Part shown: piece by piece, positions 1-64,000 of the stretch
How positions within the stretch are numbered: the stretch's first letter is position 1
Layout of the letters: each line of letters begins with the position of its first letter
From: Patescibacteria group bacterium
GTDB taxonomy: Bacteria; Patescibacteriota; Patescibacteriia; UBA10025; JAHIVO01
Direction: 5' to 3'
Length of the DNA stretch: 64,000 bases
NCBI GenBank assembly: GCA_041660605.1
Contig: JBAZWB010000001.1
Span: forward strand, 622,503 to 686,502
Program-made: the position numbers and the translations under genes
The notes under the pieces: model-generated
The model's database searches: none
The model's input: only the letters and a program-made list of their open reading frames with translations
Told to the model about the DNA's origin: nothing

Positions 1-276
1 ATTATTGAAGTTGTTAATTGCCTCGGATAATGAAACTTTGGCATTTTCGAAGTCCTGGCTAGTTAACTGATTTTGGGCTTTTAAGAAATTATCCTTGCCG
101 CTAATCCCCTGCTGGTATATTCTCATAGCCGGCTGCCGATAAATTAAAAAAAGTAAAATCAGCCCGGAAATTAGTATAGCCAAGCTTATTATTGTCCATT
201 TGGTGTATTTATTCTTAAATAATTTTTTTATTCCTGAAGGATGCTTCGGTTGTAAAAAATTATTTTTGTTTTTCAT
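1..276 (-). CDS. Hypothetical membrane-anchored protein, N-terminal fragment. The gene starts near 276 and runs off the window start.
   Basis: Manual translation of the minus strand from the ATG at 276 gives MKNKNNFLQPKHPSGIKKLFKNKYTKWTIISLAILISGLILLFLIYRQPAMRIYQQGISGKDNFLKAQNQ..., with one hydrophobic signal-anchor helix. There is no stop codon before the window edge. It is absent from the ORF track, presumably because it is partial. Confidence 0.35.
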   Translation of the reverse strand, partial: MKNKNNFLQPKHPSGIKKLFKNKYTKWTIISLAILISGLILLFLIYRQPAMRIYQQGISGKDNFLKAQNQLTSQDFENAKVSLSEAINNFNN

Positions 277-1090
277 CTGCATTTATTATTTCTTTTCCTA
301 AATATTTAATAGAATATTTTAACCACGAAACTATATGAATTCGAGTTTGTTTACTAAAAAGGCTTATTATTCCCATCTGCTTGGCGGAATCACGGCTGTA
401 ATAATGCACTATTTCTACATCTGCAATATAAAATACTTTCCAATCATTTTCCCATAAAGTCCGGCACCAATCCATGTCTTCAAAGTACATGAAATATCTT
501 TCATCCATAAGCCCAATCTGACCGATAGCTTCATTTCTGACAATCATACCCGTCCCAATTACCCAGTCTACCGCTTTATTTGATTTGTGATCGAAGTCTA
601 GCATTAAGTGATTCCGAATATTTTTTTGCGCAAAAGGCATTTTTCTGAAAAATGTTCGGCGTAAAATCGGATAAAAAAAAGTTTGAAAGCGGCAGCAAGA
701 TACCTGCGTAGTGCCATTGGGATTAATCAATTTGGGGCCGGCCAGTCCCGCTTCCGGATGGCTGTCCATGAATTGGGCTAGCTTTTCAATGGCGCCTTTC
801 TGAACCACAGTCGTATCCATGTTTAAAATCAAATAATAGCGGCCTTCAATTGATCTAATACCAATATTTACACTGCGTGAGTAGCCAATATTTTTTTCTA
901 ATGGGATAAGTCTGACTTCTGGAAATTGTTCTCTGACCATTTCAACACTATCATCGTTAGAGTGGCTGTCAACCACAGTAATTTTATATTTTAATGTAGC
1001 TTCAGAAAGATTCTCAAACAACGATTTCAAGCATTGTCTCAATAACCCTCGCCCATTATAATTAACTATTACAATTGATATATCAAGCAT
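260..1090 (-). CDS. Family 2 glycosyltransferase
   Basis: The N-terminus is ISIVIVNYNG...VVDSHSNDDS. The fold is GT-A with a DxD-like motif, typical of GT2. Confidence 0.8.
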   Translation of the reverse strand: MLDISIVIVNYNGRGLLRQCLKSLFENLSEATLKYKITVVDSHSNDDSVEMVREQFPEVRLIPLEKNIGYSRSVNIGIRSIEGRYYLILNMDTTVVQKGAIEKLAQFMDSHPEAGLAGPKLINPNGTTQVSCCRFQTFFYPILRRTFFRKMPFAQKNIRNHLMLDFDHKSNKAVDWVIGTGMIVRNEAIGQIGLMDERYFMYFEDMDWCRTLWENDWKVFYIADVEIVHYYSRDSAKQMGIISLFSKQTRIHIVSWLKYSIKYLGKEIINADEKQK

Positions 1091-1156
1091 AATTATGCGA
1101 ATTGTTGTATTTTACGGAAAAATAGACGTGCAGATATTGTACCAAATAAAATGCAT

Positions 1157-2695
1157 TTAATCAATGCTTTTGGGTGCAGATTCAATTTCGCTATCAATTA
1201 AATTTTGCTTAATTAGAAAATCACTAAAAGCTGCGGCAATGACGATCAAAAAAATACCTAGCGGGTGATTCAAATATGGAGTTGTGGCGTGAGTTACCAG
1301 TAACGCAATTAGCGAAAATATCAAACCCAGGACTAATAAATAAACAATTCTGAACTTTGTAATCTTCATAAGTTTCAGGCAATTGCTGAATATTCTCCAT
1401 ATAAAATAAAGATATACGATCAATCCTAGCATCCCGATTTTAATGGCAATATCTAAGTAGCCCCATTCAAATGCATAACTGGTATAGATACCGCCATTGA
1501 CATTTTTTGTCCTCGGATCTGATGATTTGTAACTGACAGTTGTACCAAAACCCGAACCCATTACTGGATTTTCCATTACTTTACTGGCTAATGGTTTAAG
1601 CAGATCATAGCGACTGACCAAAGCAGCTTCTTCTGTTTGAGTGATGCGATCCTTGATCAAACTACCGGTAGAAATTTGATTGGCCTTACTCCCTGGGATT
1701 TTAATATTTACTAAAAAAGTAATTGTCGCTAAATTAATTATAATAATTATTAAGGAAATTAACGCAATTTTTCCCAGACTTTTGATTCCTAATTTTTCTT
1801 TGAATATTAAATATACCAGCAAAAGAACAAAACTAACAGCTAAGGCTAGCCACAGGCTTCGTGAAAAGCTGATTATTAATGTTGTGCTATTTAAAAACAA
1901 CATAATAAATAAAAAAGTCCTATTCTTTCTTTTTAATTCGTCATTTTTATATAAAATTAGGAAAATAATGATTATCAGCAGGGCAAAAACGCACCAGATA
2001 TGGCTTTGAAAAAAAATTCTGGAGTAATTCCCTGAGATGCCTGCGATCTCCCCCACCCTGGTGTCGCGTACCCAGGTATAAACCAAACGTATTAAATCTT
2101 CTTTCGTTTGATGAGAAAAATAAAATAGCAGGAAGAATGTTTTTAAAGAAATTAAAGTCAAGCTTGCTAGCATTATTTTGAAAAAGGCTATGATCTTTTT
2201 ATAAGAATTCACTACCTGATAGGCGATAAAAATCAGACCAAAAAATAAATAAGCATTAACATCAAAAAATACATTTTTTAATATATTATGATGAATAATA
2301 CCACTAACAATACCCCAGGCAATAAAAATAACAAAAATGGTAAGTGGCCAGAATAAATTGCTATTTTTAAACACAATTTTTTTCTCCCTGATTGCGTTTA
2401 CTGCCCAGGCGACAAACACTGCCAAGAAAAGACCTAATCTGATTGATATTCTGAAATTCGACATATCATAATAAAATAAATAGCCAAAAGAGCCGGTAAT
2501 AAGTTCAGCCGTCAAAATCCAGAATCCATATTCTAGACGCCACAGTCCGACAATTAAAGTGCCGATAATCAACAAGAAGAAAATCAGTGAATTCACCAGG
2601 TTAATACTATGTCCTAAAAAGGACAAGGTTTCTAAAATTACAAGTATCAGGAATGTAATTTTGAAATAATTATCGTAAAGCTTTTCCGGTTGCAT
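1157..2695 (-). CDS. O-antigen ligase/polymerase-like (Wzy_C family) polytopic membrane protein
   Basis: About 11 predicted TM helices. An SRSLWLALA motif resembling Wzy_C/WaaL sits in a periplasmic loop. The gene lies in a glycosyltransferase cluster. Confidence 0.6.
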   Translation of the reverse strand: MQPEKLYDNYFKITFLILVILETLSFLGHSINLVNSLIFFLLIIGTLIVGLWRLEYGFWILTAELITGSFGYLFYYDMSNFRISIRLGLFLAVFVAWAVNAIREKKIVFKNSNLFWPLTIFVIFIAWGIVSGIIHHNILKNVFFDVNAYLFFGLIFIAYQVVNSYKKIIAFFKIMLASLTLISLKTFFLLFYFSHQTKEDLIRLVYTWVRDTRVGEIAGISGNYSRIFFQSHIWCVFALLIIIIFLILYKNDELKRKNRTFLFIMLFLNSTTLIISFSRSLWLALAVSFVLLLVYLIFKEKLGIKSLGKIALISLIIIIINLATITFLVNIKIPGSKANQISTGSLIKDRITQTEEAALVSRYDLLKPLASKVMENPVMGSGFGTTVSYKSSDPRTKNVNGGIYTSYAFEWGYLDIAIKIGMLGLIVYLYFIWRIFSNCLKLMKITKFRIVYLLVLGLIFSLIALLVTHATTPYLNHPLGIFLIVIAAAFSDFLIKQNLIDSEIESAPKSID

Positions 2696-3654
2696 TATTT
2701 TTTTACTCTACTTATTAAATTCCAATGCCAAGGAAATTGTTTAAACCCCGGCGTTGATAATAAAAGCTTGTCCACTCCGTTATAAAATCTTTGCAGTTTT
2801 TTAGATGGTTTTGGTTCACGCCCAGCTAAGCGATGTTTTAATCTTAAATAAGAATCGTAAAATTCTAAAGTAAACTTTATTGGCTTTATTTCCAAAATTT
2901 CCAACCCCTGCTGACTAAATAATTTACGCAGCGATTTTTTATTAAAACCCGGGGTTTGATCGTCAGCAATTGAGTCGACTCCCCTCTGTCGTTTATTCCT
3001 GATGTATTTTTTCAACGGTTTCAAAAATTTAAAAATGGTTTTGTATGGCCAGCTGGCAGGTTCTACTCCTAAAATTATGTACCCATTGTTTTTGACTACT
3101 CTTTTCATCTCCTGCAAACCGATGGCAGGATTTTCTAAATGGTGAAATGATGCGGCCATCATTGCTCCGTCAAAACTATTATCCGCAAAGGGCAATTTTT
3201 CAGCTTCTGCTAAAATAAATTTCATTCTATTTAAAACTCCGTATTTCCCGGCTAGATCTCTCGCGTTCCGCAGAGCTTGAATGGAAATATCGGTGGCAAT
3301 TGATACTTTCCCTGATTTTGCTATTTCCATAGAATCTGCTCGGGTGCCGCAGCCTAGCTCGAGAATTAAAGAACCGTTGGGCAGATTTATAAGCGGGCGA
3401 CGGAAATGGTCGTGAAAATAAAAGGTCCTGTTATCCGAAAAATCGGCCGTGACGTTTTTATACTTATAATCCCAAAAATTCTGCTCTATTTTACGAAATT
3501 TTGATTCATTTTTTGTTAGTAAATCAAGTATACCGTCATTATTATTGTATTCGGCCTGGCAATTTAGACAGTGCAACAAATTTTCGTCAATTTTCAATTT
3601 TTGACAGCAATTCGGACAGTGCAATATTGGTAAAATAATTGAAAATTCATTCAT
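2695..3654 (-). CDS. Class I SAM-dependent methyltransferase with an N-terminal Trm112-like zinc ribbon
   Basis: CPNCC...CLNC is a four-Cys ribbon. LELGCGTRADSMEIAKSG is a glycine-rich SAM-binding motif I, and LPFADNSFDGAMM a motif II-like stretch. Confidence 0.75.
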   Translation of the reverse strand: MNEFSIILPILHCPNCCQKLKIDENLLHCLNCQAEYNNNDGILDLLTKNESKFRKIEQNFWDYKYKNVTADFSDNRTFYFHDHFRRPLINLPNGSLILELGCGTRADSMEIAKSGKVSIATDISIQALRNARDLAGKYGVLNRMKFILAEAEKLPFADNSFDGAMMAASFHHLENPAIGLQEMKRVVKNNGYIILGVEPASWPYKTIFKFLKPLKKYIRNKRQRGVDSIADDQTPGFNKKSLRKLFSQQGLEILEIKPIKFTLEFYDSYLRLKHRLAGREPKPSKKLQRFYNGVDKLLLSTPGFKQFPWHWNLISRVKK

Positions 3655-4550
3655 GAAGACTTGTTTTTTAATTTGAATATCTGAACAATTAAAGCTAATA
3701 ATATGCTTATTGGATAAATGATAAGCAAGGCTAAATACTCGAAGATATTTTTATGCTTAAAAAAATAGTAAAGCATACTGCGATTGAATATAATTTGTTT
3801 TGAGAGTGCATTTTTTTGCTTGAAGCTCTGCGCTCTGGCGTGAATTGCTTGCGCTTCAGGGTAATAATAGGTCAGCCAGCCGGCGATTTTGGCTCGTAAA
3901 CATAAATCCACTTCTTCATACCAGATAAAAAAATGAGTGTCAAAAAGTCCGATTTTTTTCAGCAGTTCGCGTTTTATCATAAAAAATGCTCCCATCACCT
4001 GATCAACCGGAGCTAAATTATTATAATCAAAATCGCTCATTATATATTTTTTGTATGGCACCAAATTTCTAAATATCTGATGAAGTTTCAGAAGTAAAGT
4101 TATATGTGAAAATAAATCTGGAAACCGACGGACTGATGGCTGTATGCTGCCATCTGGATATAAAAGCTGGCAACCTAAAATTCCGCACTTTTTCTGAGCC
4201 CTCATGAAGTCAACGGATTTTTCAACTGTTTGGCTGAGTATCTGGGTATCTGGATTTAATACTAATATAAATTCGCCACTGCTTTTTTTTATCCCCTGAT
4301 TGCATGCGGCAGCGAATCCTAAATTGCTGCTATTAGGGATCAAATAAACCTTAGGGAAATTGCTCTTTATCATTTCCACCGTACCATCCTCAGAATCATT
4401 ATCCATTACAAAAACCTCAAAAGTGTTATTATTAATTTTTGAATAAATTGAAGTAAGACAGGCGTGTAATTGGCTTTTGACCCGCCACGATACTATTATT
4501 ATCGAAACATCCATATCCGATATTGTACTAATTTTTAGCCTAAAAATCAA
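3651..4550 (-). CDS. Family 2 glycosyltransferase
   Basis: VSIIIVSWRV...VMDNDSEDGT shows a GT2 DxD motif. The C-terminal region is hydrophobic. Confidence 0.8.
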   Translation of the reverse strand: MIFRLKISTISDMDVSIIIVSWRVKSQLHACLTSIYSKINNNTFEVFVMDNDSEDGTVEMIKSNFPKVYLIPNSSNLGFAAACNQGIKKSSGEFILVLNPDTQILSQTVEKSVDFMRAQKKCGILGCQLLYPDGSIQPSVRRFPDLFSHITLLLKLHQIFRNLVPYKKYIMSDFDYNNLAPVDQVMGAFFMIKRELLKKIGLFDTHFFIWYEEVDLCLRAKIAGWLTYYYPEAQAIHARAQSFKQKNALSKQIIFNRSMLYYFFKHKNIFEYLALLIIYPISILLALIVQIFKLKNKSS

Positions 4551-4605
4551 ATTAAAGTTTATAACAAAAAACGTTATTAATAACTAATAGCGATTAAAAA
4601 CGCAC

Positions 4606-5250
4606 TTATTTTTTAAATTTGTTTATCAGCAGTTTAATGATATTTGTTAAATTAAATTTTGAGATTCCGCCTGTATTTAAAGGTGCGCTGAACAGGCGTT
4701 CGGGAAACCAAATGCCTTCACTGCCTTTTTTATACATACGTTTCCATAGATCCCAGTCTTGAAATCGCTTTAAGTTCTCATCAAAATAAATAAATTTACT
4801 TCTTCTGATCAGTGACATTGTACTGATGTAATTTTGTTTGAGCAGCTTCTCGCCGTTAAACGGAAAAAGATCAAATGTATGCACGCCAAATCTGAAATTT
4901 GAGTAGCAGTAAGCTTTATCCGGATTAGACTGCAAAGTGTTAGCCATTTTTTCAACCATGTCATTTTTTAATCTAACGTCAGAATCGCAAAACAAAATGA
5001 ATTCTCCTTTTGAGATATCAAATCCCCGATTTCGCGCAACAGCCGCACCACTATTTTTTTGTTTTATAATTAATAGCTTATCTTTAAAATTACTTAAAAT
5101 TTCCTGCGTTTTATCAGTTGAACCGTCGTCAACAGCTATAACTTCCAAGTTTTTATAAGTTTGATTAAAAATATCAAGTAGCGTTGCCATTAATGTTTTT
5201 TCTGATTGGTAACATGGGATGATGATGCTAACTAAAGGTATTTTATTCAT
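4606..5250 (-). CDS. Family 2 glycosyltransferase
   Basis: VSIIIPCYQSE...VDDGSTD...CDSD is a classic GT2 signature. Confidence 0.8.
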   Translation of the reverse strand: MNKIPLVSIIIPCYQSEKTLMATLLDIFNQTYKNLEVIAVDDGSTDKTQEILSNFKDKLLIIKQKNSGAAVARNRGFDISKGEFILFCDSDVRLKNDMVEKMANTLQSNPDKAYCYSNFRFGVHTFDLFPFNGEKLLKQNYISTMSLIRRSKFIYFDENLKRFQDWDLWKRMYKKGSEGIWFPERLFSAPLNTGGISKFNLTNIIKLLINKFKK

Positions 5251-6389
5251 TGTAAAATGTTTTTAATTTTTTCCATTTCATTTTGCCACCTATACTCTTT
5301 GATTACTCTATCACGTCCTTGTTCGCCCATTTTTTTACACATTTCCGGGTTTGTTAACAATTGTATTATGTATTTTGCGATTTCTTTTTCTTTTTCAGGC
5401 TCCACAATATACCCTGTATATCCATGCTTAATTACTTCGGAAATGCCACCGGAATTCCCACCAATTACCGGTTTACCGTACAAATTCGCTTCTAAAAACA
5501 CCATACCAAAACCCTCAACATCTACGGTCTCCCCGTTTTTATTCATTAATTCACGGGCCGGCATGGCAAATACATCTGCAGTACGATAAAAATACGGCAA
5601 TTGCTCATTTGTGACATTTTCAAAAAATTCAACTTTTTTTTGCATCCCTAATTTTTCTATTATTTTGCAGATTTCGTCCTTATATGGTCCTTTTCCGACG
5701 ATCAAATATTTTGCGTTTGGTATCATTTTTAGAATATACGGCAAAGAGCGGACCACCATATCCTGGCCTTTTCTCTTAACAATATTGCCAACTGTTAAAA
5801 TTATTTTTTTATCGTTTAAATTGTGCTCATTCTTAAAATTATTGAAAGATTGCTGATCAATTTTCTTTTCTATAATACTTAATGGTACTGGCTGGACTAC
5901 TATCGTATTATTCAAATTCGATCCCAACTCTATGGCCTTGTTGCGGGTATATTCGCTATTAGCAATTATGTAATTCGCATTTTTTAAGATCAGTTTAATT
6001 ATTTTCATCTTTCTCCAGGAATTCCTCATGATTACCAGATCTTGACCATAGACATAAACCAGGTAAGGCGTTTTGTAAATTTTTTTGATAATCAAACAAA
6101 TCAGGCCGATCGGCAATATCTGGCCAGCCTGAATAATTTTAATATTTTCGTTTCTAATTATCTTTCTGACTTTTTTAAGTAATAATAACCATTTGGGCCA
6201 AACAAATCTGAAAGATGAAATCATTTTGGTCCGGAAAATTTTGTATTTAGTTTCCGGGGAAATATTACTTGTTTCAGTCAAAACCACTATATTTTTCGCT
6301 CCCAGGCTATCGCATACGTTCCATAGACTCTTTGAAATACCTCCCTTGATCGGTGGAAAATATAAAGTCACCAATAACGATTTTTTCAT
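5247..6389 (-). CDS. Family 4 (GT-B) glycosyltransferase
   Basis: The C-terminus carries EGFGMVFLEANLYGKPVIGGNSGGISEVI, an E-x7-E GT4 signature. Confidence 0.8.
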   Translation of the reverse strand: MKKSLLVTLYFPPIKGGISKSLWNVCDSLGAKNIVVLTETSNISPETKYKIFRTKMISSFRFVWPKWLLLLKKVRKIIRNENIKIIQAGQILPIGLICLIIKKIYKTPYLVYVYGQDLVIMRNSWRKMKIIKLILKNANYIIANSEYTRNKAIELGSNLNNTIVVQPVPLSIIEKKIDQQSFNNFKNEHNLNDKKIILTVGNIVKRKGQDMVVRSLPYILKMIPNAKYLIVGKGPYKDEICKIIEKLGMQKKVEFFENVTNEQLPYFYRTADVFAMPARELMNKNGETVDVEGFGMVFLEANLYGKPVIGGNSGGISEVIKHGYTGYIVEPEKEKEIAKYIIQLLTNPEMCKKMGEQGRDRVIKEYRWQNEMEKIKNILQ

Positions 6390-7939
6390 AAGAATTTATT
6401 TGCAAAAGAAGAGTATAATGTCTTAATATCATTTTTGTTAACGCCCTTAAAAACGTATAATAAAACAAAATATACAGCCGCACCTAAAGGCATCAGAATG
6501 AATATTGATAAATCATTTTTTAATAATAAAAGCACGATACCCATCAAAGCAGCAGCACAAAATATTTTCAGTAAATAGTTTATCAACTTTTTTTTGTCAT
6601 ATTCTACGATTTTTCCAATCCATCTCAAACCCAGGAAAAACAGTACGATGCCGCTTATCAACGCAGCTACGGCAGCGCCATTTAAACTGTATTTTGGGAT
6701 TAAAATAATGTTTATTATTACATTAATAACCACAATAATGGCCATATTTATTGTGTTAACTACCTGCTTATTGCAGGCATTTAAAAATGCGCCAACAGGA
6801 AAATTCAAGAATACTACGATTAAACCCATAATTAATATCCTCAAAGGCTGAATTGAAGTTTCATAAACGTCCCCATACATAGTCAATATGATTTTATCAG
6901 CCAGTACGAATATTCCGATTGAGATTGGCAGCGATAATACCATCAAATAGTGCATCGCTTTTTCAAAGGTTTTAGCCAGATCTTTTCTCGAGTGTACGAA
7001 AAAATAGCTCATAGCTGGAAAAATACTGGCAGCAAAAGCTGAAGGAATAAACTCAAGCGCATATGTAAGCTTATGTGCCGTAACATACCACCCGACGAAG
7101 CTTTGCCCGGAGATCTTCAGAAGCATGAATCTGTCAGTATAAGTGTAGATTTTGACGAAAATTGCAGCAATTGCAAAAGGTAAAGCGAACTTCATAAACT
7201 TTTTAATGATTTCCATATCCCAGCGCAGCGTTACCCGAATCTTCGCTTTCTTAATCAGCATTGTAAGAGAAAATACAAAATTAAAAATACTTCCTGCGGC
7301 TACTGCAATAAAAAGAGCTTGTAATCCCCAATTCAATGAAATACTTAAAACGCCGAAAATAATGGTTAATATTTGCGTACCAATCATTCCCATTGCTTCA
7401 AATTTCATGTTTTGCAATCCTCGGAAAACCGCAAAAAAAGTCAAGGTAAATGTATCTAAGGCAACTATAACTGCATCAAGATATAAAACCGTTTTTACAA
7501 TATTTGAGTAATTAGAAAAATTTGTGTACAAACCCATAGAAAGTACCACGACCAAAGCAAAAATTAATTTTATGCCTAATACACTGCCAAGATATGATTC
7601 GGTTTTATTCGGGTCTCTGGCAATTTCACGCACCAAAACCACACTTAAACTGAAATCTATCAGGATAAGAAAAATAGGTATTAAAGATTTTACCGGATCA
7701 TAAAGTCCCAGATCCACAGGTCCCAGATATCTGGCAATATATACAAAATACAAAAAAGAGAGAATCTTTTGCAGTATAAAAGCGATGGTAAGATAGCTAG
7801 TATTTTTTAAAATTCTCTCCTGAGCTTGACCGTTATTATATGACGAGTCAATTTGATTAGCGTTTTTGCCATTGAGGAGCTCGTCGTGCTTTTTTAAGTC
7901 CATATTTTTTTCTTTCTTTGACACGAGAATCCCGGACAA
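6386..7939 (-). CDS. Wzx-like polysaccharide flippase (MOP/MATE superfamily)
   Basis: About 12-14 TM helices and a typical Wzx size. It is adjacent to the glycosyltransferases. The annotated 5' end overlaps the rpsI 3' end by 83 nt with no in-frame internal ATG, so the true start is uncertain. Confidence 0.65.
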   Translation of the reverse strand: MSGILVSKKEKNMDLKKHDELLNGKNANQIDSSYNNGQAQERILKNTSYLTIAFILQKILSFLYFVYIARYLGPVDLGLYDPVKSLIPIFLILIDFSLSVVLVREIARDPNKTESYLGSVLGIKLIFALVVVLSMGLYTNFSNYSNIVKTVLYLDAVIVALDTFTLTFFAVFRGLQNMKFEAMGMIGTQILTIIFGVLSISLNWGLQALFIAVAAGSIFNFVFSLTMLIKKAKIRVTLRWDMEIIKKFMKFALPFAIAAIFVKIYTYTDRFMLLKISGQSFVGWYVTAHKLTYALEFIPSAFAASIFPAMSYFFVHSRKDLAKTFEKAMHYLMVLSLPISIGIFVLADKIILTMYGDVYETSIQPLRILIMGLIVVFLNFPVGAFLNACNKQVVNTINMAIIVVINVIINIILIPKYSLNGAAVAALISGIVLFFLGLRWIGKIVEYDKKKLINYLLKIFCAAALMGIVLLLLKNDLSIFILMPLGAAVYFVLLYVFKGVNKNDIKTLYSSFANKFL

Positions 7940-8399
7940 GCAAATTTTTAGATTTTAATATAGGCTTCAAACTAGCATCCAAAGTCACCAGAATTCGGCT
8001 AATACCGAGCTGTATGCTGTAAGCTTGGCCACGCACGCCTCCACCCGTTACTTTAACACTGAAATCGCCAGTATTGCTAAAATTTGTAATCTTTATCGGT
8101 TCAGCTACAATTTGCCGTTCTTCAAAAATTGGGAAATAAGCATTTAAATCTTTCCCGTTTATGCTAATTTTACCATTTCCTTTTTTATAATATCTAACCC
8201 TGGCTACAGCCGATTTGCGTCTCCCTACACAGAAAACATATTCCTTTTTTACAATATTTTTTTCCGCAATTGGTATTGAAACCTTTTCTTGAGCTAAATC
8301 AGTTTTTATTGTTTTCTTTTTTGTGACTGCATGTTTCTTTTTTTTATCAGAAGTTCGCAGTATTTTTGATTTTAATTTAATAGGCGTCATATCAGACAA
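7857..8399 (-). CDS. rpsI: 30S ribosomal protein S9 with a lysine-rich N-terminal extension of about 55 aa
   Basis: GRRKSAVARVRYYKKGNGKISINGK...LVRDSRVKERKKYGLKKARRAPQWQKR is a canonical S9 core and C-terminus. Confidence 0.9.
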   Translation of the reverse strand: MSDMTPIKLKSKILRTSDKKKKHAVTKKKTIKTDLAQEKVSIPIAEKNIVKKEYVFCVGRRKSAVARVRYYKKGNGKISINGKDLNAYFPIFEERQIVAEPIKITNFSNTGDFSVKVTGGGVRGQAYSIQLGISRILVTLDASLKPILKSKNLLVRDSRVKERKKYGLKKARRAPQWQKR

Positions 8400-8757
8400 A
8401 TTTAACTTTTTTAATAATATCTTTTCTCAATTTATTTTTTGGAATCATGTTGTAAAGTACAGAAAATAATAATTTTTTTGGGTCATTCTCAAAAATTGTT
8501 CTCCAATTTTTTTGCTTCATTCCACCGGGATAACCGCTATAATGATACTTTACCATTCCATCCATTTTTTTATCAGTAATTTTAATTTTATCAAAATTTT
8601 TTATCAAAACTGATACCTGAGGTATTACATTTGGAAGATACGAAGGATCTCTCTTCCCAGTCAACATGGAAGCTATTTCACTGGCTAGCCTGCCTATGGA
8701 TTTATTTTCAGCACTAACTTCATAATTGATATGTTTTGATTTTTGGATTTTTACCAT
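8392..8757 (-). CDS. rplM: 50S ribosomal protein L13
   Basis: GRLASEIASMLTGKRDPSYLPNV...YHYSGYPGGMKQ is the L13 signature. The gene is part of an rplM-rpsI pair. Confidence 0.9.
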   Translation of the reverse strand: MVKIQKSKHINYEVSAENKSIGRLASEIASMLTGKRDPSYLPNVIPQVSVLIKNFDKIKITDKKMDGMVKYHYSGYPGGMKQKNWRTIFENDPKKLLFSVLYNMIPKNKLRKDIIKKVKFV

Positions 8758-8761
8758 ATGC

Positions 8762-9112
8762 TTAAATAAATTTTATATAAACTTCTGTTGCACCATCACC
8801 TTTACGCGGTCCGATTTTTAAAATGCTAGTATAGCCTCCTTTTCGGTTTTTATACCTAGGCGCAATATCGTTAAGCAGCTTTGTCGCAATTTTATTATTT
8901 CTAATTTTTGCGAGGATTTGTCGTCTTGCATGCAATCCGCCTTTTTTTGCGGTAGTTATTAATTTTTCTACGTATGAGCGGAGCCTTTTTGCTTTAGATA
9001 CGGTAGTCTTTATTTTTTCATATTCAATTAATGCAACAGCTAAACTTAGCTCAATATTGCGGTAAGCATAGCTGCCTTTTTTAAAATTTTTTTTGGATTT
9101 TTTATGTCTCAT
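8762..9112 (-). CDS. rplQ: 50S ribosomal protein L17
   Basis: MRHKKSKKNFKKGSYAYRN...GGYTSILKIGPRKGDGATEVYIKFI. It follows rpoA as in the conserved alpha operon. Confidence 0.92.
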   Translation of the reverse strand: MRHKKSKKNFKKGSYAYRNIELSLAVALIEYEKIKTTVSKAKRLRSYVEKLITTAKKGGLHARRQILAKIRNNKIATKLLNDIAPRYKNRKGGYTSILKIGPRKGDGATEVYIKFI

Positions 9113-9126
9113 GAATATTCAATAGT

Positions 9127-9942
9127 TTATGATTCTTTTTTTGGACGGCCGCGCTTCTTTTTTGGTTTCTGGATTTCTACCTCTTCACCTGATTTTATAG
9201 AATCGGATTTTTTTATTTCAGTACTTTTAATTTCAAGCAGTGCTTCATTTTTTGAAACGCCAAATTTCATTATTTGATTAAAATGATTGTTTAATAATTC
9301 TGCTGCATTTTTTATTGCGTCAACAGGATTTATCGTACCGTCAGTGGTAATATTCAATATCAACTTATCATAATTAGTCATTTGGCCAACACGTACATTT
9401 TCGACATTGAAATTTACATTTTTTACCGGCGTAAAAACCGCATCAACGGCGATAGTCCCCAGTGCTAATTTCTTTTTTTCAATATTTTCAACCGGCAGAT
9501 AACCCCTTCCTTTTGAAATGGTTAATTCGATATCTAACTCTGAATTTTTTTCCGTTAGATTGGCAATTATCACCTCTTTATTTACTACTTCAGCGCCGCT
9601 TGTAAGCTTGATATCTTGTGCCTTTACAATCTTCTCCCCTTTTATTTTGATATTTCCCTTTATTTCATCATCTGTTAACGTTTTAAATCTGATTTTCTTT
9701 AAATTCAGGATTATTTGAACTACATCCTCTTTGACGCCGGGAATTGAAGAAAATTCGTGATCTGCTTCTTTAATTCTAAGTGCTGTTATCGCTGAACCTG
9801 GCAAGGAAGAAAGTAAAACTCTTCGTAAAGCATTGCCTAACGTTGAGCCGTATCCAGGGTAGCAGGGTTCAATAGTAATATAAGACTGAAATTCACTGAT
9901 TTTTTTTATTTCGAATTTATCAGGTAGCTGTAAGCTTTCCAT
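9127..9942 (-). CDS. rpoA: DNA-directed RNA polymerase alpha subunit. Only the alpha-NTD is present, followed by a short basic tail.
   Basis: ITIEPCYPGYGSTLGNALRRVLLSSLPGSAITALRI matches the alpha-NTD. At 271 aa it ends KPKKKRGRPKKES and lacks the roughly 80-aa alpha-CTD. Confidence 0.9.
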   Translation of the reverse strand: MESLQLPDKFEIKKISEFQSYITIEPCYPGYGSTLGNALRRVLLSSLPGSAITALRIKEADHEFSSIPGVKEDVVQIILNLKKIRFKTLTDDEIKGNIKIKGEKIVKAQDIKLTSGAEVVNKEVIIANLTEKNSELDIELTISKGRGYLPVENIEKKKLALGTIAVDAVFTPVKNVNFNVENVRVGQMTNYDKLILNITTDGTINPVDAIKNAAELLNNHFNQIMKFGVSKNEALLEIKSTEIKKSDSIKSGEEVEIQKPKKKRGRPKKES

Positions 9943-9981
9943 ACTATTAAAATTAAATGATTAATAATTATTTAGAAAATA

Positions 9982-10614
9982 TTATCTTGAATAATATTCG
10001 ATTATTATTGGTGCATTAATATCCCCAGGTAAGTCTTCCTTGGCTGGCTGGCTGATCACTTTAGCTTGTAACTCCTTATCATCAACATAAATGAGCCACT
10101 TTGGCAGATCTTTTTTATTGATTTTTTTTACTAATTCTTCAAAAAATACCTTTTTTTTACTTAAAGGCTTTAAAGTAATAATGTCACCGACTCTTGTCTG
10201 ATATGATGAAATATCCAATTTTTTTCCATTAACAAAAATATGTCCGTGACTTATTAGCTGACTTGCTATACTTCTTGATTTTGTAAGTCCCAAACGGTAA
10301 ATGACATTATCCAGACGTAATTCAAGTAATCGTAAAAAATTATCGCTAGTTTCCCCTTTCAACTGTTTTGCTTTTTTATAGTAATTTGAAAATTGTTTTT
10401 CTAAAATATGGTAAGTTTTTGCAGCGCGCTGTTTTTCTCGGAGCTGCATGCCATATTCAGATAAACGAGAACTTCCTTTTACTCCATGCATACCAGGGGG
10501 ATAGTTCCTTTTTATCATTGCGCATTTTGGAGTAAAGCACCTCTCACCCTTTAAAAATAGTTTTTCCCCTATTCTTCGGCATTGCTTACATTTAGAATTA
10601 AGATTTTTTGCCAT
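9982..10614 (-). CDS. rpsD: 30S ribosomal protein S4
   Basis: CKQCRRIGEKLFLKGERCFTPKCA is the S4 zinc-ribbon N-terminus. An S4 RNA-binding domain follows. Confidence 0.95.
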   Translation of the reverse strand: MAKNLNSKCKQCRRIGEKLFLKGERCFTPKCAMIKRNYPPGMHGVKGSSRLSEYGMQLREKQRAAKTYHILEKQFSNYYKKAKQLKGETSDNFLRLLELRLDNVIYRLGLTKSRSIASQLISHGHIFVNGKKLDISSYQTRVGDIITLKPLSKKKVFFEELVKKINKKDLPKWLIYVDDKELQAKVISQPAKEDLPGDINAPIIIEYYSR

Positions 10615-10626
10615 ATTTAAATATAT

Positions 10627-11043
10627 TTATACTCGTCTAATTTTTGGAGGCCTACATCCATTATGTGGAATTGGCGTTATGTCTTTAATTGTTAAGACAT
10701 TAATATTATTTGCATTCAGTGCTCTAATAGCCGCTTCTCTGCCCGCACCAACGCCTTTTACAAAAACATCGACAGATTTCAAGCCTTTATTCTTGGCTTT
10801 TTCGGTAACGTCCTTTACTATGATGCTTGCCGCATAAGGTGTAGCTTTTTTAGGGCCTTTGAATCCCATATGTCCGGCAGAAGACCATGAAATAACATCT
10901 CCTTGGGGATTAGTAATGGTAATTATTGTATTATTATATGATGCCTGAATATATGCGCGACCGTGCGTAACAAAAACTTTTTTCTTAGCTTTTGATTTTT
11001 TTGGCTTTATCTTTATTTTAGGTGTATTTTCCTTAGTTTCCAT
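10627..11043 (-). CDS. rpsK: 30S ribosomal protein S11
   Basis: [36 protein letters not shown]...CRPPKIRRV. Confidence 0.95.
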
Positions 11044-11057
11044 TTGATTATATAAAA

Positions 11058-11450
11058 TTATTTTTTATCTGCAGCGCCACGTCGTCCTGAACCCATTGTT
11101 CTTCTAACATTTCCCCTGACTGTTCGTGAATTAGTTTTTGTTCTCTGCCCCCTGGCAGGTAATCCGTGCGCGTGCCTAGATCCGCGATATGAGCCGATCT
11201 CACGTAAACGCTTGACATTCATTAATATTTCTCGTTTTAATTCGCCTTCGACTTTAAATTTTTTTTCGATTAAATCACGCAGATTATTTACCTCAGCTTC
11301 GCTTAAAAGCTGTGTCTTTTTATGCTGATCAATTTTAGCTTCGGCTAAAATTTTTGAGGAGGTTGTTCTGCCAATACCAAAAATATAAGTTAACGCTATT
11401 AGTATTTCTTTATTTTGTGGCAAAGTTATGCCAGCTATACGTGCAGCCAT
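11058..11450 (-). CDS. rpsM: 30S ribosomal protein S13
   Basis: [35 protein letters not shown]. Confidence 0.95.
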
Positions 11451-11455
11451 ATTTA

Positions 11456-11569
11456 TTATCCTTGTCTTTGTTTATGCTTAGGATTAGAACAAATTACATA
11501 AACGCGTTTTTTTCTTCTAACGGTTTGGCACTTAGAGCAAATTTTTTTTACTGATGTTCTTACTTTCAT
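11456..11569 (-). CDS. rpmJ: 50S ribosomal protein L36 (37 aa). Missed by the ORF track because it is too short.
   Basis: Hand translation of the minus strand gives [37 protein letters not shown]. It sits between infA and rpsM, as in the conserved operon. Confidence 0.85.
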
Positions 11570-11573
11570 AGAA

Positions 11574-11828
11574 CTAGTGTCTATAAATGATTCTTCCTTT
11601 TGTTAAATCATAAGGGGTCATTTCGATAGTTACGTGATCACCTGGTAAAATCCTGATTTTATTAATTCTCAATCTGCCTGATAAATGAGCTTGTATTATA
11701 TGATCATTTTCTAATTTTACTTTAAAATTTGTTGCTGGCAATAATTCCTCGACTGTACCCTCAACTTCAATAAATCCTTTTTTATTCTGCTTAGAATTCA
11801 GTTGCTTATTTTCTTTATTAACTTCCAT
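11574..11828 (-). CDS. infA: Translation initiation factor IF-1 with an N-terminal extension of about 15 aa
   Basis: [31 protein letters not shown]...[24 protein letters not shown] is an S1-like OB fold. Confidence 0.9.
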
Positions 11829-12044
11829 AAATAAAATTTAATTAAAAAAAATTACCTACAATTAAGAGGCAAAAATAAAATAACTAAATAGTTAAATTTT
11901 AAGTCAATTCTTGCCTAAGGCTTGTATTCAGAATAAATAAATTTTCAAACTTGTATGTACAATTATAACAAATCAATTTTTTTTGTCAACACTAATTATT
12001 TATTAATTTCTTATACATTTAAATTTAGCTAATATTAGGTAAAT

Positions 12045-13859
12045 TTATTGTAAAATTGCTTTAATCCGTCGTATTCCAGCCGAAGAAGATTTTTCAGTAG
12101 TAATTTTAAAAAGTCCTAATTCATTTGTGTTTTTTACGTGTGGGCCACCGCAAATTTCCTTCGAAAAGTCCCCGATAGAATATACTTTAACTTTTTCGGG
12201 GTATTTTTCCTTGAAAAAAGCCAAAGCACCATTTTTTACTGCTTCAGTATAAGTCATATTTTGACAATTTATCGGTAATGCCTCTTTAATCTTTTTATTT
12301 ACTAAATTTTCAATTTTGTTTTTTTCTTCTTCAGAAATTTTGCCAGGATGCTCGAAATCAAATCTTAACCTTTCTAGATTTATATCAGAACCCTGCTGGC
12401 GCACATGATTGCCTAATATTTCTCTTAATGCCTGATGCAGCAGATGAGTAGCGGTATGATATTTTGTTATCTGATTTTTTTCTTTAGCGGTCCATTCAGA
12501 ACTGTTTATGCCATGACCACCAAATTTCGATTTAACGTCAGCTCGGGATAAATGTTGATGTTCTGCGATTTTTTTATCAAATTCTGCCTGATTAAAATCA
12601 AATCCTTTCCGGTGTAAGCGGTCAGATGATATTCCATAGGTTGAATATAAAATAAACGCCTCTTCAGCACTGATATGCTGCTGTGATAATTGTGGTTCTT
12701 TTTTTGTATTATTTAACTGGATATTCTTTAACTTACTTACGATTTGGAATACGTCTAAATCTAGAATTTTTTTATAAGCTATAAGCTCTCTAGCCATCTG
12801 CGATTTTATTGTATTTTCGTGTGTTTTTAAATCATGATACTGATCCTGATAGATTTTTATGACACAATCCGCATATTCTGAAACATTAATGTCATTGTAA
12901 ATAAACTGGTCAAGAGCACGACGAAAAATCCTTCGTAAAATGTAGCCTTGCTCCTTATTGCTAAATGAAATCCCATCAGCCAATAAAAACACACTGCCTT
13001 TTAAATGATCAGCGGCAATTTTACTGCGTACATCATCTTCCATTGTGCCTAAATAGCCAAATTGCTTATCTTTCTTTATCTGCAATAATAAAGGTTTAAA
13101 CAGGTCAGTGGCAAAAATATTTTCTTTTTTTTGCAAAATTAAAGCCAATCTTTCCAAACCCATTCCAGTGTCTATATTTTTTGTCGGTAATGCTGTAAGT
13201 TTCTTTTTTTCATCCAGGTTGAATTGCATGAATACCAGATTCCACAGTTCCATAAACCTTCCGCAGCGACAATTTGGCAGGCATTTATCTTTTAATTCGC
13301 AGGGCTGGCCGGTAAAATCATAATGTATCTCAGAACATGGACCGCAAGGTCCGGTTTTACCTGGCGGGCCCCACCAGTTTTCGCTCTTACCAAATTCGAT
13401 TATTTTTTCTTTTGGCAGGTACTTGAGCCAAATATTATAAGTTTCGATATCTTTCTTTGAATTTGAATCGCCGGAATAATAGGTAGCCCATAATTTTTTT
13501 AAATTGATACGTAATTCACTTTTTAAAAAAATCCAGGCATATTTTATAGCTTCGTTTTTAAAATAAAGGTTAAATGAAAAATTGCCAAGCATCTCAAAAA
13601 ATGTATTGTGGATATTATCCCCTACCTGATCTATATCAGAAGTTCTGAAGCATTTTTGGATTGAAACTAATTTCTGTGAATTATAAATCTGCTGAGTATT
13701 TTTTGCTCCGAGGAAAAAAGGCTTGAACTGCTGCATGCCTGCAGTTGTAAGCAATACTGATGGGTCATCCTGTGGCCAAAGAGAAGAAGACGGTACTTCA
13801 ATATGACCGGCTTTTTTGTAGTAGTGTATAAATATTTTTCTGATTTTTTCTGAAGTCAT
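12045..13859 (-). CDS. alaS: Alanine--tRNA ligase. The catalytic, tRNA-recognition and editing domains are present and the C-Ala/DHHA1 domain is absent.
   Basis: HYYKKAGHIEVPSSSLWPQDDPSVLLTTAGMQQFKPFFLG is the AlaRS class II core. HTATHLLHQALREILGNHVRQ and CGGPHVKNTNELGLFKI are the editing site. The protein ends at 604 aa. Confidence 0.9.
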   Translation of the reverse strand: MTSEKIRKIFIHYYKKAGHIEVPSSSLWPQDDPSVLLTTAGMQQFKPFFLGAKNTQQIYNSQKLVSIQKCFRTSDIDQVGDNIHNTFFEMLGNFSFNLYFKNEAIKYAWIFLKSELRINLKKLWATYYSGDSNSKKDIETYNIWLKYLPKEKIIEFGKSENWWGPPGKTGPCGPCSEIHYDFTGQPCELKDKCLPNCRCGRFMELWNLVFMQFNLDEKKKLTALPTKNIDTGMGLERLALILQKKENIFATDLFKPLLLQIKKDKQFGYLGTMEDDVRSKIAADHLKGSVFLLADGISFSNKEQGYILRRIFRRALDQFIYNDINVSEYADCVIKIYQDQYHDLKTHENTIKSQMARELIAYKKILDLDVFQIVSKLKNIQLNNTKKEPQLSQQHISAEEAFILYSTYGISSDRLHRKGFDFNQAEFDKKIAEHQHLSRADVKSKFGGHGINSSEWTAKEKNQITKYHTATHLLHQALREILGNHVRQQGSDINLERLRFDFEHPGKISEEEKNKIENLVNKKIKEALPINCQNMTYTEAVKNGALAFFKEKYPEKVKVYSIGDFSKEICGGPHVKNTNELGLFKITTEKSSSAGIRRIKAILQ

Positions 13860-13917
13860 TGTTTAATGATAAGTAATCTAGTAATATTTGTAAATATTTG
13901 ATTTGTGTCGTAAAATA

Positions 13918-14991
13918 CTATTTTATTATTGCACCACCACCCAGCATTCTCTTACCTTGGTACAATACAATAAATTGGCCTGGCGTAATTGCTCTTTGTT
14001 TTTTATTAAATGTTAATTGATAATAATTATTTGATTTGTTGACTTTACATGCCTGCAAAGGCTGCCTGTACCTGATTCTGGCTTTGCATAAAATTGGAAA
14101 GTGCGTGGTTTTATTTATCCAATTTATTTTTTTTATTACCGCACAATTTTTATACAATTTGCTTTTCAACGAATCATTACAAACAACCAAAATATTTGTT
14201 TTAAATTTCTTTTCGCAGACATAATATGGCTTTTTTGCAGCTATATTTATACCATGTCTCTGCCCTATAGTGAAGAATGGAAGCCCGTCGTGTTTTCCGA
14301 GAACGACGTTTTTTTCGTCTTTTATAAGCCCTGGTTTAATATTGATAAATTTTTTAATAAAATCTGAAAATTTTACTTTTCCAATAAAACAGATTCCCTG
14401 ACTGTCTTTTTTATCATATACCGGCAATCTGTATTTTTTCGCAATTTTTCTGACTTCCTGTTTTTTAAACCGGCCCAGAGGAAACAATGAGTGATGAAGT
14501 TGTTTTTGAGTTAATAATGACAAAAAATAAGACTGATCCTTTTTTTTATCTATTGCTTGTAATAATGTATATTCACTGTTTTTGAGTACTTTTTTCTGAA
14601 CATAATGGCCAGTTGCAATAAAATCTGCTCCCATTTTTTTTGCCTTTTCCAGAAAAACTTGAAACTTTATCTCCTTATTGCACAGCATGTCGGGATTTGG
14701 AGTTATTCCATCTTTATACCCATTAATTAAGTAATTTACAACCTTTTTTCTGTATTGCTCTTCAAAAATTTCAATTTTTCCAGGTATCTGTATTTTTTTA
14801 CAAACTGCTTTAAAATCAGCTATATCGTCTTTCCAAACGCATTGATCAGCCAATGGGTCAGACCAATTCTTCATATATACCCCAGTTACATCATACCCCT
14901 GTTTTTTTAGTAAAAGGGCGGCAACAGAAGAGTCTACGCCGCCTGACATTGCGACAAATACATGACTTTTTTTTTCTTTATTCATTTTCAA
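13918..14991 (-). CDS. mnmA: tRNA-specific 2-thiouridylase MnmA
   Basis: VFVAMSGGVDSSVAALLLKKQGYDVTGVYMKNW is a PP-loop SGGxDS motif, with a typical MnmA C-terminus. Confidence 0.9.
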   Translation of the reverse strand: MKMNKEKKSHVFVAMSGGVDSSVAALLLKKQGYDVTGVYMKNWSDPLADQCVWKDDIADFKAVCKKIQIPGKIEIFEEQYRKKVVNYLINGYKDGITPNPDMLCNKEIKFQVFLEKAKKMGADFIATGHYVQKKVLKNSEYTLLQAIDKKKDQSYFLSLLTQKQLHHSLFPLGRFKKQEVRKIAKKYRLPVYDKKDSQGICFIGKVKFSDFIKKFINIKPGLIKDEKNVVLGKHDGLPFFTIGQRHGINIAAKKPYYVCEKKFKTNILVVCNDSLKSKLYKNCAVIKKINWINKTTHFPILCKARIRYRQPLQACKVNKSNNYYQLTFNKKQRAITPGQFIVLYQGKRMLGGGAIIK

Positions 14992-16283
14992 ATATTTTCA
15001 ATTACTTCTCTGATGTTTTTCATTATTAAAGAATTGTAGTCAGATTCAGTAATATTTGACGCAGCGAGAATGGCATTTTGGGGTTTATGATTTCTTCTTC
15101 TCTGATATTTTCTTGGGTAGTTATTTTCAATACTGCCATTTGAAAATATATAAACATTAATCCTTTTTAATTTATTAATTAATTCAATTTCTGATTCTGC
15201 AAAACGTCCTTTAATGACTTTTTGGATGACTTTTATTGCGGTATCATAGAGCGCGTCACGATCCAGTAGTACAATAAATGGAATATTGAACATTTCCAGC
15301 AAATCGGCATAAATATCAATATTACTCTTACCATAGGTTTGAATTACTTTGATATTTTTTTCTCCGTGATAAAATCGGTCAATCATCGATCGCATTAAAA
15401 TATGATCAGAGGGTCCCTCTACCAGCAAGACTTTGTCCGCAAAAAACATCTCGCAATTTTCGGCATTTAGCTCCTGTTTTAACCGATCGTAATTAATTTT
15501 TTTACCCAGTAACCTTGGAGAGTATACGTGAATTGATTTTTCATCCCTGGTTACTCTGAATAGTCGATGTAAATTTGTGGTATGAATGAAAATTGGCGAA
15601 TGTGTTGTTAAAAAAATCTGGTCAAAATTATTTTCATTTTCGATGATATCAAGTAATTTTTTTACTAAGGCAGGATGCAGATGAATTTCCGGCTCTTCTA
15701 AGAGCAAAATCGTGTATTGGGGATGAAATAAATATAATAAAATCGTGAAAACTGATTTAAATCCATCTCCTAAATTATTGAAGATTTCAGCCATATTATC
15801 GCTTGACCTGACAAAAATATCATCGGTAATCAAAAGCTTGGGTATTTTTTCGTTTAATAGTTCCGTAAAACGCTTGAATTCATCAGGATATTTTTCCTTA
15901 AAATTCAGATAATCTTTTCTAATTAAATTGACATCAGGAGGGTTTGTAGCTCTTAGACGGATAATGCATCTTTTAAGAATATTTTGCGCTTTTAATAGAG
16001 TAATTTTTTCACCGTCAAGATAAAAAACCTTTAAATTGCCTCGCTGATGTAATTCTAATTCTGTGCCAAGATCACTGGTAAGGCTGAATAAAGCATCAAT
16101 TCTTGCATTCTTGTCGCATAATTTTATATTTTTTGTTGAATACAGCTGATTTATGGCATCAAGAATACTGGTTTTACCAACATTATTCTGACCTATGAAA
16201 ATATGGATTTTACCAGGGTTTTTTAAATAAAATGGATCATTTATACCTCTGTATTTCTGAATATTCAATTCTTTTATACGCAT
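14988..16283 (-). CDS. OLD-family ATP-dependent endonuclease, with an N-terminal ABC-type ATPase and a C-terminal TOPRIM domain
   Basis: Walker A is FIGQNNVGKTSILDAI. The Walker B/D-loop is TILLLEEPEIHLHPAL and the H-loop is FLTTHSP. The TOPRIM motifs are VLLVEGPSDHIL and VLLDRDALYD. It overlaps the mnmA start by 4 nt. Confidence 0.7.
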   Translation of the reverse strand: MRIKELNIQKYRGINDPFYLKNPGKIHIFIGQNNVGKTSILDAINQLYSTKNIKLCDKNARIDALFSLTSDLGTELELHQRGNLKVFYLDGEKITLLKAQNILKRCIIRLRATNPPDVNLIRKDYLNFKEKYPDEFKRFTELLNEKIPKLLITDDIFVRSSDNMAEIFNNLGDGFKSVFTILLYLFHPQYTILLLEEPEIHLHPALVKKLLDIIENENNFDQIFLTTHSPIFIHTTNLHRLFRVTRDEKSIHVYSPRLLGKKINYDRLKQELNAENCEMFFADKVLLVEGPSDHILMRSMIDRFYHGEKNIKVIQTYGKSNIDIYADLLEMFNIPFIVLLDRDALYDTAIKVIQKVIKGRFAESEIELINKLKRINVYIFSNGSIENNYPRKYQRRRNHKPQNAILAASNITESDYNSLIMKNIREVIENI

Positions 16284-16318
16284 AAGATTCCTGAATTTAT
16301 TTATAGTATATTATTAAA

Positions 16319-16774
16319 TTAATAAAGCCGTTCAACAGTTAATTTTTTATAAAATAAACTTAGTGATTTCACTTGCTGTTCGTTTGGTTCAATTAATGGT
16401 CTTTTGGTTTTTATTTTTTTAATCGCTTTTTCGGGCTTCATATTGTCTCTCATTACAAAATAGGCTGCTACTAATGTTGGCGAACGACCTTCGCCTGCAC
16501 GACAGTGAATATAGCATTTCATTTTATTTTTTACTGAATTTGCGATAAAATCGGCTCCGATTTTCAGTTGAATCTGAGATGGTGCAGTAAAATCATATAC
16601 CGGCAGCCAGAGAAAGCCAATAACACTGGACGGAGTATCTTCTTTTTCTTCCTGCAGATCAACATCGGTTTTTATGCCTATTTTTAGCAATTGCTGAAAA
16701 TGCTTCTTGCAGCAGATAGATGTGCCAATATAAATATATTTTTCAATCTGTGAATATTCCAAATGACGTTTCAT
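16319..16774 (-). CDS. Dual-specificity/tyrosine protein phosphatase (CX5R family)
   Basis: The active-site P-loop is HCRAGEGRSPTLVAAYFV (HCxxGxxRS/T). Confidence 0.7.
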   Translation of the reverse strand: MKRHLEYSQIEKYIYIGTSICCKKHFQQLLKIGIKTDVDLQEEKEDTPSSVIGFLWLPVYDFTAPSQIQLKIGADFIANSVKNKMKCYIHCRAGEGRSPTLVAAYFVMRDNMKPEKAIKKIKTKRPLIEPNEQQVKSLSLFYKKLTVERLY

Positions 16775-16825
16775 AACATTCTACATATGAATTAATTTAT
16801 TTCTTCAATGATATTCAGCAATCAT

Positions 16826-17995
16826 TTATATAGATGATAAGCTAATCGAGCCTGTACCAATTTCCAAAGTAAAATCAATCTTTTTTAAACCCTTATCGTA
16901 ATTTTCTGAAAAAAATGTTTCATCCTCAGCAATTTTCATATCGTTAACTTTTATACTGCCAGTGCCTACGGATGATTTAATACTATAGGAAACATCAATT
17001 GGAACGCTTATCTTTAACTCCCCTGTCCCGCCGCTAATGTCAGCATTTATTAATTTGGTTTCTGAATTTCCCTCAAAACCTAATTTAACCGAGCCTGTAC
17101 CGAATTCTCCCGTTATACTTGTTAAATTTTCGCTACCTAAACCGGCGATAATTAATCGGCCTGTTCCCACGTCGAAACTCAGACTGGAACTAAGCGGATT
17201 CGTACCGCTAAAATTAACATTCATTTCGCCTGTCCCAACTTTAGCATCGAAGTGCGACATTGACTGATTATTCAGGTATATTTCTGAATTTCCGGTGCCA
17301 ATATTCAAATCTAAATCCGTATCAATTTCCGAAAAACCTAGATTTACATTATAATCTGATTTTGTACCACCCCAGCCGAATATACTGAAGGCGCCATTAT
17401 TTTTATTTGAGTAGTCCAAGTTTAGACTATCATTGCTATAAACCTCAGACAATGTGGGCTCTAAATTTTGGTAATTGTATGTGGCCGTAGAAGTAAAATA
17501 GTTTTCTTTATCCGGACTATTTGACAAATTAAATTTTCCAATTCCTAATTCAGTTACTAAACTAATTTTTTTTAGATTATCGTATTTAATTTTTGGTATA
17601 TTAAATTGTTTTGTAGTTGTCTGAATTTTTTTATTGTTAAATGTAAAATTCCAGTTACTGGTAACCAATCCAAAATTATCAGCGAATATACCCGCAAACA
17701 GCGTAAAAATTATGCTTAATATTAATATTATTATTAATAAAAAAATAACCCAGGCTCCAATTTTATTTCTGCTAAAAATCATGCCCAAGCCAATTATGAT
17801 TATTAATATTGGCCAAACATATGACCAGTTTATATCAATACCTAAATTGGATAATAGCAGCAATAGTCCAAGCATTATCAAAATCAATGGCCCAAAAATT
17901 GACTTCTTTTTATTTGTAGTTTTCACATTTGAATCTGGACTTTTTTGATCTGGATTGTTTATCGTTTTATCATTATTCAATGGCTCACTGACCAT
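16826..17995 (-). CDS. LiaF/PspC-like membrane protein with a C-terminal toastrack (DUF4097-like) beta-repeat domain
   Basis: A disordered N-terminus is followed by two TM hairpins with GLLLLLSNLG...WPILIIIIGLG motifs. About 8 repeats of (V/I)GTG(S/E)(I/L/M)K/N (IGTGNSEIYLN, VGTGEMNVNF, FGTGSVKLGF and so on) are typical of toastrack domains. Confidence 0.6.
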   Translation of the reverse strand: MVSEPLNNDKTINNPDQKSPDSNVKTTNKKKSIFGPLILIMLGLLLLLSNLGIDINWSYVWPILIIIIGLGMIFSRNKIGAWVIFLLIIILILSIIFTLFAGIFADNFGLVTSNWNFTFNNKKIQTTTKQFNIPKIKYDNLKKISLVTELGIGKFNLSNSPDKENYFTSTATYNYQNLEPTLSEVYSNDSLNLDYSNKNNGAFSIFGWGGTKSDYNVNLGFSEIDTDLDLNIGTGNSEIYLNNQSMSHFDAKVGTGEMNVNFSGTNPLSSSLSFDVGTGRLIIAGLGSENLTSITGEFGTGSVKLGFEGNSETKLINADISGGTGELKISVPIDVSYSIKSSVGTGSIKVNDMKIAEDETFFSENYDKGLKKIDFTLEIGTGSISLSSI

Positions 17996-18002
17996 AATTA
18001 AT

Positions 18003-18203
18003 TTAACTTATTTTATTATTTGAGTCAGAATTTCTATAAATCAGATAAATGCCAATAATTATTATTATCACAGGTAACCAAATATTTTCCACCCACTGAT
18101 AGCCAAGATTGCCTAATAACCAAAAAATTCCAGTAATTATCATAATTATTGGCCAAAAAGATATTTTAACTTTTTTCAAATTGCTATCACTCATTTTTCT
18201 CAA
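18003..18203 (-). CDS. Small membrane protein, a paralogous LiaF/PspC-type TM hairpin module
   Basis: WPIIMIITGIFWLLGNLG...WLPVIIIIIGIYLI is the same motif as in the flanking genes. It overlaps the upstream gene by 17 nt. Confidence 0.45.
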   Translation of the reverse strand: MRKMSDSNLKKVKISFWPIIMIITGIFWLLGNLGYQWVENIWLPVIIIIIGIYLIYRNSDSNNKIS

Positions 18204-18690
18204 ACTCTTCCTGATGATTTTCTAGCTTATTTCTTTTATACAATAAAAATAAACCGGCAATTATTATTATTATAGGCCACCATTTGCCATCGGTAACCGT
18301 GCTGAGAAGTACTATGGCGGAGACGGTAGTCAAGATCCAGCCAGGTATTAGATAACCTCTATTCTTTTTTTGTGGGAAATAATAAGCGCAAAAGAAACCC
18401 AGGCCTATTGCCAGGGTAAACAAGAAGGAAGTTTCGCCGGCAAACTTATAATTTGTATATTCATTATAAAAAAAGTATAAACTATATATTATTAATATCG
18501 TACCTGGTATCAATAAGCCGCCGTCTCTATTTTTATTCCAAAAAAATATCACCCATAATGCTATGCCAGGCAAAAGTAAAAAAATAGGCCAAAATGAGCC
18601 AAAATTTATATCTAATCCAAATTGATCAGCCAGCAATAATAGTCCTAGAGCGATCATTACAACTCCCCAAAATATTCTTGATTTAGACAT
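18187..18690 (-). CDS. Membrane protein with repeated LiaF/PspC-type TM modules
   Basis: GVVMIALGLLLLADQFG...WPIFLLLPGIALWVIFF and WWPIIIIIAGLFLLY repeats are present, with 4-5 TM helices. Confidence 0.5.
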   Translation of the reverse strand: MSKSRIFWGVVMIALGLLLLADQFGLDINFGSFWPIFLLLPGIALWVIFFWNKNRDGGLLIPGTILIIYSLYFFYNEYTNYKFAGETSFLFTLAIGLGFFCAYYFPQKKNRGYLIPGWILTTVSAIVLLSTVTDGKWWPIIIIIAGLFLLYKRNKLENHQEEFEKNE

Positions 18691-18753
18691 ATCGAAAATA
18701 GATTATGTTCTAAACATAGCACATAATTTCCAATTTTTCAATAATCACTAATT

Positions 18754-20382
18754 TTATATTTTTACGATCTGCCCAGGTTTCAATGTGTGTGAATTATTCA
18801 TCTTAGGCTGATGAGGACGAAAGTTATTTTTTGCTACAGGTTTAAATTTGGGTTTTTCTTGGATCGCCTCAGGATGCTTGTCGGGGCGCTTATTATAAAA
18901 ACTCTGTGGTTTTTGCATTAATGCCTGTTGCAAGGAAATTCCCTTATTACTGCTGTCCAGTGTAATGGTTTCCAATTTGCCTATTTCAATCTCTGTCTTT
19001 TTCTCAGGCTTATTGTGAAAATTAGGAGTACTTTTTGGATGGTTAAAGGCTGATTTTTTTTGAGGGGGTTTATCGTATCCCTTTTCTTCTTTCATTACTT
19101 CATCAACGCCGGTCCAGCGTACTATTTTCTCTTCTACAATTTTACGCGGTTTTGTATACCTTTCACGGGAAACTTTAACAACTTTTCCTTTGTTATTTGT
19201 TAAAGCTGCTTCCGGCGGTAACGTTGTTGCGGAAAATGGTTCAGAGGCAACACCATCAATCATTAATTTTAAATAAACATTATATTTCGTTAAATTCAAA
19301 AGATCATCTTCTGTAAAAGTAGGAAAAAATTCTTTTGCCAAAAATTCAGCATCTGCTGCACCGACCCTAAAGCACATTATGGTACCAACGTTACCAAAAA
19401 CCGCAGCTCTCACTTCTTCATCCAGCTGTTCGATGTATTGATGAGCAAGAACTAAACTAAGTCTGTATTTTCTCGCTTCAGATAAAATACTGGCAAAACT
19501 TTCTGTGGCAAAATTTTGAAATTCGTCTACATACAAATAAAAATCTTGCCTGTCCTTTTCTTCAATGTCAACGCGGCTCATAGCGGCCAATTGTATGCGG
19601 GTTATCATCATGGCGCCCAATAAGGAAGAGTTATCTTCACCAATTCTACCCTTGGATAAGTTAAGCAGTAATATCTTATGATTATCCATCAAATTTCGTA
19701 AATCGATGGTACTTTTTGGTTGTCCAACGATATTCCTGATGATTGCGCTTGAGAGGAACTGCCCCACTTTATTTTGAATAGGCGCTATCGCTTCGTTTCT
19801 AAAATTTGTATTGTAGTTTGCGTATTCATCTACCCAGAAACTTTTTACAATCGGATCAGTTAATTTGGATACTACTTTTTGCCTGTATCTTTTATCAACC
19901 AAAATTCTGGCAATGCCGAGCATCGTCGAGCCAGGAGATTCCAAAAGGGCTAAAATTGCGTTATTTAATATATATTCCATTCTAGCGCTCCAGACACCTT
20001 CCCATATTTTTGTGAAAACACCCATTAATCCGGAAGCAACTAAATGGCGCTGAGCCGGATCAACGCTTTCCAGGACATTAAAACCGATAGGAAAATCTAC
20101 ATCTGCCGGATTGAAATAAATTACGTCGTTAATACGATATGATGGGATATACTCAATTACTTTTTCAACTAGATCGCCGTGCGGATCAACTAGGGCCAGG
20201 CCGCGCCCAGATCTAATGTCAGAAATGACCATATTTTCCAAAACGGTAGTTTTCCCCATTCCAGTTTTACCGATTAAATACATATGCCGGCGCCGGTCGT
20301 CTTCTTTTATGCCAAAAACATTGTTCGCATTGCGAAAATTTGTTTTTGCAAAAGGCGTAATGTCGCTCTTATTATTTTCCAT
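18754..20382 (-). CDS. FtsK/HerA/TrwB-superfamily P-loop ATPase (DUF87 / T4SS-coupling-protein-like). The core is cytoplasmic and the C-terminus is a low-complexity tail.
   Basis: Walker A is LIGKTGMGKTTVL, followed by LVDPHGDL. Walker B is LYVDEFQNF and the arginine-finger/sensor region is ARKYRLSLVLAHQYIEQL. There is no TM helix. The C-terminal roughly 120 aa are K/P-rich. Confidence 0.65.
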   Translation of the reverse strand: MENNKSDITPFAKTNFRNANNVFGIKEDDRRRHMYLIGKTGMGKTTVLENMVISDIRSGRGLALVDPHGDLVEKVIEYIPSYRINDVIYFNPADVDFPIGFNVLESVDPAQRHLVASGLMGVFTKIWEGVWSARMEYILNNAILALLESPGSTMLGIARILVDKRYRQKVVSKLTDPIVKSFWVDEYANYNTNFRNEAIAPIQNKVGQFLSSAIIRNIVGQPKSTIDLRNLMDNHKILLLNLSKGRIGEDNSSLLGAMMITRIQLAAMSRVDIEEKDRQDFYLYVDEFQNFATESFASILSEARKYRLSLVLAHQYIEQLDEEVRAAVFGNVGTIMCFRVGAADAEFLAKEFFPTFTEDDLLNLTKYNVYLKLMIDGVASEPFSATTLPPEAALTNNKGKVVKVSRERYTKPRKIVEEKIVRWTGVDEVMKEEKGYDKPPQKKSAFNHPKSTPNFHNKPEKKTEIEIGKLETITLDSSNKGISLQQALMQKPQSFYNKRPDKHPEAIQEKPKFKPVAKNNFRPHQPKMNNSHTLKPGQIVKI

Positions 20383-20384
20383 AA

Positions 20385-21809
20385 TTAAGCAAATGGTAAA
20401 TTAACAGGCGGTGTACCTTTAGGTTCGGCAGTTGACGTCGGCTTACCAGAGGCAGGTTTAGATGGTTGTTTCGAAAAAACGCTTTCTTCTTCCATTGGTA
20501 ATCCCATAGGCGGAGTTGATTTTCTTGCGTCAACCGTCTGTACGGAAGGTACTTTTATGTCAATTTGTGGGAAATGCCATAATGTAGCCAATTCTTCTAT
20601 ATTCAGAACGAATCCCGGCCTGCCTCTTTTCATGCTTCTATATCTATAACCCCATAAAATTCTTCTAATTCTACCTAGTAATCTTGTTTTTATGAAATAG
20701 TAGTCAATTTTAGTCCTGGTTTTTTTATTAACAACAAAACCATTTAAATTCTGCGAAGTAAATTGCGCGAATGCGCCGTTTATTGCATACGTACCCTTAG
20801 ACTTATTAAATCTGTCTTTTGGTGCTGAATATATGTATCTAATTTTTGTTTTGAAGCCAAGCTTGCCGATTTTCATGCCAACTGCTTCTACCACCTCTTT
20901 TTCCTGGGGAGATAAATGCTGCATCATACTCGGCCATTCCCTCTCTTTTTTTTGCTTTTGTTCGCCCATTTCAGTAGTTGGGACAAATGTAGCGGTAAAT
21001 GATTCAGATAACCCCCGACCTATTTCCCTGGGAAAATACATCAGATCAACTCCTTTTTTATCAGATTTCTTGCCAATCAGCTTATTAATGAGTGCTAAAC
21101 CTTTTTTCCTCCATTCCTCTCCAACTGGCGCTATGATAATTTGTATCCATAAGCTCTCTCCGGGACCCATGCGACTCATAATTTCTAAAATTGAAGCCAT
21201 GGGATCCATTAATTTCTGCGATAAACTGTGCTCAAATAACGGATAAGTCCGTATCGGATATAAATCGGTATTTTGTAATTTGAATTCTGTCCCCCATATA
21301 TCATATTTAGGATGATAAAATTCTAAAGGTTTTGGTATCATATCAACATAATCCTCAACTTCGGTAATTTCAGCATCTGGATACTGCGCATAAACGGCCG
21401 CTTCAACTAAATCGCGAAACTTAACTGGAGTGCGAATTAAAAACTGGATATACCCTTCTATACTGACAATTTCCAAACTAAAGCTTGGCTGCGTATATCC
21501 TTTGATATATTTATCTTTTAAATTTCCAGATTTTTTTATGCCGTACAAATGAGAAAAAATATGTTCAACAGCCTTAGGACTTTGTTCATTATTTTTAGGA
21601 ATGTCAATTGCCAAAAGGACAAACTTCAAGGAACTATCATAACGATTGCGAATATACTCCTTATATGCTTCCCATAATCCCCAAAATATTACAGCTAGCA
21701 CGAAAATCCATCCGCCTTTGAGAAAAATAAAAACCATGGCACTTAACGGGTTTGAAGTGCTTGGCAGGGAGTTAAATAATGTTACCGGATCAAAAAGTAA
21801 AAAATTCAT
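20385..21809 (-). CDS. Hypothetical membrane-anchored protein, operonic partner of the ATPase
   Basis: One or two N-terminal TM helices (MVFIFLKGGWIFVLAVIFWGLW). There is a 2-nt spacing to the downstream ATPase and a 19-nt spacing from the upstream regulator. The tail is P/S/T-rich. I recognise no known domain. Confidence 0.45.
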   Translation of the reverse strand: MNFLLFDPVTLFNSLPSTSNPLSAMVFIFLKGGWIFVLAVIFWGLWEAYKEYIRNRYDSSLKFVLLAIDIPKNNEQSPKAVEHIFSHLYGIKKSGNLKDKYIKGYTQPSFSLEIVSIEGYIQFLIRTPVKFRDLVEAAVYAQYPDAEITEVEDYVDMIPKPLEFYHPKYDIWGTEFKLQNTDLYPIRTYPLFEHSLSQKLMDPMASILEIMSRMGPGESLWIQIIIAPVGEEWRKKGLALINKLIGKKSDKKGVDLMYFPREIGRGLSESFTATFVPTTEMGEQKQKKEREWPSMMQHLSPQEKEVVEAVGMKIGKLGFKTKIRYIYSAPKDRFNKSKGTYAINGAFAQFTSQNLNGFVVNKKTRTKIDYYFIKTRLLGRIRRILWGYRYRSMKRGRPGFVLNIEELATLWHFPQIDIKVPSVQTVDARKSTPPMGLPMEEESVFSKQPSKPASGKPTSTAEPKGTPPVNLPFA

Positions 21810-21828
21810 TTCGTTGCTAATTTTGTTT

Positions 21829-22944
21829 TTACTCCACTAATGCATATGTCCCATCCGAGAGTTTTTTGAATTTTGTTTTATCGGTTAGCGCTAAATGAAT
21901 GGTATTCTTTTTTACCAGTCTTTGTTCAAGTACTTTCTCAACTAAATCATCGCGCGTTAATGGTTTTTCATTTTTTTGAATAATCTCTTTCAATACGTTG
22001 GCCACTACCCCAGGCTTATATCCCCACTCTTTCAGAGCATAAATGCCTCGGCCGACTAGCACATATTGATCGTTTAATATAAGTTCGTTATGGACAGTCG
22101 GAGGATAGGCTTTTCTGGTGTCAAATTTTGCGTCATTTATTCTTTTTGCAATCTCCGTAAAATGAAGAGGTTTACCATATTTTTTTAAAATTAAATAAAT
22201 TTTATCATTCATTCTTTTCGGAATTATACTCCCCCACTCAATTAATCCATATTCGTTAAAAGGATTTTTAGATATTTTCGAGCTTATTTCCAGATATGAA
22301 TGAATCGCTTCTACAGACAGTTGGATCTGATTTTTTTGGTAAAACTCGGTTTTTTGAAATTCTGAAATTACGTCATCTAGAATTACCGGTTTACTTTTTT
22401 CCTGAATTATTCGAAGTAACTCATTAATGGATTCTTTCATCAATAATATTGGCGCATGCAATATCTGCCATGATTTTTTAAATTCAATACTGAGTTTGAT
22501 TTCTTTGAATTTATGCTTAAGTAATTCAGAAATGATAAATATAATATTCTGACGATTAATTGAAGTATCTCCAACCGCCTGTAATAAAAGTTTAAGCATC
22601 ATTTCTTGATTTATTACTCCGCCATATTGTTCCAAAACAGAAAAAATTGTAGCTTCAACTGGCGAAATAATGTCGTTGAAGTTCTTTATCTTTTTAATTT
22701 TTTTTATCCCCGTTGACTCAATCTGCCTTATTCGCTCTCTGGTCACCTGATATGTTTCTCCAATTTTTTCTAAAGTTTCTCTTTCTTTGCCTAGTAATCC
22801 ATGGCGTCTCCTCAATACATCCTCTTCCCGTGAAGTAAGATTTTTTAATAATAAAGAGACTACTTCCGTAGGATTAAATTGCTCAATCTCATTCGTTTTT
22901 TTACTGCTAATTATACGGTCTAAAATTGAATTATTTTGATCCAT
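21829..22944 (-). CDS. DNA-binding protein with a sigma-70 region 4-like HTH near the N-terminus and a HARE-HTH winged helix in the C-terminal region
   Basis: LTSREEDVLRRRHGLLGKERETLEKIGETYQVTRERIRQIESTGIKKIK matches sigma region 4. KPLHFTEIAKRINDAKFDTRKAYPPTVHNELILNDQYVLVGRGIYALKEWGY matches the HARE-HTH consensus. Confidence 0.55.
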   Translation of the reverse strand: MDQNNSILDRIISSKKTNEIEQFNPTEVVSLLLKNLTSREEDVLRRRHGLLGKERETLEKIGETYQVTRERIRQIESTGIKKIKKIKNFNDIISPVEATIFSVLEQYGGVINQEMMLKLLLQAVGDTSINRQNIIFIISELLKHKFKEIKLSIEFKKSWQILHAPILLMKESINELLRIIQEKSKPVILDDVISEFQKTEFYQKNQIQLSVEAIHSYLEISSKISKNPFNEYGLIEWGSIIPKRMNDKIYLILKKYGKPLHFTEIAKRINDAKFDTRKAYPPTVHNELILNDQYVLVGRGIYALKEWGYKPGVVANVLKEIIQKNEKPLTRDDLVEKVLEQRLVKKNTIHLALTDKTKFKKLSDGTYALVE

Positions 22945-23098
22945 AGCATTAATTTAATGAAATAACATCTTTAGTATAGCATACTTTGGTATTTGTGTCA
23001 AGAGATTCCTCTGATTAAAACAAATTATTGATTTATTTGCAAATAAAAAAACATACATATTAATATATATGGGTATTGAAATTTATACTTATTTAACT

Positions 23099-24004
23099 TT
23101 ATTTGTTGGGTCTGAGTGAAAAATTTCTCCAAACTACAAGCAATGGGCTGGCAATGAATATAGATGAATATGTACCTGCAGTTATGCCGATCAGCAAAGC
23201 TAGAATGAAATACTGGATTGAACTTCCCCCGAATAAATACAGTGCCAGTAAAACTAATAATGTAGTCAATGATGTGTTTAGTGATCTAACCATCGTTTGA
23301 TTAACACTTTCATTTACCGTTTGTTCGAAAGTTTTTTCTGCATGCAATTTCAATCTTTCTCTTATTCTATCATAAACCACGATGGTGTCATGCACTGAGA
23401 ATCCCAAAACGGTAAGTAAAGCAGTGATAAATAATATATCGATCTCTACGTTAAAAAATTTTCCTAAAATTGCAAAGATCCCCACTACTATAAAAATATC
23501 ATGGACTAAAGCTATGACAGCACCCAATCCATACACCCATGGTTTAACGATATTGCCTGAAATTTTTCGAAAAGCAAAAGATATATAGAGAATTATCGAT
23601 AGTAAAACCAGTATCACAGCTATTATGGCTTTCTGTTTCAGCTCTTGCCCTATAATCGGGCCGATTGATTCAAAACTTCCTTCCTGTACATCAGGATATT
23701 TAATTTTTAATTTTGCTAAAATATCCTGATATGTCTGATTATCAATATTTTTAAGTCTGATTGTAAATTCGTTATTTCCTAGCGGCTGAACAAATATATT
23801 ATTGTCATTGGCAACTTCATTTACTAGGCTTTTGATATCACTGATTGACGGCTGTTCATTTGGGATTGTTACTCTGATCAAACTGCCACCAGTAAAATCG
23901 ATGCCCAGTTTCAAACCGCCCATGGCAATTGCAATAATGCCGGGAATCATAATAATCGCCGAAACTATAAACCAGATATTTCTTTTACCAATTAAATTAA
24001 ACAT
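23099..24004 (-). CDS. secF: Protein translocase subunit SecF
   Basis: LGIDFTGGSLIRV, followed by 6 TM helices. It is immediately downstream of secD. Confidence 0.9.
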   Translation of the reverse strand: MFNLIGKRNIWFIVSAIIMIPGIIAIAMGGLKLGIDFTGGSLIRVTIPNEQPSISDIKSLVNEVANDNNIFVQPLGNNEFTIRLKNIDNQTYQDILAKLKIKYPDVQEGSFESIGPIIGQELKQKAIIAVILVLLSIILYISFAFRKISGNIVKPWVYGLGAVIALVHDIFIVVGIFAILGKFFNVEIDILFITALLTVLGFSVHDTIVVYDRIRERLKLHAEKTFEQTVNESVNQTMVRSLNTSLTTLLVLLALYLFGGSSIQYFILALLIGITAGTYSSIFIASPLLVVWRNFSLRPNK

Positions 24005-24007
24005 AAA

Positions 24008-25687
24008 TTAACTCTGTTGAATTTTATTTTTAAGTGTTCGGCCAATTAATCCCAGATGCTTCTCAAGCCAGCCAGAAACCAGCAGTCGTAAAAACGTTCT
24101 GGTAACGGTAATTGCCGAAAACATGCTGACCAAAACACCGATACCCAGGGTTATAGCAAAGCCTTTAATAACACTAGTTCCGAACCAGGCCAGGATAAAA
24201 CACGTAATTAAGCTTGATATATTCGAATCACGGATTGAAAGCCAGGCCCGACTAAATCCTTCTTCAATTGCCAGACCTAAATTTTTACCATCTCTTAATT
24301 CTTCACGTGTGCGCTCAAAAATAAGTATATTTGCGTCTACGGCCATTCCGATTGATAATATAAAACCAGCGATTCCTGCCAAGGTTAAAGTGATGCCAGT
24401 TAATTTGAAAATTGAAACGGTAATTAAGGCATATATAAACAAGGCGATAACCGATATCAATCCTGGCAGGCGATAATAAACTATCATGAATATAGCCACC
24501 AAAGTTAAACCGATTACACCGGCTAATAAGCTTTTTTGTACTGATGCCTGGCCCAGTGTTGCGCCGATCGAATTTTGAGATACCAAAGTGATCGGTACCG
24601 GCAGAGCGCCGGCATTCAACCTCTGTACAAGCATTTTAGCTTCTTCAAGAGTAAATCCACCACCACCTGATATTACCGCACTACCATCTAAAATTGGCTC
24701 ATTCACTTTCGGTAAGGAGATCGGAGAACCATCCAAATATATGCCAACCACTTTACCGACATTTCGTTTTGTAATTTCAGCAAATAAATCCCTTCCTTCT
24801 GTATTAAATTCCAGCAAGACCTGGGGCTCATTTGTGTTTTGATCAAATTGGACGGAAGCGCGTTTTAATTCTTTACCCGAAAGTCCAGTATTGGTAAATT
24901 GCGTCTGCCCTGTAGTTGACTGTTTAGTAAATAGAATATGACTGGCGCTGACTTGATTGTCCTTTTCTCCAGTTTTTTTGATGATATGATAACCAAAATC
25001 CGTTTCTACGATCTCAGGATAGATTTCGTCAACTTTCATCTTATCAAAAACTACATTGGCAAATTCAGGCACCATCTGTTCTCTGGTAAAAAAGCCGAGA
25101 TCACCACCTTTTTTCTCTTGAGTTGTCTGATCGGTATTTCCCGGATCCTGCGAATATTGGTTAGCTAAAGCTGCAAAATCTGCGTTAGGCTTGAGTGCTT
25201 CCTGCAGAATTTCAGCCGCTTTTTGCTTAGCCTGAGCATTTGCATCGTCAATGGTTTTAATCTGATCAGCAGTAAGCGTGGTAGTAGTCTCCTCTTTAAA
25301 TTCCAAAAGAGGGGTCTCACCAATCATTTTTATTGCTTCATCGACATTTGTAACGCCAGCTAATTCCACAATAACCCGCCATTTTTCCCCTACTTTACTA
25401 GTTTGTATAACAGGCTCGGAAACGCCAAAAGCATTTACCCTGCGTTCAATTACGTCACGGACGCCATCAATAGAGGAGGCCTGGTCAGCGGCTGGAACTT
25501 GAGAAACATTCGCATCATATACTAATTGGGTTCCTCCCTGTAAATCCAAGCCTAAATGAATTTTTACTTCTTTAAAATAACTGCCAATATGGATATCCGG
25601 GCCTTTAGGATAAGCAAATAAACCGGCCAAAATAGCCAAAATAATAATACCCGCAAATGTCAGCCAGATTTTTTTCCTAAAACTCAT
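24008..25687 (-). CDS. secD: Protein translocase subunit SecD carrying a parvulin-like (PpiC-type) PPIase domain inserted in the periplasmic P1 head
   Basis: SecD motifs GLDLQGGTQLVYDANV, GETPLLEF and LNAGALPVP are present, with the RND-like TM bundle. Inside P1, roughly aa 140-250, lies DFAALANQYSQDPG...GGDLGFFTREQMVPEFANVVF...TDFGYHIIKK...SASHILF. Confidence 0.88.
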   Translation of the reverse strand: MSFRKKIWLTFAGIIILAILAGLFAYPKGPDIHIGSYFKEVKIHLGLDLQGGTQLVYDANVSQVPAADQASSIDGVRDVIERRVNAFGVSEPVIQTSKVGEKWRVIVELAGVTNVDEAIKMIGETPLLEFKEETTTTLTADQIKTIDDANAQAKQKAAEILQEALKPNADFAALANQYSQDPGNTDQTTQEKKGGDLGFFTREQMVPEFANVVFDKMKVDEIYPEIVETDFGYHIIKKTGEKDNQVSASHILFTKQSTTGQTQFTNTGLSGKELKRASVQFDQNTNEPQVLLEFNTEGRDLFAEITKRNVGKVVGIYLDGSPISLPKVNEPILDGSAVISGGGGFTLEEAKMLVQRLNAGALPVPITLVSQNSIGATLGQASVQKSLLAGVIGLTLVAIFMIVYYRLPGLISVIALFIYALITVSIFKLTGITLTLAGIAGFILSIGMAVDANILIFERTREELRDGKNLGLAIEEGFSRAWLSIRDSNISSLITCFILAWFGTSVIKGFAITLGIGVLVSMFSAITVTRTFLRLLVSGWLEKHLGLIGRTLKNKIQQS

Positions 25688-25780
25688 AAATTAAATATAA
25701 AAAAAAGACAGATATATATCATATTCATAATACTGTCTATTATATCAAATTAGTTTATTTATGGCTATAGAAGGAATTAT

Positions 25781-27187
25781 CTATGGCTGAACAATTACCG
25801 TTGTGCCAATAGATGTGAAATTATAGAGCCATTCTGCATCCGGATAAGCAATATTTACGCAGCCATGACTCATCTTATGTCCAAAATTGTTATGCCAATA
25901 GGCTCCATGCAATAACCGGCTGCCATCAAAACGCATGTTCCACAAAGTATTTGGTAAATAGTAATCCGGACCGGAATAAAGCTTTGAATAAATTTTTTGG
26001 CTGACCTTAAAATTTCCAGGCTGCGTATCCATTCCTGGGATTCCAGTTGAAACTAAAAAAGTTTTTAATAGCAGGCCGCCTTCGTAGGCCCACAATCTTT
26101 GTTCTGATATATCAACAAGAATTTTTGAAACTTTACCCTGATAATTTTTTTTATTTGGTATAGTTATTAGTTCATCATCTCCATCTCCATTAATGTCACC
26201 GCTTGCAATATTTACTCCGCCTCTGAAATCATTTTCATATGCAAAGAAATTTAGACTTTTCACTTCTCCATAAGCCTCAAAAGCTCTGACTTGCGGCCCC
26301 CCGCCTGTATTAGCTGCCGCGACTATTTCATCTAATCCGTCTCCGTCAATATCCGCACCGGCTAAATTTACCCCACCCATAAAATTTTGTGGAAAAGCTT
26401 TAAACTCGCCTAATGGCGGCTGATTAGCACCAACTTTAATTACTTTTATCCAGGCGGAGTCCTGGCTTTGAACACCGAGAATTAATTCATCTTCTATACC
26501 GCCATCAACATTAGCGACAGCCAGACTAACGCCGCCTGTAAAATCTGGATGAAATGGGTAGACATTAAAATCCAGCTTATCGCCATAACGATTAAAGATA
26601 TTTACTTTCGGTTCAGTATTATAAGCTGGAGCTACGATAATTTCTTTCAGTCCGCCTCCGTCAATATCCCCTACTGCAACATTAAATCCAGCTTTCATAT
26701 TTCTGTCATAGGCAAAAAATCCGGGAGTAAATACCGGTTCACCATATCTATTAAATACTCTAATATGGGCCGAGCCTTCTGATTTCGGTGCTGTTACTAT
26801 TTCCGCATTACCATCTCCATCCAAATCACCGCAAGCGACATTCACCCCTCCATGAAATTTGACGTCATAAGCAAAAAATCCGGGAGTAAAAACAGCGCTT
26901 CCCTTACTATCAAAAATTCTGACCTGAGGGCCTCCGCCTATACCGGCACTAACTACAATTTCATCGACACCATTCCCATCCAGATCACATATAGCAACCG
27001 ATCCGCCACCGTTAAAATTCTGTCCGAAAGGAGTAATACTATCCCGTATAGGAGAAGAATCAGCTTTAAATATTTTTATCTCTGTACTTCTTTCATCAAA
27101 CGCGCTAGCAATCCTAGGTAAAACAAAAAAACACGTTATTAATATAAATAATACGTATAATTTCAGCATTTTGCTGATTTTAGCCAT
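25781..27187 (-). CDS. Secreted FG-GAP/beta-propeller repeat protein fused to a C-terminal L,D-transpeptidase (YkuD) catalytic domain
   Basis: A signal peptide is present. Repeated GDLDGDGNAEIV, GDIDGGGLKEII, ADIDGDGLDEIV and GDINGDGDDELI motifs are calcium-binding FG-GAP-like. The C-terminus reads LHGAYWHNNFGHKMSHGCVNIAYPDAEWLY, the L,D-transpeptidase His...SHGC motif. Confidence 0.75.
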   Translation of the reverse strand: MAKISKMLKLYVLFILITCFFVLPRIASAFDERSTEIKIFKADSSPIRDSITPFGQNFNGGGSVAICDLDGNGVDEIVVSAGIGGGPQVRIFDSKGSAVFTPGFFAYDVKFHGGVNVACGDLDGDGNAEIVTAPKSEGSAHIRVFNRYGEPVFTPGFFAYDRNMKAGFNVAVGDIDGGGLKEIIVAPAYNTEPKVNIFNRYGDKLDFNVYPFHPDFTGGVSLAVANVDGGIEDELILGVQSQDSAWIKVIKVGANQPPLGEFKAFPQNFMGGVNLAGADIDGDGLDEIVAAANTGGGPQVRAFEAYGEVKSLNFFAYENDFRGGVNIASGDINGDGDDELITIPNKKNYQGKVSKILVDISEQRLWAYEGGLLLKTFLVSTGIPGMDTQPGNFKVSQKIYSKLYSGPDYYLPNTLWNMRFDGSRLLHGAYWHNNFGHKMSHGCVNIAYPDAEWLYNFTSIGTTVIVQP

Positions 27188-27293
27188 AATTTTTTTATTT
27201 ATTTTTGCTTTATGTATTTATTCTATCATATTTTTATGTTTTTGTAAAGTACAATCTTCTGAAAAACACAGGATTACGTCTAAATATCAAATC

Positions 27294-27827
27294 TTACTTC
27301 GCCTTGTCAATCAAATCATCCAGCATCTTTTTCAAATTCCCAGTAATTTTTTCATTATTAATCTCATTTTTTTCGTTAAAAAGATTTTCAACAAATGGAA
27401 AATATATTGCCGGAATCACAATTTGAAAACCAAGATAGACTGCTATATTGATAAAATTTTCTACTGCTCGGGCTCCGCCAATTGCTCCAGACGATACGCC
27501 ACATAAACCTAAAGGTTTGCCTTTTGCCTGTTTTCCAATTTTATCAATAAAAATTTTTAATTCACCGGGAAAAGCATGATTGTATTCAGGCATTACTATG
27601 ATTAATCCATTTGCATTATTAATTATTTCCTGAACTTGTTTGACTAGTTCACCAGTTTCCTTCGGTGCTATTGTAGCGGAAGATAAATAATTTTTAATAT
27701 CAATTATTTCACTGCTAATGCTTTTGATTTTTTTTATTTCATTTAAAACAAATCGTGCAACTTTTTCGGATAATCTGCCTTCTCTCGCTGTGCCAAGAAT
27801 AATTGGGATATTAAATCGGTTGGTCAT
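27294..27827 (-). CDS. NAD(P)H-dependent FMN reductase (flavodoxin-like fold)
   Basis: IPIILGTAREGRLSEKVARFV...MPEYNHAFPGELKIFIDKIG. Confidence 0.75.
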   Translation of the reverse strand: MTNRFNIPIILGTAREGRLSEKVARFVLNEIKKIKSISSEIIDIKNYLSSATIAPKETGELVKQVQEIINNANGLIIVMPEYNHAFPGELKIFIDKIGKQAKGKPLGLCGVSSGAIGGARAVENFINIAVYLGFQIVIPAIYFPFVENLFNEKNEINNEKITGNLKKMLDDLIDKAK

Positions 27828-27842
27828 ATAAAATATTATTTA

Positions 27843-28223
27843 TTATTTTGAATAAAAGATAAAAAATAATGAGATGAAAGTTGACCAAAAAAACGCCGCA
27901 AGTAATAAAGTATTAAATATTCCCAATAGTAAGTAGCTGGTATTATAACCTTTTATAGCCAAATAAAAACTGCAAATCAGGGTGTATAGGCTTATTACAA
28001 TATACAGATAAGTCCAAGTATTAGCGTCGATTTTTTCAGAAAAATATGAATGAGATGAACCTAACTGGATGATAACTGGCAAAAAAAATAATCCAAAAAT
28101 TGTTACAAGCCACAGCAGACCCAGTGTTCCATAAACAAAAATCTTCTTTGAAACTCCCGGATCCTTTTCGGCTGTTTCCAATGGATTTGATGAATCTAAT
28201 TGAAAGGCTCGGTTGGTAGGCAC
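27843..28223 (-). CDS. Hypothetical 3-TM membrane protein
   Basis: Three hydrophobic helices. The gene lies immediately upstream of, and co-directional with, the ABC-2 permease. Confidence 0.4.
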   Translation of the reverse strand: MPTNRAFQLDSSNPLETAEKDPGVSKKIFVYGTLGLLWLVTIFGLFFLPVIIQLGSSHSYFSEKIDANTWTYLYIVISLYTLICSFYLAIKGYNTSYLLLGIFNTLLLAAFFWSTFISLFFIFYSK

Positions 28224-28229
28224 AATTGA

Positions 28230-29033
28230 TTATATGGCGATATCGCGTTTATTAAAAAAATATAAGGCTAAGCCGGTCAATAAGATTGAGGATAAAACAA
28301 ATATTAAAATCGAAGTTAAATTCAAGGTATTATGAATTAACGCGTCATTTGAGGAATAATAGTGAAAAAATGAACCGTATTTCAATCCATCGAAATTTTC
28401 TTTTAAGCTTGAGATTAAATTTAGGACATACATAGCGATCAAAATTCCTCCAGCGGACATATATACCTTACTGCGTTCAGAAAAAATAGCAGAGAAAAAA
28501 ATTGCCAAGCTAAAAACCGCCCAACCGAATAAAAATGAAATCAACGCCAATGAAACATAATTAGGAGCAACAAAATCAATATTATGAATTTTAGCCAGGG
28601 GGAAAACAGCGAAAATCGACGTTATTGAAAAAGCGAACAGGCTAAAAATACCAACAAAATATTTAGAAAAAAATATTTTTATCCTAGAAACTGGGCGCGA
28701 GAGAAGCAATTCTACCGTACCGCGTTCAATTTCCCCGGCTAAACTATTCCCCGCAATTGCGATCAGCATGAAAATGACCATTATCGGCCAAATTATGCTG
28801 AATTGCTCCATTGATAAAAAATTCTCAAGCGTATCAAAGGTTATTTCATCCAAACCAAAAGCCTTGGCAAAGCTTTCAGGATAGTTTTTCATAAGTTCGT
28901 TAAAACTCTCCGATTGCTGCTGAATTGAAGGAAATAATGCTATATACATCCATAATAAAACAATGCCCGCTAAGCAAAAAATTAACAACGAGATCTTCCT
29001 GTCTTTTAAAAACCTTAAAAAAATTACTAGCAT
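28230..29033 (-). CDS. ABC-2 type exporter permease
   Basis: Six TM helices. Size and topology are typical of an ABC-2 permease. It is 5 nt downstream of the ABC ATPase. Confidence 0.6.
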   Translation of the reverse strand: MLVIFLRFLKDRKISLLIFCLAGIVLLWMYIALFPSIQQQSESFNELMKNYPESFAKAFGLDEITFDTLENFLSMEQFSIIWPIMVIFMLIAIAGNSLAGEIERGTVELLLSRPVSRIKIFFSKYFVGIFSLFAFSITSIFAVFPLAKIHNIDFVAPNYVSLALISFLFGWAVFSLAIFFSAIFSERSKVYMSAGGILIAMYVLNLISSLKENFDGLKYGSFFHYYSSNDALIHNTLNLTSILIFVLSSILLTGLALYFFNKRDIAI

Positions 29034-29038
29034 ACTAA

Positions 29039-29908
29039 TTATTCGTAAAATTCTAAAAATATATCCTCCAATGCGGCCTGAGAAATGCTTAAGTCCTTAA
29101 TATTATACTTGCTGATTTTTTTTATTAGCGGATTGATATCGCCTTTGACGTTGATAACAATATAATTAGAAGTTTCTTTTACAAGTTCGTTATTCTCGTC
29201 TATAAATTCATCCTTATTAAAACTACCGGAGAAATAAATATGCACATGAGTTAATTTTTTTTCTTTTAAGCTTAAAATGCTTTCAGTAGCAACAATTTTC
29301 CCTTTTTTTATGATCGCCACTCTGTCACATATCTTATCGACCTCGGATAAATTATGGGACGACATAAATATCGTTACTCCATTTTTTGCTTCTTTTTCCA
29401 GTAATTCATAAACCTCATTTTGCAATAACGGATCAAGAGCATTAGTAGGTTCATCCATAATAAGCAAATCAGGTCTGGTCATTAAAGCAAGAATAATCGC
29501 TAATTTCTGTTTGTTGCCGGACGAGAGCTGTTTTACTTTTATACTTGCATCAAAATCAAGAACATTCATCAATTCAGATGATCTGTCATTTTCTCCATTA
29601 AGATTTTTTACAAAGTTAATGTGAGTTTGACCGTCCCATTTTTCATATAAACGAACATTTCCGGATAAATAACCGATTTTTTTAATTATTTCAACGCTTT
29701 CTTTTCGCGTGTCTTTGCCAAAAATTTTAATCATTCCGCTTGTAGGCCTGATAAAGCTTAGCATGGCTCTGATGGTAGTTGTTTTACCGGCTCCATTAGG
29801 GCCTAAAAAACCAAAAATTTGGCCCTGATCAACATCCAAACTGATGTCATCAATGGCTTTTGTGTTTCCAAAATATTTGCGTAAACTGGATATTTCAATC
29901 GTTTTCAT
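29039..29908 (-). CDS. ABC transporter ATP-binding protein
   Basis: Walker A is GFLGPNGAGKTTTIRAM. The signature is LSSGNKQKLAIILAL and Walker B is LLIMDEPTNALD. Confidence 0.9.
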   Translation of the reverse strand: MKTIEISSLRKYFGNTKAIDDISLDVDQGQIFGFLGPNGAGKTTTIRAMLSFIRPTSGMIKIFGKDTRKESVEIIKKIGYLSGNVRLYEKWDGQTHINFVKNLNGENDRSSELMNVLDFDASIKVKQLSSGNKQKLAIILALMTRPDLLIMDEPTNALDPLLQNEVYELLEKEAKNGVTIFMSSHNLSEVDKICDRVAIIKKGKIVATESILSLKEKKLTHVHIYFSGSFNKDEFIDENNELVKETSNYIVINVKGDINPLIKKISKYNIKDLSISQAALEDIFLEFYE

Positions 29909-29961
29909 ACAATAATCATAGCTTAAACCAGCTATTATGTGAACGATATTTTTTCATTTCA

Positions 29962-30234
29962 TTATTTGCATACGCCTAGACAAGCGCAGTGATTTTCCAA
30001 AATACCCTCACTTTTGATGCAGGAAGGCCTTAAGCAATTATTATTTCCGCAAATTCCTGCACAATCCTTGCTGGTCTGACAAACCCTATCTCTTAAACCG
30101 GCTCCCGGATTTTTAATTTCAAGGGAGTCATTCGCTGGCCTTGTCTGTAAAAACCAAAGACCGGATAATATTATTACCAGCAAAAAAGTTAAGATAGGAA
30201 TTGTCAGCTTGGCATTTACTAATTTATTATTCAT
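29962..30234 (-). CDS. Small secreted cysteine-rich peptide precursor with a defensin-like CxxxC...CxC pattern
   Basis: An N-terminal signal/anchor (IPILTFLLVIILSGLWFL) precedes a roughly 40-aa domain with 8 Cys: VCQTSKDCAGICGNNNCLRPSCIKSEGILENHCACLGVCK. Confidence 0.5.
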   Translation of the reverse strand: MNNKLVNAKLTIPILTFLLVIILSGLWFLQTRPANDSLEIKNPGAGLRDRVCQTSKDCAGICGNNNCLRPSCIKSEGILENHCACLGVCK

Positions 30235-30249
30235 AAAAAATCTATAATA

Positions 30250-30876
30250 TTAATGAAGTTTTTTAATACTTCTTAAAATTCCCCTCATTTCCTTGGTTGC
30301 GTTCAAAGAGATTGACTGGGCAATGGGTATGTAAAATTTCTCAGCTTCATTTACCCAGCGCGGAAATTTGTAGTATTTTTTATGTTTTTTGCTCAGCAGT
30401 ATCCATGAACGCATATTATCAAGCAAATCTGCGGTTTTCAAAATTCGTACTTTTTTTGTGCTTCTGATGATTCTCTCCATATGCTTAGGTTTATTTATTT
30501 TCTTTTCCGCTTCAGTCTCACCTGCTCGTCTCGGTCTGGTTACCGCTTGAATAAAATTTAACGTACTTTTGTTAAAACTTCTCAGAATTTCCTTATCAGT
30601 CAAAGTAGTGTCTTCCAGAGTATCGTGTAAAATCGCAGCACATATTAAGTCAACATTAGTAACTTTATTTTCTAATAACCATCTAGCCGTCCTGACGCAG
30701 TGAATGATGTAACCGGCTTTTTCCGCGTCTTCTTCGCTTCTTTTTTGATTTTTATGGTATTCACTAGCTAAATCTAACGCCATTAAAATTCTGGACTGAT
30801 CCTTTGATGGAAATTTTTTTATTAAAATAAGTAACTTATTTCTATTTTTAGAATAGTATCGAAAATCAATTTTCAT
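30250..30876 (-). CDS. HD-domain (p)ppGpp hydrolase-like protein, a small alarmone hydrolase of Rel/SpoT hydrolase-domain type
   Basis: LASEYHKNQKR...YIIHCVRTARWL...AAILHDTLEDT...TADLLDNMR matches the RelA/SpoT HD hydrolase signature. Confidence 0.75.
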   Translation of the reverse strand: MKIDFRYYSKNRNKLLILIKKFPSKDQSRILMALDLASEYHKNQKRSEEDAEKAGYIIHCVRTARWLLENKVTNVDLICAAILHDTLEDTTLTDKEILRSFNKSTLNFIQAVTRPRRAGETEAEKKINKPKHMERIIRSTKKVRILKTADLLDNMRSWILLSKKHKKYYKFPRWVNEAEKFYIPIAQSISLNATKEMRGILRSIKKLH

Positions 30877-31331
30877 ACTTCTTCTTCAGAAATCACGCTT
30901 ATTCCATTATTTTTTAATAAAGCAGTTGTTACACCGTCATTTTTAACGCTTTTTTTTGAAAATGTCCCATCATAGATCCTGCCACTGCCACACGATGGAC
31001 TCCCCTGTTTTAAAATGGCTTTATGCGCATTATACATTTTAGCAATTTTCAAAACCTCGTTGGCTCCTTTTATAAACTCCACAGTTACTTCATTACCGTT
31101 ACTTTCGACAACCTTGGCTTTATTATTTAAAACATCCTGACCGCCTCCATTTTGTATTTCAGCATCTAGTCTTGGCGTAGTTTGTCCGCCCAGTTGTTCG
31201 GGACAGACTGGAATTATTATTTGTTTATTCAATAAATCAGCGACTTTATCGTTATAATTATTTTTTCCGTTATATTTGCAATTTATACCCAGCAAGCAGG
31301 CACTGCAAATTATAATACTTCTATTTTCCAT
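30873..31331 (-). CDS. DUF523 family protein (TudS-like, Cys-rich)
   Basis: IIICSACLLGINCKYNGKNNYND...IIIPVCPEQLGG matches DUF523. The start was chosen at internal Met (MENRSIIICSAC) because the longer ORF to 31376 overlaps the secA 3' end by 56 nt. Confidence 0.6.
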   Translation of the reverse strand: MENRSIIICSACLLGINCKYNGKNNYNDKVADLLNKQIIIPVCPEQLGGQTTPRLDAEIQNGGGQDVLNNKAKVVESNGNEVTVEFIKGANEVLKIAKMYNAHKAILKQGSPSCGSGRIYDGTFSKKSVKNDGVTTALLKNNGISVISEEEV

Positions 31332-34089
31332 GGCACTTCTTATATTTTTTTCCTGAACCACATGGACACAGATCATTTCGACCGACCTTCTTGCCTTTTA
31401 AATTAACTAAATTACCTGCGGCGGTATGTTGCGTATCGCCCACTTTTTCCTTAACTGCCGGTTGACTGGAAGAATCTCGTTTGGTACTCATATTCTGATA
31501 AGGACTGGAAACAACCTGATCAGATGTTTTTGCCGGGGCAATAAGTTGCTGGCGTCTGGTAGCCATTGGAGTAACTGTCGAAGGCTGGCCTAAATTGACT
31601 TTAAAAATAGTATAAACAACATTCTTCTGAATATTATTAATCAATTCGTTAAAAAGATTGTAAGCTTCTTTTTTATATTCAACCAACGGATCTCTTTGGC
31701 CATAACCGCGCAGACCTATGCCGCGTCTGAGATGATCCACCATATCCAGATGCTCAATCCATAAAGTATCGATGGCGCGTAAATAAACCGCCATCTCTAT
31801 ATTTTTCATCATCACAGGGTTGTTAATCTTAGTTTCCAGATTATCATATGACAGATTCGCCAATTTCAAGAGATATTGGATTATCGTTGTCCTGGCTGCG
31901 GCATCCTGCTGTTTGTCGCCAGCTTTTTCTCTGATATCCTCCAGCCTTATACGATTTTCCAGGGCCACTGGAAAAATTGTATCAATTACTTCATAAATTT
32001 CATCTAAATTCCACTGATTTTCATTATCTGCTGAGGTGTGGAACGAGACCACTTGTTCAATTTCACTTTCAACCAGGTCTATTATTTTATCTCTCAGTCT
32101 GATCTCCTTTCCTGACTCATCTTTCATTCCTGATTCAGTTACTTCCAATATTTCATTGCGGCGCTTGTATATTACTTCCCGATGTTTATTTATAACATCG
32201 TCATATTCCACTAAATGTTTTCTGATGTCAAAATTATGGCCCTCAACTTTTTTTTGCGCGCTTTCAATGGATTTGGAGATCAAGCGGTTTTCAATTGGCA
32301 TGTCTTCCGGCAGTCCCAATTTGTCCATCATGCTTTTCATTCTGTCGGATCCGAATATTCTTAAGAGATCATCTTCCATAGAAACAAAAAACTGCGAAGA
32401 ACCGGGATCTCCCTGCCTGCCTGCGCGACCGCGCAATTGATTGTCAATTCTACGTGATTCGTGTCTTTCCGTGCCAAGGACATGCAAACCGCCTAATTTT
32501 ATAACTTCCGCCTGTTCATTTTTATCCGGATGCGGTCCGCCTAAAATAATGTCAACACCACGACCGGCCATATTTGTGGCCACCGTCACTGCCCCCTTTT
32601 TGCCTGCCTGAGCTAAAAACATAGCTTCTTTTTCATGATTCTTTGCATTTAATACGTTATGTTTGATCCCCTCTCTTTCCAGCAATTGACTGATGATTTC
32701 ATTTTTCTCTATTGAAATGGTGCCAACTAAAATCGGCTGGCCCAATTCGGTGCGAATTTTTATTTCCTTAACCAAGGCCCTGAATTTTCCAATTTCATTT
32801 TTATAAATTGAATCAGTCGAGTCTTTTCTTACCATTGGCTGATTTGTGGGAATTTCCACAACTTCTAGGGTGTATATTTTATGAAATTCTTCAGCTTCTG
32901 TCGCAGCCGTACCCGTCATACCGGCTAATTTTTTGTACATGCGGAAGTAATTTTGAAAGGTGATGGTGGCCATGGTCTGGCTTTCCTGTTTTATCTCTAC
33001 TCCTTCCTTTGCCTCTATAGCCTGATGGAGCCCTTCGGAATACCTCCTGCCATACATTAGCCGGCCGGTAAATTCATCAACTATTATTACCTCCCCTTCT
33101 TTCACGACATAATCCTTATCCTTTTGAAAAAGGGCTTTGGCTTTTAGCGATTGTTCAATGTGATGGACGGTTTCAATGCCTTCTGCTTGATAAATATTTT
33201 CGATACCCAACATTTTTTCCATTTTAGCAATTCCAATTTCCGTCAAAGTTGATGCCCTCATTTTTTCGTCAATATTATAATCTGTGTTTTCTTCCAATTG
33301 GCCCACATGCTGGGCAAATTTATAATACTTGTCGGTAGATTCTTCTGCCGGCGAGGAAATGATCAGCGGCGTGCGTGCTTCATCGATAAGTATGCTGTCA
33401 ACTTCGTCGACAATGGCAAAATTTAAATCTCTTTGAACTTTATATTTCATTGTCGGCACCATATTGTCTCGCAAATAATCAAATCCAAATTCATTGTTAG
33501 TGCCATAAGTTATGTCAGCCAAATACGCATCCCTTCGTTCGATTAACTTCAAATGTGCCAAACGTTCATCCGTAACGTCCTTTTCGCTGTAATTTTCGTC
33601 AAAAATAAAAGCTTGCTCATGCGTGATGCAGGCAACCTTCAATCCTAAAAAATTAAGTGCGACTCCATACCAGCCGGCGTCTCTTTTTGCCAAATAATCA
33701 TTAACCGTAACTATATGTACTCCTTTGCCCTCTAACGCATTTAGGTATGCGGAAATGGCGGCTGATAAAGTTTTGCCTTCACCAGTCTTTTGTTCAGCAA
33801 TTTTCCCCTGATGAAGGACTATAGCCGCCATCAGCTGTACGTCATAGGCTCTTTGCTTGACTGTTCTTTTTATCGCTTCTCTGATCACGGCGCAAGATTC
33901 GGGCAAAATCTCGTCAATTTTTTTACCCTGGCTAAGTTCTTCTTTGAATTGTTGTGTTTTTTTTCTTAAATCTTGGTCATTTAAAGAAGAAACTTGCTTT
34001 TCAAATGAATTAATTTTATCAATAAAAGGACGTAAATTTTTTATTACGTTTTTGTTGCTACTGCCAAGTAAGTTAGTTAAAAAAGACAT
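31321..34089 (-). CDS. secA: Protein translocase ATPase SecA
   Basis: A full-length SecA with DEAD motor domains, PPXD and HSD, and the C-terminal zinc finger CPCGSGKKYKKCHGK. Confidence 0.95.
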   Translation of the reverse strand: MSFLTNLLGSSNKNVIKNLRPFIDKINSFEKQVSSLNDQDLRKKTQQFKEELSQGKKIDEILPESCAVIREAIKRTVKQRAYDVQLMAAIVLHQGKIAEQKTGEGKTLSAAISAYLNALEGKGVHIVTVNDYLAKRDAGWYGVALNFLGLKVACITHEQAFIFDENYSEKDVTDERLAHLKLIERRDAYLADITYGTNNEFGFDYLRDNMVPTMKYKVQRDLNFAIVDEVDSILIDEARTPLIISSPAEESTDKYYKFAQHVGQLEENTDYNIDEKMRASTLTEIGIAKMEKMLGIENIYQAEGIETVHHIEQSLKAKALFQKDKDYVVKEGEVIIVDEFTGRLMYGRRYSEGLHQAIEAKEGVEIKQESQTMATITFQNYFRMYKKLAGMTGTAATEAEEFHKIYTLEVVEIPTNQPMVRKDSTDSIYKNEIGKFRALVKEIKIRTELGQPILVGTISIEKNEIISQLLEREGIKHNVLNAKNHEKEAMFLAQAGKKGAVTVATNMAGRGVDIILGGPHPDKNEQAEVIKLGGLHVLGTERHESRRIDNQLRGRAGRQGDPGSSQFFVSMEDDLLRIFGSDRMKSMMDKLGLPEDMPIENRLISKSIESAQKKVEGHNFDIRKHLVEYDDVINKHREVIYKRRNEILEVTESGMKDESGKEIRLRDKIIDLVESEIEQVVSFHTSADNENQWNLDEIYEVIDTIFPVALENRIRLEDIREKAGDKQQDAAARTTIIQYLLKLANLSYDNLETKINNPVMMKNIEMAVYLRAIDTLWIEHLDMVDHLRRGIGLRGYGQRDPLVEYKKEAYNLFNELINNIQKNVVYTIFKVNLGQPSTVTPMATRRQQLIAPAKTSDQVVSSPYQNMSTKRDSSSQPAVKEKVGDTQHTAAGNLVNLKGKKVGRNDLCPCGSGKKYKKCHGK

Positions 34090-34175
34090 ATTTTAGGTTA
34101 TTTTCATTAATATTGTGAATATATATTAACTAAAATATGCTTTTTTTACAAGACTAACAAATTTCTGTAGCAGTT

Positions 34176-34721
34176 TTATTGATTTCCTTTTTCAACAAAT
34201 TTTTTTATCCAGATTGCCATTATCGGCACTAATGACAGCTGGATTAAAATTCCAGGCCACGCAATTTTCGTTGCCAGCCAGACACTGATAAAAGGATTTA
34301 ACTGGCCAGAAGAAAATAAGGTCAATGCTGCGATCAATCCCAGCCTGCCAATTATCATGGAAAAAATTAGCGATAGATATATATTTAAATTCAGTTTCTC
34401 CCGGAAAATTCCGGCCAATAAACCATAAAAAGTCAACTCTGCGGTTATCTGCGGTAAGACTGCGAGCATTGGCATTCCTGACGTGGCAAAACTAACCAGA
34501 GGTGTAAAAAGTCCGACAATTAAGCCAGTTCTCCAGCCAAAAATTAAACCCGCTATCAATACAAAAATATGCATTGGTAAAAAAATAGGGCCGGCCAGAT
34601 TGAATTGATGCGTAAACTGCGGTAAGCCTACCGCTAAAGCCACAAAAAGTGAGGTAAACGCTATTAATTCTATTTTTTCTATTCTGACTATTGGTAATGA
34701 TAAAGAATTAATTTTTTGCAT
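34176..34721 (-). CDS. Hypothetical polytopic membrane protein, possibly an ECF-S-component-like transporter subunit
   Basis: About 5-6 TM helices and an S-component-like size. I recognise no motif. Confidence 0.35.
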   Translation of the reverse strand: MQKINSLSLPIVRIEKIELIAFTSLFVALAVGLPQFTHQFNLAGPIFLPMHIFVLIAGLIFGWRTGLIVGLFTPLVSFATSGMPMLAVLPQITAELTFYGLLAGIFREKLNLNIYLSLIFSMIIGRLGLIAALTLFSSGQLNPFISVWLATKIAWPGILIQLSLVPIMAIWIKKFVEKGNQ

Positions 34722-34730
34722 AAATGTTTA

Positions 34731-35111
34731 TCAATTTTTAATCAGTTTAAATAATGTTTTTCCATTTGATTTTTTTATGTACTGCAATGCCTGGCGATGT
34801 GATTGCTTTAACATCTTTTCTAAAATTGACTGTAATTTAATAATAATTATCCTTTTATTTTTGTAGAAAACCGCCTTTTCGAATTCTTTTTTCCTGATTG
34901 TTTTTATCTTATTTTTTCCAAGCGTACATCCGGTAGAAAGCTGTAATCCGTCAAGCAGGCATGAAACTGGAGGATTTATTTTTGTATAAATCGTAATTTT
35001 ATCAATATTTGATAGATGCCTTCTCACATAAGCACCCATGACATATCCCAAAACTACATATGGTCCAATATGGCCATGAAGTGATTTTATAATCTTTAAA
35101 TTAACTTTCAT
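34731..35111 (-). CDS. FmdE-family domain protein
   Basis: LHGHIGPYVVLGYVMG...DGLQLSTGCTLGKN resembles the FwdE/FmdE HGHxCPG...TGCTxGK pattern. Confidence 0.45.
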   Translation of the reverse strand: MKVNLKIIKSLHGHIGPYVVLGYVMGAYVRRHLSNIDKITIYTKINPPVSCLLDGLQLSTGCTLGKNKIKTIRKKEFEKAVFYKNKRIIIIKLQSILEKMLKQSHRQALQYIKKSNGKTLFKLIKN

Positions 35112-35989
35112 TTCTTCAAATAATCTGAAATGATTTTATAAACTAATTTTGCTGCTAAGAAATCTGGTGCCTCAATACCGGGCATTGGTTTTAATTCCAC
35201 TACGTCAGCGCCTATCAAATTTACTTTGCTGATTAACTCATCAATAAATTTAATGGTTTCATGCCAGTAATGACCGCCTGGTTCAGGAGTACCCACGGAT
35301 GGCATAATGCTCGGATCAAAAAAATCCAGATCAAAAGTTAAATATACGTTCTTTGTTAACTTTTTCAATACTTCATTGATATTTGGCAGCTGTGGCGCAA
35401 AATAGACTGATTTTTTGGATTTTTTCTGAAGGTATTTATTGATCTGCGGATTCATATTGCGAACGCCGAATGAAACTACTGGAATCTTTTTTTCTTCTAA
35501 CCGGCGAATGACGCAAGCATGGCTGAATGGCGTGCCTTCATATTCAGACAAAACGTCAGTATGGGCGTCAAAATGCAAAATTGATATATTTTTATACTTT
35601 TTTTGCAGGGCTTCGATACAGCCGTATGTGATTGAATGTTCGCCGCCCAATACCATTGGAAATTTATCGTACTTAACTGCAAAATCATAGACAGCCTGGC
35701 TAATGCCGCCCAAGGAAAGTTTAATAGAGCTTTTATGCGGTCTAATCTCTTCTGCAGTAAAAAAATCGCTGGTTTTAATGTTAAAAGCAGTGCCATTTTC
35801 TTCTATATCCCAAAGTTCATCCATAAATCTAGAAGCATTTATTATCGCCTGGGGACCCTGGCTGGTACCGACTCCATAAGATACCGTTGATTCAAAAGCT
35901 ATTGGTAAAACAACGACTCTGGCGCTTTCAAACGTTGCGCCGAAATTTGCCCCAAAATTAAACGGTAATATTTCGTAATTTTTTTTCAT
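35108..35989 (-). CDS. speB: Agmatinase (ureohydrolase/arginase family)
   Basis: Mn-binding motifs GGEHSIT, HFDAHTD and DLDFFDPS are present. The gene lies in a polyamine context beside speA. Confidence 0.8.
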   Translation of the reverse strand: MKKNYEILPFNFGANFGATFESARVVVLPIAFESTVSYGVGTSQGPQAIINASRFMDELWDIEENGTAFNIKTSDFFTAEEIRPHKSSIKLSLGGISQAVYDFAVKYDKFPMVLGGEHSITYGCIEALQKKYKNISILHFDAHTDVLSEYEGTPFSHACVIRRLEEKKIPVVSFGVRNMNPQINKYLQKKSKKSVYFAPQLPNINEVLKKLTKNVYLTFDLDFFDPSIMPSVGTPEPGGHYWHETIKFIDELISKVNLIGADVVELKPMPGIEAPDFLAAKLVYKIISDYLKK

Positions 35990-36002
35990 TTTAGAAAATT
36001 AA

Positions 36003-37103
36003 TTAAAGGTTTAGTAAGTAAGCAGCTAACCAGGGAAAAACAACGGTAACATCACTTTGAATTATTTGGTAATAGCTTTGCGTAGAAAGCTTATCCCAGG
36101 TAATTTTTTCTTTACCTCCGGCTCCAGAATACGAACCAAAAGACATTGGCGAAGAACCGATTTCAATAAATCCTGCCCAGCTCCTGACATTTTTAATTCT
36201 TAAATCATGCTTCAAGGATGGAATAACGCAAATCGGAAAATCAGCTGCGATGCCTCCGCCTAACTGGAGGAAAGCAACCGGATGTTCTTTTGAAACCGAC
36301 ATATACCAATCATAAAGAAAGTGAAAATATTCAATCCCGGTTTTCATGACATTTTGATTGAAAGTAACATCACTTTTTTTCTTATGCTTACCGCGATACG
36401 TATAGCTGGAAAATATATTGCCCATAGTTGAGTCCTCAAAGCCTGGAATAACGATGGGAATATTTTTCTCAAAAGCTGCATAGGCCCAGCAGTCATTTAT
36501 ATTGCTCTGCGGATCAGGCGAGATTAATTTCTCCGAAAATAATCTTCTGAAATATTCGTGCGGAAAATAGCGTTGAGATTTTTTTTCAGCCTGCCGCCAC
36601 ATTTTCAAAAGATGCGGTTCCATAATTCTGACACTCTCATCTTCAGGCAAAAAAGTATCCGTTATTCTGCGCAGGCCAGCGTCTCTAAGCTCAGCTTCCT
36701 GTTCCGGCGTCAGTTCAGTGTACCTGGGAATATAAGCATAATGCGAATGGGCTACATACCTATAATAAGATTCCTCATGGTTCGCGCCCGTAGCCGAGAT
36801 CAGATGGACCTTGTTTTTTCTGATCAATTCAGCCAGCATCACTCCTATTTGAAATGAACTTAAGGCTCCGGCTAAAGTCACTACCAGCTTGCCACCATTA
36901 TCAAGATGTTTTTTTAGCCATTCCGCTGATTGTAAAGTAGCGCCGGCATTGCAGTGCTGTAACGTTATTTTAGCATACGCAGATATACGCGCTTCCTGTT
37001 TTTTAATATTTTCAGTCAGAGATAATCCGGAATTCTTTTTATTCTCCAGGATAATTAATTTCCGCAAAGATGGAGATAGCTTATTTAATGCTTTATTATC
37101 CAT
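36003..37103 (-). CDS. Deoxyhypusine synthase-like protein, a homospermidine-synthase-type NAD-dependent aminobutyl transferase
   Basis: Features of the DHS family are present: VTLAGALSS, ISATGANHEE and GGGIAADFPI. It sits between the agmatinase and speA. Confidence 0.75.
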   Translation of the reverse strand: MDNKALNKLSPSLRKLIILENKKNSGLSLTENIKKQEARISAYAKITLQHCNAGATLQSAEWLKKHLDNGGKLVVTLAGALSSFQIGVMLAELIRKNKVHLISATGANHEESYYRYVAHSHYAYIPRYTELTPEQEAELRDAGLRRITDTFLPEDESVRIMEPHLLKMWRQAEKKSQRYFPHEYFRRLFSEKLISPDPQSNINDCWAYAAFEKNIPIVIPGFEDSTMGNIFSSYTYRGKHKKKSDVTFNQNVMKTGIEYFHFLYDWYMSVSKEHPVAFLQLGGGIAADFPICVIPSLKHDLRIKNVRSWAGFIEIGSSPMSFGSYSGAGGKEKITWDKLSTQSYYQIIQSDVTVVFPWLAAYLLNL

Positions 37104-37122
37104 AAATTAAAATGATTAATTA

Positions 37123-38406
37123 TTATAAATAATCCCAAGTTTGCAATAAATCGCTGTCGGAATACCATCTCTCACCGATATCAACTCTATAAAACATATT
37201 TTGCAGCCGGATATTTTTAATGCGATTATAAGCCTGCCTTCTGGCGTCATCGACTGTATTGCCGCTGCCGGAAATAACCAGGGCGTAACCTGATTGTCCG
37301 GCTATTCTGAGTTTTCCGTCAATCATTTTCACGTCACCCAGATGGATGCCGTCCCAATCCGGATGATTTCTCCTGAATAATATCGATAAATCGCGGTAAA
37401 CGGAGATAGTTTCCTGATCATCTGAAAGATATGGATCAATAATACAGCAAATGCCCACTTGAAATCCTTTTTTTACGGGAATGTTGAAAGTTTCTCCTGA
37501 AGCCAGCCTATAAAAAAATTCTCCCAGCGGCATCTCTATCCCTATTGCCTGTACATCTATAGTCGGATAGCCGAATCGGGAAGTAAATTCGAGCGGATAG
37601 ATGCCGCGGGCATTAACAATGCAATTAATATCAAAATAGCCGACATAACCAGAGGCCGTAAGCTTTTCCTTAAGCTTACCCATGGTATTTTTAAACAAAC
37701 CATTTGGCTGAGCCCAAAACATTAGTGCTCCCATGTCCCCTGTCAGTGGCCCTAGATCACCGGGAAAAAGCCTTTTGTGCTCAAAATTAATATTAATAGG
37801 GGTTAGGAATTCTTTGCCGTTAAAAAATGCTCCGACCGCGGTTTCTACCCCTGAGGCGTATTTTTGTAATTGAAATGTCTTTATTTTTGATCGCCAGATT
37901 CTTTTATTTGACTGCAGCAGCTCAAGTATGTCAGCACCGTTTTCCTCCTCTCCTATAAACAATAGATCTTTGAACTCCTGGGCAGCGCCACTTGGCTTAA
38001 AAACATAACGTCCGGGATTTTTTTGCAAAAAATGAATGGCTGAATCAAAACTATGGAAATCCCAGTGCGGTAAAATCAGAAGTCCGGCTTTCTGCATTTC
38101 TGTCTGACCAAAATTTCTATCATCTTCCAACTTGTCGGTATAAACACTGCCGCCAATTACCTTTTTCCCGGATTTTCTTAAAGCATCCGCTTCATTACCA
38201 AAACCCACATCATCAAATATGATCACGTCAGCCCAATCTATAAAATCTTTCCAATTTTTTACTTTCATTAAAATACCGTCATAAACGTCAGAATCTGTTT
38301 TTGATTTGATATACACTTTAACTTCATGCCCTTCTTTTTGTATACGCCAGGCAATGTCACCGCTCAAGCTTTCCCATGAGACGAATAGAAATTTTTTATG
38401 TGTCAT
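37123..38406 (-). CDS. PurD-like ATP-grasp ligase (phosphoribosylamine--glycine ligase homolog) of uncertain substrate
   Basis: VFKPSGAAQ, FPGDLGPLTGDMGAL, YVGYFDINCIVNARGIYPLEFTSRFGYP and GNTVDDARRQAYNRIKNIRLQNMFYRVDIG align with the PurD A/B/C domains. The start was moved to MTHKKFLFVSW because the longer ORF to 38574 overlaps speA by 146 nt. Confidence 0.6.
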   Translation of the reverse strand: MTHKKFLFVSWESLSGDIAWRIQKEGHEVKVYIKSKTDSDVYDGILMKVKNWKDFIDWADVIIFDDVGFGNEADALRKSGKKVIGGSVYTDKLEDDRNFGQTEMQKAGLLILPHWDFHSFDSAIHFLQKNPGRYVFKPSGAAQEFKDLLFIGEEENGADILELLQSNKRIWRSKIKTFQLQKYASGVETAVGAFFNGKEFLTPININFEHKRLFPGDLGPLTGDMGALMFWAQPNGLFKNTMGKLKEKLTASGYVGYFDINCIVNARGIYPLEFTSRFGYPTIDVQAIGIEMPLGEFFYRLASGETFNIPVKKGFQVGICCIIDPYLSDDQETISVYRDLSILFRRNHPDWDGIHLGDVKMIDGKLRIAGQSGYALVISGSGNTVDDARRQAYNRIKNIRLQNMFYRVDIGERWYSDSDLLQTWDYL

Positions 38407-38428
38407 TTCCGTATATGATGTATAATAT

Positions 38429-39997
38429 TTACCACCCAAATAATTTTCCCACATCATCGGGCGTTTCACGGCGGCGAATGACTTTTGTTTCGCCATTTTG
38501 CGCAATAATTTTTGCCGGAGAAGACAATAAGCAATGGTGGGAAGCCAGCGCATCCTGATAAGCTCCAGTATCAAAAAATGAAATATATAATGATTCGTTT
38601 TCAGGTAAATTATCCAGGCTTGGCAGCATTATATAATTTCCATGAGCGATGTATTTGTCATCTGAATCACAAGATGAGCCAGCCAGCCAGGCCCTGATCA
38701 GCTTTTTGCTATCTGCAGCATTTACAGGCACCACGTGCCATTTCTGGTGCAAAGCCCAGGTATCCAGTAAATCATTCATAAAACTGCCATCGATAATATA
38801 CCATTTTCTGGCATTTCCTTTGGGAATATTTTTTTCACCAATAACCTTAAAAATTGAAATCTGTGCCGGTGCAACGATATATCGCCCCCATTCACAAATT
38901 AGATTTGGATGCGAGATGCCTTCCCGGTCAGCCGTATTTTGCAAAAATTTAATGATTTTTCTGGTTAAACCTTCAATGCCATATTGCCTTTTGCGTTCAT
39001 AAGGGATAGGCATGCCACCGCCGATATCCAGCGTGTCCAAGGTTGGGTTCAGCTTTTTCAGCTTAATGTAAATATCCATGGCTTTCTTGATCGGCGACAT
39101 AATATCCTCAAGTAGTTCAATTTGCGAGCCGACATGATAATGCAAAATTTTTAAGTTACGTATCTTACCGATTTTTAATAGCTCCTGAGGCAAAAATCCG
39201 AAACGATTTATTTTTTTATCCCAGTGCGAATGGACTTTAATATCTAAATCAACTCTTATGCCAACATCACCTTTATATGTCTGTAAAAACCTTAATTCAT
39301 TAAAATCTTCTATAATGGGAATTATCGAGAGATTATTATTTTTTAATTCATTTATTAGATTTAAATAATCTTCTGTTTTTGGACCGTTACAAATGACTTT
39401 AATGCCCGAGTGAAAACTATTCTGCTCCCAAAGTTTTTTTACTAAAAAAAGTTCGTTGTAAGAGCCGACCTCCAAATTCGCTCCTTCTGCGACTAATGAT
39501 AAGATATACTCCTTATTTTGGTTTACTTTCATGGGAAAGTGGTAGTAGAATTTACCTCGGTATTTATAATACCTCATGAAAAGCCTAAATAGGTCAATCA
39601 AGTCCTCTAGCCTCTCTTTTAAAATAAAGGGGAAGAAAATTTCTAATGAGGTGCCAAATTTTTGCACTAAACTTTTGATATTATATTGGTAATTGCCTTC
39701 GAGTACTATCAATTCTCCATTTTGATTTATATCAAAGTATTGAGTATTGAAATCTTTGCCATTTAACTTCCAAAATTTTCTGATTCTTTTCAATATTTTT
39801 TTATTTATTCCTGAATCGTCCGGGCTGTGAATTATGACATCTTCTCTTTTCTTATCTTCTACAATATTTTCGGTTTTTAATATAATTTCTGTTTTAGCAT
39901 TGCTTAATTTTTTTTGTGCACCATCATCAATTTTTTGCGAATTATTTTTCATGTTTTTAATTAAATTTCTTTTAAAAAATAAGTTATCCACATTCAA
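38429..39997 (-). CDS. speA: Biosynthetic arginine decarboxylase (PLP-dependent, alanine-racemase-fold SpeA type) with an N-terminal extension of about 70 aa
   Basis: HYHVGSQ, GGGMPIPY and the C-terminal beta-barrel are present, in agmatinase/DHS context. Confidence 0.8.
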   Translation of the reverse strand: MNVDNLFFKRNLIKNMKNNSQKIDDGAQKKLSNAKTEIILKTENIVEDKKREDVIIHSPDDSGINKKILKRIRKFWKLNGKDFNTQYFDINQNGELIVLEGNYQYNIKSLVQKFGTSLEIFFPFILKERLEDLIDLFRLFMRYYKYRGKFYYHFPMKVNQNKEYILSLVAEGANLEVGSYNELFLVKKLWEQNSFHSGIKVICNGPKTEDYLNLINELKNNNLSIIPIIEDFNELRFLQTYKGDVGIRVDLDIKVHSHWDKKINRFGFLPQELLKIGKIRNLKILHYHVGSQIELLEDIMSPIKKAMDIYIKLKKLNPTLDTLDIGGGMPIPYERKRQYGIEGLTRKIIKFLQNTADREGISHPNLICEWGRYIVAPAQISIFKVIGEKNIPKGNARKWYIIDGSFMNDLLDTWALHQKWHVVPVNAADSKKLIRAWLAGSSCDSDDKYIAHGNYIMLPSLDNLPENESLYISFFDTGAYQDALASHHCLLSSPAKIIAQNGETKVIRRRETPDDVGKLFGW

Positions 39998-40087
39998 AAT
40001 ATGATGTAATTTTATATTTTTTTCACTATTAATGCAAGCCTAGCCGTAAATATAAAATTATTTTTGTATATTGGATAAAATAAATTT

Positions 40088-40999
40088 TTAAAAACCGACA
40101 TACTTTATTTCTTCCTGCAATTGAATCCCAAACTGATCCCTGGCTTGCTGTTTAATATAACTAATCAGCATAACTACATCTTCGGCCTTTGCCTCGCCAG
40201 AATTTATAATAAAGTTTGCGTGCTCTGGAGATACTTGCGCACCTCCAATTTTTTTACCACGTAAACCCAGTTTATCAATGATTTCCCAGGCCTTTTTATT
40301 AGGCGGATTCTTGAATATTGAACCAGCACACGGCAGGTTCGCAGGCTGATGCTGGCGCTTTTCCAGATAATATTTAATTTTTCGCCGAATTTCACTTGGT
40401 GACGATTCTGATAATTTCAGGACTGCCGATAAAATAATCTCTGATCCGTTATTTTTAAACCGGCTGTTTCGGTAAGAAAAATCACAATCCCTTCCGTCAA
40501 TAATTTCTATTTGACCGTGATTATTTACTATCTCTACCTTTTTTATGCATTTCTCTATCCACTCAGTTGGCGTACCGATATTCCCGGCAATGCCTCCGCC
40601 CAATGTTCCGGGTATGCCAATTAAATGCTCCAGACCGGAAAGATTTCTTAGTATTGACAATTGGATTAATTTTTGTAATTTTATCCCCGATTCTGATTTA
40701 ACCAGATCACCATTAAATTCAATATCCTTATTTTCCATTTTTATAACCAGCCCATCAAACCCCTTATCGCAAAATAAAATATTGCTGCCGCTGCCGAGAA
40801 CAAAATAATTAATTGAATTATTTCTCGAATAGTCTACCGCTTTTACTACGTCCTCGTTATTTTTTGCGATAAAAAAATATTTTGCTTTACCGCCTATTTT
40901 AAAGGTAGTATAGGCTGATAGGCTTTTATTGAATTTTACATCCTTCAATATTTTGCTGATGGAACTGCTATTTACTTTCATATATTGACATTTTAGCAC
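40088..40999 (-). CDS. murB: UDP-N-acetylenolpyruvoylglucosamine reductase MurB
   Basis: FKIGGKAKYFFIAKNNEDVVKAV and GSGSNILF show the FAD-binding domain. The gene lies in the mur gene cluster. Confidence 0.9.
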   Translation of the reverse strand: MLKCQYMKVNSSSISKILKDVKFNKSLSAYTTFKIGGKAKYFFIAKNNEDVVKAVDYSRNNSINYFVLGSGSNILFCDKGFDGLVIKMENKDIEFNGDLVKSESGIKLQKLIQLSILRNLSGLEHLIGIPGTLGGGIAGNIGTPTEWIEKCIKKVEIVNNHGQIEIIDGRDCDFSYRNSRFKNNGSEIILSAVLKLSESSPSEIRRKIKYYLEKRQHQPANLPCAGSIFKNPPNKKAWEIIDKLGLRGKKIGGAQVSPEHANFIINSGEAKAEDVVMLISYIKQQARDQFGIQLQEEIKYVGF

Positions 41000-41044
41000 A
41001 TCCTGCTAGATTAAATAAGGCTAAATTTCTGCAACGGAGGAATT

Positions 41045-41467
41045 ATGATATCGCTCCTTGAGAGTTTTTTTCCACTAAAATTCATAAAAAGAATCGTCAA
41101 GCTTGCTGAGGAAAGCGAGATTTCCTGCCTGGAAATAAGCACTTGGTTCGGCCTGCGCCAGCTGGTAATAAATAAAAAATATCGCCAACATTGCCAGACA
41201 GACAAGAAATCTACGATCGCAGCAGACGATGAATTTTATGGGATGGTCTACGCACCTGCAAAAGGAAGATTCTATTTCCATGATGCGCCATTTTTCTCGA
41301 ATTCCAATTGCCTAGTGAAACAGGGCCAATTGCTTGGCAGGATTATCAAAGGCCGGAATACCACTGATGTTTTGGCTTGCGATACGGGAATGATAATCTC
41401 AGTAATGGTCAAAAATGGCAGCAAAGTTTCAAGTGGACGACCTCTCTTTTTGATTGAAAAAAAATAA
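41045..41467 (+). CDS. Biotin/lipoyl-like (barrel-sandwich hybrid) domain protein, degenerate BCCP-like with no canonical biotinyl-lysine motif
   Basis: The C-terminal 75 aa, MVYAPAKGRFYFHDAP...VKQGQLLGRIIKGRNTTDVLACDTGMIISVMVKNGSKVSSGRPLFLIE, align to the BCCP biotinyl domain. AMKM is replaced by KGRN. It is the only plus-strand gene inside the minus-strand dcw cluster. Confidence 0.45.
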   Translation: MISLLESFFPLKFIKRIVKLAEESEISCLEISTWFGLRQLVINKKYRQHCQTDKKSTIAADDEFYGMVYAPAKGRFYFHDAPFFSNSNCLVKQGQLLGRIIKGRNTTDVLACDTGMIISVMVKNGSKVSSGRPLFLIEKK

Positions 41468-41502
41468 CCCATCTCTCTTGCTTTGCTGGATGGGTTATTC
41501 GA

Positions 41503-42852
41503 TTATTTTAACATCTGATTCAATTTCGTAATCGTGCCAGCGCCCATAGTTATAACCACGTCATTGCTTGAAGCATTTAAATTTATATATTCTTTCACAG
41601 CATTAAATCTTTTCAGAACCTTGACGACAGTCTCGTACTTTTTTATTTCTCTGGATAAATCGATAATAGATATTTTTTCGTTTTTATCGCGCCCAGCCAC
41701 ATCAAAAATATCCGTTAGGATTAATTTATCGCAACCCTTAAAAGCCGGACCGAATTGCTTTAACAATTTTTTTGTCCTATTCCGGCTGTGAGGCTGAAAA
41801 ATACACCAGATCTTCCTGCCCGGATAATATGATTTGACGGCCTGCAGCGCCGCCTTAATTTCCGTTGGATGATGCGCGTAGTCATCAATTAACGTAAATT
41901 TTTTGTCCTGATGGGTTATTTGCAGCCTTCTCCAGATGCCTTTAAAATTAAATAGGCCATTTCTTATCGTTGCCAGAGGGATACCGAATGCAATGGACAT
42001 GACGCAAGCTGCCAGTGCGTTGTATACGTTATGCTGTCCGGGAATTCGCAAGGCCAAGTCAAACTTTTCCAATCCTTTGACGCTAAAACGCAAGATCTCT
42101 CCATGCTGCATGATATGCGTGGCATAATAATCGCCTGATTCAATCCCATAGGTTATGACGCGGCAACGCGCCCGTGAAACTATTTTTTTTATATTCGGAT
42201 CATCATTGTTGGCTACTAAAATTCCGCCTTTTGGCACTCTACTAATTAATTTTTTAAAAGCTTTTTTAATGTTATCAAAATTTTTATAATAATCCAGATG
42301 GTCTTCCTCAATATTATTTATGATTAAACCTGCCGGATTATAATTTAAAAAAGCCTCTTTATATTCATCCCCTTCTGCAATAAAATATCTTCCTAAGCCA
42401 AGAATGGCGTTATCATCATTCTCCATTTTTGTCCCTACTACAACTGTTGGGTACAATTTCGCTTCTTTAAAAATACCTGCCAGCATGGCCGTTATAGTAC
42501 TTTTTCCGTGTGTACCAGAAACTATGATTGGCAAAAAATGCTCCATCATTTTGCCTAAAAATTCCGGATAAGATAACGCCTGAATTTTCATTTTTTTGGA
42601 TTTTTTCAATTCTACGTTCACTGAAGTCACGGCATTTGAATAGACAATCAGCTCCGTTTCCCGGGAAACATTATCGGCATTATGCCTGCCAATAAATATT
42701 TCTGCTCCTTTCTGACGCAACTTATCAGTAATTTCCGTGTCAATTAAATCACTGCCGGAGACTTTTTTCCCCATTTCCAATAAAAGCTTAGCCACCGCGG
42801 ATACCCCGATTCCGCCGATTCCGATAAAATGTATTTTTTCTGAAATTTTCAT
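41503..42852 (-). CDS. murC: UDP-N-acetylmuramate--L-alanine ligase MurC
   Basis: IHFIGIGGIGVSAVAKLL and GTHGKSTITAM are Mur ligase motifs. Confidence 0.9.
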   Translation of the reverse strand: MKISEKIHFIGIGGIGVSAVAKLLLEMGKKVSGSDLIDTEITDKLRQKGAEIFIGRHNADNVSRETELIVYSNAVTSVNVELKKSKKMKIQALSYPEFLGKMMEHFLPIIVSGTHGKSTITAMLAGIFKEAKLYPTVVVGTKMENDDNAILGLGRYFIAEGDEYKEAFLNYNPAGLIINNIEEDHLDYYKNFDNIKKAFKKLISRVPKGGILVANNDDPNIKKIVSRARCRVITYGIESGDYYATHIMQHGEILRFSVKGLEKFDLALRIPGQHNVYNALAACVMSIAFGIPLATIRNGLFNFKGIWRRLQITHQDKKFTLIDDYAHHPTEIKAALQAVKSYYPGRKIWCIFQPHSRNRTKKLLKQFGPAFKGCDKLILTDIFDVAGRDKNEKISIIDLSREIKKYETVVKVLKRFNAVKEYINLNASSNDVVITMGAGTITKLNQMLK

Positions 42853-43913
42853 TCGTTGATTTTTAAAATTTCAGTTGAAATGACATTCACCGCGTTCGGC
42901 AATATCATTTTTTTAATATTATCGGATAAAAAATTCAGTTTATTTGGATCTTTGAGTAAATTACTAATTTTTTCAATAAAAATTTTAGGCGATAAATTTT
43001 GCTGGTAAATTACCAGGGCGGCCTCTTTTTCAGAATAATAGTTGGCGTTTTTTTCCTGGTGTGAATCAGGCATTGGAATAATTATTGACGGCTTGCCCAA
43101 AACGGATAATTCGGTCAATGATGACAGTCCCGCCCTACTGACGACAATATCAGCCGCGGCCAGCAAATCCGGCATCTCTTTATTAATAAATTCATATTGC
43201 TGGTAATTTTCGTGTTCAATGCCGGTGACATGCTTCCCGCTCCCAGTCAGATGGACTACCTGGCAAAATTTAACTAATTCAGGCAGTGATTGATTGGTTA
43301 TCGTATTAAGGCTTTGAGCGCCAGTGCCTCCGCCCATTATCAAAACTACAGGAAATTTTTTGTTTAGAGGAAATTTTATATAGGCCCTTTCTTTGTCTCC
43401 ATTTAGTAAATCTTCCCTGGCCGGATTACCAGTCCAGATTGTTTTCTTGCTGGGAAAATATTTCAAAGTTGCCTCAAAGGTAACAGAAATTTTATGCGCA
43501 AAAACAGTCGTTAAAATATTGGAAAACGACGGTTTGATGTCCTGCTGATGAATTAAAATTTTCTTCTGCAAAGTCCAGCCAGCCCAGATTACGGGTACTG
43601 ATATGAACCCACCCGCTCCGACTATAACGTCTGGCTTTTCTTTTATAATTATCCATACGGCCTGCCAAAAACCTAAAAAAGTTAAAAAAACATCAGTAAT
43701 GTTTTTAAAATCAAAATATCTTCTAAATTTTCCGCCGTTAATGGTGTAGTATTTTAATGCGTATCCTTGCAGTAATTTCAGCTCAAGTTCTGATTTTTTT
43801 GTCCCAATAAAAATAAATTCAGTTTCTGAATCAATTTTTTTTATTTGCGTATAAACCGCCAGGAGGGGCATCACTGATCCGGCAGTTCCTCCCCCCGATA
43901 ATGCAATTTTCAT
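42849..43913 (-). CDS. murG: UDP-GlcNAc:undecaprenyl-PP-MurNAc-pentapeptide GlcNAc transferase MurG
   Basis: MKIALSGGGTAGSVMPLLAV, with a GT28 C-terminus. Confidence 0.9.
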   Translation of the reverse strand: MKIALSGGGTAGSVMPLLAVYTQIKKIDSETEFIFIGTKKSELELKLLQGYALKYYTINGGKFRRYFDFKNITDVFLTFLGFWQAVWIIIKEKPDVIVGAGGFISVPVIWAGWTLQKKILIHQQDIKPSFSNILTTVFAHKISVTFEATLKYFPSKKTIWTGNPAREDLLNGDKERAYIKFPLNKKFPVVLIMGGGTGAQSLNTITNQSLPELVKFCQVVHLTGSGKHVTGIEHENYQQYEFINKEMPDLLAAADIVVSRAGLSSLTELSVLGKPSIIIPMPDSHQEKNANYYSEKEAALVIYQQNLSPKIFIEKISNLLKDPNKLNFLSDNIKKMILPNAVNVISTEILKINE

Positions 43914-43927
43914 ATAAATTATTTTCG

Positions 43928-45031
43928 CTATTTTGCTTGCTTAGATATGTTCACCAGCACTCCCATAGCGGTAAGCGTCACAGCCAGCGCGGAACTCCCG
44001 TAGCTGACCAAAGGCAAGGGTATGCCCGTTAATGGTATTAATGTTACCATAGCGGCAATATTTATAAATGCCTGGAAGGTTATCCAGGAAACGATACCAA
44101 TGGCTACTAATTTACCAAATGTATCCGGAGCGTGACTGGCAATCTTCAGGCCACGATAGGCAAACGCCAAAAATAAGGCGATCAAAACCAAGGAAAAAAT
44201 CAAACCAAGCTCTTCGGCGATTACTGCAAAAATAGAATCACCAGTTGCTTCAGGCAAATATAAATATTTTTGCCGCGAATGGCCAAGCCCTAAGCCGAAT
44301 ATTCCACCGCTGCCAATTGCCATTAAAGCCTGGTTGATTTGATAACCTATTCCCTGGGGATCGAGAGCAGGATTCAGAAAAACAGTCAGCCTGGCCGTAC
44401 GGTATGGTGCTAATTTAATCAGAAGCAAAAAAACGCCTGAAGCGCTTAATATCAGCCAAAGTAAATGCTTGAATGGCGCTCCGGCTGAATAAAAAATTAT
44501 AAAAGCCATTAAAGCAATTGCTACCATTGTGCCCATATCGGGCTGCAGCATAATCAGAAATACGATCACGCCAACAATGATAACAAATGGTATCAGACCA
44601 TAAGCGGGATCCTTTATTCCTTCCTTATTTTTCGTGAATAACGTACTGAGGTATATCAGAAATGTTAATTTAAGAATCTCCGTTGGCTGAAATATATTTG
44701 TGCCAATATGTATCCATCTTTTAGCTCCACCATATTCATAGCCTATCCCGGGAATAAAAACCGCTAAAAGCAATATTATGCTGATAATCAATAATGGGAA
44801 AGCAAATTTTTTCCAGGTATGATAGTCAATTTTTGAAGTGATCAAGAAACCAATTATTCCTATAAGAACGCCAAATAATAATTGATGCTTTAGCAGATAA
44901 TTGCTATCGCCGAATTTTTCAAAGGAAATTACAGAACTTGCGGAAGCCAGCATTATTAATCCATAAATTAATACTATTGCGATTATAATTATCAGTTTGT
45001 AATCCGCTTTTTTATAGTTTATTCCGCTCAC
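43928..45031 (-). CDS. ftsW: SEDS-family peptidoglycan glycosyltransferase (FtsW/RodA)
   Basis: Ten TM helices with SEDS conserved loops. It is located between murD and murG. Confidence 0.85.
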   Translation of the reverse strand: MSGINYKKADYKLIIIIAIVLIYGLIMLASASSVISFEKFGDSNYLLKHQLLFGVLIGIIGFLITSKIDYHTWKKFAFPLLIISIILLLAVFIPGIGYEYGGAKRWIHIGTNIFQPTEILKLTFLIYLSTLFTKNKEGIKDPAYGLIPFVIIVGVIVFLIMLQPDMGTMVAIALMAFIIFYSAGAPFKHLLWLILSASGVFLLLIKLAPYRTARLTVFLNPALDPQGIGYQINQALMAIGSGGIFGLGLGHSRQKYLYLPEATGDSIFAVIAEELGLIFSLVLIALFLAFAYRGLKIASHAPDTFGKLVAIGIVSWITFQAFINIAAMVTLIPLTGIPLPLVSYGSSALAVTLTAMGVLVNISKQAK

Positions 45032-46413
45032 TTTAATTTTTCTATATAATTTTTAAACTGATCGCCTCTGTCAAACTCATTTACAAACATCCCAAAGCTG
45101 GCAGCTCCAGGGGAAAGGAGAACTAAATCGCCCATAGTAGCAAATTGTAGCGCAACATTCATTGCCTGTTGCATGGAGCCAGCTGCGGAATAATCAGAGA
45201 ATTTTTTTATTTTGAAACAATTAATAATTTTATTCGTTGCAGTACCTTTTAATAAAATGACTTTTTTAGCTGTGCTAATTATTTTTCCGGCAAATCGCTT
45301 ATAATCCAGCTGCTTATCAAACCCGCCGCAAATTAAAATTGGTTTTTGTTTGAAACTGTCCAAAGCGGCCACAGCTGACTCCGGAGTAGTAGCGGTCGTA
45401 TCGTTGTAAAATTTTATTCCATTTTTTTCAGCGATAAATTCCAGCCGATCCTGCAGGCCCGGATATTGTGCGATTGTCTGACGGATATATTTGGTTTTTA
45501 CGCCGTAAATTTTTGCCGCCGTTACTGCGGCCAGAATATTCAGGACATTGTGCGCTCCAAGAAGTTTAACTTCATTTTGTTTTATTATGAATTCTTTTTT
45601 TCCGTTATTATTGAAATAGATCGAGTCATTTTGCAAAAAACTCCCATTAAAATTTTTATGATTGCCAGAAAAGAACAAGACCTTCGACTTGATGTGTTTT
45701 TTCAGGCTTTTTAACTGATCGTAGAACAAAATGCAGTAATCCAGCTTTTTCTGGAAAGCAAAGATTAATTTTTTAGAATTTTTATATTCTGCTGCTGAAT
45801 CATACCTGTTTAAATGATCAGGCATTATATTGGTAATGATTGCAATATGAGGGCTTTGCCTCAGGTGAGCCATGTCTTCAAGCTGCCAGGATGACAATTC
45901 CAATATTACCGGAGTTCTATCGTTGATTTTGTTCAACACTTCTAATGGAGAAACCTTTATATTTCCGGCAATGATCGGTTTTTTTCCGGAATTCTTGATT
46001 ATTTCGCATAACAGGCTGGTAGTAGTTGATTTGCCTTTTGTACCTGTAATTCCCGTTATTTTTGCGGGACACAAACGGAAAAAGATACTTATGTCTGTCT
46101 CAATGGGAATATTATTTTTACGGGCAGTCCTTAAATATTCCGATTCCCTGGGGACTCCCGGATTTTTTATAATTAAATCGGCATTTTTAAAATCCTTATG
46201 CCGGTGATATCCCAAAATATATTTAATTTTATATTTTTTTAGCTTGCTAATAGTCGGAGATAAAGCTTTTCGAGATTTTAAATCCGTAGCTAGAATATCA
46301 GCTCCTTTTCGGGCTAACCATTTTACGGCTGCTAAACCACCACCCTGAAGGCCAAGCCCGATGACTGTTACTTTTTTACCCCTAATATTATTTAATAAAT
46401 TTTCCATAATCAA
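45028..46413 (-). CDS. murD: UDP-N-acetylmuramoylalanine--D-glutamate ligase MurD
   Basis: VTVIGLGLQGGGLAAVKWLARKGADILATDLK and GTKGKSTTTSL. Confidence 0.9.
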   Translation of the reverse strand: MIMENLLNNIRGKKVTVIGLGLQGGGLAAVKWLARKGADILATDLKSRKALSPTISKLKKYKIKYILGYHRHKDFKNADLIIKNPGVPRESEYLRTARKNNIPIETDISIFFRLCPAKITGITGTKGKSTTTSLLCEIIKNSGKKPIIAGNIKVSPLEVLNKINDRTPVILELSSWQLEDMAHLRQSPHIAIITNIMPDHLNRYDSAAEYKNSKKLIFAFQKKLDYCILFYDQLKSLKKHIKSKVLFFSGNHKNFNGSFLQNDSIYFNNNGKKEFIIKQNEVKLLGAHNVLNILAAVTAAKIYGVKTKYIRQTIAQYPGLQDRLEFIAEKNGIKFYNDTTATTPESAVAALDSFKQKPILICGGFDKQLDYKRFAGKIISTAKKVILLKGTATNKIINCFKIKKFSDYSAAGSMQQAMNVALQFATMGDLVLLSPGAASFGMFVNEFDRGDQFKNYIEKLK

Positions 46414-46500
46414 GTGCTATGTAATATACCATATTTTATCCGTTTTTGTAAGAAAAAACAGCCTTTCTCGGGGATAAGCGTATAATTCCAACTATTGCCT

Positions 46501-46749
46501 CTATTTAACTTTACTAAAGCCGTTAAAATGGATATTTGTATCTGAAAAAATTTCAATCACCCGATATCTTCCGATAGTTGAAATCTTCCCGGATATTTTT
46601 ATATGCGTTGATTCCAGAATCATGATGCTGGCCAGTGGCGCTGAAAGCCTGCCGCAACCATCAGTTTCCAATAGTGGAATTTCGCCATCCAGCCAGTAAT
46701 TCCTTTGTCCATTTTTTAAAAAGTGGTATATTTTCTCGATTTCTAACAT
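46501..46749 (-). CDS. Hypothetical small protein (82 aa) between mraY and murD
   Basis: An ORF only, with no recognisable motif. It is co-directional inside the dcw cluster. Confidence 0.3.
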   Translation of the reverse strand: MLEIEKIYHFLKNGQRNYWLDGEIPLLETDGCGRLSAPLASIMILESTHIKISGKISTIGRYRVIEIFSDTNIHFNGFSKVK

Positions 46750-46844
46750 TTCCGGAAGGCATTCTTCGGCTTTTTTGTGTCCGTTTTTAAATTCCTTGAT
46801 ATTACGAAGAGCTAAATCGGGATTGAATTCAACCTGAATGTCTA

Positions 46845-47894
46845 TTACTTATCTATTAAAAATAAAATTACGCCAATCACCGCCGTCACGCCGGAAATAA
46901 TCCAAAAACGCATGACAATTTTCGGTTCAGGCCAGCCGCGTGCTTCCAAGTGATGGTGTATCGGTGAAGATAGAAAGATTTTCCTTTTTAAAAATTTTTT
47001 GCCAGACAACTGGATTATTACGGAAAAAGATTCCACTACGAGTAGCAAACAAATTATTGGCAATAAAAGTACAGAATTCGTCAGCATTGCCACGATTCCT
47101 AAAGTCACACCCAGGGACATAGAACCCGTATCTCCCATAAAAAATCTTGCCGGATTAATATTAAACCATAAAAAAGCCAACAATGCACCTATTATTACGC
47201 CGCAAAATGTGGCTAATTCATATTTTCCTTGCGCGAAGGCAATGCAGGCGAATGCTCCAAAAGCTGCCAGTAATATTCCACCCGCCAAACCATCAAGTCC
47301 ATCGCTTTCATTTACGGAAAAAGAGGTGGAAACGATGATGATTATAAAAATTGGTATATACCACAATCCAATATCATAATTCCCCACAAAAGGCACATGT
47401 ATTGTTGTCCAGTCAAGTTTATAATAAAACCAAAAAGCGCCGAAAACCGCAATCAATGTATAGATGATCAGTTTATATCTTATTTTCATGCCACCACCTG
47501 ACGTACCAACGCCCCGGATGTTTAAAATATCATCAAATAAGCCAACTAAAGCCGAGGCAATCAGCGCTCCTAAAGGTAGTAAAGTTTGCGCCCGGGTCAA
47601 AAAATTCAATTTTTGTATAAAATCAAAATTAGTGATTTTGGATAAAACAAAAATTAGTAAAGAAAGGAAAAGAACTGTCAGCCAGATAAGTATTCCTCCC
47701 ATGGTCGGCGTGCCTGACTTGGCTTGATGAAGTTTAGAAAAGATCGGCGTGGATTCAGAGCTTCTGATTTTTTTTCCTAATTTGAATTTGTATAAAAAAA
47801 ATGTTAATAAAGGAGTCCATAAAATAGTCGTGACAAACGCAATGGTTGTCAATAAAAATATCTTAATAATATCAAAATTTTGTTCAATACCCAT
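46845..47894 (-). CDS. mraY: Phospho-N-acetylmuramoyl-pentapeptide transferase MraY
   Basis: PTMGGILIW and FMGDTGSMSLG are MraY signatures, with 10 TM helices. Confidence 0.95.
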   Translation of the reverse strand: MGIEQNFDIIKIFLLTTIAFVTTILWTPLLTFFLYKFKLGKKIRSSESTPIFSKLHQAKSGTPTMGGILIWLTVLFLSLLIFVLSKITNFDFIQKLNFLTRAQTLLPLGALIASALVGLFDDILNIRGVGTSGGGMKIRYKLIIYTLIAVFGAFWFYYKLDWTTIHVPFVGNYDIGLWYIPIFIIIIVSTSFSVNESDGLDGLAGGILLAAFGAFACIAFAQGKYELATFCGVIIGALLAFLWFNINPARFFMGDTGSMSLGVTLGIVAMLTNSVLLLPIICLLLVVESFSVIIQLSGKKFLKRKIFLSSPIHHHLEARGWPEPKIVMRFWIISGVTAVIGVILFLIDK

Positions 47895-47900
47895 AATCGG

Positions 47901-48272
47901 TCAAATATTTTGCCTGACGACGAGAAAGGCGGATAGCAAAACGAATAATAATAGAATTGCCGTAAGACTGTTTATCAAATTTGTTAATATTTTACTCTTT
48001 TTATAAATAAAAAGAGTAATAATTGCATTGATTAATATTACAATAAAACCAACCAGCGGTAAAATATACATCTGATACCAATTTCCGATTAGATCAACGC
48101 CAAAGTAAATGTTATAATGCAGATAGATTGGCTGTTCTGATGGTTTAATATTTTGGTAAATATAGAGCGAGGTAGCGCAATTGATCGCTATCTGTAAAAT
48201 AAAAAAAATTATATTAGCTTTTGACTTAAAAAAATTATTGACTATTGCTTTATTGTTGGTAAAATTGTCCAT
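47901..48272 (-). CDS. Hypothetical small membrane protein
   Basis: Three or four TM helices. Only 6 nt separate it head-to-head from the GT39 gene, so the start is uncertain. Confidence 0.3.
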   Translation of the reverse strand: MDNFTNNKAIVNNFFKSKANIIFFILQIAINCATSLYIYQNIKPSEQPIYLHYNIYFGVDLIGNWYQMYILPLVGFIVILINAIITLFIYKKSKILTNLINSLTAILLLFVLLSAFLVVRQNI

Positions 48273-48278
48273 AGATCT

Positions 48279-50066
48279 ATGAATCCTTTTATTAAAATAC
48301 TCAAAAATAAACTTTTAATCGTTGTTCTGATGTTGGCTGTAATGGCTTTTTTGCAGATTTCTTCAGTCTTGCAGGAATCGCAGACAATTGATGAAGGAAC
48401 CCATTTAGCGGCTGGCTACAGTTATTTAGTTAAACACGATTTTCGCATGAATCCAGAACATCCGCCTTTTATAAAAGAGCTGGCTGCCTTACCATTGGTA
48501 ATTATAAAAAATAAATTATCTTCTCCATTCAATTACCCCAGCTGGGATGGTTACGATGAATGGCAATTCGCCAAAGACTTAATTTACAAAAATAACATTC
48601 AAGCTGATACTATCATATTCATAGGGCGACTACCGACGATCCTGCTAAGTTTATTGCTTGGCATCTACGTCTTTCTTTGGGCTAAAGAATTGTTTGGGTA
48701 TAAGGCCGGCCTTGTCTCACTGTTTTTTTATATCCTTTGCCCCAATATTCTGGCGCACGGCAGATACATAACAACTGACCTGGGAGTTACCGCTTTCTTC
48801 TTTATTACCATATATTATTTCTACAAATATCTCAAGTACGAAAATTGGAAATTTTTGATTTTAACCGGTATTTTTTGCGGTTTAGCGCTGGCCAGTAAAT
48901 TTTCTGCGCCGATTCTTCTGCCAATTCTATTCCTGCTTTATCTGATAAAAAAACTAACCGAGCAAAATAAAACCAGAGCGCTCCTGCTTTTCAAGAAATT
49001 GCTTACTACTTTCATAACCATTGTGTTCATCAGTGGCATAATCGTCTGGGCCAGCTATGGGTTTGAAGTAAAAAAACCGCTGGACAGCAAAGACGTTCAA
49101 GACTTATATGCCCTGCAGGATTATACCATCGCTTCAAACACAGTTGATCAGCAAAGTGAACTAGTGAAAAAAGTCATTAATTATACTGATACGAGCAAAA
49201 ATTCAGGACGGACGATTCGTTCAATATTGGAAAAAGTACCCATCCCGGCATTTTCCTATTTTGACGGACTGGTGCGGGTCTATCTTCATAATTATTATGG
49301 CCATCGTTCTTACTTGCTTGGCAACTACAGTGAACTAGGCTGGTGGTATTATTTCCCCGTCGCCTTCCTGGTAAAAACTCCTGTTACCACGCAAATTTTT
49401 ATGATCGTGCTACTCATAGCAGGGGTGCTGGCCTTAGTTAAGCTAAAAATATATAGATACCCGCTAAAAGCACTGGTAAAAATACCAATACATTGGTATT
49501 TGTTGATTATCCCATCGGCAATTTTTTTTGGTTTCAGCGTAAGCGGGCATATCAATCTGGGATTGCGCCATGTATTGATTGTTTATCCTTTTATTTATGT
49601 GTCAATTGGCTACCTTGCGTCAATTATTAAAAAAACACCCGTTAAAATATTATTTACGGCTTTTTTAGTATATTATTTTTTTACTTCAATTTTAATCTAC
49701 CCAAATTATCTGGCATATTTTAATGAAATCAGCGGCGGTCCCGGTAATGGTCCGAAATATCTAGTTGATTCAAATATTGACTGGGGGCAGGATGCAAAAA
49801 AATTAAAAAAGTATATGACTGTAAATAATATCAATCACGTTTGCTTGAGTTATTTTGGCCAGGCCGATCTGGAATATTATAAAATTGACTTCAGATATTT
49901 ACCCACTGTCTTTGACAGAAGCGGCATCAAAAATATTGATTGCGTGGTAGCAATCAGCGTTACCAGTCTCTTGTCAAAAGAACGGGAATATGGCTGGCTT
50001 CTGGATTACCAACCAATAGACAAGATTGGATATTCAATTTATGTTTACGACCTGAGAAAAAAATAA
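48279..50066 (+). CDS. GT39/PMT-2-like lipid-carrier-dependent glycosyltransferase (ArnT/YkcB-like)
   Basis: The N-terminus carries DEGTHLAAGYSY and EHPPFIKELAALPL, GT-C motifs, with about 11 TM helices. The C-terminal domain is periplasmic. Confidence 0.75.
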   Translation: MNPFIKILKNKLLIVVLMLAVMAFLQISSVLQESQTIDEGTHLAAGYSYLVKHDFRMNPEHPPFIKELAALPLVIIKNKLSSPFNYPSWDGYDEWQFAKDLIYKNNIQADTIIFIGRLPTILLSLLLGIYVFLWAKELFGYKAGLVSLFFYILCPNILAHGRYITTDLGVTAFFFITIYYFYKYLKYENWKFLILTGIFCGLALASKFSAPILLPILFLLYLIKKLTEQNKTRALLLFKKLLTTFITIVFISGIIVWASYGFEVKKPLDSKDVQDLYALQDYTIASNTVDQQSELVKKVINYTDTSKNSGRTIRSILEKVPIPAFSYFDGLVRVYLHNYYGHRSYLLGNYSELGWWYYFPVAFLVKTPVTTQIFMIVLLIAGVLALVKLKIYRYPLKALVKIPIHWYLLIIPSAIFFGFSVSGHINLGLRHVLIVYPFIYVSIGYLASIIKKTPVKILFTAFLVYYFFTSILIYPNYLAYFNEISGGPGNGPKYLVDSNIDWGQDAKKLKKYMTVNNINHVCLSYFGQADLEYYKIDFRYLPTVFDRSGIKNIDCVVAISVTSLLSKEREYGWLLDYQPIDKIGYSIYVYDLRKK

Positions 50067-50078
50067 GTATCAGCAACT

Positions 50079-50107
50079 TTGATTTTTTTGTAAGAATATG
50101 CTATAAT
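50079..50107 (+). promoter_or_regulatory. Sigma-70-like promoter for the pilus operon: TTGATT, a 17-nt spacer, then TGcTATAAT (extended -10). A GGGAGG ribosome-binding site sits 4 nt before the pilB ATG.
   Basis: The sequence reads ctTTGATTtttttgtaagaataTGcTATAATat. The RBS is acGGGAGGtcaATG at 50146-50157. Confidence 0.5.
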
Positions 50108-50154
50108 ATATTCCAGTTTAATCTATTTTAGCGAGGTAATTTTACGGGAGGTCA

Positions 50155-51888
50155 ATGATACCTAATAAAGAAATAAAAACCATCCTAGAAGCGACTAAAG
50201 CTGTTCCGGAAGAACAGCTTATTGAGGCATGGAAAAAAAATGAAATGGATAACGGGGATTTGGCTAGTTACCTGATAAATAAGAACATTATATCCGAGAA
50301 TATACTCTACGAAACAGCCGGAAATTATTACAAAATTCCTTTCATTGATTTACGGCGGATGAGCATCCGGAAAGACATATTAACGCTTATACCCGAGACT
50401 ATCGTTCAAACATACCAAATTGTCGCTTTTGACAAGGATGAAACTACTTTAAAAGTCGCTTCTGTAGATCCAAAAAATTTACAAATCATTGAATTTTTAA
50501 AGAAAAAAACCGGCTTAGCAATAAAAATACATATTACTACTCCCTCAAGCATTAAAGAAGTTCTATCGTTATTTCATAAGGGGCTATCTTCGGAATTTAA
50601 AAAAATCACTAAAGGTGACCTGCTTGGCGAAGGAGAAACTAAAACTGAAGATCTGAAGCAGCTGGCTCAAGATTTACCAATCGTCAGAATCGTAGACACC
50701 TTACTGGAATATGCAATTTTCGAGGGTGCTTCTGATATACATATAGAGCCAACCGAAAATGACATTTTAGTACGATACAGAGTCGATGGAATACTCAGGG
50801 AAGTAATGCGTCTCCCAAAAAACTTACAGCCGGGAATTATTGCGCGCATTAAAATACTTTCCAATTTAAAAATAGACGAACATCGATTACCCCAGGACGG
50901 CCGTTTCAAAATTTCTACCAGTGAATATAAGATTGCTTTCCGCGTTTCAATCATTCCTGTTTTTGACGGTGAAAAAATCGTTCTGCGCTTGTTGAATGAA
51001 TCCGCAAAAATTTTAACTCTTGAGCAAGTTGGGCTGCAGTTAAAGGCACTAGAAGCCGTAAATTTAAATCTAAGCAAGCCCCAGGGTATGATCTTGGTTA
51101 CCGGCCCTACGGGAAGCGGAAAAACTACCACCCTATATACCATTCTTAATATTTTAAATGACCCAAAAGTTAACATCGCCACGATTGAAGACCCTATTGA
51201 ATACCGCATGGCGAGAGTAAATCAAAGCCAGGTAAATCCAAAAATCGGCTTTACTTTTGCCGGCGGTCTCAGATCACTACTGCGCCAGGATCCCAATATT
51301 ATAATGGTCGGAGAAATTCGCGATGGCGAAACCGCTGAAATCGCCACCCATGCCGCTATGACCGGCCACTTGGTTTTATCAACATTGCATACCAATGACG
51401 CAGTTACCACTTTACCACGGCTTGAGGAAATGGGAGTACCACCGTTTTTGGTGGCCTCTACCACGAATATTGTTATAGCCCAGCGGCTAGTAAGAAAAAT
51501 TTGCATGAATTGCATCCACAGCTATACTTTAACAAAAAAGGCCGTGGACGAGTTAAAGAAAAAAATCGACCTGGGCTCAATTTTCAATGTTCTGGAGAGC
51601 CAGGGCATAATTCTTTCTTCAAAAACTCCGATAGAATCACTATTATTTTATAAAGGCAAAGGATGCAAACAATGCAATAACACAGGCTATAAAGGCCGGA
51701 TTGGCATTTTTGAAGTTGTGGAAATTACCAGTCAAATAGCGCAAATGATTACAGAAAAAACTTCAGCAGCAAAAATATTAGAACACGCCAGATCAAAAGG
51801 CATGCTGACTATGATTGAGGATGGTTTCATCAAAGCAAAAAATGGTGTAACTACGATTGAAGAAATATTAAGGGCAACTAAAGAATAA
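50155..51888 (+). CDS. pilB: Type IV pilus assembly ATPase PilB (GspE family)
   Basis: A GSPII_E N-terminal domain is followed by Walker A GPTGSGKTTTLY and the Asp and His boxes. A tetracysteine CMNC...CKQC motif is present. Confidence 0.9.
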   Translation: MIPNKEIKTILEATKAVPEEQLIEAWKKNEMDNGDLASYLINKNIISENILYETAGNYYKIPFIDLRRMSIRKDILTLIPETIVQTYQIVAFDKDETTLKVASVDPKNLQIIEFLKKKTGLAIKIHITTPSSIKEVLSLFHKGLSSEFKKITKGDLLGEGETKTEDLKQLAQDLPIVRIVDTLLEYAIFEGASDIHIEPTENDILVRYRVDGILREVMRLPKNLQPGIIARIKILSNLKIDEHRLPQDGRFKISTSEYKIAFRVSIIPVFDGEKIVLRLLNESAKILTLEQVGLQLKALEAVNLNLSKPQGMILVTGPTGSGKTTTLYTILNILNDPKVNIATIEDPIEYRMARVNQSQVNPKIGFTFAGGLRSLLRQDPNIIMVGEIRDGETAEIATHAAMTGHLVLSTLHTNDAVTTLPRLEEMGVPPFLVASTTNIVIAQRLVRKICMNCIHSYTLTKKAVDELKKKIDLGSIFNVLESQGIILSSKTPIESLLFYKGKGCKQCNNTGYKGRIGIFEVVEITSQIAQMITEKTSAAKILEHARSKGMLTMIEDGFIKAKNGVTTIEEILRATKE

Positions 51889-51890
51889 TT

Positions 51891-53108
51891 ATGTCAGAAT
51901 TCAACTACACTGCCAGAACACAGGATGGCCAATTAAAAAAGGATCGGATTCGCATCAAGGACAAGAAAGCTCTGGCCGAATACCTGAAAAATCAAAATCT
52001 AATTTTAACTTCTTCGAAAGAAATTAAAAAAGGAGGGAGGTTTTCCCTGCAAAATCTTCTGGATAATTTATCCAGCGTCCCTATCGTTCAAAAAATATTT
52101 TTTACCCAAAATCTTTCTATCATGGTAAAAACCGGATTTTCACTCGCCGCTGCCCTAAAAACTCTGGCTCTGCAAACCACCAATAAAAAATTCCGTAATA
52201 TTTTGATAGAGATTCAGCAGGACGTAGAAAGCGGTATTTCATTTTCCAGCGCCTTGGCAAAATATCCGAAAGTTTTTCCGGAACTTTTTGTCAATATGAT
52301 TTCGGCTGGTGAAGCCAGCGGTAAACTTGATGAAATACTGATACACCTCACTGTTCAAATGAAAAAAGATCATACCATAATTTCTAAAGTAAGGTCAGCC
52401 ATGATGTATCCCTCGGTAATCGTGGTAGCCATGGTTGGTATTGGCGTAGTTATGCTGATAACAGTCATACCGCAAATGTCCTCAATTTATGCCGAAGGCG
52501 GCACTGAATTACCTTTACCAACTAAAATTTTACTGGGATTCAGCAGTTTTGTTTTAAATCAAGGTGTTTTCCTTTTGATTGCCGTATTTATTTTACTGAT
52601 TTTATTTATTAGATTAAAAAAGACTAAAAAGGGCAAACTGCTTTTGCATAAATTTCTTTTGAAACTGCCAATTTTTGGCGCGATAATCGTTAAAATTAAT
52701 ATTACTCGTTTCAGCAGGACGTTAAGTTCACTTTTAAAAACTGACATTCCAATCGTACAAACCCTACAGATCATTTCCAAGACTTTAGGCAATATATATT
52801 TCAAAAACGCCCTTATTAATGCTTCAGATAAGGTAAAAAAAGGTATCAGCATCTCAAAAACATTAGAACAGACGCCAAAACTATTTTCGCCCTTAATCAC
52901 GCAAATGATCAATATAGGCGAAGAAAGCGGTTCATTGGACACTATCTCCGAACAGATAGCGAACTTTTACGAAGAAGACGTTGACCAAACGATGTCTTCA
53001 TTGTCAACGATTATTGAGCCAATTTTAATGCTGATAATCGGAGCAGTAGTCGCTTTTGTCGCCCTCTCCGTATTGATGCCCATGTATGGATTGGTTCAAG
53101 CAATATAA
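51891..53108 (+). CDS. pilC: Type IV pilus inner-membrane platform protein PilC (GspF family)
   Basis: Two T2SSF repeats and three TM helices, immediately after pilB. Confidence 0.9.
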   Translation: MSEFNYTARTQDGQLKKDRIRIKDKKALAEYLKNQNLILTSSKEIKKGGRFSLQNLLDNLSSVPIVQKIFFTQNLSIMVKTGFSLAAALKTLALQTTNKKFRNILIEIQQDVESGISFSSALAKYPKVFPELFVNMISAGEASGKLDEILIHLTVQMKKDHTIISKVRSAMMYPSVIVVAMVGIGVVMLITVIPQMSSIYAEGGTELPLPTKILLGFSSFVLNQGVFLLIAVFILLILFIRLKKTKKGKLLLHKFLLKLPIFGAIIVKINITRFSRTLSSLLKTDIPIVQTLQIISKTLGNIYFKNALINASDKVKKGISISKTLEQTPKLFSPLITQMINIGEESGSLDTISEQIANFYEEDVDQTMSSLSTIIEPILMLIIGAVVAFVALSVLMPMYGLVQAI

Positions 53109-53109
53109 A

Positions 53110-55401
53110 ATGAAAAAAAATCATTTAAATAATCAGCGCGGTTATTCATTGCCGGAAGTTCTCATCGTACTTCTGGTTTTTACCGGGATGTTCATAGTCA
53201 TGCTGAATCTCTTCCAAAATTCGATAAAACAGCTGAACATCGCCCGGGCTAAAATTGTAGCCATTGAGCTTGGCAATGAACAGATGGAAATTTTAAGGAA
53301 CCTCCAGTACAGCGATGTCGGGGTGACCGGCAGCTCCCCTAACGGTACCATACCGGCTTCACAGGAATTGACCCGTTCAAACATCAAATTTAAAATCGAA
53401 ACGGAAATAAAGTATATCGATGATCCATTTGACGGCTGTGTCGGTGAAATTCCCGGCGAGCCCGGCAAATCCCGCTGCGCTGACGGAACCATAGTCGATA
53501 AAGTCCCTGATATACCCGCCAATAGCAATAATCCAGCAGATTATAAAAAAGCTAATATTGAGATAAGCTGGACGGAAAGCTACCCGGGCAAGCCAATTCA
53601 GCTGTCAACCATCATTGCCCCAAAAGGACTGGAGGGAGATACCACTAAAGGATTTATGCTGGTGACTATTTTTAACTCCGCTGGCGATCCTGTAGTAAAC
53701 GCTGATGTGGAAGTTATTAACAATACCCTGGTCCCGGCGTTTGATTATCATGGAAAAACGGATATCTATGGCACCGTGCAGTTGTACGACCTTGAACCGG
53801 CTGAAGACAGCTACATAGTCAAGGCCAGCTATGATGCGGAAAATTACAGCCATGACCAAACCTGCGCCCAGGACGACGCGGGAACCGGCTGCAGCGACAG
53901 TACGGGCAATCCCCTACCAATCAAACAAAACCTGACCATTTCAGCCGGCCATAACGAGGAAATAAGTTTTGCCATAGATAAACTAAGCAATCTCTCAGTC
54001 AACAGCTATACGGATAATTGTACCGCTTTGCCAAATATTGATTTGACCCTGAGCGGCGATAAAAAAATAAGCCAACCGCCGACCAGCTATTTAAAAAATG
54101 TTTTAAATTTCGTCACCAACGGTTCTGGCCAGACAAATTTACCGGCAGTTGAATGGGATTTGTACGATTTGCTGGTCAATACGCCTGGTTATGATATTGC
54201 CGGCGTAAACCATGACCTAGCCTTAAACGTCCTGCCTGACACCAGCATCGTGCTGAACGTGCTGTTGGCGCCTCATACCAGCAATTCTCTGCTATTAACC
54301 GTAAAAGACAATAATGGCACCAATTTATCCAACGCCAGCGTCAGGCTGAGAAAAGCTGATTATGATGAAACAAAAATAACCGGTCATGGGTTTATGCAGC
54401 AAACCGACTGGCTTGGCGGCAGCGGCCAGGAAAATTTTATTGATGATTCGACAAAATATTATTCTGACAACGGTAATATTGACAACAACACGAGCGGTGA
54501 GATTAGCCTTAAAAAGATTTCCTTGAATCCTTCTTTCAACGAAACTTTTGACTCAAGTACTTACCAAGACGCTGCTAATACTACCGCGGATTGGAACACT
54601 GCCGACCTGGAATTAAAGCTGCCAACTGTCAGTGGTGAATATCCAGTCGGCGTCATGCACCACGCCCAGACGACAATTATTAATTCCCAACATGGCAGGA
54701 TCGTTTCTGCCACCTTGAATGCCACTGAAGAGCTGAATGGACAATCAATCCTATATTTCCTCTCCGCCGACGGTGGAACGAACTTTGAACCTGTCAGCTT
54801 AGGCACTCCTTACGATTTCATGAATTCAGGCAGCGATTTACGGTGGCGTACGGAATTGATTTCTTCCGAAATCGATAAGACCCCAATAGTAAAAGATTTT
54901 ACGGTCAGCTATACGCTGGAATATTATGAGCAAAGCGGCGAGCTTATATCCTCAACTTTTGACTTAGGCTCGACAGCTGATTTTTCTTCCATTAACTGGG
55001 AGCCTAGCAGCCAGCCGGTGGAGACTGGTGCGGAAAACGTTAAAATCCAAATCGCCACAAATAACGATAATAGTACGTGGAATTTTACTGGTCCAGACGG
55101 CACCGGCTCTACCTTTTATAGCATAAATAATTCCACTATCAACAGCGCCAGCAATGGAAACCGCTATGTCAGGTACAAAGCCATACTCTCGACAGAAGAT
55201 GTTTACTTTACTCCAGCGCTCAGCAATTTAAGAATAGGCTATACGCAGGAATGCTTTCCGCCAGGCCAAGTTTTTTACAGAGATTTAACAAACGACACCT
55301 ACTCTATGGAAATTAAGCTTGCCGGGTTTGAAGTTTATTCGGCTAATGTCGAAATTAACGGGTATGTGACCCAAACTGTCCAATTGATTCCCACTTTATA
55401 A
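53110..55401 (+). CDS. Giant pilin-like protein with a prepilin-type N-terminus and beta-sandwich (CarboxypepD_reg-like) repeats. It is a candidate pilus tip or adhesin subunit.
   Basis: The class III signal is MKKNHLNNQRG|YSLPEVLIVLLVF, with Glu at +5. The 760-aa body includes VTIFNSAGDPVVNADVEVIN and LLLTVKDNNGTNLSNASVRL motifs. The start was set at 53110 to avoid overlap with pilC. Confidence 0.65.
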   Translation: MKKNHLNNQRGYSLPEVLIVLLVFTGMFIVMLNLFQNSIKQLNIARAKIVAIELGNEQMEILRNLQYSDVGVTGSSPNGTIPASQELTRSNIKFKIETEIKYIDDPFDGCVGEIPGEPGKSRCADGTIVDKVPDIPANSNNPADYKKANIEISWTESYPGKPIQLSTIIAPKGLEGDTTKGFMLVTIFNSAGDPVVNADVEVINNTLVPAFDYHGKTDIYGTVQLYDLEPAEDSYIVKASYDAENYSHDQTCAQDDAGTGCSDSTGNPLPIKQNLTISAGHNEEISFAIDKLSNLSVNSYTDNCTALPNIDLTLSGDKKISQPPTSYLKNVLNFVTNGSGQTNLPAVEWDLYDLLVNTPGYDIAGVNHDLALNVLPDTSIVLNVLLAPHTSNSLLLTVKDNNGTNLSNASVRLRKADYDETKITGHGFMQQTDWLGGSGQENFIDDSTKYYSDNGNIDNNTSGEISLKKISLNPSFNETFDSSTYQDAANTTADWNTADLELKLPTVSGEYPVGVMHHAQTTIINSQHGRIVSATLNATEELNGQSILYFLSADGGTNFEPVSLGTPYDFMNSGSDLRWRTELISSEIDKTPIVKDFTVSYTLEYYEQSGELISSTFDLGSTADFSSINWEPSSQPVETGAENVKIQIATNNDNSTWNFTGPDGTGSTFYSINNSTINSASNGNRYVRYKAILSTEDVYFTPALSNLRIGYTQECFPPGQVFYRDLTNDTYSMEIKLAGFEVYSANVEINGYVTQTVQLIPTL

Positions 55402-55413
55402 TAAAATACTACC

Positions 55414-56025
55414 TTGCTAATAATGAAAAATAAATCCGGATTTACACTGGTTGAAATAGTTGCCGTTATTTTCATCCTGACCTTAATCGGCATTGGTTTG
55501 GCAAGTTTTTCATTTTGGGGATATCGGTTATGGCATATCACCCAAGACCAAATTCACGCGCAGGATGAAGCCAGGGCGGCTTTTAAAAACATTGTGGGTG
55601 AAATCAGGGAAATGCAGATTTCAGATAATGGCTCTTACGCATTGGATACTGTACAGCCGAATACCATCATTTTTTACGCCAATGTGGACAGCGACACCAA
55701 AAGGGAAAAAGTAAAATACGAATTAGTAGACGGCACGTTAATCAGGTGGTATGAAAAATCTGACGCTTCCGTACCGCCGGCTTATCCAGCCTTCACTGAG
55801 GCTAATAAAATTATCGTAGCCCAAAATATTTTGAATACGGATATTTTCCAGTATTATGACGACACGTTCAATGGCAGTACGCCACCCTTGCCGCAACCAG
55901 TCCAGCTGAATGACGTTAGATTGGTTAAAATCCATTTATCGATAGATTACGATCCAGAGCGAACTCCTGCCCCGCTTGAGCTTGAGACTAACATCGCACT
56001 GAGGAATTTAAAGGACAATTTATGA
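55414..56025 (+). CDS. Minor pilin / pseudopilin-like protein
   Basis: The prepilin motif is MLIMKNKSG|FTLVEIVAVIFIL, with Glu at +5. Confidence 0.7.
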   Translation: MLIMKNKSGFTLVEIVAVIFILTLIGIGLASFSFWGYRLWHITQDQIHAQDEARAAFKNIVGEIREMQISDNGSYALDTVQPNTIIFYANVDSDTKREKVKYELVDGTLIRWYEKSDASVPPAYPAFTEANKIIVAQNILNTDIFQYYDDTFNGSTPPLPQPVQLNDVRLVKIHLSIDYDPERTPAPLELETNIALRNLKDNL

Positions 56026-57857
56026 AGAAATATTCACTAGCAGGCAATATCTATATCCCGGTACTGATAACGATAACTTTGTTTGTCAGCCTGGGCATCG
56101 TGGCTACCACTTTTATGTCCAGCCAGCATAAACTGGCTAATCAAGAAATTTATAAAGCCAAGTCATTTGAAATCGCGGAAGCCGGTACTGAATATTACCG
56201 CTGGCATTTAGCCCATGCGCAAACAGATTATCAGGATGGAACAGGCGCGCCTGGTCCCTATGTGCATACGTATAAAAATACCAGCGGTGAAAATATCGGG
56301 CAGTTTTCATTGGATATTACGCCTCCTCCTAACGGGTCTACAATTGTCTATATAAAATCATCAGGTAAAATAACTGATAAGCCAAATCTGAAAAAAATGG
56401 TAAAAGTTAAAATGGGCATCCCTTCTTTTACTAATTTCGCCGTAGCGGCCAATGATATAATGCGTTTTGGAGAAGGCACGGAAGTATTCGGCCCCATTCA
56501 TTCAAATTCGGGCATGCGTTTCGATGGTTTAGCCCATAATACGGTGACCAGCCATGAACCGACTTACACTGACCCTGATTCTGACAGATGCACTGCCCTG
56601 TCCTGGGGTGTGCATACTTGCGTAAATCCTGATGACCCTTCTCCGCCAACTGCCCTACCAACGCGCAATGACGTCTTTATGGCTGGACGTGAAGTGGATG
56701 CCGATTATCTTGATTTTGCCGGTATAACGCAGGACTTGCGAGATATGCAACTGGCGGCTGATGCAGACGGCATATACCTGACACCATCAGGAGGCAAAGG
56801 CTACCATTTGACTTTGAGGGCGGACGGGAAAATCGACATGCGGATAGTCAATTCAGAATTATACTGCCAATATTATAATGGCGGATACGGAAATTGCTCT
56901 ACCGGCGGATGTTCTAAACGAGTCTGTGCTAACCTGCCTTCACGCTCATGTACCAGAAACAGCAATTGCCCCTCATCCCCGGCACCGAGGCTTTGCCTGC
57001 CCGCGCAAACCTGCCAAATAAACGGCGACTGCCCATTGAGCGGAGTATGCCAAATGTACCCATGCAGCACTGATGGCGACTGTGACGCTGGTGGTATTTG
57101 TTCAAATTACAGAGATTTAGGCTATTGTTCCAATAATTTTAATCGTTCATGCTACCAGGACAGCGGCTGTACGTCTGGCGGTACATGCACTAAATCAAGC
57201 CATTCCATTGGTACCAGTATTGACTCAGAATCTGAATTTACATATGAATCAGCCTCTTCACTAGGCATTGACATACCTGCCAGCGGACTGATATTCGTTG
57301 AGGACGATGCCTGGATTGACGGTGTGGTTAATAATTACCGGGTGACAATTGTGGCCGCAAAAACACCTTTAGCCTCTGGCAATGCCAATATTTACCTTAA
57401 TAGCGATTTAGTCTATACTCCGCCAGGCGATGACAGCGGCGACGATGCCGTCGGTTTGATCGCCCAAAATAATATCTTAGTCGGATATTTTAGCGATAAC
57501 GATCTGGAGGTTGACGCTGCCTTAATAGCCCAAAACGGCCGGGTCGGCCGGCCTTATTACGGAATTTCCTCGTCCAGTTGGCACCTTAGCCCGGCCGGCA
57601 GCACCAATCCCGCCGGGGGTACTACCTGCGCTGAGTATCGGCAGCGGAACAGCATTACCAGCCAGGGGGCGATAGGCACATATGTTCGTTATGGCTTTGC
57701 CTGGGTAGGCAGTTTATTCACCTGCCCCGACGGGCATACCAATCAATCCGGTTATTGCACCAGAAACCTTATCTATGACGAAAACTTTTATTTTGCCCCG
57801 CCTCCCTACTTCCCTACAACCGGCCAATATCGTATAATTTCCTGGGAGGAAGAGTAA
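56022..57857 (+). CDS. PilX-like minor pilus protein with a very cysteine-rich insert
   Basis: An N-terminal hydrophobic helix (IYIPVLITITLFVSLGIVATTF) is followed by a roughly 110-aa segment with about 24 Cys: CQYYNGGYGNCSTGGCSKRVCANLPSRSCTRNSNCPSSPAPRLCLPAQTCQINGDCPLSGVCQMYPCSTDGDCDAGGICSNY... Confidence 0.5.
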   Translation: MKKYSLAGNIYIPVLITITLFVSLGIVATTFMSSQHKLANQEIYKAKSFEIAEAGTEYYRWHLAHAQTDYQDGTGAPGPYVHTYKNTSGENIGQFSLDITPPPNGSTIVYIKSSGKITDKPNLKKMVKVKMGIPSFTNFAVAANDIMRFGEGTEVFGPIHSNSGMRFDGLAHNTVTSHEPTYTDPDSDRCTALSWGVHTCVNPDDPSPPTALPTRNDVFMAGREVDADYLDFAGITQDLRDMQLAADADGIYLTPSGGKGYHLTLRADGKIDMRIVNSELYCQYYNGGYGNCSTGGCSKRVCANLPSRSCTRNSNCPSSPAPRLCLPAQTCQINGDCPLSGVCQMYPCSTDGDCDAGGICSNYRDLGYCSNNFNRSCYQDSGCTSGGTCTKSSHSIGTSIDSESEFTYESASSLGIDIPASGLIFVEDDAWIDGVVNNYRVTIVAAKTPLASGNANIYLNSDLVYTPPGDDSGDDAVGLIAQNNILVGYFSDNDLEVDAALIAQNGRVGRPYYGISSSSWHLSPAGSTNPAGGTTCAEYRQRNSITSQGAIGTYVRYGFAWVGSLFTCPDGHTNQSGYCTRNLIYDENFYFAPPPYFPTTGQYRIISWEEE

Positions 57858-57866
57858 TAAGATTTT

Positions 57867-58925
57867 ATGAAACTAAATCCATTTAAAAATCAAATTGGAC
57901 TAGACATCAGCGATTTTAAAATTCGTTTTATTCAATTTCAACTTAAAAAAAAGCATAAATATGAACTAAATTCTTTAGGAGAAGTATCTGTTCCTGCTGG
58001 TATCATTAAAAATGGCGAAATTATTGACGAAAAAGCCGTGTCTGATCTGATTAAATCGATTCTTATCAGGCCTACATCCGGAAGAATCAATACAAAGTTC
58101 GTAAACGCCTCTTTGCCCGAAAAAAAGATTTTTATCAAAACAATTTCCATCCCTAAAGTACCAGAAAATGAAATTGATGGGGCGGTCAGCTGGGGCATAG
58201 AGCAGAATATTCCCGTAACCATAGATCAGGTAAATTATGACTGGCAAATTATAGAAAAATCCAATAATGACCCGAGTAAAATGGATGTACTGGTGGCAGT
58301 TGCGCCAAAAACTCTGGTTGATACTTACACCAGAGTAATTCAGAATTCCGGACTGATTCTTATTGGCCTGGAAAATGAATCAATTGCCATTGCCAGATGT
58401 TTATTAGACCAGCAAATTAACAAAAATTATTCTACCATGATAATTGATTTAGGCCGGAGCAGGACAAACATAACAGTTTATGCCAATGCTTCTATACAAT
58501 TGAATGCTACCCTGGATATTAATGGTACGGAAATGACTAAACAAATTTCCAAAACATTAAAACTGTCGGAAAATGATGCAGAAAAAGCAAAAATAATTTG
58601 CGGCCTAGACAAGCGTAAAGCTAAAGCACAAATTTTTACAATTCTAGAGCCAATAATAATCAGATTGGCAAATAAAATAACCGAGTATTTATCCTACTAC
58701 AATAATTATTTCCCAAACAGTCAAAAAATTAAAAGTATTATTTTAACCGGCAGCGCCAGTAGTATGGTAGGCTTAACTGATTATTTGAAAAACTTTTTAA
58801 ACAATGATGTAAAAATTGGTGATCCCCAAATCAATTTGATCTCAACAAAAAAAGAAATAAAACACGACCTGCTCTCTTTTACCACGGCTATAGGTCTAGC
58901 TATTAAGGATTTTAATGATATATGA
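57867..58925 (+). CDS. pilM: Type IV pilus assembly protein PilM (actin-like ATPase fold)
   Basis: QIGLDISDFKIRFIQF is followed by ASKHA-fold motifs. It is located upstream of pilN/pilO-like genes. Confidence 0.8.
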   Translation: MKLNPFKNQIGLDISDFKIRFIQFQLKKKHKYELNSLGEVSVPAGIIKNGEIIDEKAVSDLIKSILIRPTSGRINTKFVNASLPEKKIFIKTISIPKVPENEIDGAVSWGIEQNIPVTIDQVNYDWQIIEKSNNDPSKMDVLVAVAPKTLVDTYTRVIQNSGLILIGLENESIAIARCLLDQQINKNYSTMIIDLGRSRTNITVYANASIQLNATLDINGTEMTKQISKTLKLSENDAEKAKIICGLDKRKAKAQIFTILEPIIIRLANKITEYLSYYNNYFPNSQKIKSIILTGSASSMVGLTDYLKNFLNNDVKIGDPQINLISTKKEIKHDLLSFTTAIGLAIKDFNDI

Positions 58926-59473
58926 TCATCTTGAATTTATTAAGTCAGGAAGAAAAAAAACATATAAGCTTAATAAAAAATTATTTTATTATTAAGAATG
59001 TTTCTTTCTTTATAATCAGTTTTTTAATAATCATCGCGACTATAACTATTTTTACGAACATTTTATTAGAAAATTATCTTCAATCCCTAGAAACTCAGAT
59101 AAAAAACGAAGTAAGCATCAGTTCCGAAGGCAAGATTGCTTCCATTGAAGAAGCTATCAAAGAACTTAACTCCCAACTGCTCTTAGCGAAAAACGTAGAA
59201 GAATCATATGTCCTTTGGACAAAAATTTTGACTTCTTTAGTGGAGAAGCTTCCGGAAGGAGTAACGCTGAACAATATAAATTTAAACAGTCAGGCAATGA
59301 CTTTAAAAATCAGTGGCACTGCCGTCAACCGTGACGCTTACTTGAATACGAAAAGTTCCTTGGAACTTGTGCCTTATTTCTCCAACATATCGTCTCCTAT
59401 TTCAAATCTAACGAAGAAAGACGATATTCCTTTTACTTTTGTCGGTCAGCTTACGAATTTAATTTATGAATAA
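58922..59473 (+). CDS. pilN: PilN-like bitopic pilus assembly protein
   Basis: A single TM helix (FFIISFLIIIATITIF) and a coiled periplasmic domain. It is 4-nt overlap-coupled to pilM. Confidence 0.55.
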   Translation: MIILNLLSQEEKKHISLIKNYFIIKNVSFFIISFLIIIATITIFTNILLENYLQSLETQIKNEVSISSEGKIASIEEAIKELNSQLLLAKNVEESYVLWTKILTSLVEKLPEGVTLNNINLNSQAMTLKISGTAVNRDAYLNTKSSLELVPYFSNISSPISNLTKKDDIPFTFVGQLTNLIYE

Positions 59474-59993
59474 AATATCACTAAAATTAAAAATTTATAT
59501 CTACTCCGGCCTAACAGCAGTTATTATAGGCGGCATAATTATTTTTTTTATTTATCCTTATTATAAAGAGATTAATAAATTTAGCGATCAAATTTACGAT
59601 AATCGGGTTAAACTGGCAATCTATGAACAGCAGCGTGAAAATATCGAAACGACCAGGCAAGATTATAATAAAATAAAAAATGATCTAGACAAGATTTCAA
59701 AAATATTTATCAACCAAAATGAAATATTGGATTTAATCTCCAGCTTTGAACTAATAGCTACTAATAACGAAATAGCGCAGAATATCGATATCAAGCCTAA
59801 TGACAATGAAATTGCGGAAACTTTTAATTTTGAAATTACTGCCAGCGGAAATTGGAATAATTTATTATTATATTTTTCAAATCTCGAGCATCTAGACTAT
59901 TTTGTAGAAATAAGTAATTTAAATATTCTGGAACAAAATAATCAAATTACATTAAATTTTTCCGCCAGCATACCGATAAAACAACTAGATTGA
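59466..59993 (+). CDS. pilO: PilO-like bitopic pilus assembly protein
   Basis: A single TM helix with coiled-coil and ferredoxin-like periplasmic parts. It overlaps pilN by 8 nt. Confidence 0.5.
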   Translation: MNKISLKLKIYIYSGLTAVIIGGIIIFFIYPYYKEINKFSDQIYDNRVKLAIYEQQRENIETTRQDYNKIKNDLDKISKIFINQNEILDLISSFELIATNNEIAQNIDIKPNDNEIAETFNFEITASGNWNNLLLYFSNLEHLDYFVEISNLNILEQNNQITLNFSASIPIKQLD

Positions 59994-60006
59994 AAATTAT
60001 TACTTT

Positions 60007-60288
60007 ATGAAATTTAAAATTTATTTAAAAAAAATAAAAAAATATTTGCTCAAACACCTGAATTTACTTTTGATATTAATTATCAGCATAATTTCAATCG
60101 GGATTATTTATTTTATTAATGTAAATATTTATAAAATTGTAATAGCTCCCGAAGAAATTCCGAAAAACGAAATTATTGCTAAAAAGCAAAAGGTCAATAT
60201 TGATCTGTTTAATGAAATCAGTCTGGAAATAAGTAATAAAAAAGCTGCTTCAACTGATGCTTTGCAGAACCTAAGAAACCCATTCTAG
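60007..60288 (+). CDS. Small bitopic membrane protein, possibly PilP-like, at the end of the pilus operon
   Basis: A single TM helix (LLILIISIISIGIIYFI). Assigned from its position. Confidence 0.35.
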   Translation: MKFKIYLKKIKKYLLKHLNLLLILIISIISIGIIYFINVNIYKIVIAPEEIPKNEIIAKKQKVNIDLFNEISLEISNKKAASTDALQNLRNPF

Positions 60289-60309
60289 GCCGTTTACGAT
60301 TGGCAACAT

Positions 60310-60338
60310 TTGACAAGGATCGTTAAATTGATTAGTAT
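60310..60338 (+). promoter_or_regulatory. Putative sigma-70 promoter for rpmA: TTGACA, a 17-nt spacer, then TAGTAT
   Basis: The sequence reads catTTGACAaggatcgttaaattgatTAGTATata, about 28 nt upstream of the rpmA ATG. Confidence 0.4.
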
Positions 60339-60365
60339 ATAGAAAATAATTATTAACATATAAAT

Positions 60366-60647
60366 ATGGCCCACGTAAAAGGAGCAGGCACAACCAGTTT
60401 AGGCAGGGACAGCCAAGGCCAACGTCTAGGCATAAAGCTCTACGGCGGACAATTGGCGAAAAAAGGCAGTATCATTGTCAGGCAAAAAGGCACCGTTTAT
60501 CATGCCGGCAAGAATGTTAAGCGATCCGCTAACGATACTCTGTTTTCACTTATCAATGGGATTGTTTCTTTCAAAAAGAAAAAAATCAAACTTTTTAACG
60601 GACGACTGAAGGAAACAACCTTTGTGAGCATTCTTCCTTCTAAATAA
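60366..60647 (+). CDS. rpmA: 50S ribosomal protein L27
   Basis: MAHVKGAGTTSLGRDSQGQRLGIKLYGGQLAKKGSIIVRQKGTVYHAGKNV. Confidence 0.95.
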   Translation: MAHVKGAGTTSLGRDSQGQRLGIKLYGGQLAKKGSIIVRQKGTVYHAGKNVKRSANDTLFSLINGIVSFKKKKIKLFNGRLKETTFVSILPSK

Positions 60648-60652
60648 ATATC

Positions 60653-60694
60653 AAAAAAAACCGCATTAGATCTTAAATTTGCGGTTTTTTGTTT
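60653..60694. terminator. Bidirectional rho-independent terminator between convergent rpmA (+) and pyrG (-)
   Basis: The sequence is aaaaaaaaCCGCAttagatcttaaatTTGCGGttttttgtttt. A GC stem is flanked by an A-run and a T-run, so it reads as a terminator on both strands. Confidence 0.6.
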
Positions 60695-60696
60695 TA

Positions 60697-62388
60697 TTAT
60701 TTCGAACTGGCTTTAATGAATTCCAGAAAAATAGGATGCGGTTTAAGCGGTTTTGATTTGTATTCCGGATGGCCCTGAGTAGCGATAAAGAAAGGGTGCA
60801 TGCTCTTAGGCAATTCAATAACTTCCACAAAGAAATCATCTGCTGAGGTGCCGGAGATAATCATTCCTTTTTCTTCCAGAATATTTCTATATTTATTGTT
60901 AAATTCAAATCTATGACGATGCCTCTCGGATATTTTTACGCTACCGATTGCTTTAATTTTCTCCTTAATTTTTCGCGCTTCTGAAATTACTTCACCATCG
61001 CCATATTTTAAATAGATTGAAGCAGTTAAACTCTTTTCTTTTAAATAGCAATCATACGCTCCCAAACGCATCGAAGTGCCCTCGCCTTTTATAGTTTGAT
61101 ATTTACTGGACATGGGAATGCTGTGAATTATTGGATTTTGCGTGACTGGATTTATTTCCTGCGAATTCGCGTCTTTTAGCCCAACCACATTTCTGGCAAA
61201 CTCCACGCAAGCCAACTGCATGCCATAGCAAAGGCCGAGAAACGGTATCTTCTTTTCCCTGGCGTATTTAACCGCGCTGATCTTACCCTCTGCTCCCCTG
61301 TCACCCCAGCCAATCGGCACGATGATTCCGTCAGGCTTGGCAATAATTTTTGTACCGAGTTTCTCAATATCTTCGGTATTTACTACCCGCAAAACAAGTC
61401 CGATGCCCAATTGCCAGCAGGCATGCTTGATAGCTTCAATCAAGGCGGCATAAGTATCTGATAACCCATAATCACCGGTACTATAATATTTTCCGGCAAT
61501 AACAATTTCAACTTTTTTTGTATATTTAGATTTAATTTTTTTCATTAAACGTTTCCATTCGCCCAAATGAGGTTTACGATAATTCAATTTGAAAAATTTA
61601 AGAATATTCCTGTCAAAATTTTGCTTGGCAAAAATTAACGGCAGCTCATAAATACAATTCAAGTCAGGCGCCATAATCACATTGTCTCCCGATACATTGC
61701 ATTTCAAACCAAGCAGATAGCGTCGTCTCTTATCTAACTCCGCCTCGCTTCTTAAAACTAAAAATTCCGGCATAATACCCATGCTCATAACCGTTTTCAT
61801 GGATAACTGGGTAGGCATTGTTTTTGGTTCGCCTATATGCTTAGGCATCGGCACGTAACTAACATGAATATTTAAAACTTGACCCGGCATTTTTGCTTTC
61901 ATGATCCTGCAGGCTTCATAATAAAGCATGTTTTGATATTCACCGGCCGTACCGCCTAATTCTACTATAATAATTTCATGTCCCTCGCTGGCCTGCTTGA
62001 TTCTCGAAATTATTTCATCAGAGACATGGGGAATTGCTTCAACGTCTTCTCCGTGATAGCCGAAAGAACGTTCGCGGTCTATTACGGTCTTATAAATCTG
62101 GCCCATAGTAGTGAAATTGATATGGCCCATTTCATAATTAAAAAATCTTTCGTACGTACCTAAATCCATATCTGCTTCCAAGCCGTCTTCGCATAAAAAC
62201 GGATCTCCGTGTTCAATGGGATTTATAGTGCCAGAATCGATATTAATATAATTTTCGCATTTTATTGCGCCGACTTTGTATCCCCTGTTTTTCAGCAAAT
62301 AGCCGATTGACGACGCCACCACTCCTTTTCCTAAACCTGATAAAACACCGCCTGAAACAAATATGAATTTACATTCTTTTTGGATCAT
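60697..62388 (-). CDS. pyrG: CTP synthase
   Basis: The N-terminal synthetase domain carries KFIFVSGGVLSGLGKGVVASSIG. The C-terminal glutamine amidotransferase domain carries the GLCYGMQLA catalytic Cys and the HPEY His. Confidence 0.95.
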   Translation of the reverse strand: MIQKECKFIFVSGGVLSGLGKGVVASSIGYLLKNRGYKVGAIKCENYINIDSGTINPIEHGDPFLCEDGLEADMDLGTYERFFNYEMGHINFTTMGQIYKTVIDRERSFGYHGEDVEAIPHVSDEIISRIKQASEGHEIIIVELGGTAGEYQNMLYYEACRIMKAKMPGQVLNIHVSYVPMPKHIGEPKTMPTQLSMKTVMSMGIMPEFLVLRSEAELDKRRRYLLGLKCNVSGDNVIMAPDLNCIYELPLIFAKQNFDRNILKFFKLNYRKPHLGEWKRLMKKIKSKYTKKVEIVIAGKYYSTGDYGLSDTYAALIEAIKHACWQLGIGLVLRVVNTEDIEKLGTKIIAKPDGIIVPIGWGDRGAEGKISAVKYAREKKIPFLGLCYGMQLACVEFARNVVGLKDANSQEINPVTQNPIIHSIPMSSKYQTIKGEGTSMRLGAYDCYLKEKSLTASIYLKYGDGEVISEARKIKEKIKAIGSVKISERHRHRFEFNNKYRNILEEKGMIISGTSADDFFVEVIELPKSMHPFFIATQGHPEYKSKPLKPHPIFLEFIKASSK

Positions 62389-62827
62389 CTTTTATAATAT
62401 TTATTTTAATTATACTTTCTTTCTTATTAACTATAATAGGGACATCATAATTTCCAATTTTTTTTATTGACTTTTCCAGTTTAATTATCTCCGGTTTAAT
62501 GCTAACACCGCAAATCTCGTTAATTTTTTTAGCAATTTTTTCCTTACCCAAACCCTGAAATAAAGTTAAATCATCATTGGCTCTTTCTTTAAAAACAATT
62601 TCTAATCCGTTCAGTTTAAGTAAAAACTTATCCTGCTCCTCAATCTTTTTTGATGCTTTTTCTGATAAGTTCTTGCGTTGTAGCTCGAATTTATTTTTCA
62701 ACGACTCGTTATAAATAACCGCTAATTTATTTGGTAATAAATAATTCCGCGCATAACCGTCAGTTACATTTTTAGACTCTCCTTGTTTTCCGAAATTTTT
62801 AACGTCTTTAATAAGTATAATTTGCAT
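62369..62827 (-). CDS. rplI: 50S ribosomal protein L9
   Basis: MQIILIKDVKNFGKQGESKNVTDGYARNYLLPNKLA. Confidence 0.9.
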   Translation of the reverse strand: MQIILIKDVKNFGKQGESKNVTDGYARNYLLPNKLAVIYNESLKNKFELQRKNLSEKASKKIEEQDKFLLKLNGLEIVFKERANDDLTLFQGLGKEKIAKKINEICGVSIKPEIIKLEKSIKKIGNYDVPIIVNKKESIIKINIIKDDPKRM

Positions 62828-62841
62828 ATATCTAGTATATT

Positions 62842-63123
62842 TTAGTATAAAATTTCAAAACGATCAAATTGTCGGGTACTTTGGATTTTTTTAGCCTCAA
62901 TTTTTTTAATTTTTGCTATATTTATGCCATTATTCAGCCAGCCGATAAAATCTTGTATTTTTTCCTCCTCTCCCACAATGATTATTTCAACGCTTTTGTC
63001 GGGTAAATTTTTAGCGTAGCCTTTTAGAGTTTTATCTAGTGCATACTGTCTTACTTGATACCGCAAACCAACGCCCTGGACCAAACCAAATACCAAAATG
63101 CGCCACGATTCTGCCATCGTCAC
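62842..63123 (-). CDS. Acylphosphatase
   Basis: VFGLVQGVGLRYQVRQYALDKTLKGYAKNLPDKSVEIIIVGEE is the acylphosphatase V-x-G-x-V-Q-G-V-x-F-R signature. Confidence 0.85.
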   Translation of the reverse strand: MTMAESWRILVFGLVQGVGLRYQVRQYALDKTLKGYAKNLPDKSVEIIIVGEEEKIQDFIGWLNNGINIAKIKKIEAKKIQSTRQFDRFEILY

Positions 63124-64000
63124 TCAAGTAAATATTTTATCGCCGTGTCGAGTTGTGGATCTTTGCTGTTATTGTAATCGTCGTCGGTTAAAACTACCTG
63201 CTGGTCAGGGGTAATGCCTTCGTCATTGATAGATTTACCATTTGGAGTGTACCACTTGGCGACAGTCAATTTAAGCGATGATCCGTCTGTAAATTCCTCG
63301 TAATCTTGTATGGATCCTTTGCCATAGGTGAGTTCCCCGATTATTTTTGCGCGGTGGTAGTCTTGCAAAGCTCCAGCGACAATTTCCGATGCTGAAGCGC
63401 TGCCATTATTCACCAGTACTGCGGTTTTAATATTCAGCAATTTTGCGGTCTGTTCCGACTTATACTCCTTCTTTGAACTGCCAAAATCTTCAATGACAAT
63501 TGTCTGTTTTTCAACAAACTGGCCGGCTATCTCAACGGCGCTGTCTAGATATCCGCCTGGATTGTTTCGCATATCCAGAATTATGCCTTTCGGATCCTGC
63601 AAAATGATTTCACTGGCTAGGTTATTGAAATCGCCTGCCGTATCGCTGTCAAAATGCACTATGTCTATATAGGCAATTTTATTATCCAGCATTTTCCAGG
63701 TAACACTTTCAGTTTTTATCACATCTCTGGTTATTTCAATATCTTTTACGTCAGTTTCTCCGGCGCGCAGGACTGTCAGGACTACTTTTGTATCCTTTTT
63801 TCCGCGGATCAAACTTATAGCCTGATCAAGGCTCATCTCTGTAGTATCCTGCTGATCTATCTTCAGAATTTTATCTCCGGCCTTTAATCCGGCTTTTGCA
63901 GCAGGAGAATTCGGCAATGGGGCAATGATGGTCAACTGATTGTCTTTTATGCCAATTTCCGCGCCGATACCTTCAAAACTGCCGCTTAACTCCTTATTAA
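63120..64000 (-). CDS. ctpA: Carboxyl-terminal processing protease (S41 family), C-terminal part. The gene continues upstream beyond the window end.
   Basis: The PDZ domain (AAKAGLKAGDKILKIDQQD) and the S41 catalytic region (DMRNNPGGYLDSAVEIAG, SASASEIVAGALQD) are present. The reading frame stays open to position 64000. Confidence 0.8.
   Translation of the reverse strand, partial: NKELSGSFEGIGAEIGIKDNQLTIIAPLPNSPAAKAGLKAGDKILKIDQQDTTEMSLDQAISLIRGKKDTKVVLTVLRAGETDVKDIEITRDVIKTESVTWKMLDNKIAYIDIVHFDSDTAGDFNNLASEIILQDPKGIILDMRNNPGGYLDSAVEIAGQFVEKQTIVIEDFGSSKKEYKSEQTAKLLNIKTAVLVNNGSASASEIVAGALQDYHRAKIIGELTYGKGSIQDYEEFTDGSSLKLTVAKWYTPNGKSINDEGITPDQQVVLTDDDYNNSKDPQLDTAIKYLLE

What the first reader, a model, noticed from the sequence alone, without database searches (positions are those of the whole stretch)
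24940..25270. Parvulin-like PPIase domain, apparently circularly permuted, inserted into the periplasmic head of SecD
Between the SecD P1-base motif GETPLLEF and the continuation of the P1 head (VQFDQNTNEPQVLLEF...LNAGALPVP) lies a roughly 105-aa segment. It reads DFAALANQYSQDPG...KKGGDLGFFTREQMVPEFANVVF...ETDFGYHIIKK. This matches the PpiC/parvulin core almost motif-for-motif: DFAxLAKxYSxDPGS, GGDLGWFxRGQMVxPFExAAF and TxFGYHIIK. The strand that normally opens the parvulin fold (SASHILF) appears after FGYHIIK rather than before it, which suggests circular permutation. A foldase built into the SecDF translocon motor would couple translocation to periplasmic folding. I am not aware of this as a described architecture.
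Basis: seen in the sequence. Interest (0 to 1): 0.7.

Follow-up and report, generated by a model that had tools for sequence, protein, structure and literature searches.

The report
SecD with built-in permuted prolyl isomerase
The protein-export motor subunit SecD of this candidate-phyla-radiation bacterium carries, inside its outward-facing domain, a complete but circularly rearranged prolyl-isomerase (parvulin) folding domain, so a helper that other bacteria supply as a separate protein is here welded onto the export machine.

The parts
24008..25687 (-). secD ORF, 559 aa, carrying the insert
   Evidence: ORF list. TIGR01129 secD scores 372.8 bits vs cut-off 244.4. The full AF2 model has mean pLDDT 84.3. 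Foldseek top hits are SecDF 5xan and 3aqp.
25613..25681 (-). N-terminal transmembrane helix (residues 3-25), which places the following P1 domain outside the cytoplasm
   Evidence: Helix H3-25 in the AF2 model. The SecD topology follows from alignment to T. thermophilus SecDF.
25289..25468 (-). P1-base N-terminal block (residues 74-133), ending in GETPLLEFKEE
   Evidence: Pfam SecD_1st, E 1.7e-16. Strand E128-135 in the model.
24914..25282 (-). Whole inserted parvulin domain (residues 136-258)
25193..25270 (-). Long first helix (residues 140-165). Its C-terminal half is parvulin helix alpha1. Its N-terminal half is an extension that joins the domain to the P1 base.
   Evidence: H140-165. Homology to parvulin profiles starts at about residue 152.
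24962..25234 (-). Parvulin core in canonical order alpha1 to beta4 (residues 152-242), with D181, L197, M205, F209, T229 and H234
   Evidence: Pfam Rotamase and Rotamase_3. Conservation in 129 homologs: H234 100%, D181 87%, T/S229 100%, L197 97%, F209 97%.
24926..24955 (-). Displaced strand beta1' (QVSASHILFT, residues 245-254), bearing H250, after beta4
   Evidence: Translation. E245-254 forms a hairpin after E232-242. It aligns to beta1 of the second copy of a duplicated parvulin profile. H250 is conserved in 95% of homologs.
24596..24892 (-). P1-head block (residues 266-364)
   Evidence: Pfam SecDF_P1_head, E 2e-25, profile positions 18-114. It aligns to T. thermophilus SecDF from residue 160.
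24083..24586 (-). Transmembrane bundle TM2-6 (residues 368-535), including invariant D451 in GMAVDANILIFER
   Evidence: Pfam SecD_SecF_C. D451 aligns to D340 of T. thermophilus SecDF and is invariant in alignment A1.
23099..24004 (-). secF, 301 aa, immediately downstream
   Evidence: Pfam SecD_SecF_C, E 5e-59, plus Sec_GG. The order secA-secD-secF-sigma70_r4/HARE-HTH is the same in L003.

Best explanation
This is a genuine SecD whose extracytoplasmic P1 domain carries a complete, circularly permuted parvulin-type prolyl isomerase domain. The domain is inserted at the point where the chain passes from the P1 base to the mobile P1 head. The chain leaves the base strand (PLLEFKEE) and runs up a 26-residue helix. 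It then forms the parvulin core in the usual order (alpha1-alpha3, beta2, alpha4, beta3, beta4). It turns back in a tight hairpin to supply the missing central strand (beta1', QVSASHILFT, with the first catalytic His), and after about 7 residues it enters the P1 head. The near-gapless junction 'FGYHIIKKTGEK|DNQVSASHILF' matches the C-terminus of one PpiC-like parvulin joined to the N-terminus of the next. This fits an origin from a tandem parvulin truncated at both ends. Inferred mechanism: the parvulin is held a few nanometres above the SecYEG exit, beside the substrate-binding, PMF-driven P1 head. There it binds emerging unfolded chains at Xaa-Pro sites, catalyses their cis/trans isomerisation, and/or acts as a holdase that limits backsliding and aggregation. 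On this view it does in cis what PpiD (E. coli), PrsA (Firmicutes) or the PrsA-like dome proteins (Mycoplasma) do in trans. Shown here: the sequence, the architecture, the permutation at sequence level, conservation, and distribution. Predicted: the 3D fold. Inferred: catalysis, action on translocating substrates, and coupling to head movement.
Confidence: 0.7

Rival explanations
1. The insert is a parvulin-fold substrate-binding or chaperone module with no meaningful isomerase activity. It would enlarge the substrate-capture surface of the P1 head, or act as an anti-backsliding clamp, as proposed for inactive parvulin domains in PpiD and SurA P1.
Against: In the single-module form found in the window, the full His/Asp/Thr/His set and the hydrophobic proline pocket are conserved at 87-100%. 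This is unlike known inactive parvulins.
Confidence: 0.2
2. The parvulin acts in cis on SecD itself. It would isomerise a conserved proline in the P1 hinge or head (for example GETPLLEF or LPVP) and so gate the F-form/I-form swing of the motor, rather than acting on substrates.
For: The insertion lies exactly at the base-to-head connection. P126 is invariant in alignment A1, and P363 and P365 are at least 90% conserved.
Against: Those prolines are also conserved in insert-less SecD proteins, which work without a built-in isomerase. No structural evidence was obtainable.
Confidence: 0.05
3. Artefact: a chimeric assembly, frameshift or mis-called ORF joins a parvulin gene to secD.
For: None found.
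Against: A single uninterrupted ORF has SecD sequence on both sides of the insert. The same architecture is present in all 120 closest homologs from independent samples, including contigs of 0.3-1.3 Mb, and in genome-collection loci with conserved synteny.
Confidence: 0.01
4. The domain is not permuted: it is a truncated three-stranded parvulin, and SASHILF is simply the first strand of the P1 head.
For: The Pfam P1_head match lacks its first 17 profile positions, so some head element is unaccounted for.
Against: The strand aligns to parvulin beta1 with its conserved His. It forms a hairpin with beta4 in a domain-only model that contains no P1 head, at pLDDT 96. The same tail strand follows the parvulin in free PrsA-like proteins that have no SecD head at all (111 of 120).
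Confidence: 0.03

Closest known systems
Canonical SecD/SecDF (T. thermophilus 3AQP, D. radiodurans 5XAN, E. coli 5MG3)
   Same: It shares TM1, the P1 base and head, the RND-like TM bundle, the essential TM Asp (D451 = Tt D340), and a partner SecF encoded downstream.
   Different: About 96-113 extra residues forming a parvulin domain lie between the P1-base and P1-head blocks. These are absent from all solved SecDF structures and from 87 of the 150 best-scoring cluster representatives.
PpiD (with YfgM) of E. coli: a membrane-anchored periplasmic chaperone with a parvulin domain at the SecYEG exit
   Different: PpiD is a separate protein with its own TM anchor and a SurA_N-like chaperone domain. 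Its parvulin has canonical strand order and is reported to be inactive. Here there is no SurA_N domain, the domain is covalently part of SecD, it is permuted, and it keeps its catalytic residues.
PrsA foldase of Firmicutes and the PrsA-like Mdp/Mpn444 dome on Mycoplasma SecDF
   Different: PrsA is a lipoprotein dimer with an N/C chaperone domain and a canonical parvulin. Its association with Sec is non-covalent.
Free PrsA-like foldases of Saccharimonadia/Patescibacteria (SurA_N_3 + Rotamase, about 350 aa; e.g. L019 5326-6402)
   Same: They have the same permuted order, core...YGYHIIKV-8 aa-QASHILIKG, in 111 of 120 members, and they come from the same superphylum.
   Different: They are stand-alone, N-terminally anchored proteins with a SurA_N-like chaperone domain. 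In that lineage SecD has no insert.
Bacteroides fragilis essential periplasmic PPIase (PDB 8HM3/8HM4), a SurA-like tandem parvulin
   Different: It is a soluble periplasmic chaperone with an N-domain and a second, degenerate parvulin. It also has a strand before the first core (VEVQIITF in the Parabacteroides orthologue). I could not inspect the coordinates.
Tandem parvulins (SurA P1-P2; free two-parvulin proteins such as P0122)
   Same: Their beta4-linker-beta1 junction reads like the window's FGYHIIKK...SASHILF. This is the likely evolutionary precursor of the permuted unit.
   Different: They are two complete domains. Here only the core of one copy plus the first strand of the next remain.

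Membership tests
SecD (TIGR01129 / SecDF translocon motor) | Whole-protein match to the curated SecD model above its cut-off | tested here: met
   TIGR01129 scores 372.8 bits vs cut-off 244.4, covering residues 45-533.
SecD (TIGR01129 / SecDF translocon motor) | Topology of TM1, large extracytoplasmic P1 (base + head), then five TM helices of the RND type | tested here: met
   Pfam SecD_1st, SecDF_P1_head and SecD_SecF_C. The AF2 secondary structure shows H3-25 and the helices from 380 to 543. Foldseek top hits are SecDF structures.
SecD (TIGR01129 / SecDF translocon motor) | Conserved proton-pathway Asp in the TM bundle (Tt SecDF D340) | tested here: met
   D451 in GMAVDANILIFER aligns to Tt GAAVDGNVLSFER and is invariant in 135 sequences. 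The role of D340 is taken from established knowledge.
SecD (TIGR01129 / SecDF translocon motor) | Partner SecF encoded adjacently or fused | tested here: met
   secF lies at 23099-24004, 3 nt downstream. The arrangement is the same in L003 and L040.
SecD (TIGR01129 / SecDF translocon motor) | PMF-dependent stimulation of protein export | not testable with these tools
   This needs genetics or biochemistry.
Parvulin-type PPIase domain (PF00639 / PF13616) | Profile match above the gathering threshold | tested here: met
   Rotamase scores 71.2 bits vs 21.7, and Rotamase_3 73.8 bits vs 22.5.
Parvulin-type PPIase domain (PF00639 / PF13616) | Parvulin 3D fold: four-stranded antiparallel sheet in order 3-4-1-2 packed by four helices | tested here: met
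   [not shown]
Parvulin-type PPIase domain (PF00639 / PF13616) | Canonical sequence order beta1-alpha3-beta2-alpha4-beta3-beta4 | tested here: not met
   The order here is alpha3-beta2-alpha4-beta3-beta4-beta1'. It is a circular permutant of the family, not a canonical member.
Parvulin-type PPIase domain (PF00639 / PF13616) | Active-site residues (His, Asp/Cys, Ser/Thr, His) and the hydrophobic proline pocket | tested here: met
   H250, D181, T229, H234, L197, M205 and F209 are present. Conservation is 69-100% across 129 homologs.
Parvulin-type PPIase domain (PF00639 / PF13616) | Measurable prolyl cis/trans isomerase activity | not testable with these tools
   An enzyme assay is required.
SurA/PrsA/PpiD-type chaperones | Parvulin embedded in a SurA_N-like N/C chaperone domain | tested here: not met
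   No SurA_N or related Pfam hit was found in the SecD ORF at E<=1. The free CPR protein L019 does have SurA_N_3. The insert may work like these chaperones but is not a member of the family.
Circularly permuted domain (duplication/truncation type) | Native sequence aligns contiguously across the C-to-N junction of a duplicated canonical profile and scores higher than against the single profile | tested here: met
   It aligns to positions 14-112 of a 2x93 profile, at 99.9 vs 84.3 bits. 125 of 129 homologs cross the junction.

The most novel reading that the evidence does not exclude
The parvulin is not just a neighbour of the motor but part of its power stroke. Its proline-binding cleft would be the element that grips the emerging chain, and the PMF-driven swing of the P1 head would pull on that grip. 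Binding, isomerisation and release would then be mechanically timed by SecDF. In this 'pull-and-fold' machine, the permuted connectivity (both tethers at one pole of the domain, next to the hinge) would transmit the force.
Probability: 0.12. Interest if true: 0.85.

Novelty: new variant of a known kind. Interest (0 to 1): 0.58.

Why it matters
It has been hard to show how translocation through SecYEG is handed over to folding outside the membrane. The evidence for contacts between SecDF and PpiD, SurA or PrsA-like proteins comes from crosslinks and low-resolution maps. A lineage in which evolution has fused the foldase covalently to the mobile P1 region of SecD is independent support that this contact is functional. 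It also offers a simpler and stoichiometrically defined system in which to study it by structure, single-molecule pulling and PPIase assays. It adds a natural, conserved circular permutant to the parvulin family, which is useful for studies of folding and catalysis. It points to how genome-reduced Patescibacteria organise extracytoplasmic protein folding. Finally, it flags an annotation gap, since these proteins are labelled only 'SecD'.

Tried and rejected
(1) Searching the 5.8-billion-protein set with the insert alone returned only 323 candidates, mostly short free parvulins, and missed the SecD homologs. It was useful only for collecting canonical parvulins.

(3) Model coordinates are not exposed. 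A direct non-sequential superposition and a check of beta2/beta1' pairing were therefore impossible.

Only about 13-15 loci covered both parvulin and P1 head, so it gives taxonomic breadth but not prevalence.

(5) I tried to decide whether SecD inserts and free CPR PrsA-like parvulins share one permutation event. Core identities of 48.7% vs 45.7% to canonical parvulins, and mixed nearest neighbours, left this inconclusive.

(6) Literature searches for the fusion or for a permuted parvulin found nothing. The paper describing 8HM3/8HM4 is not in the library.

(7) No other parvulin is encoded in the 64-kb window. Whether the rest of the genome has a free PrsA or PpiD could not be tested.

(8) Assembly artefact and the three-stranded truncated-parvulin reading were both rejected (see the rival explanations).

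Full report
OBSERVATION. The region lies inside a 559-aa ORF on the minus strand (24008-25687), followed 3 nt later by a 301-aa ORF (23099-24004). Pfam assigns the first ORF SecD_1st (residues 74-133), Rotamase_3/Rotamase (147-239; E 2e-20 and 1.5e-19), SecDF_P1_head (266-364) and SecD_SecF_C (368-535). The second ORF is SecF. The curated SecD model TIGR01129 is passed at 372.8 bits against a cut-off of 244.4. Its coordinates 24940-25270 translate to A140-S249. That runs from the first helix of the insert to one residue before the His of the displaced strand.

DELIMITING THE INSERT. Against T. thermophilus SecDF (3AQP), residues 39-133 align to Tt 29-120 and residues 269-537 align to Tt 160-426. 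The window thus has 135 residues where Thermus has 39. Within the same superphylum, a Saccharibacteria SecD (L040) reads PLLEFK, then 22 aa, then TALTGRYIERAQLEF. The window reads PLLEFK, then 135 aa, then TGLSGKELKRASVQF. Deleting residues 136-258 in silico leaves the SecD_1st and P1_head matches unchanged and 9 residues apart. The domain therefore sits exactly where the chain passes from the P1 base to the P1 head. An N-terminal TM helix (H3-25) and the TM bundle after residue 380 place it outside the cytoplasm.

CIRCULAR PERMUTATION. The Pfam match begins at profile position 30 of 116, so the opening strand is missing on the N-terminal side. Eight residues after FGYHIIKK comes QVSASHILFT.

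- Moving this tail in front of the core extends the Rotamase_3 match to positions 14-114 and raises it from 75.0 to 79.6 bits.
- With an HMM built from free 93-aa parvulins, the same operation on 129 homologs adds 6.6 bits on average, against 2.1 bits for a shuffled tail. The HMM start moves from position 14 to position 4. The sequences are related, so the nominal p-value is inflated.
- The classical test is clearest. Against a duplicated (2x93) canonical profile, the native insert aligns in one stretch from position 14 to position 112. That runs through the end of copy 1 into beta1 of copy 2, at 99.9 bits against 84.3 for the single profile. 125 of 129 homologs cross the junction.
- The junction is almost gapless. 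The profile reads 'fGyhiikktGek|mvskvrashilvek' and the window reads 'FGYHIIKKTGEK-DNQVSASHILFTKQ'.

This is what a tandem duplication followed by loss of the first strand and of the second core would leave. Free tandem parvulins with such junctions exist.

STRUCTURE. AlphaFold2 on a 135-sequence alignment gives mean pLDDT 84.3 and pTM 0.57, with the insert at 88-95. The domain alone (residues 136-258, 42 sequences) gives pLDDT 96.4 and pTM 0.88. The secondary structure is:

- H140-165, a long helix whose C-terminal half is parvulin alpha1
- H171-178
- E196-200 (beta2)
- H207-216
- short beta3
- E232-242 (beta4)
- a two-residue turn
- E245-254 (beta1')

CONSERVATION AND DISTRIBUTION. All 120 closest SecD homologs (58-72% identity) carry the Rotamase domains. 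Most are unnamed metagenomic proteins. Those with a source name are Patescibacteria, Kerfeldbacteria or Nomurabacteria MAGs, on contigs up to 1.3 Mb, and are annotated only as 'SecD'.

In 129 single-module homologs the conservation is as follows:

- H234: 100%
- H250: 95%
- D181 (the Pin1 C113 / PrsA Asp position): 87%
- T/S229: 100%
- L197: 97%
- F209: 97%
- M205: 69%

Column identity of the parvulin core (0.62) is only a little below that of the P1 head (0.71).

Among the 150 best-scoring 50%-identity cluster representatives, 63 have a parvulin. They fall into three groups:

- Single-module proteins of 550-590 aa, like the window.
- Two-module proteins of 650-705 aa. These have a degenerate parvulin-like core, a complete canonical parvulin starting with KASHILI, and then an extra terminal strand.
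- SecDF fusions of about 1000-1100 aa.

All are inserted at the same site. The other 87 are ordinary SecD proteins.

In the species-genome collection, full-length matches to parvulin plus head occur in Buchanan-, Komeili-, Moran- and Parcubacteria and unclassified Patescibacteria. A contig-truncated match also occurs in Peregrinibacteria. Several further matches are in MAGs labelled 'uncultured Gammaproteobacteria', which are probably mislabelled. Synteny (secA-secD-secF-sigma70_r4/HARE-HTH protein) is shared with a 947-kb contig.

THE PERMUTED MODULE IS NOT SecD-SPECIFIC. A Saccharimonadales locus encodes a 358-aa membrane-anchored SurA_N_3 + Rotamase protein. Its parvulin reads core...YGYHIIKVTNKKDDQVQASHILIKG, with no His strand before the first helix. 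Of its 120 closest relatives (those named are Saccharimonadia, Parcubacteria or other Patescibacteria, with three names from other phyla; some sources call them PrsA), 111 have the His strand only after beta4. Patescibacteria thus use the permuted parvulin in two ways: as a free PrsA-like foldase, and inside SecD. Whether this reflects one permutation event could not be resolved.

MECHANISM. What is shown: a conserved, extracytoplasmic parvulin with an intact active site, tethered by both ends at the base-head hinge of SecD.

What is known from elsewhere:

- SecDF is an ion-driven motor whose P1 head binds the emerging chain and swings.
- PpiD, a parvulin-containing chaperone, photo-crosslinks to P1-head residue D359 and is required together with SecDF for release of VemP arrest (PMC7793623).
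- PpiD/YfgM sits on SecYEG (PMC9643414).
- In Mycoplasma, PrsA-like PPIase lipoproteins form a dome on the Sec translocon and crosslink to SecD.

The best-supported inference is that the insert does the same job in cis. It would capture the unfolded chain as it leaves SecY, isomerise Xaa-Pro bonds and/or hold the chain, next to the pulling head. I put about 0.95 on the architectural statement (a real, conserved, permuted parvulin in P1). I put about 0.6-0.7 on substrate-directed foldase/holdase function, with true catalysis the less certain part.

The rivals are a non-catalytic binding module (0.2), an intramolecular hinge-proline switch (0.05), a truncated non-permuted domain (0.03) and an artefact (0.01).

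COMPARISON AND NOVELTY. The protein is a member of the SecD family, since all testable defining features are met. The insert is homologous to parvulins but fails the canonical order, so it is a circular permutant. It lacks the SurA_N-type chaperone domain that defines PrsA, SurA and PpiD, so it may work like them without being one of them. Seven full-text searches found no description of a SecD-parvulin fusion or of a permuted parvulin (CIRPIN paper). The domain pair is visible in precomputed Pfam annotation, so it is 'known to databases' but apparently not to the literature I could search. I class it as a new variant of a known kind, with interest about 0.58.

LIMITS. There is no experiment, no coordinates and no inter-domain confidence. 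Prevalence figures come from capped lists. The literature library excludes many subscription papers.

Noticed in passing
related proteins P0242, P0244, P0249, P0261, P0265 (650-705 aa) and P0267, P0273, P0289 etc. (1000-1100 aa): These are SecD variants with a two-module insert at the same site. The order is a degenerate parvulin-like core, a His strand (KASHILI), an intact parvulin core, and a mostly His-less terminal strand. The co-conservation pattern suggests a nested arrangement: a canonical active parvulin sits inside a degenerate permuted one. Some are SecD-SecF fusions.
   Followed up: partly
L019 5326-6402 and proteins P0391-P0510: These are free, membrane-anchored SurA_N_3 + parvulin ('PrsA-like') proteins of Saccharimonadia/Patescibacteria. 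They carry the same permuted parvulin, with the His strand only after beta4 in 111 of 120. The Saccharibacteria SecD in L040 has no insert.
   Followed up: partly
[not shown]
   Followed up: partly
window 25781-27187 (-): The gene immediately upstream of secD encodes a 468-aa protein that joins FG-GAP repeats to a YkuD L,D-transpeptidase catalytic domain. This is an unusual pairing for a cell-wall cross-linking enzyme.
   Followed up: no
window 21829-22944 (-); L003 8515-9624: A 371-aa protein with a Sigma70 region-4 HTH at the N-terminus and a HARE-HTH domain lies directly downstream of secF. It is in the same position on a distant 947-kb contig, so the linkage to secDF is conserved.
   Followed up: partly
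window 18754-21809 (-): A TrwB/TraG-type coupling-protein homologue (542 aa) lies next to a 474-aa ORF with no Pfam match. This may be a conjugation- or DNA-transfer-related pair in a small CPR genome.
   Followed up: no
window 50155-58925 (+), especially 52000-58000: This is a type IV pilus cluster (PilB-like T2SSE, PilC-like T2SSF, PilM). It contains two large ORFs (53086-55401 and 56022-57857) with no or only weak family matches. The stretch has clearly higher G+C (0.41-0.46, against about 0.32-0.37 elsewhere).
   Followed up: no
L008, L011, L013, L016, L017: MAG contigs titled 'uncultured Gammaproteobacteria bacterium' encode Patescibacteria-type SecD proteins, with full or partial matches to the parvulin/P1-head region. 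The taxonomic labels are probably wrong.
   Followed up: no
window 31321-34089 (-): secA lies about 5.6 kb upstream of secD on the same strand. In L003 secA is immediately adjacent to secD, so the Sec genes are loosely clustered in this lineage.
   Followed up: no

Follow-up and report, generated by a model that had tools for sequence, protein, structure and literature searches.

Bacterial cis-defensins, which fall into classes I-V, are small CS-alpha-beta peptides, among them xanthusin-1 (PDB 7UNX) (Cardoso et al. 2024, PMC11561630). The 74 published members come from Proteobacteria (mostly myxobacteria), one Acidobacterium and Actinobacteria only; xanthusin-1 has no antimicrobial activity, and the class V peptides carry four disulfides, with an extra C1-C8 bond, and a third strand (PMC11561630). 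The survey behind this count dropped proteins with a predicted TM segment (PMC11561630), so families like the one described here may be systematically missed. Actifensins of Actinomyces are cationic 6-Cys peptides of proven activity, made with a 32-aa non-Sec leader that has a GA motif for its cleavage in ABC-mediated secretion. Their operon is conserved, comprises 10-12 genes and also encodes a protease and a LuxR regulator; in 12 of 14 operons ABC transporter genes adjoin the gene for the peptide (Sugrue et al. 2020, PMC6989792). In the literature on CPR/Patescibacteria our search turned up nothing relevant on defensins or on small proteins rich in cysteine.

Here we analysed a 64-kb stretch of Patescibacteria DNA (the window), in which a gene for a small protein with eight cysteines lies beside an ABC-2 transporter cassette (Table 1). 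As in actifensin operons, a defensin-like gene stands next to ABC ATPase and permease genes, but none of the actifensin-specific traits (6 Cys, cationic character, non-Sec GA leader, 10-12-gene operon, protease, LuxR) is present. A separate NBD and a 6-TM ABC-2 permease beside a small peptide gene is also the layout of LanFEG/LanH, McbEF and PmtABCD, from which the locus differs in the curated cut-offs that it misses, its single permease gene, the lack of modification and regulatory genes, and a cassette that is phylum-wide and mostly peptide-less. Overall, we lean with modest confidence towards an exported or tethered defensin-type knot protein encoded beside an ordinary cassette.

Table 1. 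Features of the peptide locus; positions are those of the window, counted from its first letter.
Feature	Position	Strand	Basis
Gene for defensin-like 90-aa protein	29962-30234	minus	ORF and translation; NCBI WCV50_00385, hypothetical protein
Hydrophobic segment, residues 10-29 (LTIPILTFLLVIILSGLWFL)	30148-30207	minus	Follows K-rich n-region, residues 1-9
Eight-Cys domain, residues 52-89, predicted beta-alpha-beta-beta (CS-alpha-beta-like)	29968-30081	minus	Invariant Cys, AF2, Foldseek, Pfam
ABC ATPase, DrrA/ABCA-type NBD and C-terminal domain, 289 aa	29039-29908	minus	Pfam ABC_tran E=1.2e-26
ABC-2 permease (PF12679), 267 aa	28230-29033	minus	ABC2_membrane_2 E=7.5e-19
126-aa ORF (ORF126), GTG start, about three hydrophobic segments	27843-28223	minus	NCBI WCV50_00400, hypothetical protein

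The preliminary description of this DNA had named a peptide, an ATPase, a permease and a 3-TM protein, and all four ORFs are in place, all on the minus strand. It had further presented the peptide gene as the first of a co-directional run; the minus-strand run in fact spans 260 to 48272 (48 kb) and takes in essentially every gene, and co-directionality is for this reason no evidence of an operon here. Genes for HD_4 hydrolase, TudS and SecA lie directly upstream of the peptide gene, with 15-nt gaps or overlaps, and FMN reductase, YkuD transpeptidase and SecDF are also encoded nearby. No modification, protease, regulator or immunity genes were found among the neighbours of the peptide and cassette. 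Promoter and terminator scans were uninformative, as their counts equalled those of shuffled controls, and around the region we found no terminator, mobile-element repeats or RNA family bounding a unit. A reading of the region as a mobile island was rejected: there are no flanking repeats, and no Rfam family is found in the 64-kb window.

The C-terminal 40 residues of the 90-aa protein read exactly VCQTSKDCAGICGNNNCLRPSCIKSEGILENHCACLGVCK, and a Patescibacteria MAG encodes an identical protein, P0001. A word-indexed homolog search with the peptide returned only itself; a full HMMER scan yielded about 11 small homologs of 83-157 aa at about 30% identity, all of them from Patescibacteria where a source is named. 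All eight Cys are invariant across the 12 sequences. Two longer HMMER matches (P0126 and P0131, 1,000-1,400 aa) are Ig-like repeat adhesins and were rejected as compositional matches. Among the closer homologs dN/dS was 0.22-0.39, a range that covers homolog pairs with unsaturated dS and leaves out the window copy, whose synonymous sites are saturated against every homolog. Conserved in this way under purifying selection, the ORF survives the test of whether it is a conserved coding sequence. Furthermore, its sense frame is the best of six by codon score. Of 38 residues 8 are Cys, whereas Cys makes up 0.86% of the long genes in the window; this density is far above chance, and among the window's 334 stop-to-stop ORFs with 50 aa or more no other is as rich in Cys. 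We conclude that the 90-aa ORF is a genuine but rare accessory gene in Patescibacteria. We also ran DNA patterns of Cys codons (TGY at each of the eight positions, with x4 and x5 loop variants), which are of low specificity, over metagenome, genome and viral collections, and after an HMM filter no family member was among the matches listed.

The cysteines of the domain are spaced C-x5-C-x3-C-x4-C-x4-C-x10-C-x-C-x3-C. The compact 8-Cys domain with CxxxC...CxC spacing that had first drawn attention is thus present, and its two elements, C58-x3-C62 and C83-x-C85, are invariant in 12/12 sequences. AF2 modelled the domain with a pLDDT of about 90 in the full-length protein and of 84 for the domain alone, with the secondary structure in the order E-H-E-E. 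In a Foldseek comparison with the PDB all of the top 11 non-YbjN matches were CS-alpha-beta proteins at TM 0.5-0.6, all with E-values above 1; they included OsAFP1 (TM 0.55/0.51, 30% identity), Ah-AMP1 (0.59/0.58), brazzein and BmK M1, and the best structure matches, none with a significant E-value, were nearly all plant defensins and scorpion toxins.

At the sequence level, the Pfam family AtDEF-like (PF25052) was matched by 7 of the 12 members. Its gathering cut-off of 25 bits was passed by P0123 (28.4) and P0122 (25.6), both of which match over the full profile; the window copy stays below it (18.0 bits, E=0.0035) and four further members score 11-22 bits. Part of the score comes from the hydrophobic N-terminus. 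This plant DEFL family has the same precursor plan, a hydrophobic N-terminus and then a Cys-rich domain of about 40 aa, but its hosts are plants, whereas the family described here occurs in Patescibacteria and has a polar linker of 17-23 residues between the two parts. Pfam Toxin_2 was weakly matched by two members. The best PDB sequence match of the family profile was the bacterial defensin xanthusin-1 (E=0.27, not significant), in an alignment that covers the C-x5-C-x3-C 'N.DC' stretch, and a GxC motif ahead of CxC, as in bacterial cis-defensins, is found in 10/12 members though not in the window copy. As in class V, there are eight Cys and three predicted strands, but the Cys order, with a single Cys ahead of CxxxC, two more between this motif and CxC and a last one behind it, is unlike that of the plant and class V peptides. 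Together, the conservation, the predicted fold and the AtDEF-like matches give the defensin-like reading reasonable support, and the domain would be a putative member of the CS-alpha-beta group.

The order of the cysteines has a parallel in the alpha-KTx6 toxins (HsTx1, maurotoxin, Pi1), short scorpion toxins with four disulfides whose cysteines are spaced C-x5-C-x3-C-x5-C-x4-C-x4-C-x-C-x2-C. The eight-Cys order is the same and the spacing nearly so, with a C5-C6 loop of 10 here versus 4 in the toxins; the long-chain scorpion alpha-toxins also rank high in the structure matches of the domain. The profile search of the PDB listed neither group at E<=10, and there is no significant sequence similarity to them. 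By analogy, then, the resemblance to scorpion toxins is a lead for the disulfide pattern and no evidence of homology.

Eight cysteines might instead bind a metal (Zn, Cu or Fe-S) and form no disulfides, which would make the domain a small metal-binding or redox module. Such a module is plausible for organisms of anoxic groundwater with limited oxidative-folding machinery, and our search of the 64-kb window revealed no homolog of DsbB; a DsbB is, however, encoded close to the L006 copy of the peptide. The profile also gave weak PDB sequence matches to the zinc-binding TAZ2 domains of p300, which at E 0.3-5 are not significant, and a gene for TerC, a metal exporter, adjoins the peptide in locus L009 and the cassette in locus L004. 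The CxxxC...CxC spacing is, on the other hand, the defensin signature, the predicted fold is CS-alpha-beta with no zinc knuckle, the Pfam matches are to defensin-like families and to no zinc-finger family, and the predicted location is extracytoplasmic. We therefore regard metal binding as very improbable.

The N-terminus fits a defensin-type knot protein that is exported or tethered. Across the 12 members an uncharged N-terminal run of 17-25 residues is present, and in the nine members profiled its Kyte-Doolittle mean over 19 residues is 2.4-3.4; in the window copy it is an uninterrupted 20-residue segment, and AlphaFold predicts a helix at residues 6-31. A Sec-type signal had been proposed. 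No small-x-small or AxA-type cleavage site follows the segment, which may be a Sec-signal h-region or an uncleaved type II signal anchor. The family alignment has a conserved A/G within the segment that could be an SPase I site, with the cut at G25|L26 in the window copy. Charges flanking the segment fit the positive-inside rule and indicate an N-in/C-out orientation in most members. From these charges, an additional Kunitz-like disulfide domain in one member and the DsbB near the L006 copy, the peptide is predicted to be extracytoplasmic.

The cassette was compared with curated transporter families, and no lantibiotic, PSM, Drr or Gld family threshold was reached. The ATPase scored 155.5 against a cut-off of 309.75 for galliderm_ABC, 151 against 350 for PmtA and, in bits, 204 against 312 for the NCBIfam drrA, and the cassette scored 124 against 375 for PmtC and 23 against 117 for the MutG permease. 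Full-length PDB matches of the ATPase were Rv1218c and NosF; the permease has no sequence relative in the PDB. Homologs of the permease numbered 356 at E<=1e-5, and the best 120 of these are nearly all full-length (266-274 aa), 47-63% identical and from Patescibacteria where named. All five cassette loci that we sampled lack the peptide in a six-frame HMM search within 5-8 kb. Their ATPases are 56-61% identical to that of the window, and the window permease is 55-60% identical to the permeases of these peptide-less cassettes versus 41-51% to those of the other peptide-linked loci. In an NJ tree it groups with the former, and the peptide-linked cassettes are not monophyletic. From these comparisons the ATPase-permease pair appears to be a common housekeeping cassette, widespread in Patescibacteria, and no dedicated bacteriocin pump.

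Linkage was then viewed from the side of the peptide in seven contexts, those of P0123 (7.2-kb JGI contig) and P0125 (MBU0597522.1, KKF61_00825; 157-kb contig) being left out. The peptide gene is directly upstream of the cassette in three of them, namely the window, L006 and L011, where 30-76 nt separate the two; the cassette is absent from the other four. The adjacency comes from two diverged lineages, in which the peptides are about 30% and the permeases 41-45% identical and the flanking genes have changed, and both the single-permease and the two-permease subtype of the cassette show it. L006 shares SecA synteny with the window, and L009 has the peptide without the cassette, yet keeps YkuD-SecD synteny with the window. 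Given the upstream adjacency in 3/7 loci, a functional link between peptide and cassette could exist.

One form of such a link is that of a bacteriocin locus, as the preliminary description had it: the peptide would be a secreted defensin-like bacteriocin or signal, and the downstream ATPase, ABC-2 permease and 3-TM protein would export it and/or protect the producer, in the manner of LanFEG(H) or actifensin systems. The defensin-like domain fits this, as do the place of the peptide directly upstream of the cassette, with no terminator in the window, and the partial similarity of the ATPase to lantibiotic-protection and PSM-export ATPases; actifensin operons also carry ABC transporter genes (PMC6989792). 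Against it stand the wide margin by which the curated cut-offs (galliderm_ABC, MutG, PmtA) are missed, an orthologous cassette that is found throughout Patescibacteria, without the peptide in 5/5 loci sampled, and the four of seven peptide loci that have no cassette. Orthology of the ABC-2 system to a housekeeping exporter that occurs without the peptide was named in the preliminary description as a ground for refuting this model, and the comparisons show just that. Moreover, the peptide has a Sec-type N-terminus of its own and no double-glycine leader, the ATPase contains no C39 peptidase domain, and the eight-Cys domain is neutral or acidic. We thus consider a locus for bacteriocin or lantibiotic export and self-immunity unlikely; under strong strand bias, an ABC-2 cassette beside a Cys-rich ORF is no evidence of one.

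Alternatively, the peptide might be a lineage-specific accessory partner of the exporter with no antibiotic role. It might cap the transporter on its extracytoplasmic side, receive the substrate or act as a regulator tethered next to the permease, in loose analogy to the lipoproteins or small periplasmic proteins that accompany PF12679-type transporters, as NosL does NosDFY. Recurrence of the adjacency in both cassette subtypes, the single-pass N-in/C-out topology with a linker and the full-length resemblance of the ATPase to NosF would agree with a partner of this kind. Most cassettes, however, work without the peptide, which itself persists where the cassette is missing, the syntenic L009 included, and the permease offers no solved relative as a modelling template. 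Such a partnership seems to us distinctly improbable.

For the favoured reading, an exported or tethered knot protein, we infer the disulfide pattern, topology and mode of action as follows. The K-rich region and hydrophobic segment would send the peptide to the Sec pathway in N-in/C-out orientation, and the acidic or polar linker of about 20 residues would present the 38-residue domain outside the cell. There the domain would take up the beta-alpha-beta-beta fold of a defensin-type knot stabilised by cysteines, probably through four disulfides, which by analogy with the CS-alpha-beta rule would pair C58-C83 and C62-C85, plus C52-C72 and C67-C89. The segment might be cut at the conserved small residue, which would release a free peptide of about 65 aa, or be kept as a membrane tether. 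Adjacency to the cassette would reflect retained gene order in a SecA-linked housekeeping block, with no dedicated export or self-immunity.

Net charge of the domain, computed for nine members, is +1 for the window copy (pI 7.7) and between -4 and 0 for the other eight (pI 4.1-6.1). The domain is thus neutral to acidic and lacks the cationic character of antimicrobial defensins and class II bacteriocins; for this reason, a module that binds or inhibits a specific partner at the cell surface would be more likely than a classical cationic, membrane-active antimicrobial. In a neighbouring or host cell, such a module could target part of the envelope, a channel or an enzyme. A bolder and unlikely extension is that Patescibacteria, which live as episymbionts on other microbes, display or release the knot, fused to the Kunitz-like domain in one member, to engage a target in the host envelope (lipid II, a channel or a protease). 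If true, the Candidate Phyla Radiation would gain its first family of defensin-like effectors, and a sequence-detectable link to plant DEFL would bear on the proposed prokaryotic origin of cis-defensins.

The peptide would be a new defensin-like member in a phylum outside those from which bacterial cis-defensins have been reported. [quoted passage not shown]

ORF126, a small ORF with several hydrophobic segments, follows the cassette much as NukH does in lantibiotic systems. We found no relatives of ORF126 by blastp and tblastn in any fetched locus, and it has no similarity to the 122-aa protein at the same position in L006. By similarity it is an orphan in the fetched loci, and this want of a counterpart also weighs against the bacteriocin-locus reading. 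The ORF was skipped by the gene caller behind the L001 table and is called by both NCBI and JGI. Without it, its place would be a 402-nt gap, and its sense frame has the best codon score.

All four ORFs named in the preliminary description were found on the minus strand, and the 40-residue Cys-rich string quoted there is the exact C-terminal end of the 90-aa translation. Against a Cys share of 0.86% in the long genes of the window, the peptide domain has 8 Cys in 38 residues, and the peptide's Cys density ranks top among 334 window ORFs of at least 50 aa. A word-indexed homolog search with the peptide returned the peptide alone, full HMMER scanning, which covered 1.84 billion cluster representatives, brought up eight small homologs (identity about 30%), and a profile search gave three further ones; two large matches were discarded as repeat adhesins. 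Across the 12-sequence alignment, which includes the window copy, the eight Cys are invariant and G46, S71 and L86 near-invariant, and every member with a source name comes from Patescibacteria or Kerfeldbacteria, the window itself being part of a Patescibacteria MAG. Among the closer homologs, pairs whose synonymous sites are unsaturated gave a dN/dS of 0.22-0.39, a range excluding pairs with the window copy, where these sites are saturated. Purifying selection, the lack of which had been proposed as evidence against the peptide ORF, was thus found, and the peptide gene is both real and conserved.

Features of the peptide region and of the compared loci
Feature	Position	Strand	Remarks
Peptide (WCV50_00385)	29962-30234	-	90 aa
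ATPase	29039-29908	-	289 aa; Pfam ABC_tran E=1.2e-26
Permease	28230-29033	-	267 aa; Pfam ABC2_membrane_2 E=7.5e-19
ORF126 (WCV50_00400)	27843-28223	-	126 aa; GTG start; roughly 3-TM; hypothetical protein per NCBI and JGI
FG-GAP/YkuD protein	25781-27187; L009:2227-3669	- (window)	secreted; FG-GAP repeats and YkuD L,D-transpeptidase domain; adjoins SecD in both
SecD homolog	24008-25687	-	PpiC-type rotamase (PPIase) Pfam matches besides SecD domains (L001 gene table)
Plus-strand block	48279-59993	+	includes PMT_2 glycosyltransferase and PilB-type T2SSE ATPase
Multi-TM protein	L006:4830-5306; L008:721-1179; L009:18-332		about 155 aa
DsbB (PF02600)	L006:9854-10405		five genes 3' of the Kerfeldbacteria peptide copy
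bAvd / 23S_rRNA_IVP-family gene	L004:4038-4403		inside the orthologous cassette, between ATPase and permease

All 12 members share one layout: a short K/R-bearing N-terminus, a hydrophobic run, a 17-23-residue linker that is polar or acidic, and the Cys domain. The run comprises 17-25 uncharged residues with an aromatic at its end (often W-x-Y-Q), and in the nine profiled members the Kyte-Doolittle mean, taken over 19 residues, lies at 2.4-3.4. Its N-flank is net positive in 11/12 members and its C-flank net zero or negative in 10/12, charges that indicate an N-in/C-out topology. No small-x-small site follows the run, in contrast to the YkuD protein of the window, where a 15-residue h-region precedes IASA|F. 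An A or G (G25 in the window protein) is conserved in all 12 members 4-6 residues before the aromatic end, with mostly I, L, V or S at position -3 to it; this residue could be a signal peptidase I (SPase I) site or a helix-packing residue. The hydrophobic run may be either an uncleaved anchor or a cleaved signal, and the cell surface is probably where the peptide is displayed or released.

AlphaFold2, run on the 12-sequence alignment, modelled the full-length protein with a helix at 6-31 and a domain (pLDDT about 90) consisting of a strand at 46-51, a helix at 55-58 and strands at 68-74 and 81-87; the domain alone gave a pLDDT of 84 and the same order of elements. The top of both Foldseek searches against the PDB held almost only CS-alpha-beta proteins, among them rice defensin OsAFP1 (TM 0.55/0.51, 30% identity), Ah-AMP1 (TM 0.59/0.58), brazzein, and BmK M1 with other scorpion alpha-toxins; since all E-values were at least 1.2, the weight lies in the coherence of the list and not in any single match. 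The CxxxC and CxC motifs, the defining CS-alpha-beta signature, are both invariant in the family. The Cys order (1, CxxxC, 2, CxC, 1) is that of the four-disulfide scorpion alpha-KTx6 toxins and not that of classical plant defensins, and by this likeness suggests the putative pairs C52-C72, C58-C83, C62-C85 and C67-C89. How four predicted disulfides would form is a matter on which the presence of DsbB at the Kerfeldbacteria locus, and the absence of a DsbB homolog from the window, bears. Pfam AtDEF-like was matched by 7/12 members, its 25-bit cut-off being passed by P0123 (28.4 bits) and P0122 (25.6 bits), with the window copy below it at 18 bits. Compared by sequence with the PDB, the domain profile matched the myxobacterial defensin xanthusin-1 best (E=0.27, not significant), which is also the closest bacterial relative at the sequence level. 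Fold, motifs and AtDEF-like matches together support the proposed defensin-like nature at the level of prediction, and the peptide is predicted to belong to the bacterial defensin-like (cis-defensin) kind, not reported before from Patescibacteria (PMC11561630).

For the window copy the net charge of the domain comes to +1, and for the eight homologs also computed it ranges from -4 to 0; xanthusin-1 was inactive in antimicrobial tests (PMC11561630). A classical antimicrobial defensin role is unlikely. One member, P0127 (157 aa, on a 1.1-kb JGI/ENA contig), has an extra C-terminal six-Cys domain at residues about 95-157. Of its 16 best PDB matches, all but a single designed mini-protein are Kunitz/BPTI proteins such as dendrotoxin K (E=0.013), and it scores a sub-threshold 15.7 bits against Pfam Kunitz_BPTI (cut-off 21); if real, P0127 would be a bacterial defensin-Kunitz fusion. 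This domain and the non-cationic charge would fit an extracellular binding or inhibitor module.

The peptide gene had been described as the first of a co-directional run, but HD_4, TudS and SecA precede it in the minus-strand block, overlapping or with a gap of 15 nt, and the genes after the cassette encode FMN reductase, YkuD, SecD and SecF. Because essentially every gene between 260 and 48272 (about 45 consecutive genes) lies on the minus strand, co-directionality is uninformative on operons here; the orientation switches at 48272/48279. Promoter-like and terminator-like matches were as numerous as in the shuffled expectation, and neither an Rfam family nor flanking repeats marked an island around the region. 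ORF126 was left out by the gene caller underlying the gene table of L001, the locus identical to the window. Its sense frame has the top codon score of the six, and without it a 402-nt gap would stand in a tightly packed genome; no relatives were detectable in any fetched locus. The 122-aa, 3-TM protein encoded at the equivalent position in L006 is unrelated to it.

For the permease, 356 homologs were found at E<=1e-5, the best 120 being nearly all full-length (266-274 aa), 47-63% identical and, where named, nearly all from Patescibacteria. At five loci selected by permease similarity (L002-L005 and L253) the ATPase-permease pair is intact in 5/5 and the flanking genes differ, and a six-frame HMM search found no peptide homolog near any of these cassettes. 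The window permease groups with theirs (55-60% identity); the L006 and L011 cassettes form a separate two-permease subtype (41-51%), and the ATPases of all compared cassettes a single group (56-85%). The transporter widely missed the curated NCBIfam thresholds for drrA, GldA, galliderm_ABC, PmtA/C, MutG and GldF. Along its whole length the ATPase is similar to Rv1218c and NosF, and the permease has no relative of solved structure. Orthology to a housekeeping exporter that occurs without the peptide, named in the preliminary description as evidence that would refute its reading, counts against a dedicated system.

Seven independent loci with the peptide were read (the window, L006, L008, L009, L010, L011 and L252), and the cassette lies directly 3' of it in three: the window, L006 (Kerfeldbacteria) and L011. 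The L006 and L011 peptides form one subclade, leaving only two independent observations of adjacency, at least one of which falls within a SecA-linked syntenic block, as L006 and the window both have SecA (72% identical) two genes 5' of the peptide. L009, with the order peptide, 111-aa gene, TerC, YkuD (43% identical to that of the window) and SecD (63%), is syntenic with the window without the cassette; L008, L010 and L252, the last carrying the closest homolog P0122, have unrelated genes 3' of the peptide. The interpretation as a bacteriocin export and self-immunity locus is therefore not borne out, given a cassette orthologous to a peptide-less exporter, four of seven peptide loci without it and the missed NCBIfam thresholds. 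Actifensin of Actinomyces, the closest described system with the proposed organisation, has a different type of leader, a different charge and other operon genes, and its activity is proven (PMC6989792). Any functional link between the neighbouring exporter and the peptide is hypothetical.

Upstream of the peptide, 3/7 loci encode the multi-TM protein (42-50% mutual identity), which has a weak DUF4212 match (22 vs 30 bits) and no homolog within the 64-kb window. The SecD homolog of the window looks like a SecD-PPIase fusion.

Follow-up and report, generated by a model that had tools for sequence, protein, structure and literature searches.

A recently described route to homospermidine runs through arginine decarboxylase (ADC), SpeY and SpeB, with agmatine converted to N1,N9-bis(guanidino)homospermidine (G44G) and G44G to homospermidine (PMC10981699, PMC13625781); the agmatinase homologues associated with SpeY take G44G, and not agmatine, as their substrate (PMC13625781). 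The second point of reference is PurD, the glycinamide-ribonucleotide (GAR) synthetase, for which residue roles have been assigned. In the GGREHA loop (human numbering), Arg13 serves the phosphate/acyl-phosphate site and Glu14 the ribose of phosphoribosylamine (PRA), and the B-loop GLAAGK touches the ATP gamma-phosphate (PMC2978367); glycine is bound by Asp212, Arg287 and Glu292 (A. aeolicus numbering; PMC8880213). De novo nucleotide synthesis is absent from 93% of Patescibacteriota genomes.

Here, a 64-kb stretch of a Patescibacteria contig (the window) was analysed, in which a gene for a PurD-like ATP-grasp protein (ATPG) lies between polyamine genes. On balance, the row is read as the published homospermidine route together with a PurD-derived, non-GAR ATP-grasp ligase, co-transcribed with it and not belonging to one conserved pathway.

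Gene row and homospermidine module

The row claimed in an earlier note is real: all six open reading frames are present on the minus strand (Table 1), co-directional and tightly packed within the murB–secA interval, with gaps from speA to the membrane protein gene of 22, 19, 13, -4 and 9 nt when the short ATP-grasp start is used, the FmdE gene start and the agmatinase stop overlapping by 4 nt. The one-strand gene run extends from ftsW to secA.

Table 1. Features of the gene row and its flanks (positions within the window)
Feature	Coordinates	Strand	Evidence
speA-like PLP decarboxylase	38429..39997	-	Pfam Orn_Arg_deC_N, NCBIfam
PurD-like ATP-grasp ligase (ATPG), 427 aa	37123..38406	-	GARS domains, TIGR00877, Foldseek
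SpeY, deoxyhypusine-synthase homologue (DHS-like)	36003..37103	-	Pfam DS
Agmatinase-family ureohydrolase	35108..35989	-	TIGR01230, Pfam Arginase
FmdE-domain protein, 126 aa	34731..35111	-	Pfam FmdE 59.7 bits
Small polytopic membrane protein, 181 aa	34176..34721	-	Pfam ECF_trnsprt 42.7 bits
murB, upstream flank of conserved interval murB-(hpf)-ATPG-secA	40088..40999	-	Translation; related-locus MurB cluster (FAD_binding_4 and MurB_C domains)
secA, downstream flank of conserved interval murB-(hpf)-ATPG-secA	31321..34089	-	

The speA-like protein matches Pfam Orn_Arg_deC_N (90.4 bits) and Orn_DAP_Arg_deC (26.5 bits), and its top NCBIfam match is the biosynthetic ADC, at 222 bits over two stretches and under the cut-off; it is short, like the 'ancestral' type that has no helical insert of ~100 aa. 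It is a PLP decarboxylase of the alanine-racemase fold, presumed from its context and published work (PMC13625781) to act on arginine. SpeY scores 105.6 bits against Pfam DS and retains the catalytic lysine (ITWDKL, aligned to SWGKI of archaeal DHS); its 73.7 and 71 bits against the curated equivalogs NF001980 and NF002699, far under their cut-offs of 450 and 500, mark the lineage by sequence as divergent. The agmatinase scores 202 bits against TIGR01230 (cut-off 174) and 196.7 bits against Pfam Arginase. In the proposed route, arginine would be converted to agmatine by the speA-like enzyme, two agmatine are predicted to be coupled to G44G by SpeY, and G44G is predicted to be hydrolysed to homospermidine and urea by the agmatinase homologue, by analogy with the SpeY-associated homologues assayed previously (PMC13625781).

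Among 80 loci centred on close SpeY relatives (74–80% identity), the neighbours of SpeY include agmatinase (23 loci), PAD_porph/agmatine deiminase (20), SpeA of the same family as in the window (19), CN_hydrolase (18), and PvlArgDC and AdoMet_dc (4). At least one expected partner (ADC, agmatinase or AIH+NCPAH) occurs at 53 of the 80, and the window has both speA and agmatinase. These neighbour types, namely agmatinase, agmatine deiminase with N-carbamoylputrescine amidohydrolase, and arginine decarboxylases, match the published SpeY clusters (PMC13625781, PMC10981699). The three genes match the known agmatine/SpeY homospermidine route, and the compact polyamine pathway with homospermidine-type chemistry proposed earlier agrees with the domain scores, the retained SpeY lysine and the neighbours of SpeY.

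The FmdE-family and membrane protein genes named in the same proposal do close the row. The membrane protein resembles an ECF-transporter S component or a 5TM protein, and scores 19.4 bits, under the cut-off, against the folate-family S component. In related loci a TM1506/DUF1893 protein replaces the FmdE protein beside the same membrane protein, and this membrane protein and TM1506 recur downstream of ATPG at L041, L048, L049 and L064; a TM1506-5TM operon pair is on record (PMC3239186).

An ATP-grasp family derived from PurD

The longest ATP-grasp frame (37123-38574) opens at a TTG and overlaps speA by 146 nt, and a 444-aa call starting at 38457 also overlaps it. The nearest homologues have 428 aa and start a few residues ahead of a conserved KKFLFVS; the ATG at 38406 is probably the true start, and the 56-aa N-terminal extension entertained earlier is an artefact of the long frame.

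Likeness to PurD is confirmed, as are the two motifs previously quoted and the alignment to PurD structures along the length of the protein: residues ~73-415 align by phmmer, and the family profile aligns from residue 1. GARS_A is matched at 40 bits and GARS_C at 33.8 bits, just under the cut-off of 34.8, with no match to GARS_N; for the PurD equivalog TIGR00877 the score is 85 bits, the cut-off being 288. An AF2 model (pLDDT 76, pTM 0.79) searched with Foldseek against the PDB returned PurD for all of the 15 best matches (TM 0.65-0.71, 14-21% identity), consistent with the N-B-A-C ATP-grasp fold of PurD in the predicted structure; PylC is also among the structural matches. Source annotations name the family phosphoribosylamine--glycine ligase.

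More than 7000 matches were found, with 60-83% identity across Patescibacteria and DPANN, forming 689 clusters at 50% identity (E<1e-30). Members occur in ultra-small bacteria, in archaea (DPANN and one haloarchaeon without polyamine neighbours) and in phages, where they adjoin portal and MuF proteins of head modules or are fused to them. Some carry inteins, placed exactly within the catalytic ATP, Mg and acyl-phosphate motifs. The family is large, uncharacterised, PurD-derived and mis-annotated as a purine enzyme.

Residues were mapped by profile alignment to PurD structures, with roles taken from the literature (PMC8880213, PMC2978367). The catalytic core is kept (E94, R97, K137, Q181, E188, E209, K211, E273, R277), and R97, K137, Q181, E188, K211, E94, E273 and R277 do not vary, or hardly vary, among 20 close and 13 distant members, phage included. 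The superfamily ligase set is present, comprising the ATP-binding Lys and Glu, the Mg-binding acidic pair and the acyl-phosphate Arg; one classical Asn metal ligand is Thr, an observation counted against the preferred reading.

The positions for PRA tell otherwise. In the GGREHA loop, Arg13 and Glu14 correspond to L14 and S15, both invariant in the family; Asp295 of GDPE, the general base and PRA-amine ligand, is the nearly invariant Y280, and Glu297 is T282. The C-domain Arg385, which binds the PRA phosphate, is Y374, invariant in the Patescibacteria/DPANN set and variable in the phage branch, and in place of the B-loop stands a variable segment with neither a Gly-rich loop nor a conserved Lys. 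At the glycine site the Arg is kept (R277), Asp is replaced by an invariant Glu (E209) and Glu by Thr, Ile or His (T282). Since none of the residues assigned to PRA binding, to the general base or to the B-loop survives, ATPG is judged from its residues not to be a GAR synthetase. This contradicts the suggestion of a moonlighting PurD; that the protein is not a plain PurD, as also argued earlier, fits both the equivalog score and the replaced substrate residues.

With the ATP- and Mg-binding and acyl-phosphate-stabilising machinery kept, ATPG should activate a carboxylate for coupling to an amine, and carboxylate-amine ligation is the class of chemistry we infer. The phosphate-binding arginines, ribose-orienting Glu, glycine-binding Glu, general base and B-loop of PurD have been lost. 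Leu and Tyr stand in for Arg and Asp at the PurD substrate sites, and sequence alignment to PurD places invariant acidic residues in N-domain loops facing the active-site cleft. These substitutions, together with the methyltransferase partner described below, favour a cationic primary amine as the acceptor, perhaps a polyamine, or a protein or peptide carrying a lysine-type amine.

Genomic neighbours and competing readings

Neighbours, defined as genes within three genes, were collected at 83 loci centred on related ATP-grasp genes. A methyltransferase is a neighbour at 35 of them: SETa adjoins the ATP-grasp gene co-directionally at 17 loci (median gap 13 nt), MTase9 lies directly upstream at 11, and every match to SETa (23), SETb (12) and MTase9 (11) in these loci falls one to three genes away, with zero SET matches across 759 kb of SpeY loci. 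P0189 is a fusion of ATP-grasp and SETa (E 4.9e-14), in an operon with a second SET, a CMAS-like methyltransferase and an RlmN-like radical-SAM enzyme. The tight partner of the family is a SET or class-I methyltransferase, a predicted N-methyltransferase, once fused to it. The pairing of SET and ATP-grasp domains in TTLL12-like proteins is a formal analogy. Within the 64-kb window neither SET nor MTase9 was found; this is counted against the preferred reading, as are the shuffled orders of polyamine neighbours within the subclade.

Reciprocal conserved linkage between the ATP-grasp and polyamine genes fails. None of the 80 SpeY-centred loci carries an ATP-grasp gene, including L095, L114 and L151 with the same murB-hpf-speA-speY-secA frame, and a polyamine gene is a neighbour at 13 of the 83 ATP-grasp loci, all but one (L082) in a single subclade in which both gene sets share one conserved interval, murB-hpf-secA. 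Adjacency takes shuffled orders (WIN, L006, L001, L008, L003, L041, L049, L064, L069, and L082 of another clade) and involves two non-homologous arginine decarboxylases, PLP-dependent and pyruvoyl, a pattern that functional coupling can produce; in the nearest relatives, L006 and L001, speA adjoins the ATP-grasp gene without speY or agmatinase. By these counts the polyamine module does not include the ATP-grasp gene as a conserved member; elsewhere its specific partner is a SET or class-I methyltransferase, and it also occurs in phage head modules. Between speA and speY it would be co-transcribed yet separate from the conserved pathway.

The earlier note had proposed a polyamine conjugate; on this reading ATPG would join agmatine, G44G or homospermidine, supplied by the neighbouring enzymes, by an amide bond to glycine or another small acid. 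As a dedicated pathway role this does not stand, given the counts on both sides of the linkage, and as a product of this lineage such a conjugate is possible but a minority reading, unlikely overall and not the best supported. The co-directional position between speA and speY with gaps of 19-22 nt speaks for it (a placement also counted against the preferred reading), as do the varied gene orders with both decarboxylase types at the 13 linked loci, and a polycation would fit a protein whose phosphate-binding arginines are gone and whose nucleophile site has acquired Tyr and acidic side chains. It is weakened by the confinement of linked cases, save L082, to the shared interval, by the speA-only nearest relatives, by a family spread far beyond the linkage and by the lack of any such enzyme in the SpeY literature. 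Polyamine-substituted peptidoglycan is known from classical work, and would suit an alternative that we hold to be distinctly improbable, a cell-envelope ligase that would couple an amino acid or an amine either to the stem-peptide carboxylate of peptidoglycan or to the head group of an amino-lipid. In several loci ATPG follows murB or murC directly, at the end of the dcw/mur row and roughly where ddl is frequent, and LPG_synthase_C-like genes lie one to three genes away at seven loci; the mur adjacency, however, is confined to one subclade, and ATPG shows high conservation among DPANN archaea and turns up in a haloarchaeon, organisms without murein, as well as in phage head modules.

That ATPG has no catalytic activity and keeps only the fold, for structure or binding, is very improbable: the Asn-to-Thr change, the missing B-loop and the phage fusions to structural proteins are in its favour, but in cellular and phage members alike the Lys for ATP, the two Glu for Mg and the Arg for the acyl-phosphate are invariant, and inteins lie exactly within those motifs, a placement typical of functionally essential sites. 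A genuine if divergent GAR synthetase, as publicly annotated, is scarcely credible. PurD structures are the top sequence and fold matches, and PurD shares with ATPG the DHKR-like, GPxTGxMG and YRxDIG motifs; against this stand the shortfall from the equivalog cut-off, replacements at the PRA phosphate, ribose, general-base and B-loop positions that are mostly invariant in the family, the fusion of phage versions with portal and MuF proteins, and the absence of the pathway from most Patescibacteriota. The proteins scanned over about 18-52 kb of the window include no pur gene, as the earlier note had remarked of its surroundings, and the annotated recurrent neighbour clusters of the 83 loci include none either. 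A homospermidine module with a separate, PurD-derived ligase is the reading retained.

Comparison with known systems

The speA-like, DHS-like and agmatinase genes belong to the same families as the published ADC-SpeY-SpeB pathway and cluster in the same way; as in the published work, the SpeY relatives lie with agmatinase or AIH+NCPAH, and the ADCs beside them are of three folds. The published clusters differ in having no ATP-grasp gene, the lineages tested there do not include Patescibacteria, and SpeY and ADC of the window score under the NCBIfam equivalog cut-offs. With the amine-acylating ATP-grasp ligases outside PurD (PylC; RimK/TTL-type; glutathionylspermidine synthetase), ATPG would share the ATP-dependent formation of an amide on a polyamine or a lysine-type amine; specific sequence kinship is lacking, Pfam and PDB searches returning GARS only, and in domain order and motifs ATPG follows PurD. 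From PurD itself (EC 6.3.4.13; TIGR00877; 2YW2, 2YS6, 2QK4, 1GSO, 5VEV), ATPG departs in its low identity, in S-L-S-G-D for GGREHA, GYPT for GDPE, Tyr for the C-domain Arg and the loss of GLAAGK, in the absence of purine-pathway genes among the neighbours scanned, and in its presence both in organisms that do not make purines de novo and in phage head modules. The two have in common the four-domain PurD-type ATP-grasp fold, the ATP-binding Lys/Glu, Mg-binding Glu and acyl-phosphate Arg, and the (D/E)HKR, GPxTGxMG and YRxDIG motifs, and probably also the chemistry from carboxylate through acyl-phosphate to amide.

Gene row and predicted homospermidine module

Six close-packed open reading frames (ORFs) lie between murB and secA, in a stretch that is entirely co-directional from ftsW to secA, and the assignments given to all six in the earlier note are confirmed by Pfam and NCBIfam (table). 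The window lies in a 960,449-bp metagenomic contig (ENA ERZ27249449) of ∼35% GC, and homologues come from Patescibacteria. Co-transcription of the row is likely, a point of little weight given the compactness of the genome; a promoter and terminator scan of 33.9–41.2 kb gave site counts no higher than in shuffled controls, and an Rfam scan of the window gave zero matches. The 56-aa N-terminal extension previously ascribed to the ATP-grasp protein is an ORF artefact, since the TTG start at 38574 would give a 146-nt overlap with speA, an alternative ATG at 38406 lies 22 nt past the speA stop codon, and the nearest homologues are 428 aa long, starting just ahead of a conserved KKFLFVS.

Coordinates of features in the window and in compared loci (ATPG, ATP-grasp gene)
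Locus	Feature	Position	Strand	Assigned by
Window	murB (flank)	40088-40999	-	
Window	speA-like PLP decarboxylase	38429-39997	-	Pfam, NCBIfam
Window	PurD-like ATP-grasp protein, long ORF	37123-38574	-	Pfam, NCBIfam
Window	Deoxyhypusine-synthase-like protein	36003-37103	-	Pfam, NCBIfam
Window	Agmatinase	35108-35989	-	Pfam, NCBIfam
Window	FmdE-domain protein	34731-35111	-	Pfam, NCBIfam
Window	Membrane protein, 181 aa	34176-34721	-	Pfam, NCBIfam
Window	FmdE-like/membrane protein pair	34176-35111		
Window	secA (flank)	31321-34089	-	
Window	140-aa ORF in murB-murC gap	41045-41467	+	
Window	90-aa Cys-rich protein	29962-30234	-	
Window	SecD	24008-25687	-	
L003	CxxCxxCC protein	7469-7996		
L087 (IMG/VR contig)	CxxCxxCC protein	7179-7688		
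L087	Phage relative, in TerL-CxxCxxCC-portal::MuF-ATPG-protease-major capsid	7712-11287		
L175	Phage relative, in TerL-portal-ATPG	2623-6240		
L176	TerL-portal-ATPG			
L177	P0181, portal::ATPG::MuF, 1236 aa	2818-6528		
L086	Further phage relative	12001-13293		
L171	Halorussus family member	10001-11341		
L172	P0189, ATP-grasp::SETa-like fusion	180-4915		

Bacterial homologues of deoxyhypusine synthase (SpeY) convert two agmatine molecules to N1,N9-bis(guanidino)homospermidine (G44G), from which an agmatinase homologue yields homospermidine, in clusters that combine arginine decarboxylases of several folds with agmatinase or, in its place, agmatine iminohydrolase plus N-carbamoylputrescine amidohydrolase (PMC10981699; PMC13625781). 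The catalytic lysine is retained in the deoxyhypusine-synthase-like protein of the window. When the neighbours of close SpeY relatives (74–80% identity) in 80 metagenomic loci were clustered without prior labels, the commonest were agmatinase (23/80), PAD_porph of the agmatine deiminase family (20/80), SpeA-like decarboxylase (19/80) and CN_hydrolase (18/80), together with PvlArgDC and AdoMet_dc homologues; no polyamine partner was seen in the DNA examined for 27 of the 80, many of them on short contigs. This neighbour set is the published SpeY signature, on the strength of which the speA–speY–agmatinase genes of the window are predicted, from homology and context, to lead from arginine through agmatine and G44G to homospermidine. 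The retained lysine and the shared signature uphold the view that the polyamine genes of the row form a compact pathway. Across the 80 loci (L089–L168), Patescibacteria SpeY is unusually conserved (74–80% identity), and its partner is either agmatinase or agmatine deiminase with a CN-hydrolase.

Several further features of the window were observed. The FmdE-like protein is paired with the ECF-S-like/5TM membrane protein; the same membrane protein stands 3′ of the ATP-grasp gene with a TM1506/DUF1893 protein in L041, L048, L049 and L064, the FmdE-domain protein taking the place of the latter in the window, and a TM1506–5TM operon pair has been reported previously (PMC3239186). Filling the 503-nt murB–murC gap on the opposite strand, a 140-aa ORF resembles biotin carboxyl carrier protein (Biotin_lipoyl sub-threshold, 19.9 vs 22.1 bits), with a usual biotinylation motif that seems degenerate on inspection. 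In SecD, the first periplasmic subdomain and the P1 head are separated by a PPIC-type peptidyl-prolyl isomerase (rotamase) domain. A 90-aa protein whose N-terminus resembles a signal or anchor, and whose C-terminus is rich in Cys, has a weak defensin-like match in Pfam (18 bits, under cut-off).

Spread and partners of the ATP-grasp family

The PurD-derived family to which the ATP-grasp gene belongs is large, uncharacterised and wrongly annotated, and is a more interesting result than the polyamine module. A word-indexed search returned >7000 matches; the best 120 show 61–83% identity, and their sources are Woesearchaeota and a wide range of Patescibacteria lineages. A GTDB scan found family genes in at least 348 species-level genomes, some of them on Pacearchaeota, Nanoarchaeota and Micrarchaeota contigs as long as 857 kb, and searching 1.84 billion representatives exhaustively with a profile yielded 689 clusters at 50% identity (E<1e-30). 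The cultured haloarchaeon Halorussus encodes a member in a solitary context (WP_115795769.1, 514 bits; GCA_003369835.1), publicly annotated as PurD, and offers a tractable organism for testing function. Literature searches on ATP-grasp proteins with agmatine, Patescibacteria, SET or portal/MuF, or on PurD in CPR, returned no description of the family. Inteins (LAGLIDADG/Hint, one or two each) interrupt P0122, P0123, P0124, P0127, P0142, P0161 and P0265, inserted within catalytic motifs (GPx|TGEMG, GEMG| and EFT|CRFGYP, the bar marking the insertion point).

More distant members, at 30–40% identity (P0133, 425 bits to the profile), are found in phage head-morphogenesis modules directly after the portal gene, in one case within a single polypeptide with portal and MuF regions, and here too the catalytic residues are invariant. 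An IMG/VR pattern scan returned one viral locus only, and the GenBank phage set one true relative, an unannotated ORF of Myoviridae sp. MW202796; the other matches in that set were rejected as ordinary PurD (∼22–25% identity), several lying in bacterial records or unannotated fragments. No PHROG family covers the phage relatives, and neither PHROGs nor PADLOC contained a family matching the ATP-grasp protein, its neighbour SETa, the FmdE protein or the membrane protein of the window.

The genomic context of the family was compared by calling ORFs in 83 distinct loci, clustering them and annotating recurrent clusters. The commonest adjacent co-directional neighbour is SETa, a small SET-domain protein of ∼140 aa (17/83 loci, median gap 13 nt), an adjacency seen in bacteria and archaea alike. 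In 11 loci the gene immediately preceding ATPG encodes a class-I methyltransferase, MTase9, and a methyltransferase of some kind lies within three genes in 35. Across flanks of ∼10 genes, every match to SETa (23), to a second SET-domain cluster, SETb (12), to MTase9 (11) and to LPG_synthase_C-like proteins (7) is placed 1–3 genes from the ATP-grasp gene; no SET gene was found in 759 kb of SpeY-centred Patescibacteria DNA. P0189, from a high-GC bacterium whose contig also has an autotransporter gene, is a fusion in which a SETa-like domain (E 4.9e-14) is C-terminal to the ATP-grasp region; preceding it in the operon are genes for an RlmN-like radical-SAM enzyme, a CMAS-like methyltransferase and a second, separate SET protein.

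In the cellular loci L003 and L019 the gene just upstream of ATPG encodes a CxxCxxCC (PF03692) protein, and in the phage locus L087 such a protein is encoded two genes upstream. A similar Cys motif is present in FliB, a flagellin lysine methylase (PMC8598068); the likeness is confined to that motif, and an NCBIfam search with the CxxCxxCC protein yielded nothing, leaving a third kind of methylase partner as a weak lead. Neighbouring TGT, DUF192 and DNA_alkylation genes, on the opposite strand and in one clade only, were dismissed as clade-specific synteny.

Candidate chemistry and the polyamine link

Residue roles established for Aquifex aeolicus PurD by QM/MM (PMC8880213) and for human GARS by structure (PMC2978367) were mapped onto the ATP-grasp protein with HMMER alignments. 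By this mapping the ATP/Mg/acyl-phosphate set is kept, A. aeolicus K103, E100, K143, E185, E192, K214, E283 and R287 corresponding to R97, E94, K137, Q181, E188, K211, E273 and R277. The residues peculiar to the PurD reaction are substituted, and the substitutes are themselves largely invariant within the family: of the human GGREHA motif, Arg13 (phosphate/acyl-phosphate site) becomes L14 and Glu14 (phosphoribosylamine, PRA, ribose) S15; of GDPE, Asp295 (PRA amine, general base) becomes Y280; Glu297 (glycine amine) becomes T282; and the C-domain Arg385 (PRA phosphate) becomes Y374.

The enzyme would activate a carboxylate as an acyl-phosphate and transfer it to an amine. The Asp-to-Glu change and the loss of Glu297 suggest that the acyl donor is not glycine bound as in PurD. 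The favoured acceptor would be a cationic primary amine, either a polyamine or a lysine-type amine of a protein or peptide, because Leu and Tyr stand where PurD has its phosphate-binding arginines and Asp base, because acidic residues (D17, D40, D60, D65, D66 and D91) are invariant, and because the conserved partners are N-methyltransferases; the acidic residues are placed by alignment to PurD only, which would set them in N-domain loops that in PurD are turned towards the active-site cleft. We tentatively suggest, with less than even confidence, that the ligase and its SET or class-I methyltransferases constitute an undescribed amine-modification system, conserved in Patescibacteria and DPANN and with phage relatives in or beside portal and MuF proteins, that acylates, at the expense of ATP, and N-methylates a lysine-type or polyamine amine. 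Its product, if so, would be a novel protein modification or cationic metabolite needed by ultra-small symbionts. Replacement of Ddl was considered as a role and set aside given the archaeal and phage members.

Functional coupling to the polyamine pathway, with a polyamine as acceptor, is possible. Of the 83 loci, 13 have polyamine genes no more than three genes away from the ATP-grasp gene, and adjacency is kept despite shuffled orders (SpeA-ATPG-SpeY-AGM in the window, AGM being agmatinase; PvlArgDC-ATPG-SpeY-AGM in L008; SpeY-AGM-MTase-ATPG in L041 and L049; SpeY-ATPG-AGM in L069), with two non-homologous decarboxylases found beside the gene; this combination speaks for coupling. However, all but one of the 13 belong to a single subclade, the window's own, whose ancestral frame is murB-hpf-ATPG-secA, an interval that the polyamine genes share in varying orders. 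The reciprocal comparison, by tblastn and hmmsearch, placed an ATP-grasp gene in none of the 80 SpeY loci, and L095, L114 and L151 have the same frame, as murB-hpf-speA-speY-secA, without it; the window's closest relatives, L006 and L001, are arranged speA-ATPG-secA, without speY or agmatinase. From the one-subclade linkage, the failed reciprocal test and these two relatives we take the juxtaposition to be specific to this lineage; a polyamine may be the acceptor here but does not define the family. The interpretation in the earlier note is partly supported: the polyamine pathway that it proposed is borne out by homology and context, but the ATP-grasp gene is not a conserved member of it.

Relation to PurD and SpeY systems

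The resemblance to PurD noted at the outset is genuine, PurD being the best match in both sequence and fold: sequence matches were to solved PurD structures alone (E 7e-18 to 6e-4), and the AlphaFold model (pLDDT 76) matches PurD best (TM 0.65–0.71, 14–21% identity), followed by biotin carboxylases and PylC. A plain PurD is nevertheless contradicted by a score of 85 bits against the equivalog cut-off of 288, by the replaced PurD-reaction residues and by the missing B-loop, and Pfam and NCBIfam scans found no GARS_N domain in the protein. No pur gene occurs among the proteins scanned (window ∼18–52 kb), and de novo nucleotide synthesis is lacking in ∼93% of Patescibacteriota genomes (bioRxiv 10.64898/2026.06.21.733656). 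Taken together, these observations make GAR synthetase activity very unlikely.

The label 'phosphoribosylamine--glycine ligase' is carried by the gene in thousands of Patescibacteria and DPANN genomes, inflating the apparent purine-biosynthetic capacity of organisms mostly without the pathway. The protein is among the better-conserved enzymes of these reduced genomes, with 60–83% identity across phyla and the divide between bacteria and archaea. Learning its reaction would supply a missing piece of minimal metabolism in ultra-small symbionts and could bring to light new modification chemistry.

Set beside known systems, the polyamine module adds a new lineage to a known pathway, extending the recently described agmatine/SpeY route to homospermidine into Patescibacteria. 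The ATP-grasp protein departs from PurD in the loss of the B-loop GLAAGK and in carrying Thr (T275) where PurD has an Asn metal ligand.
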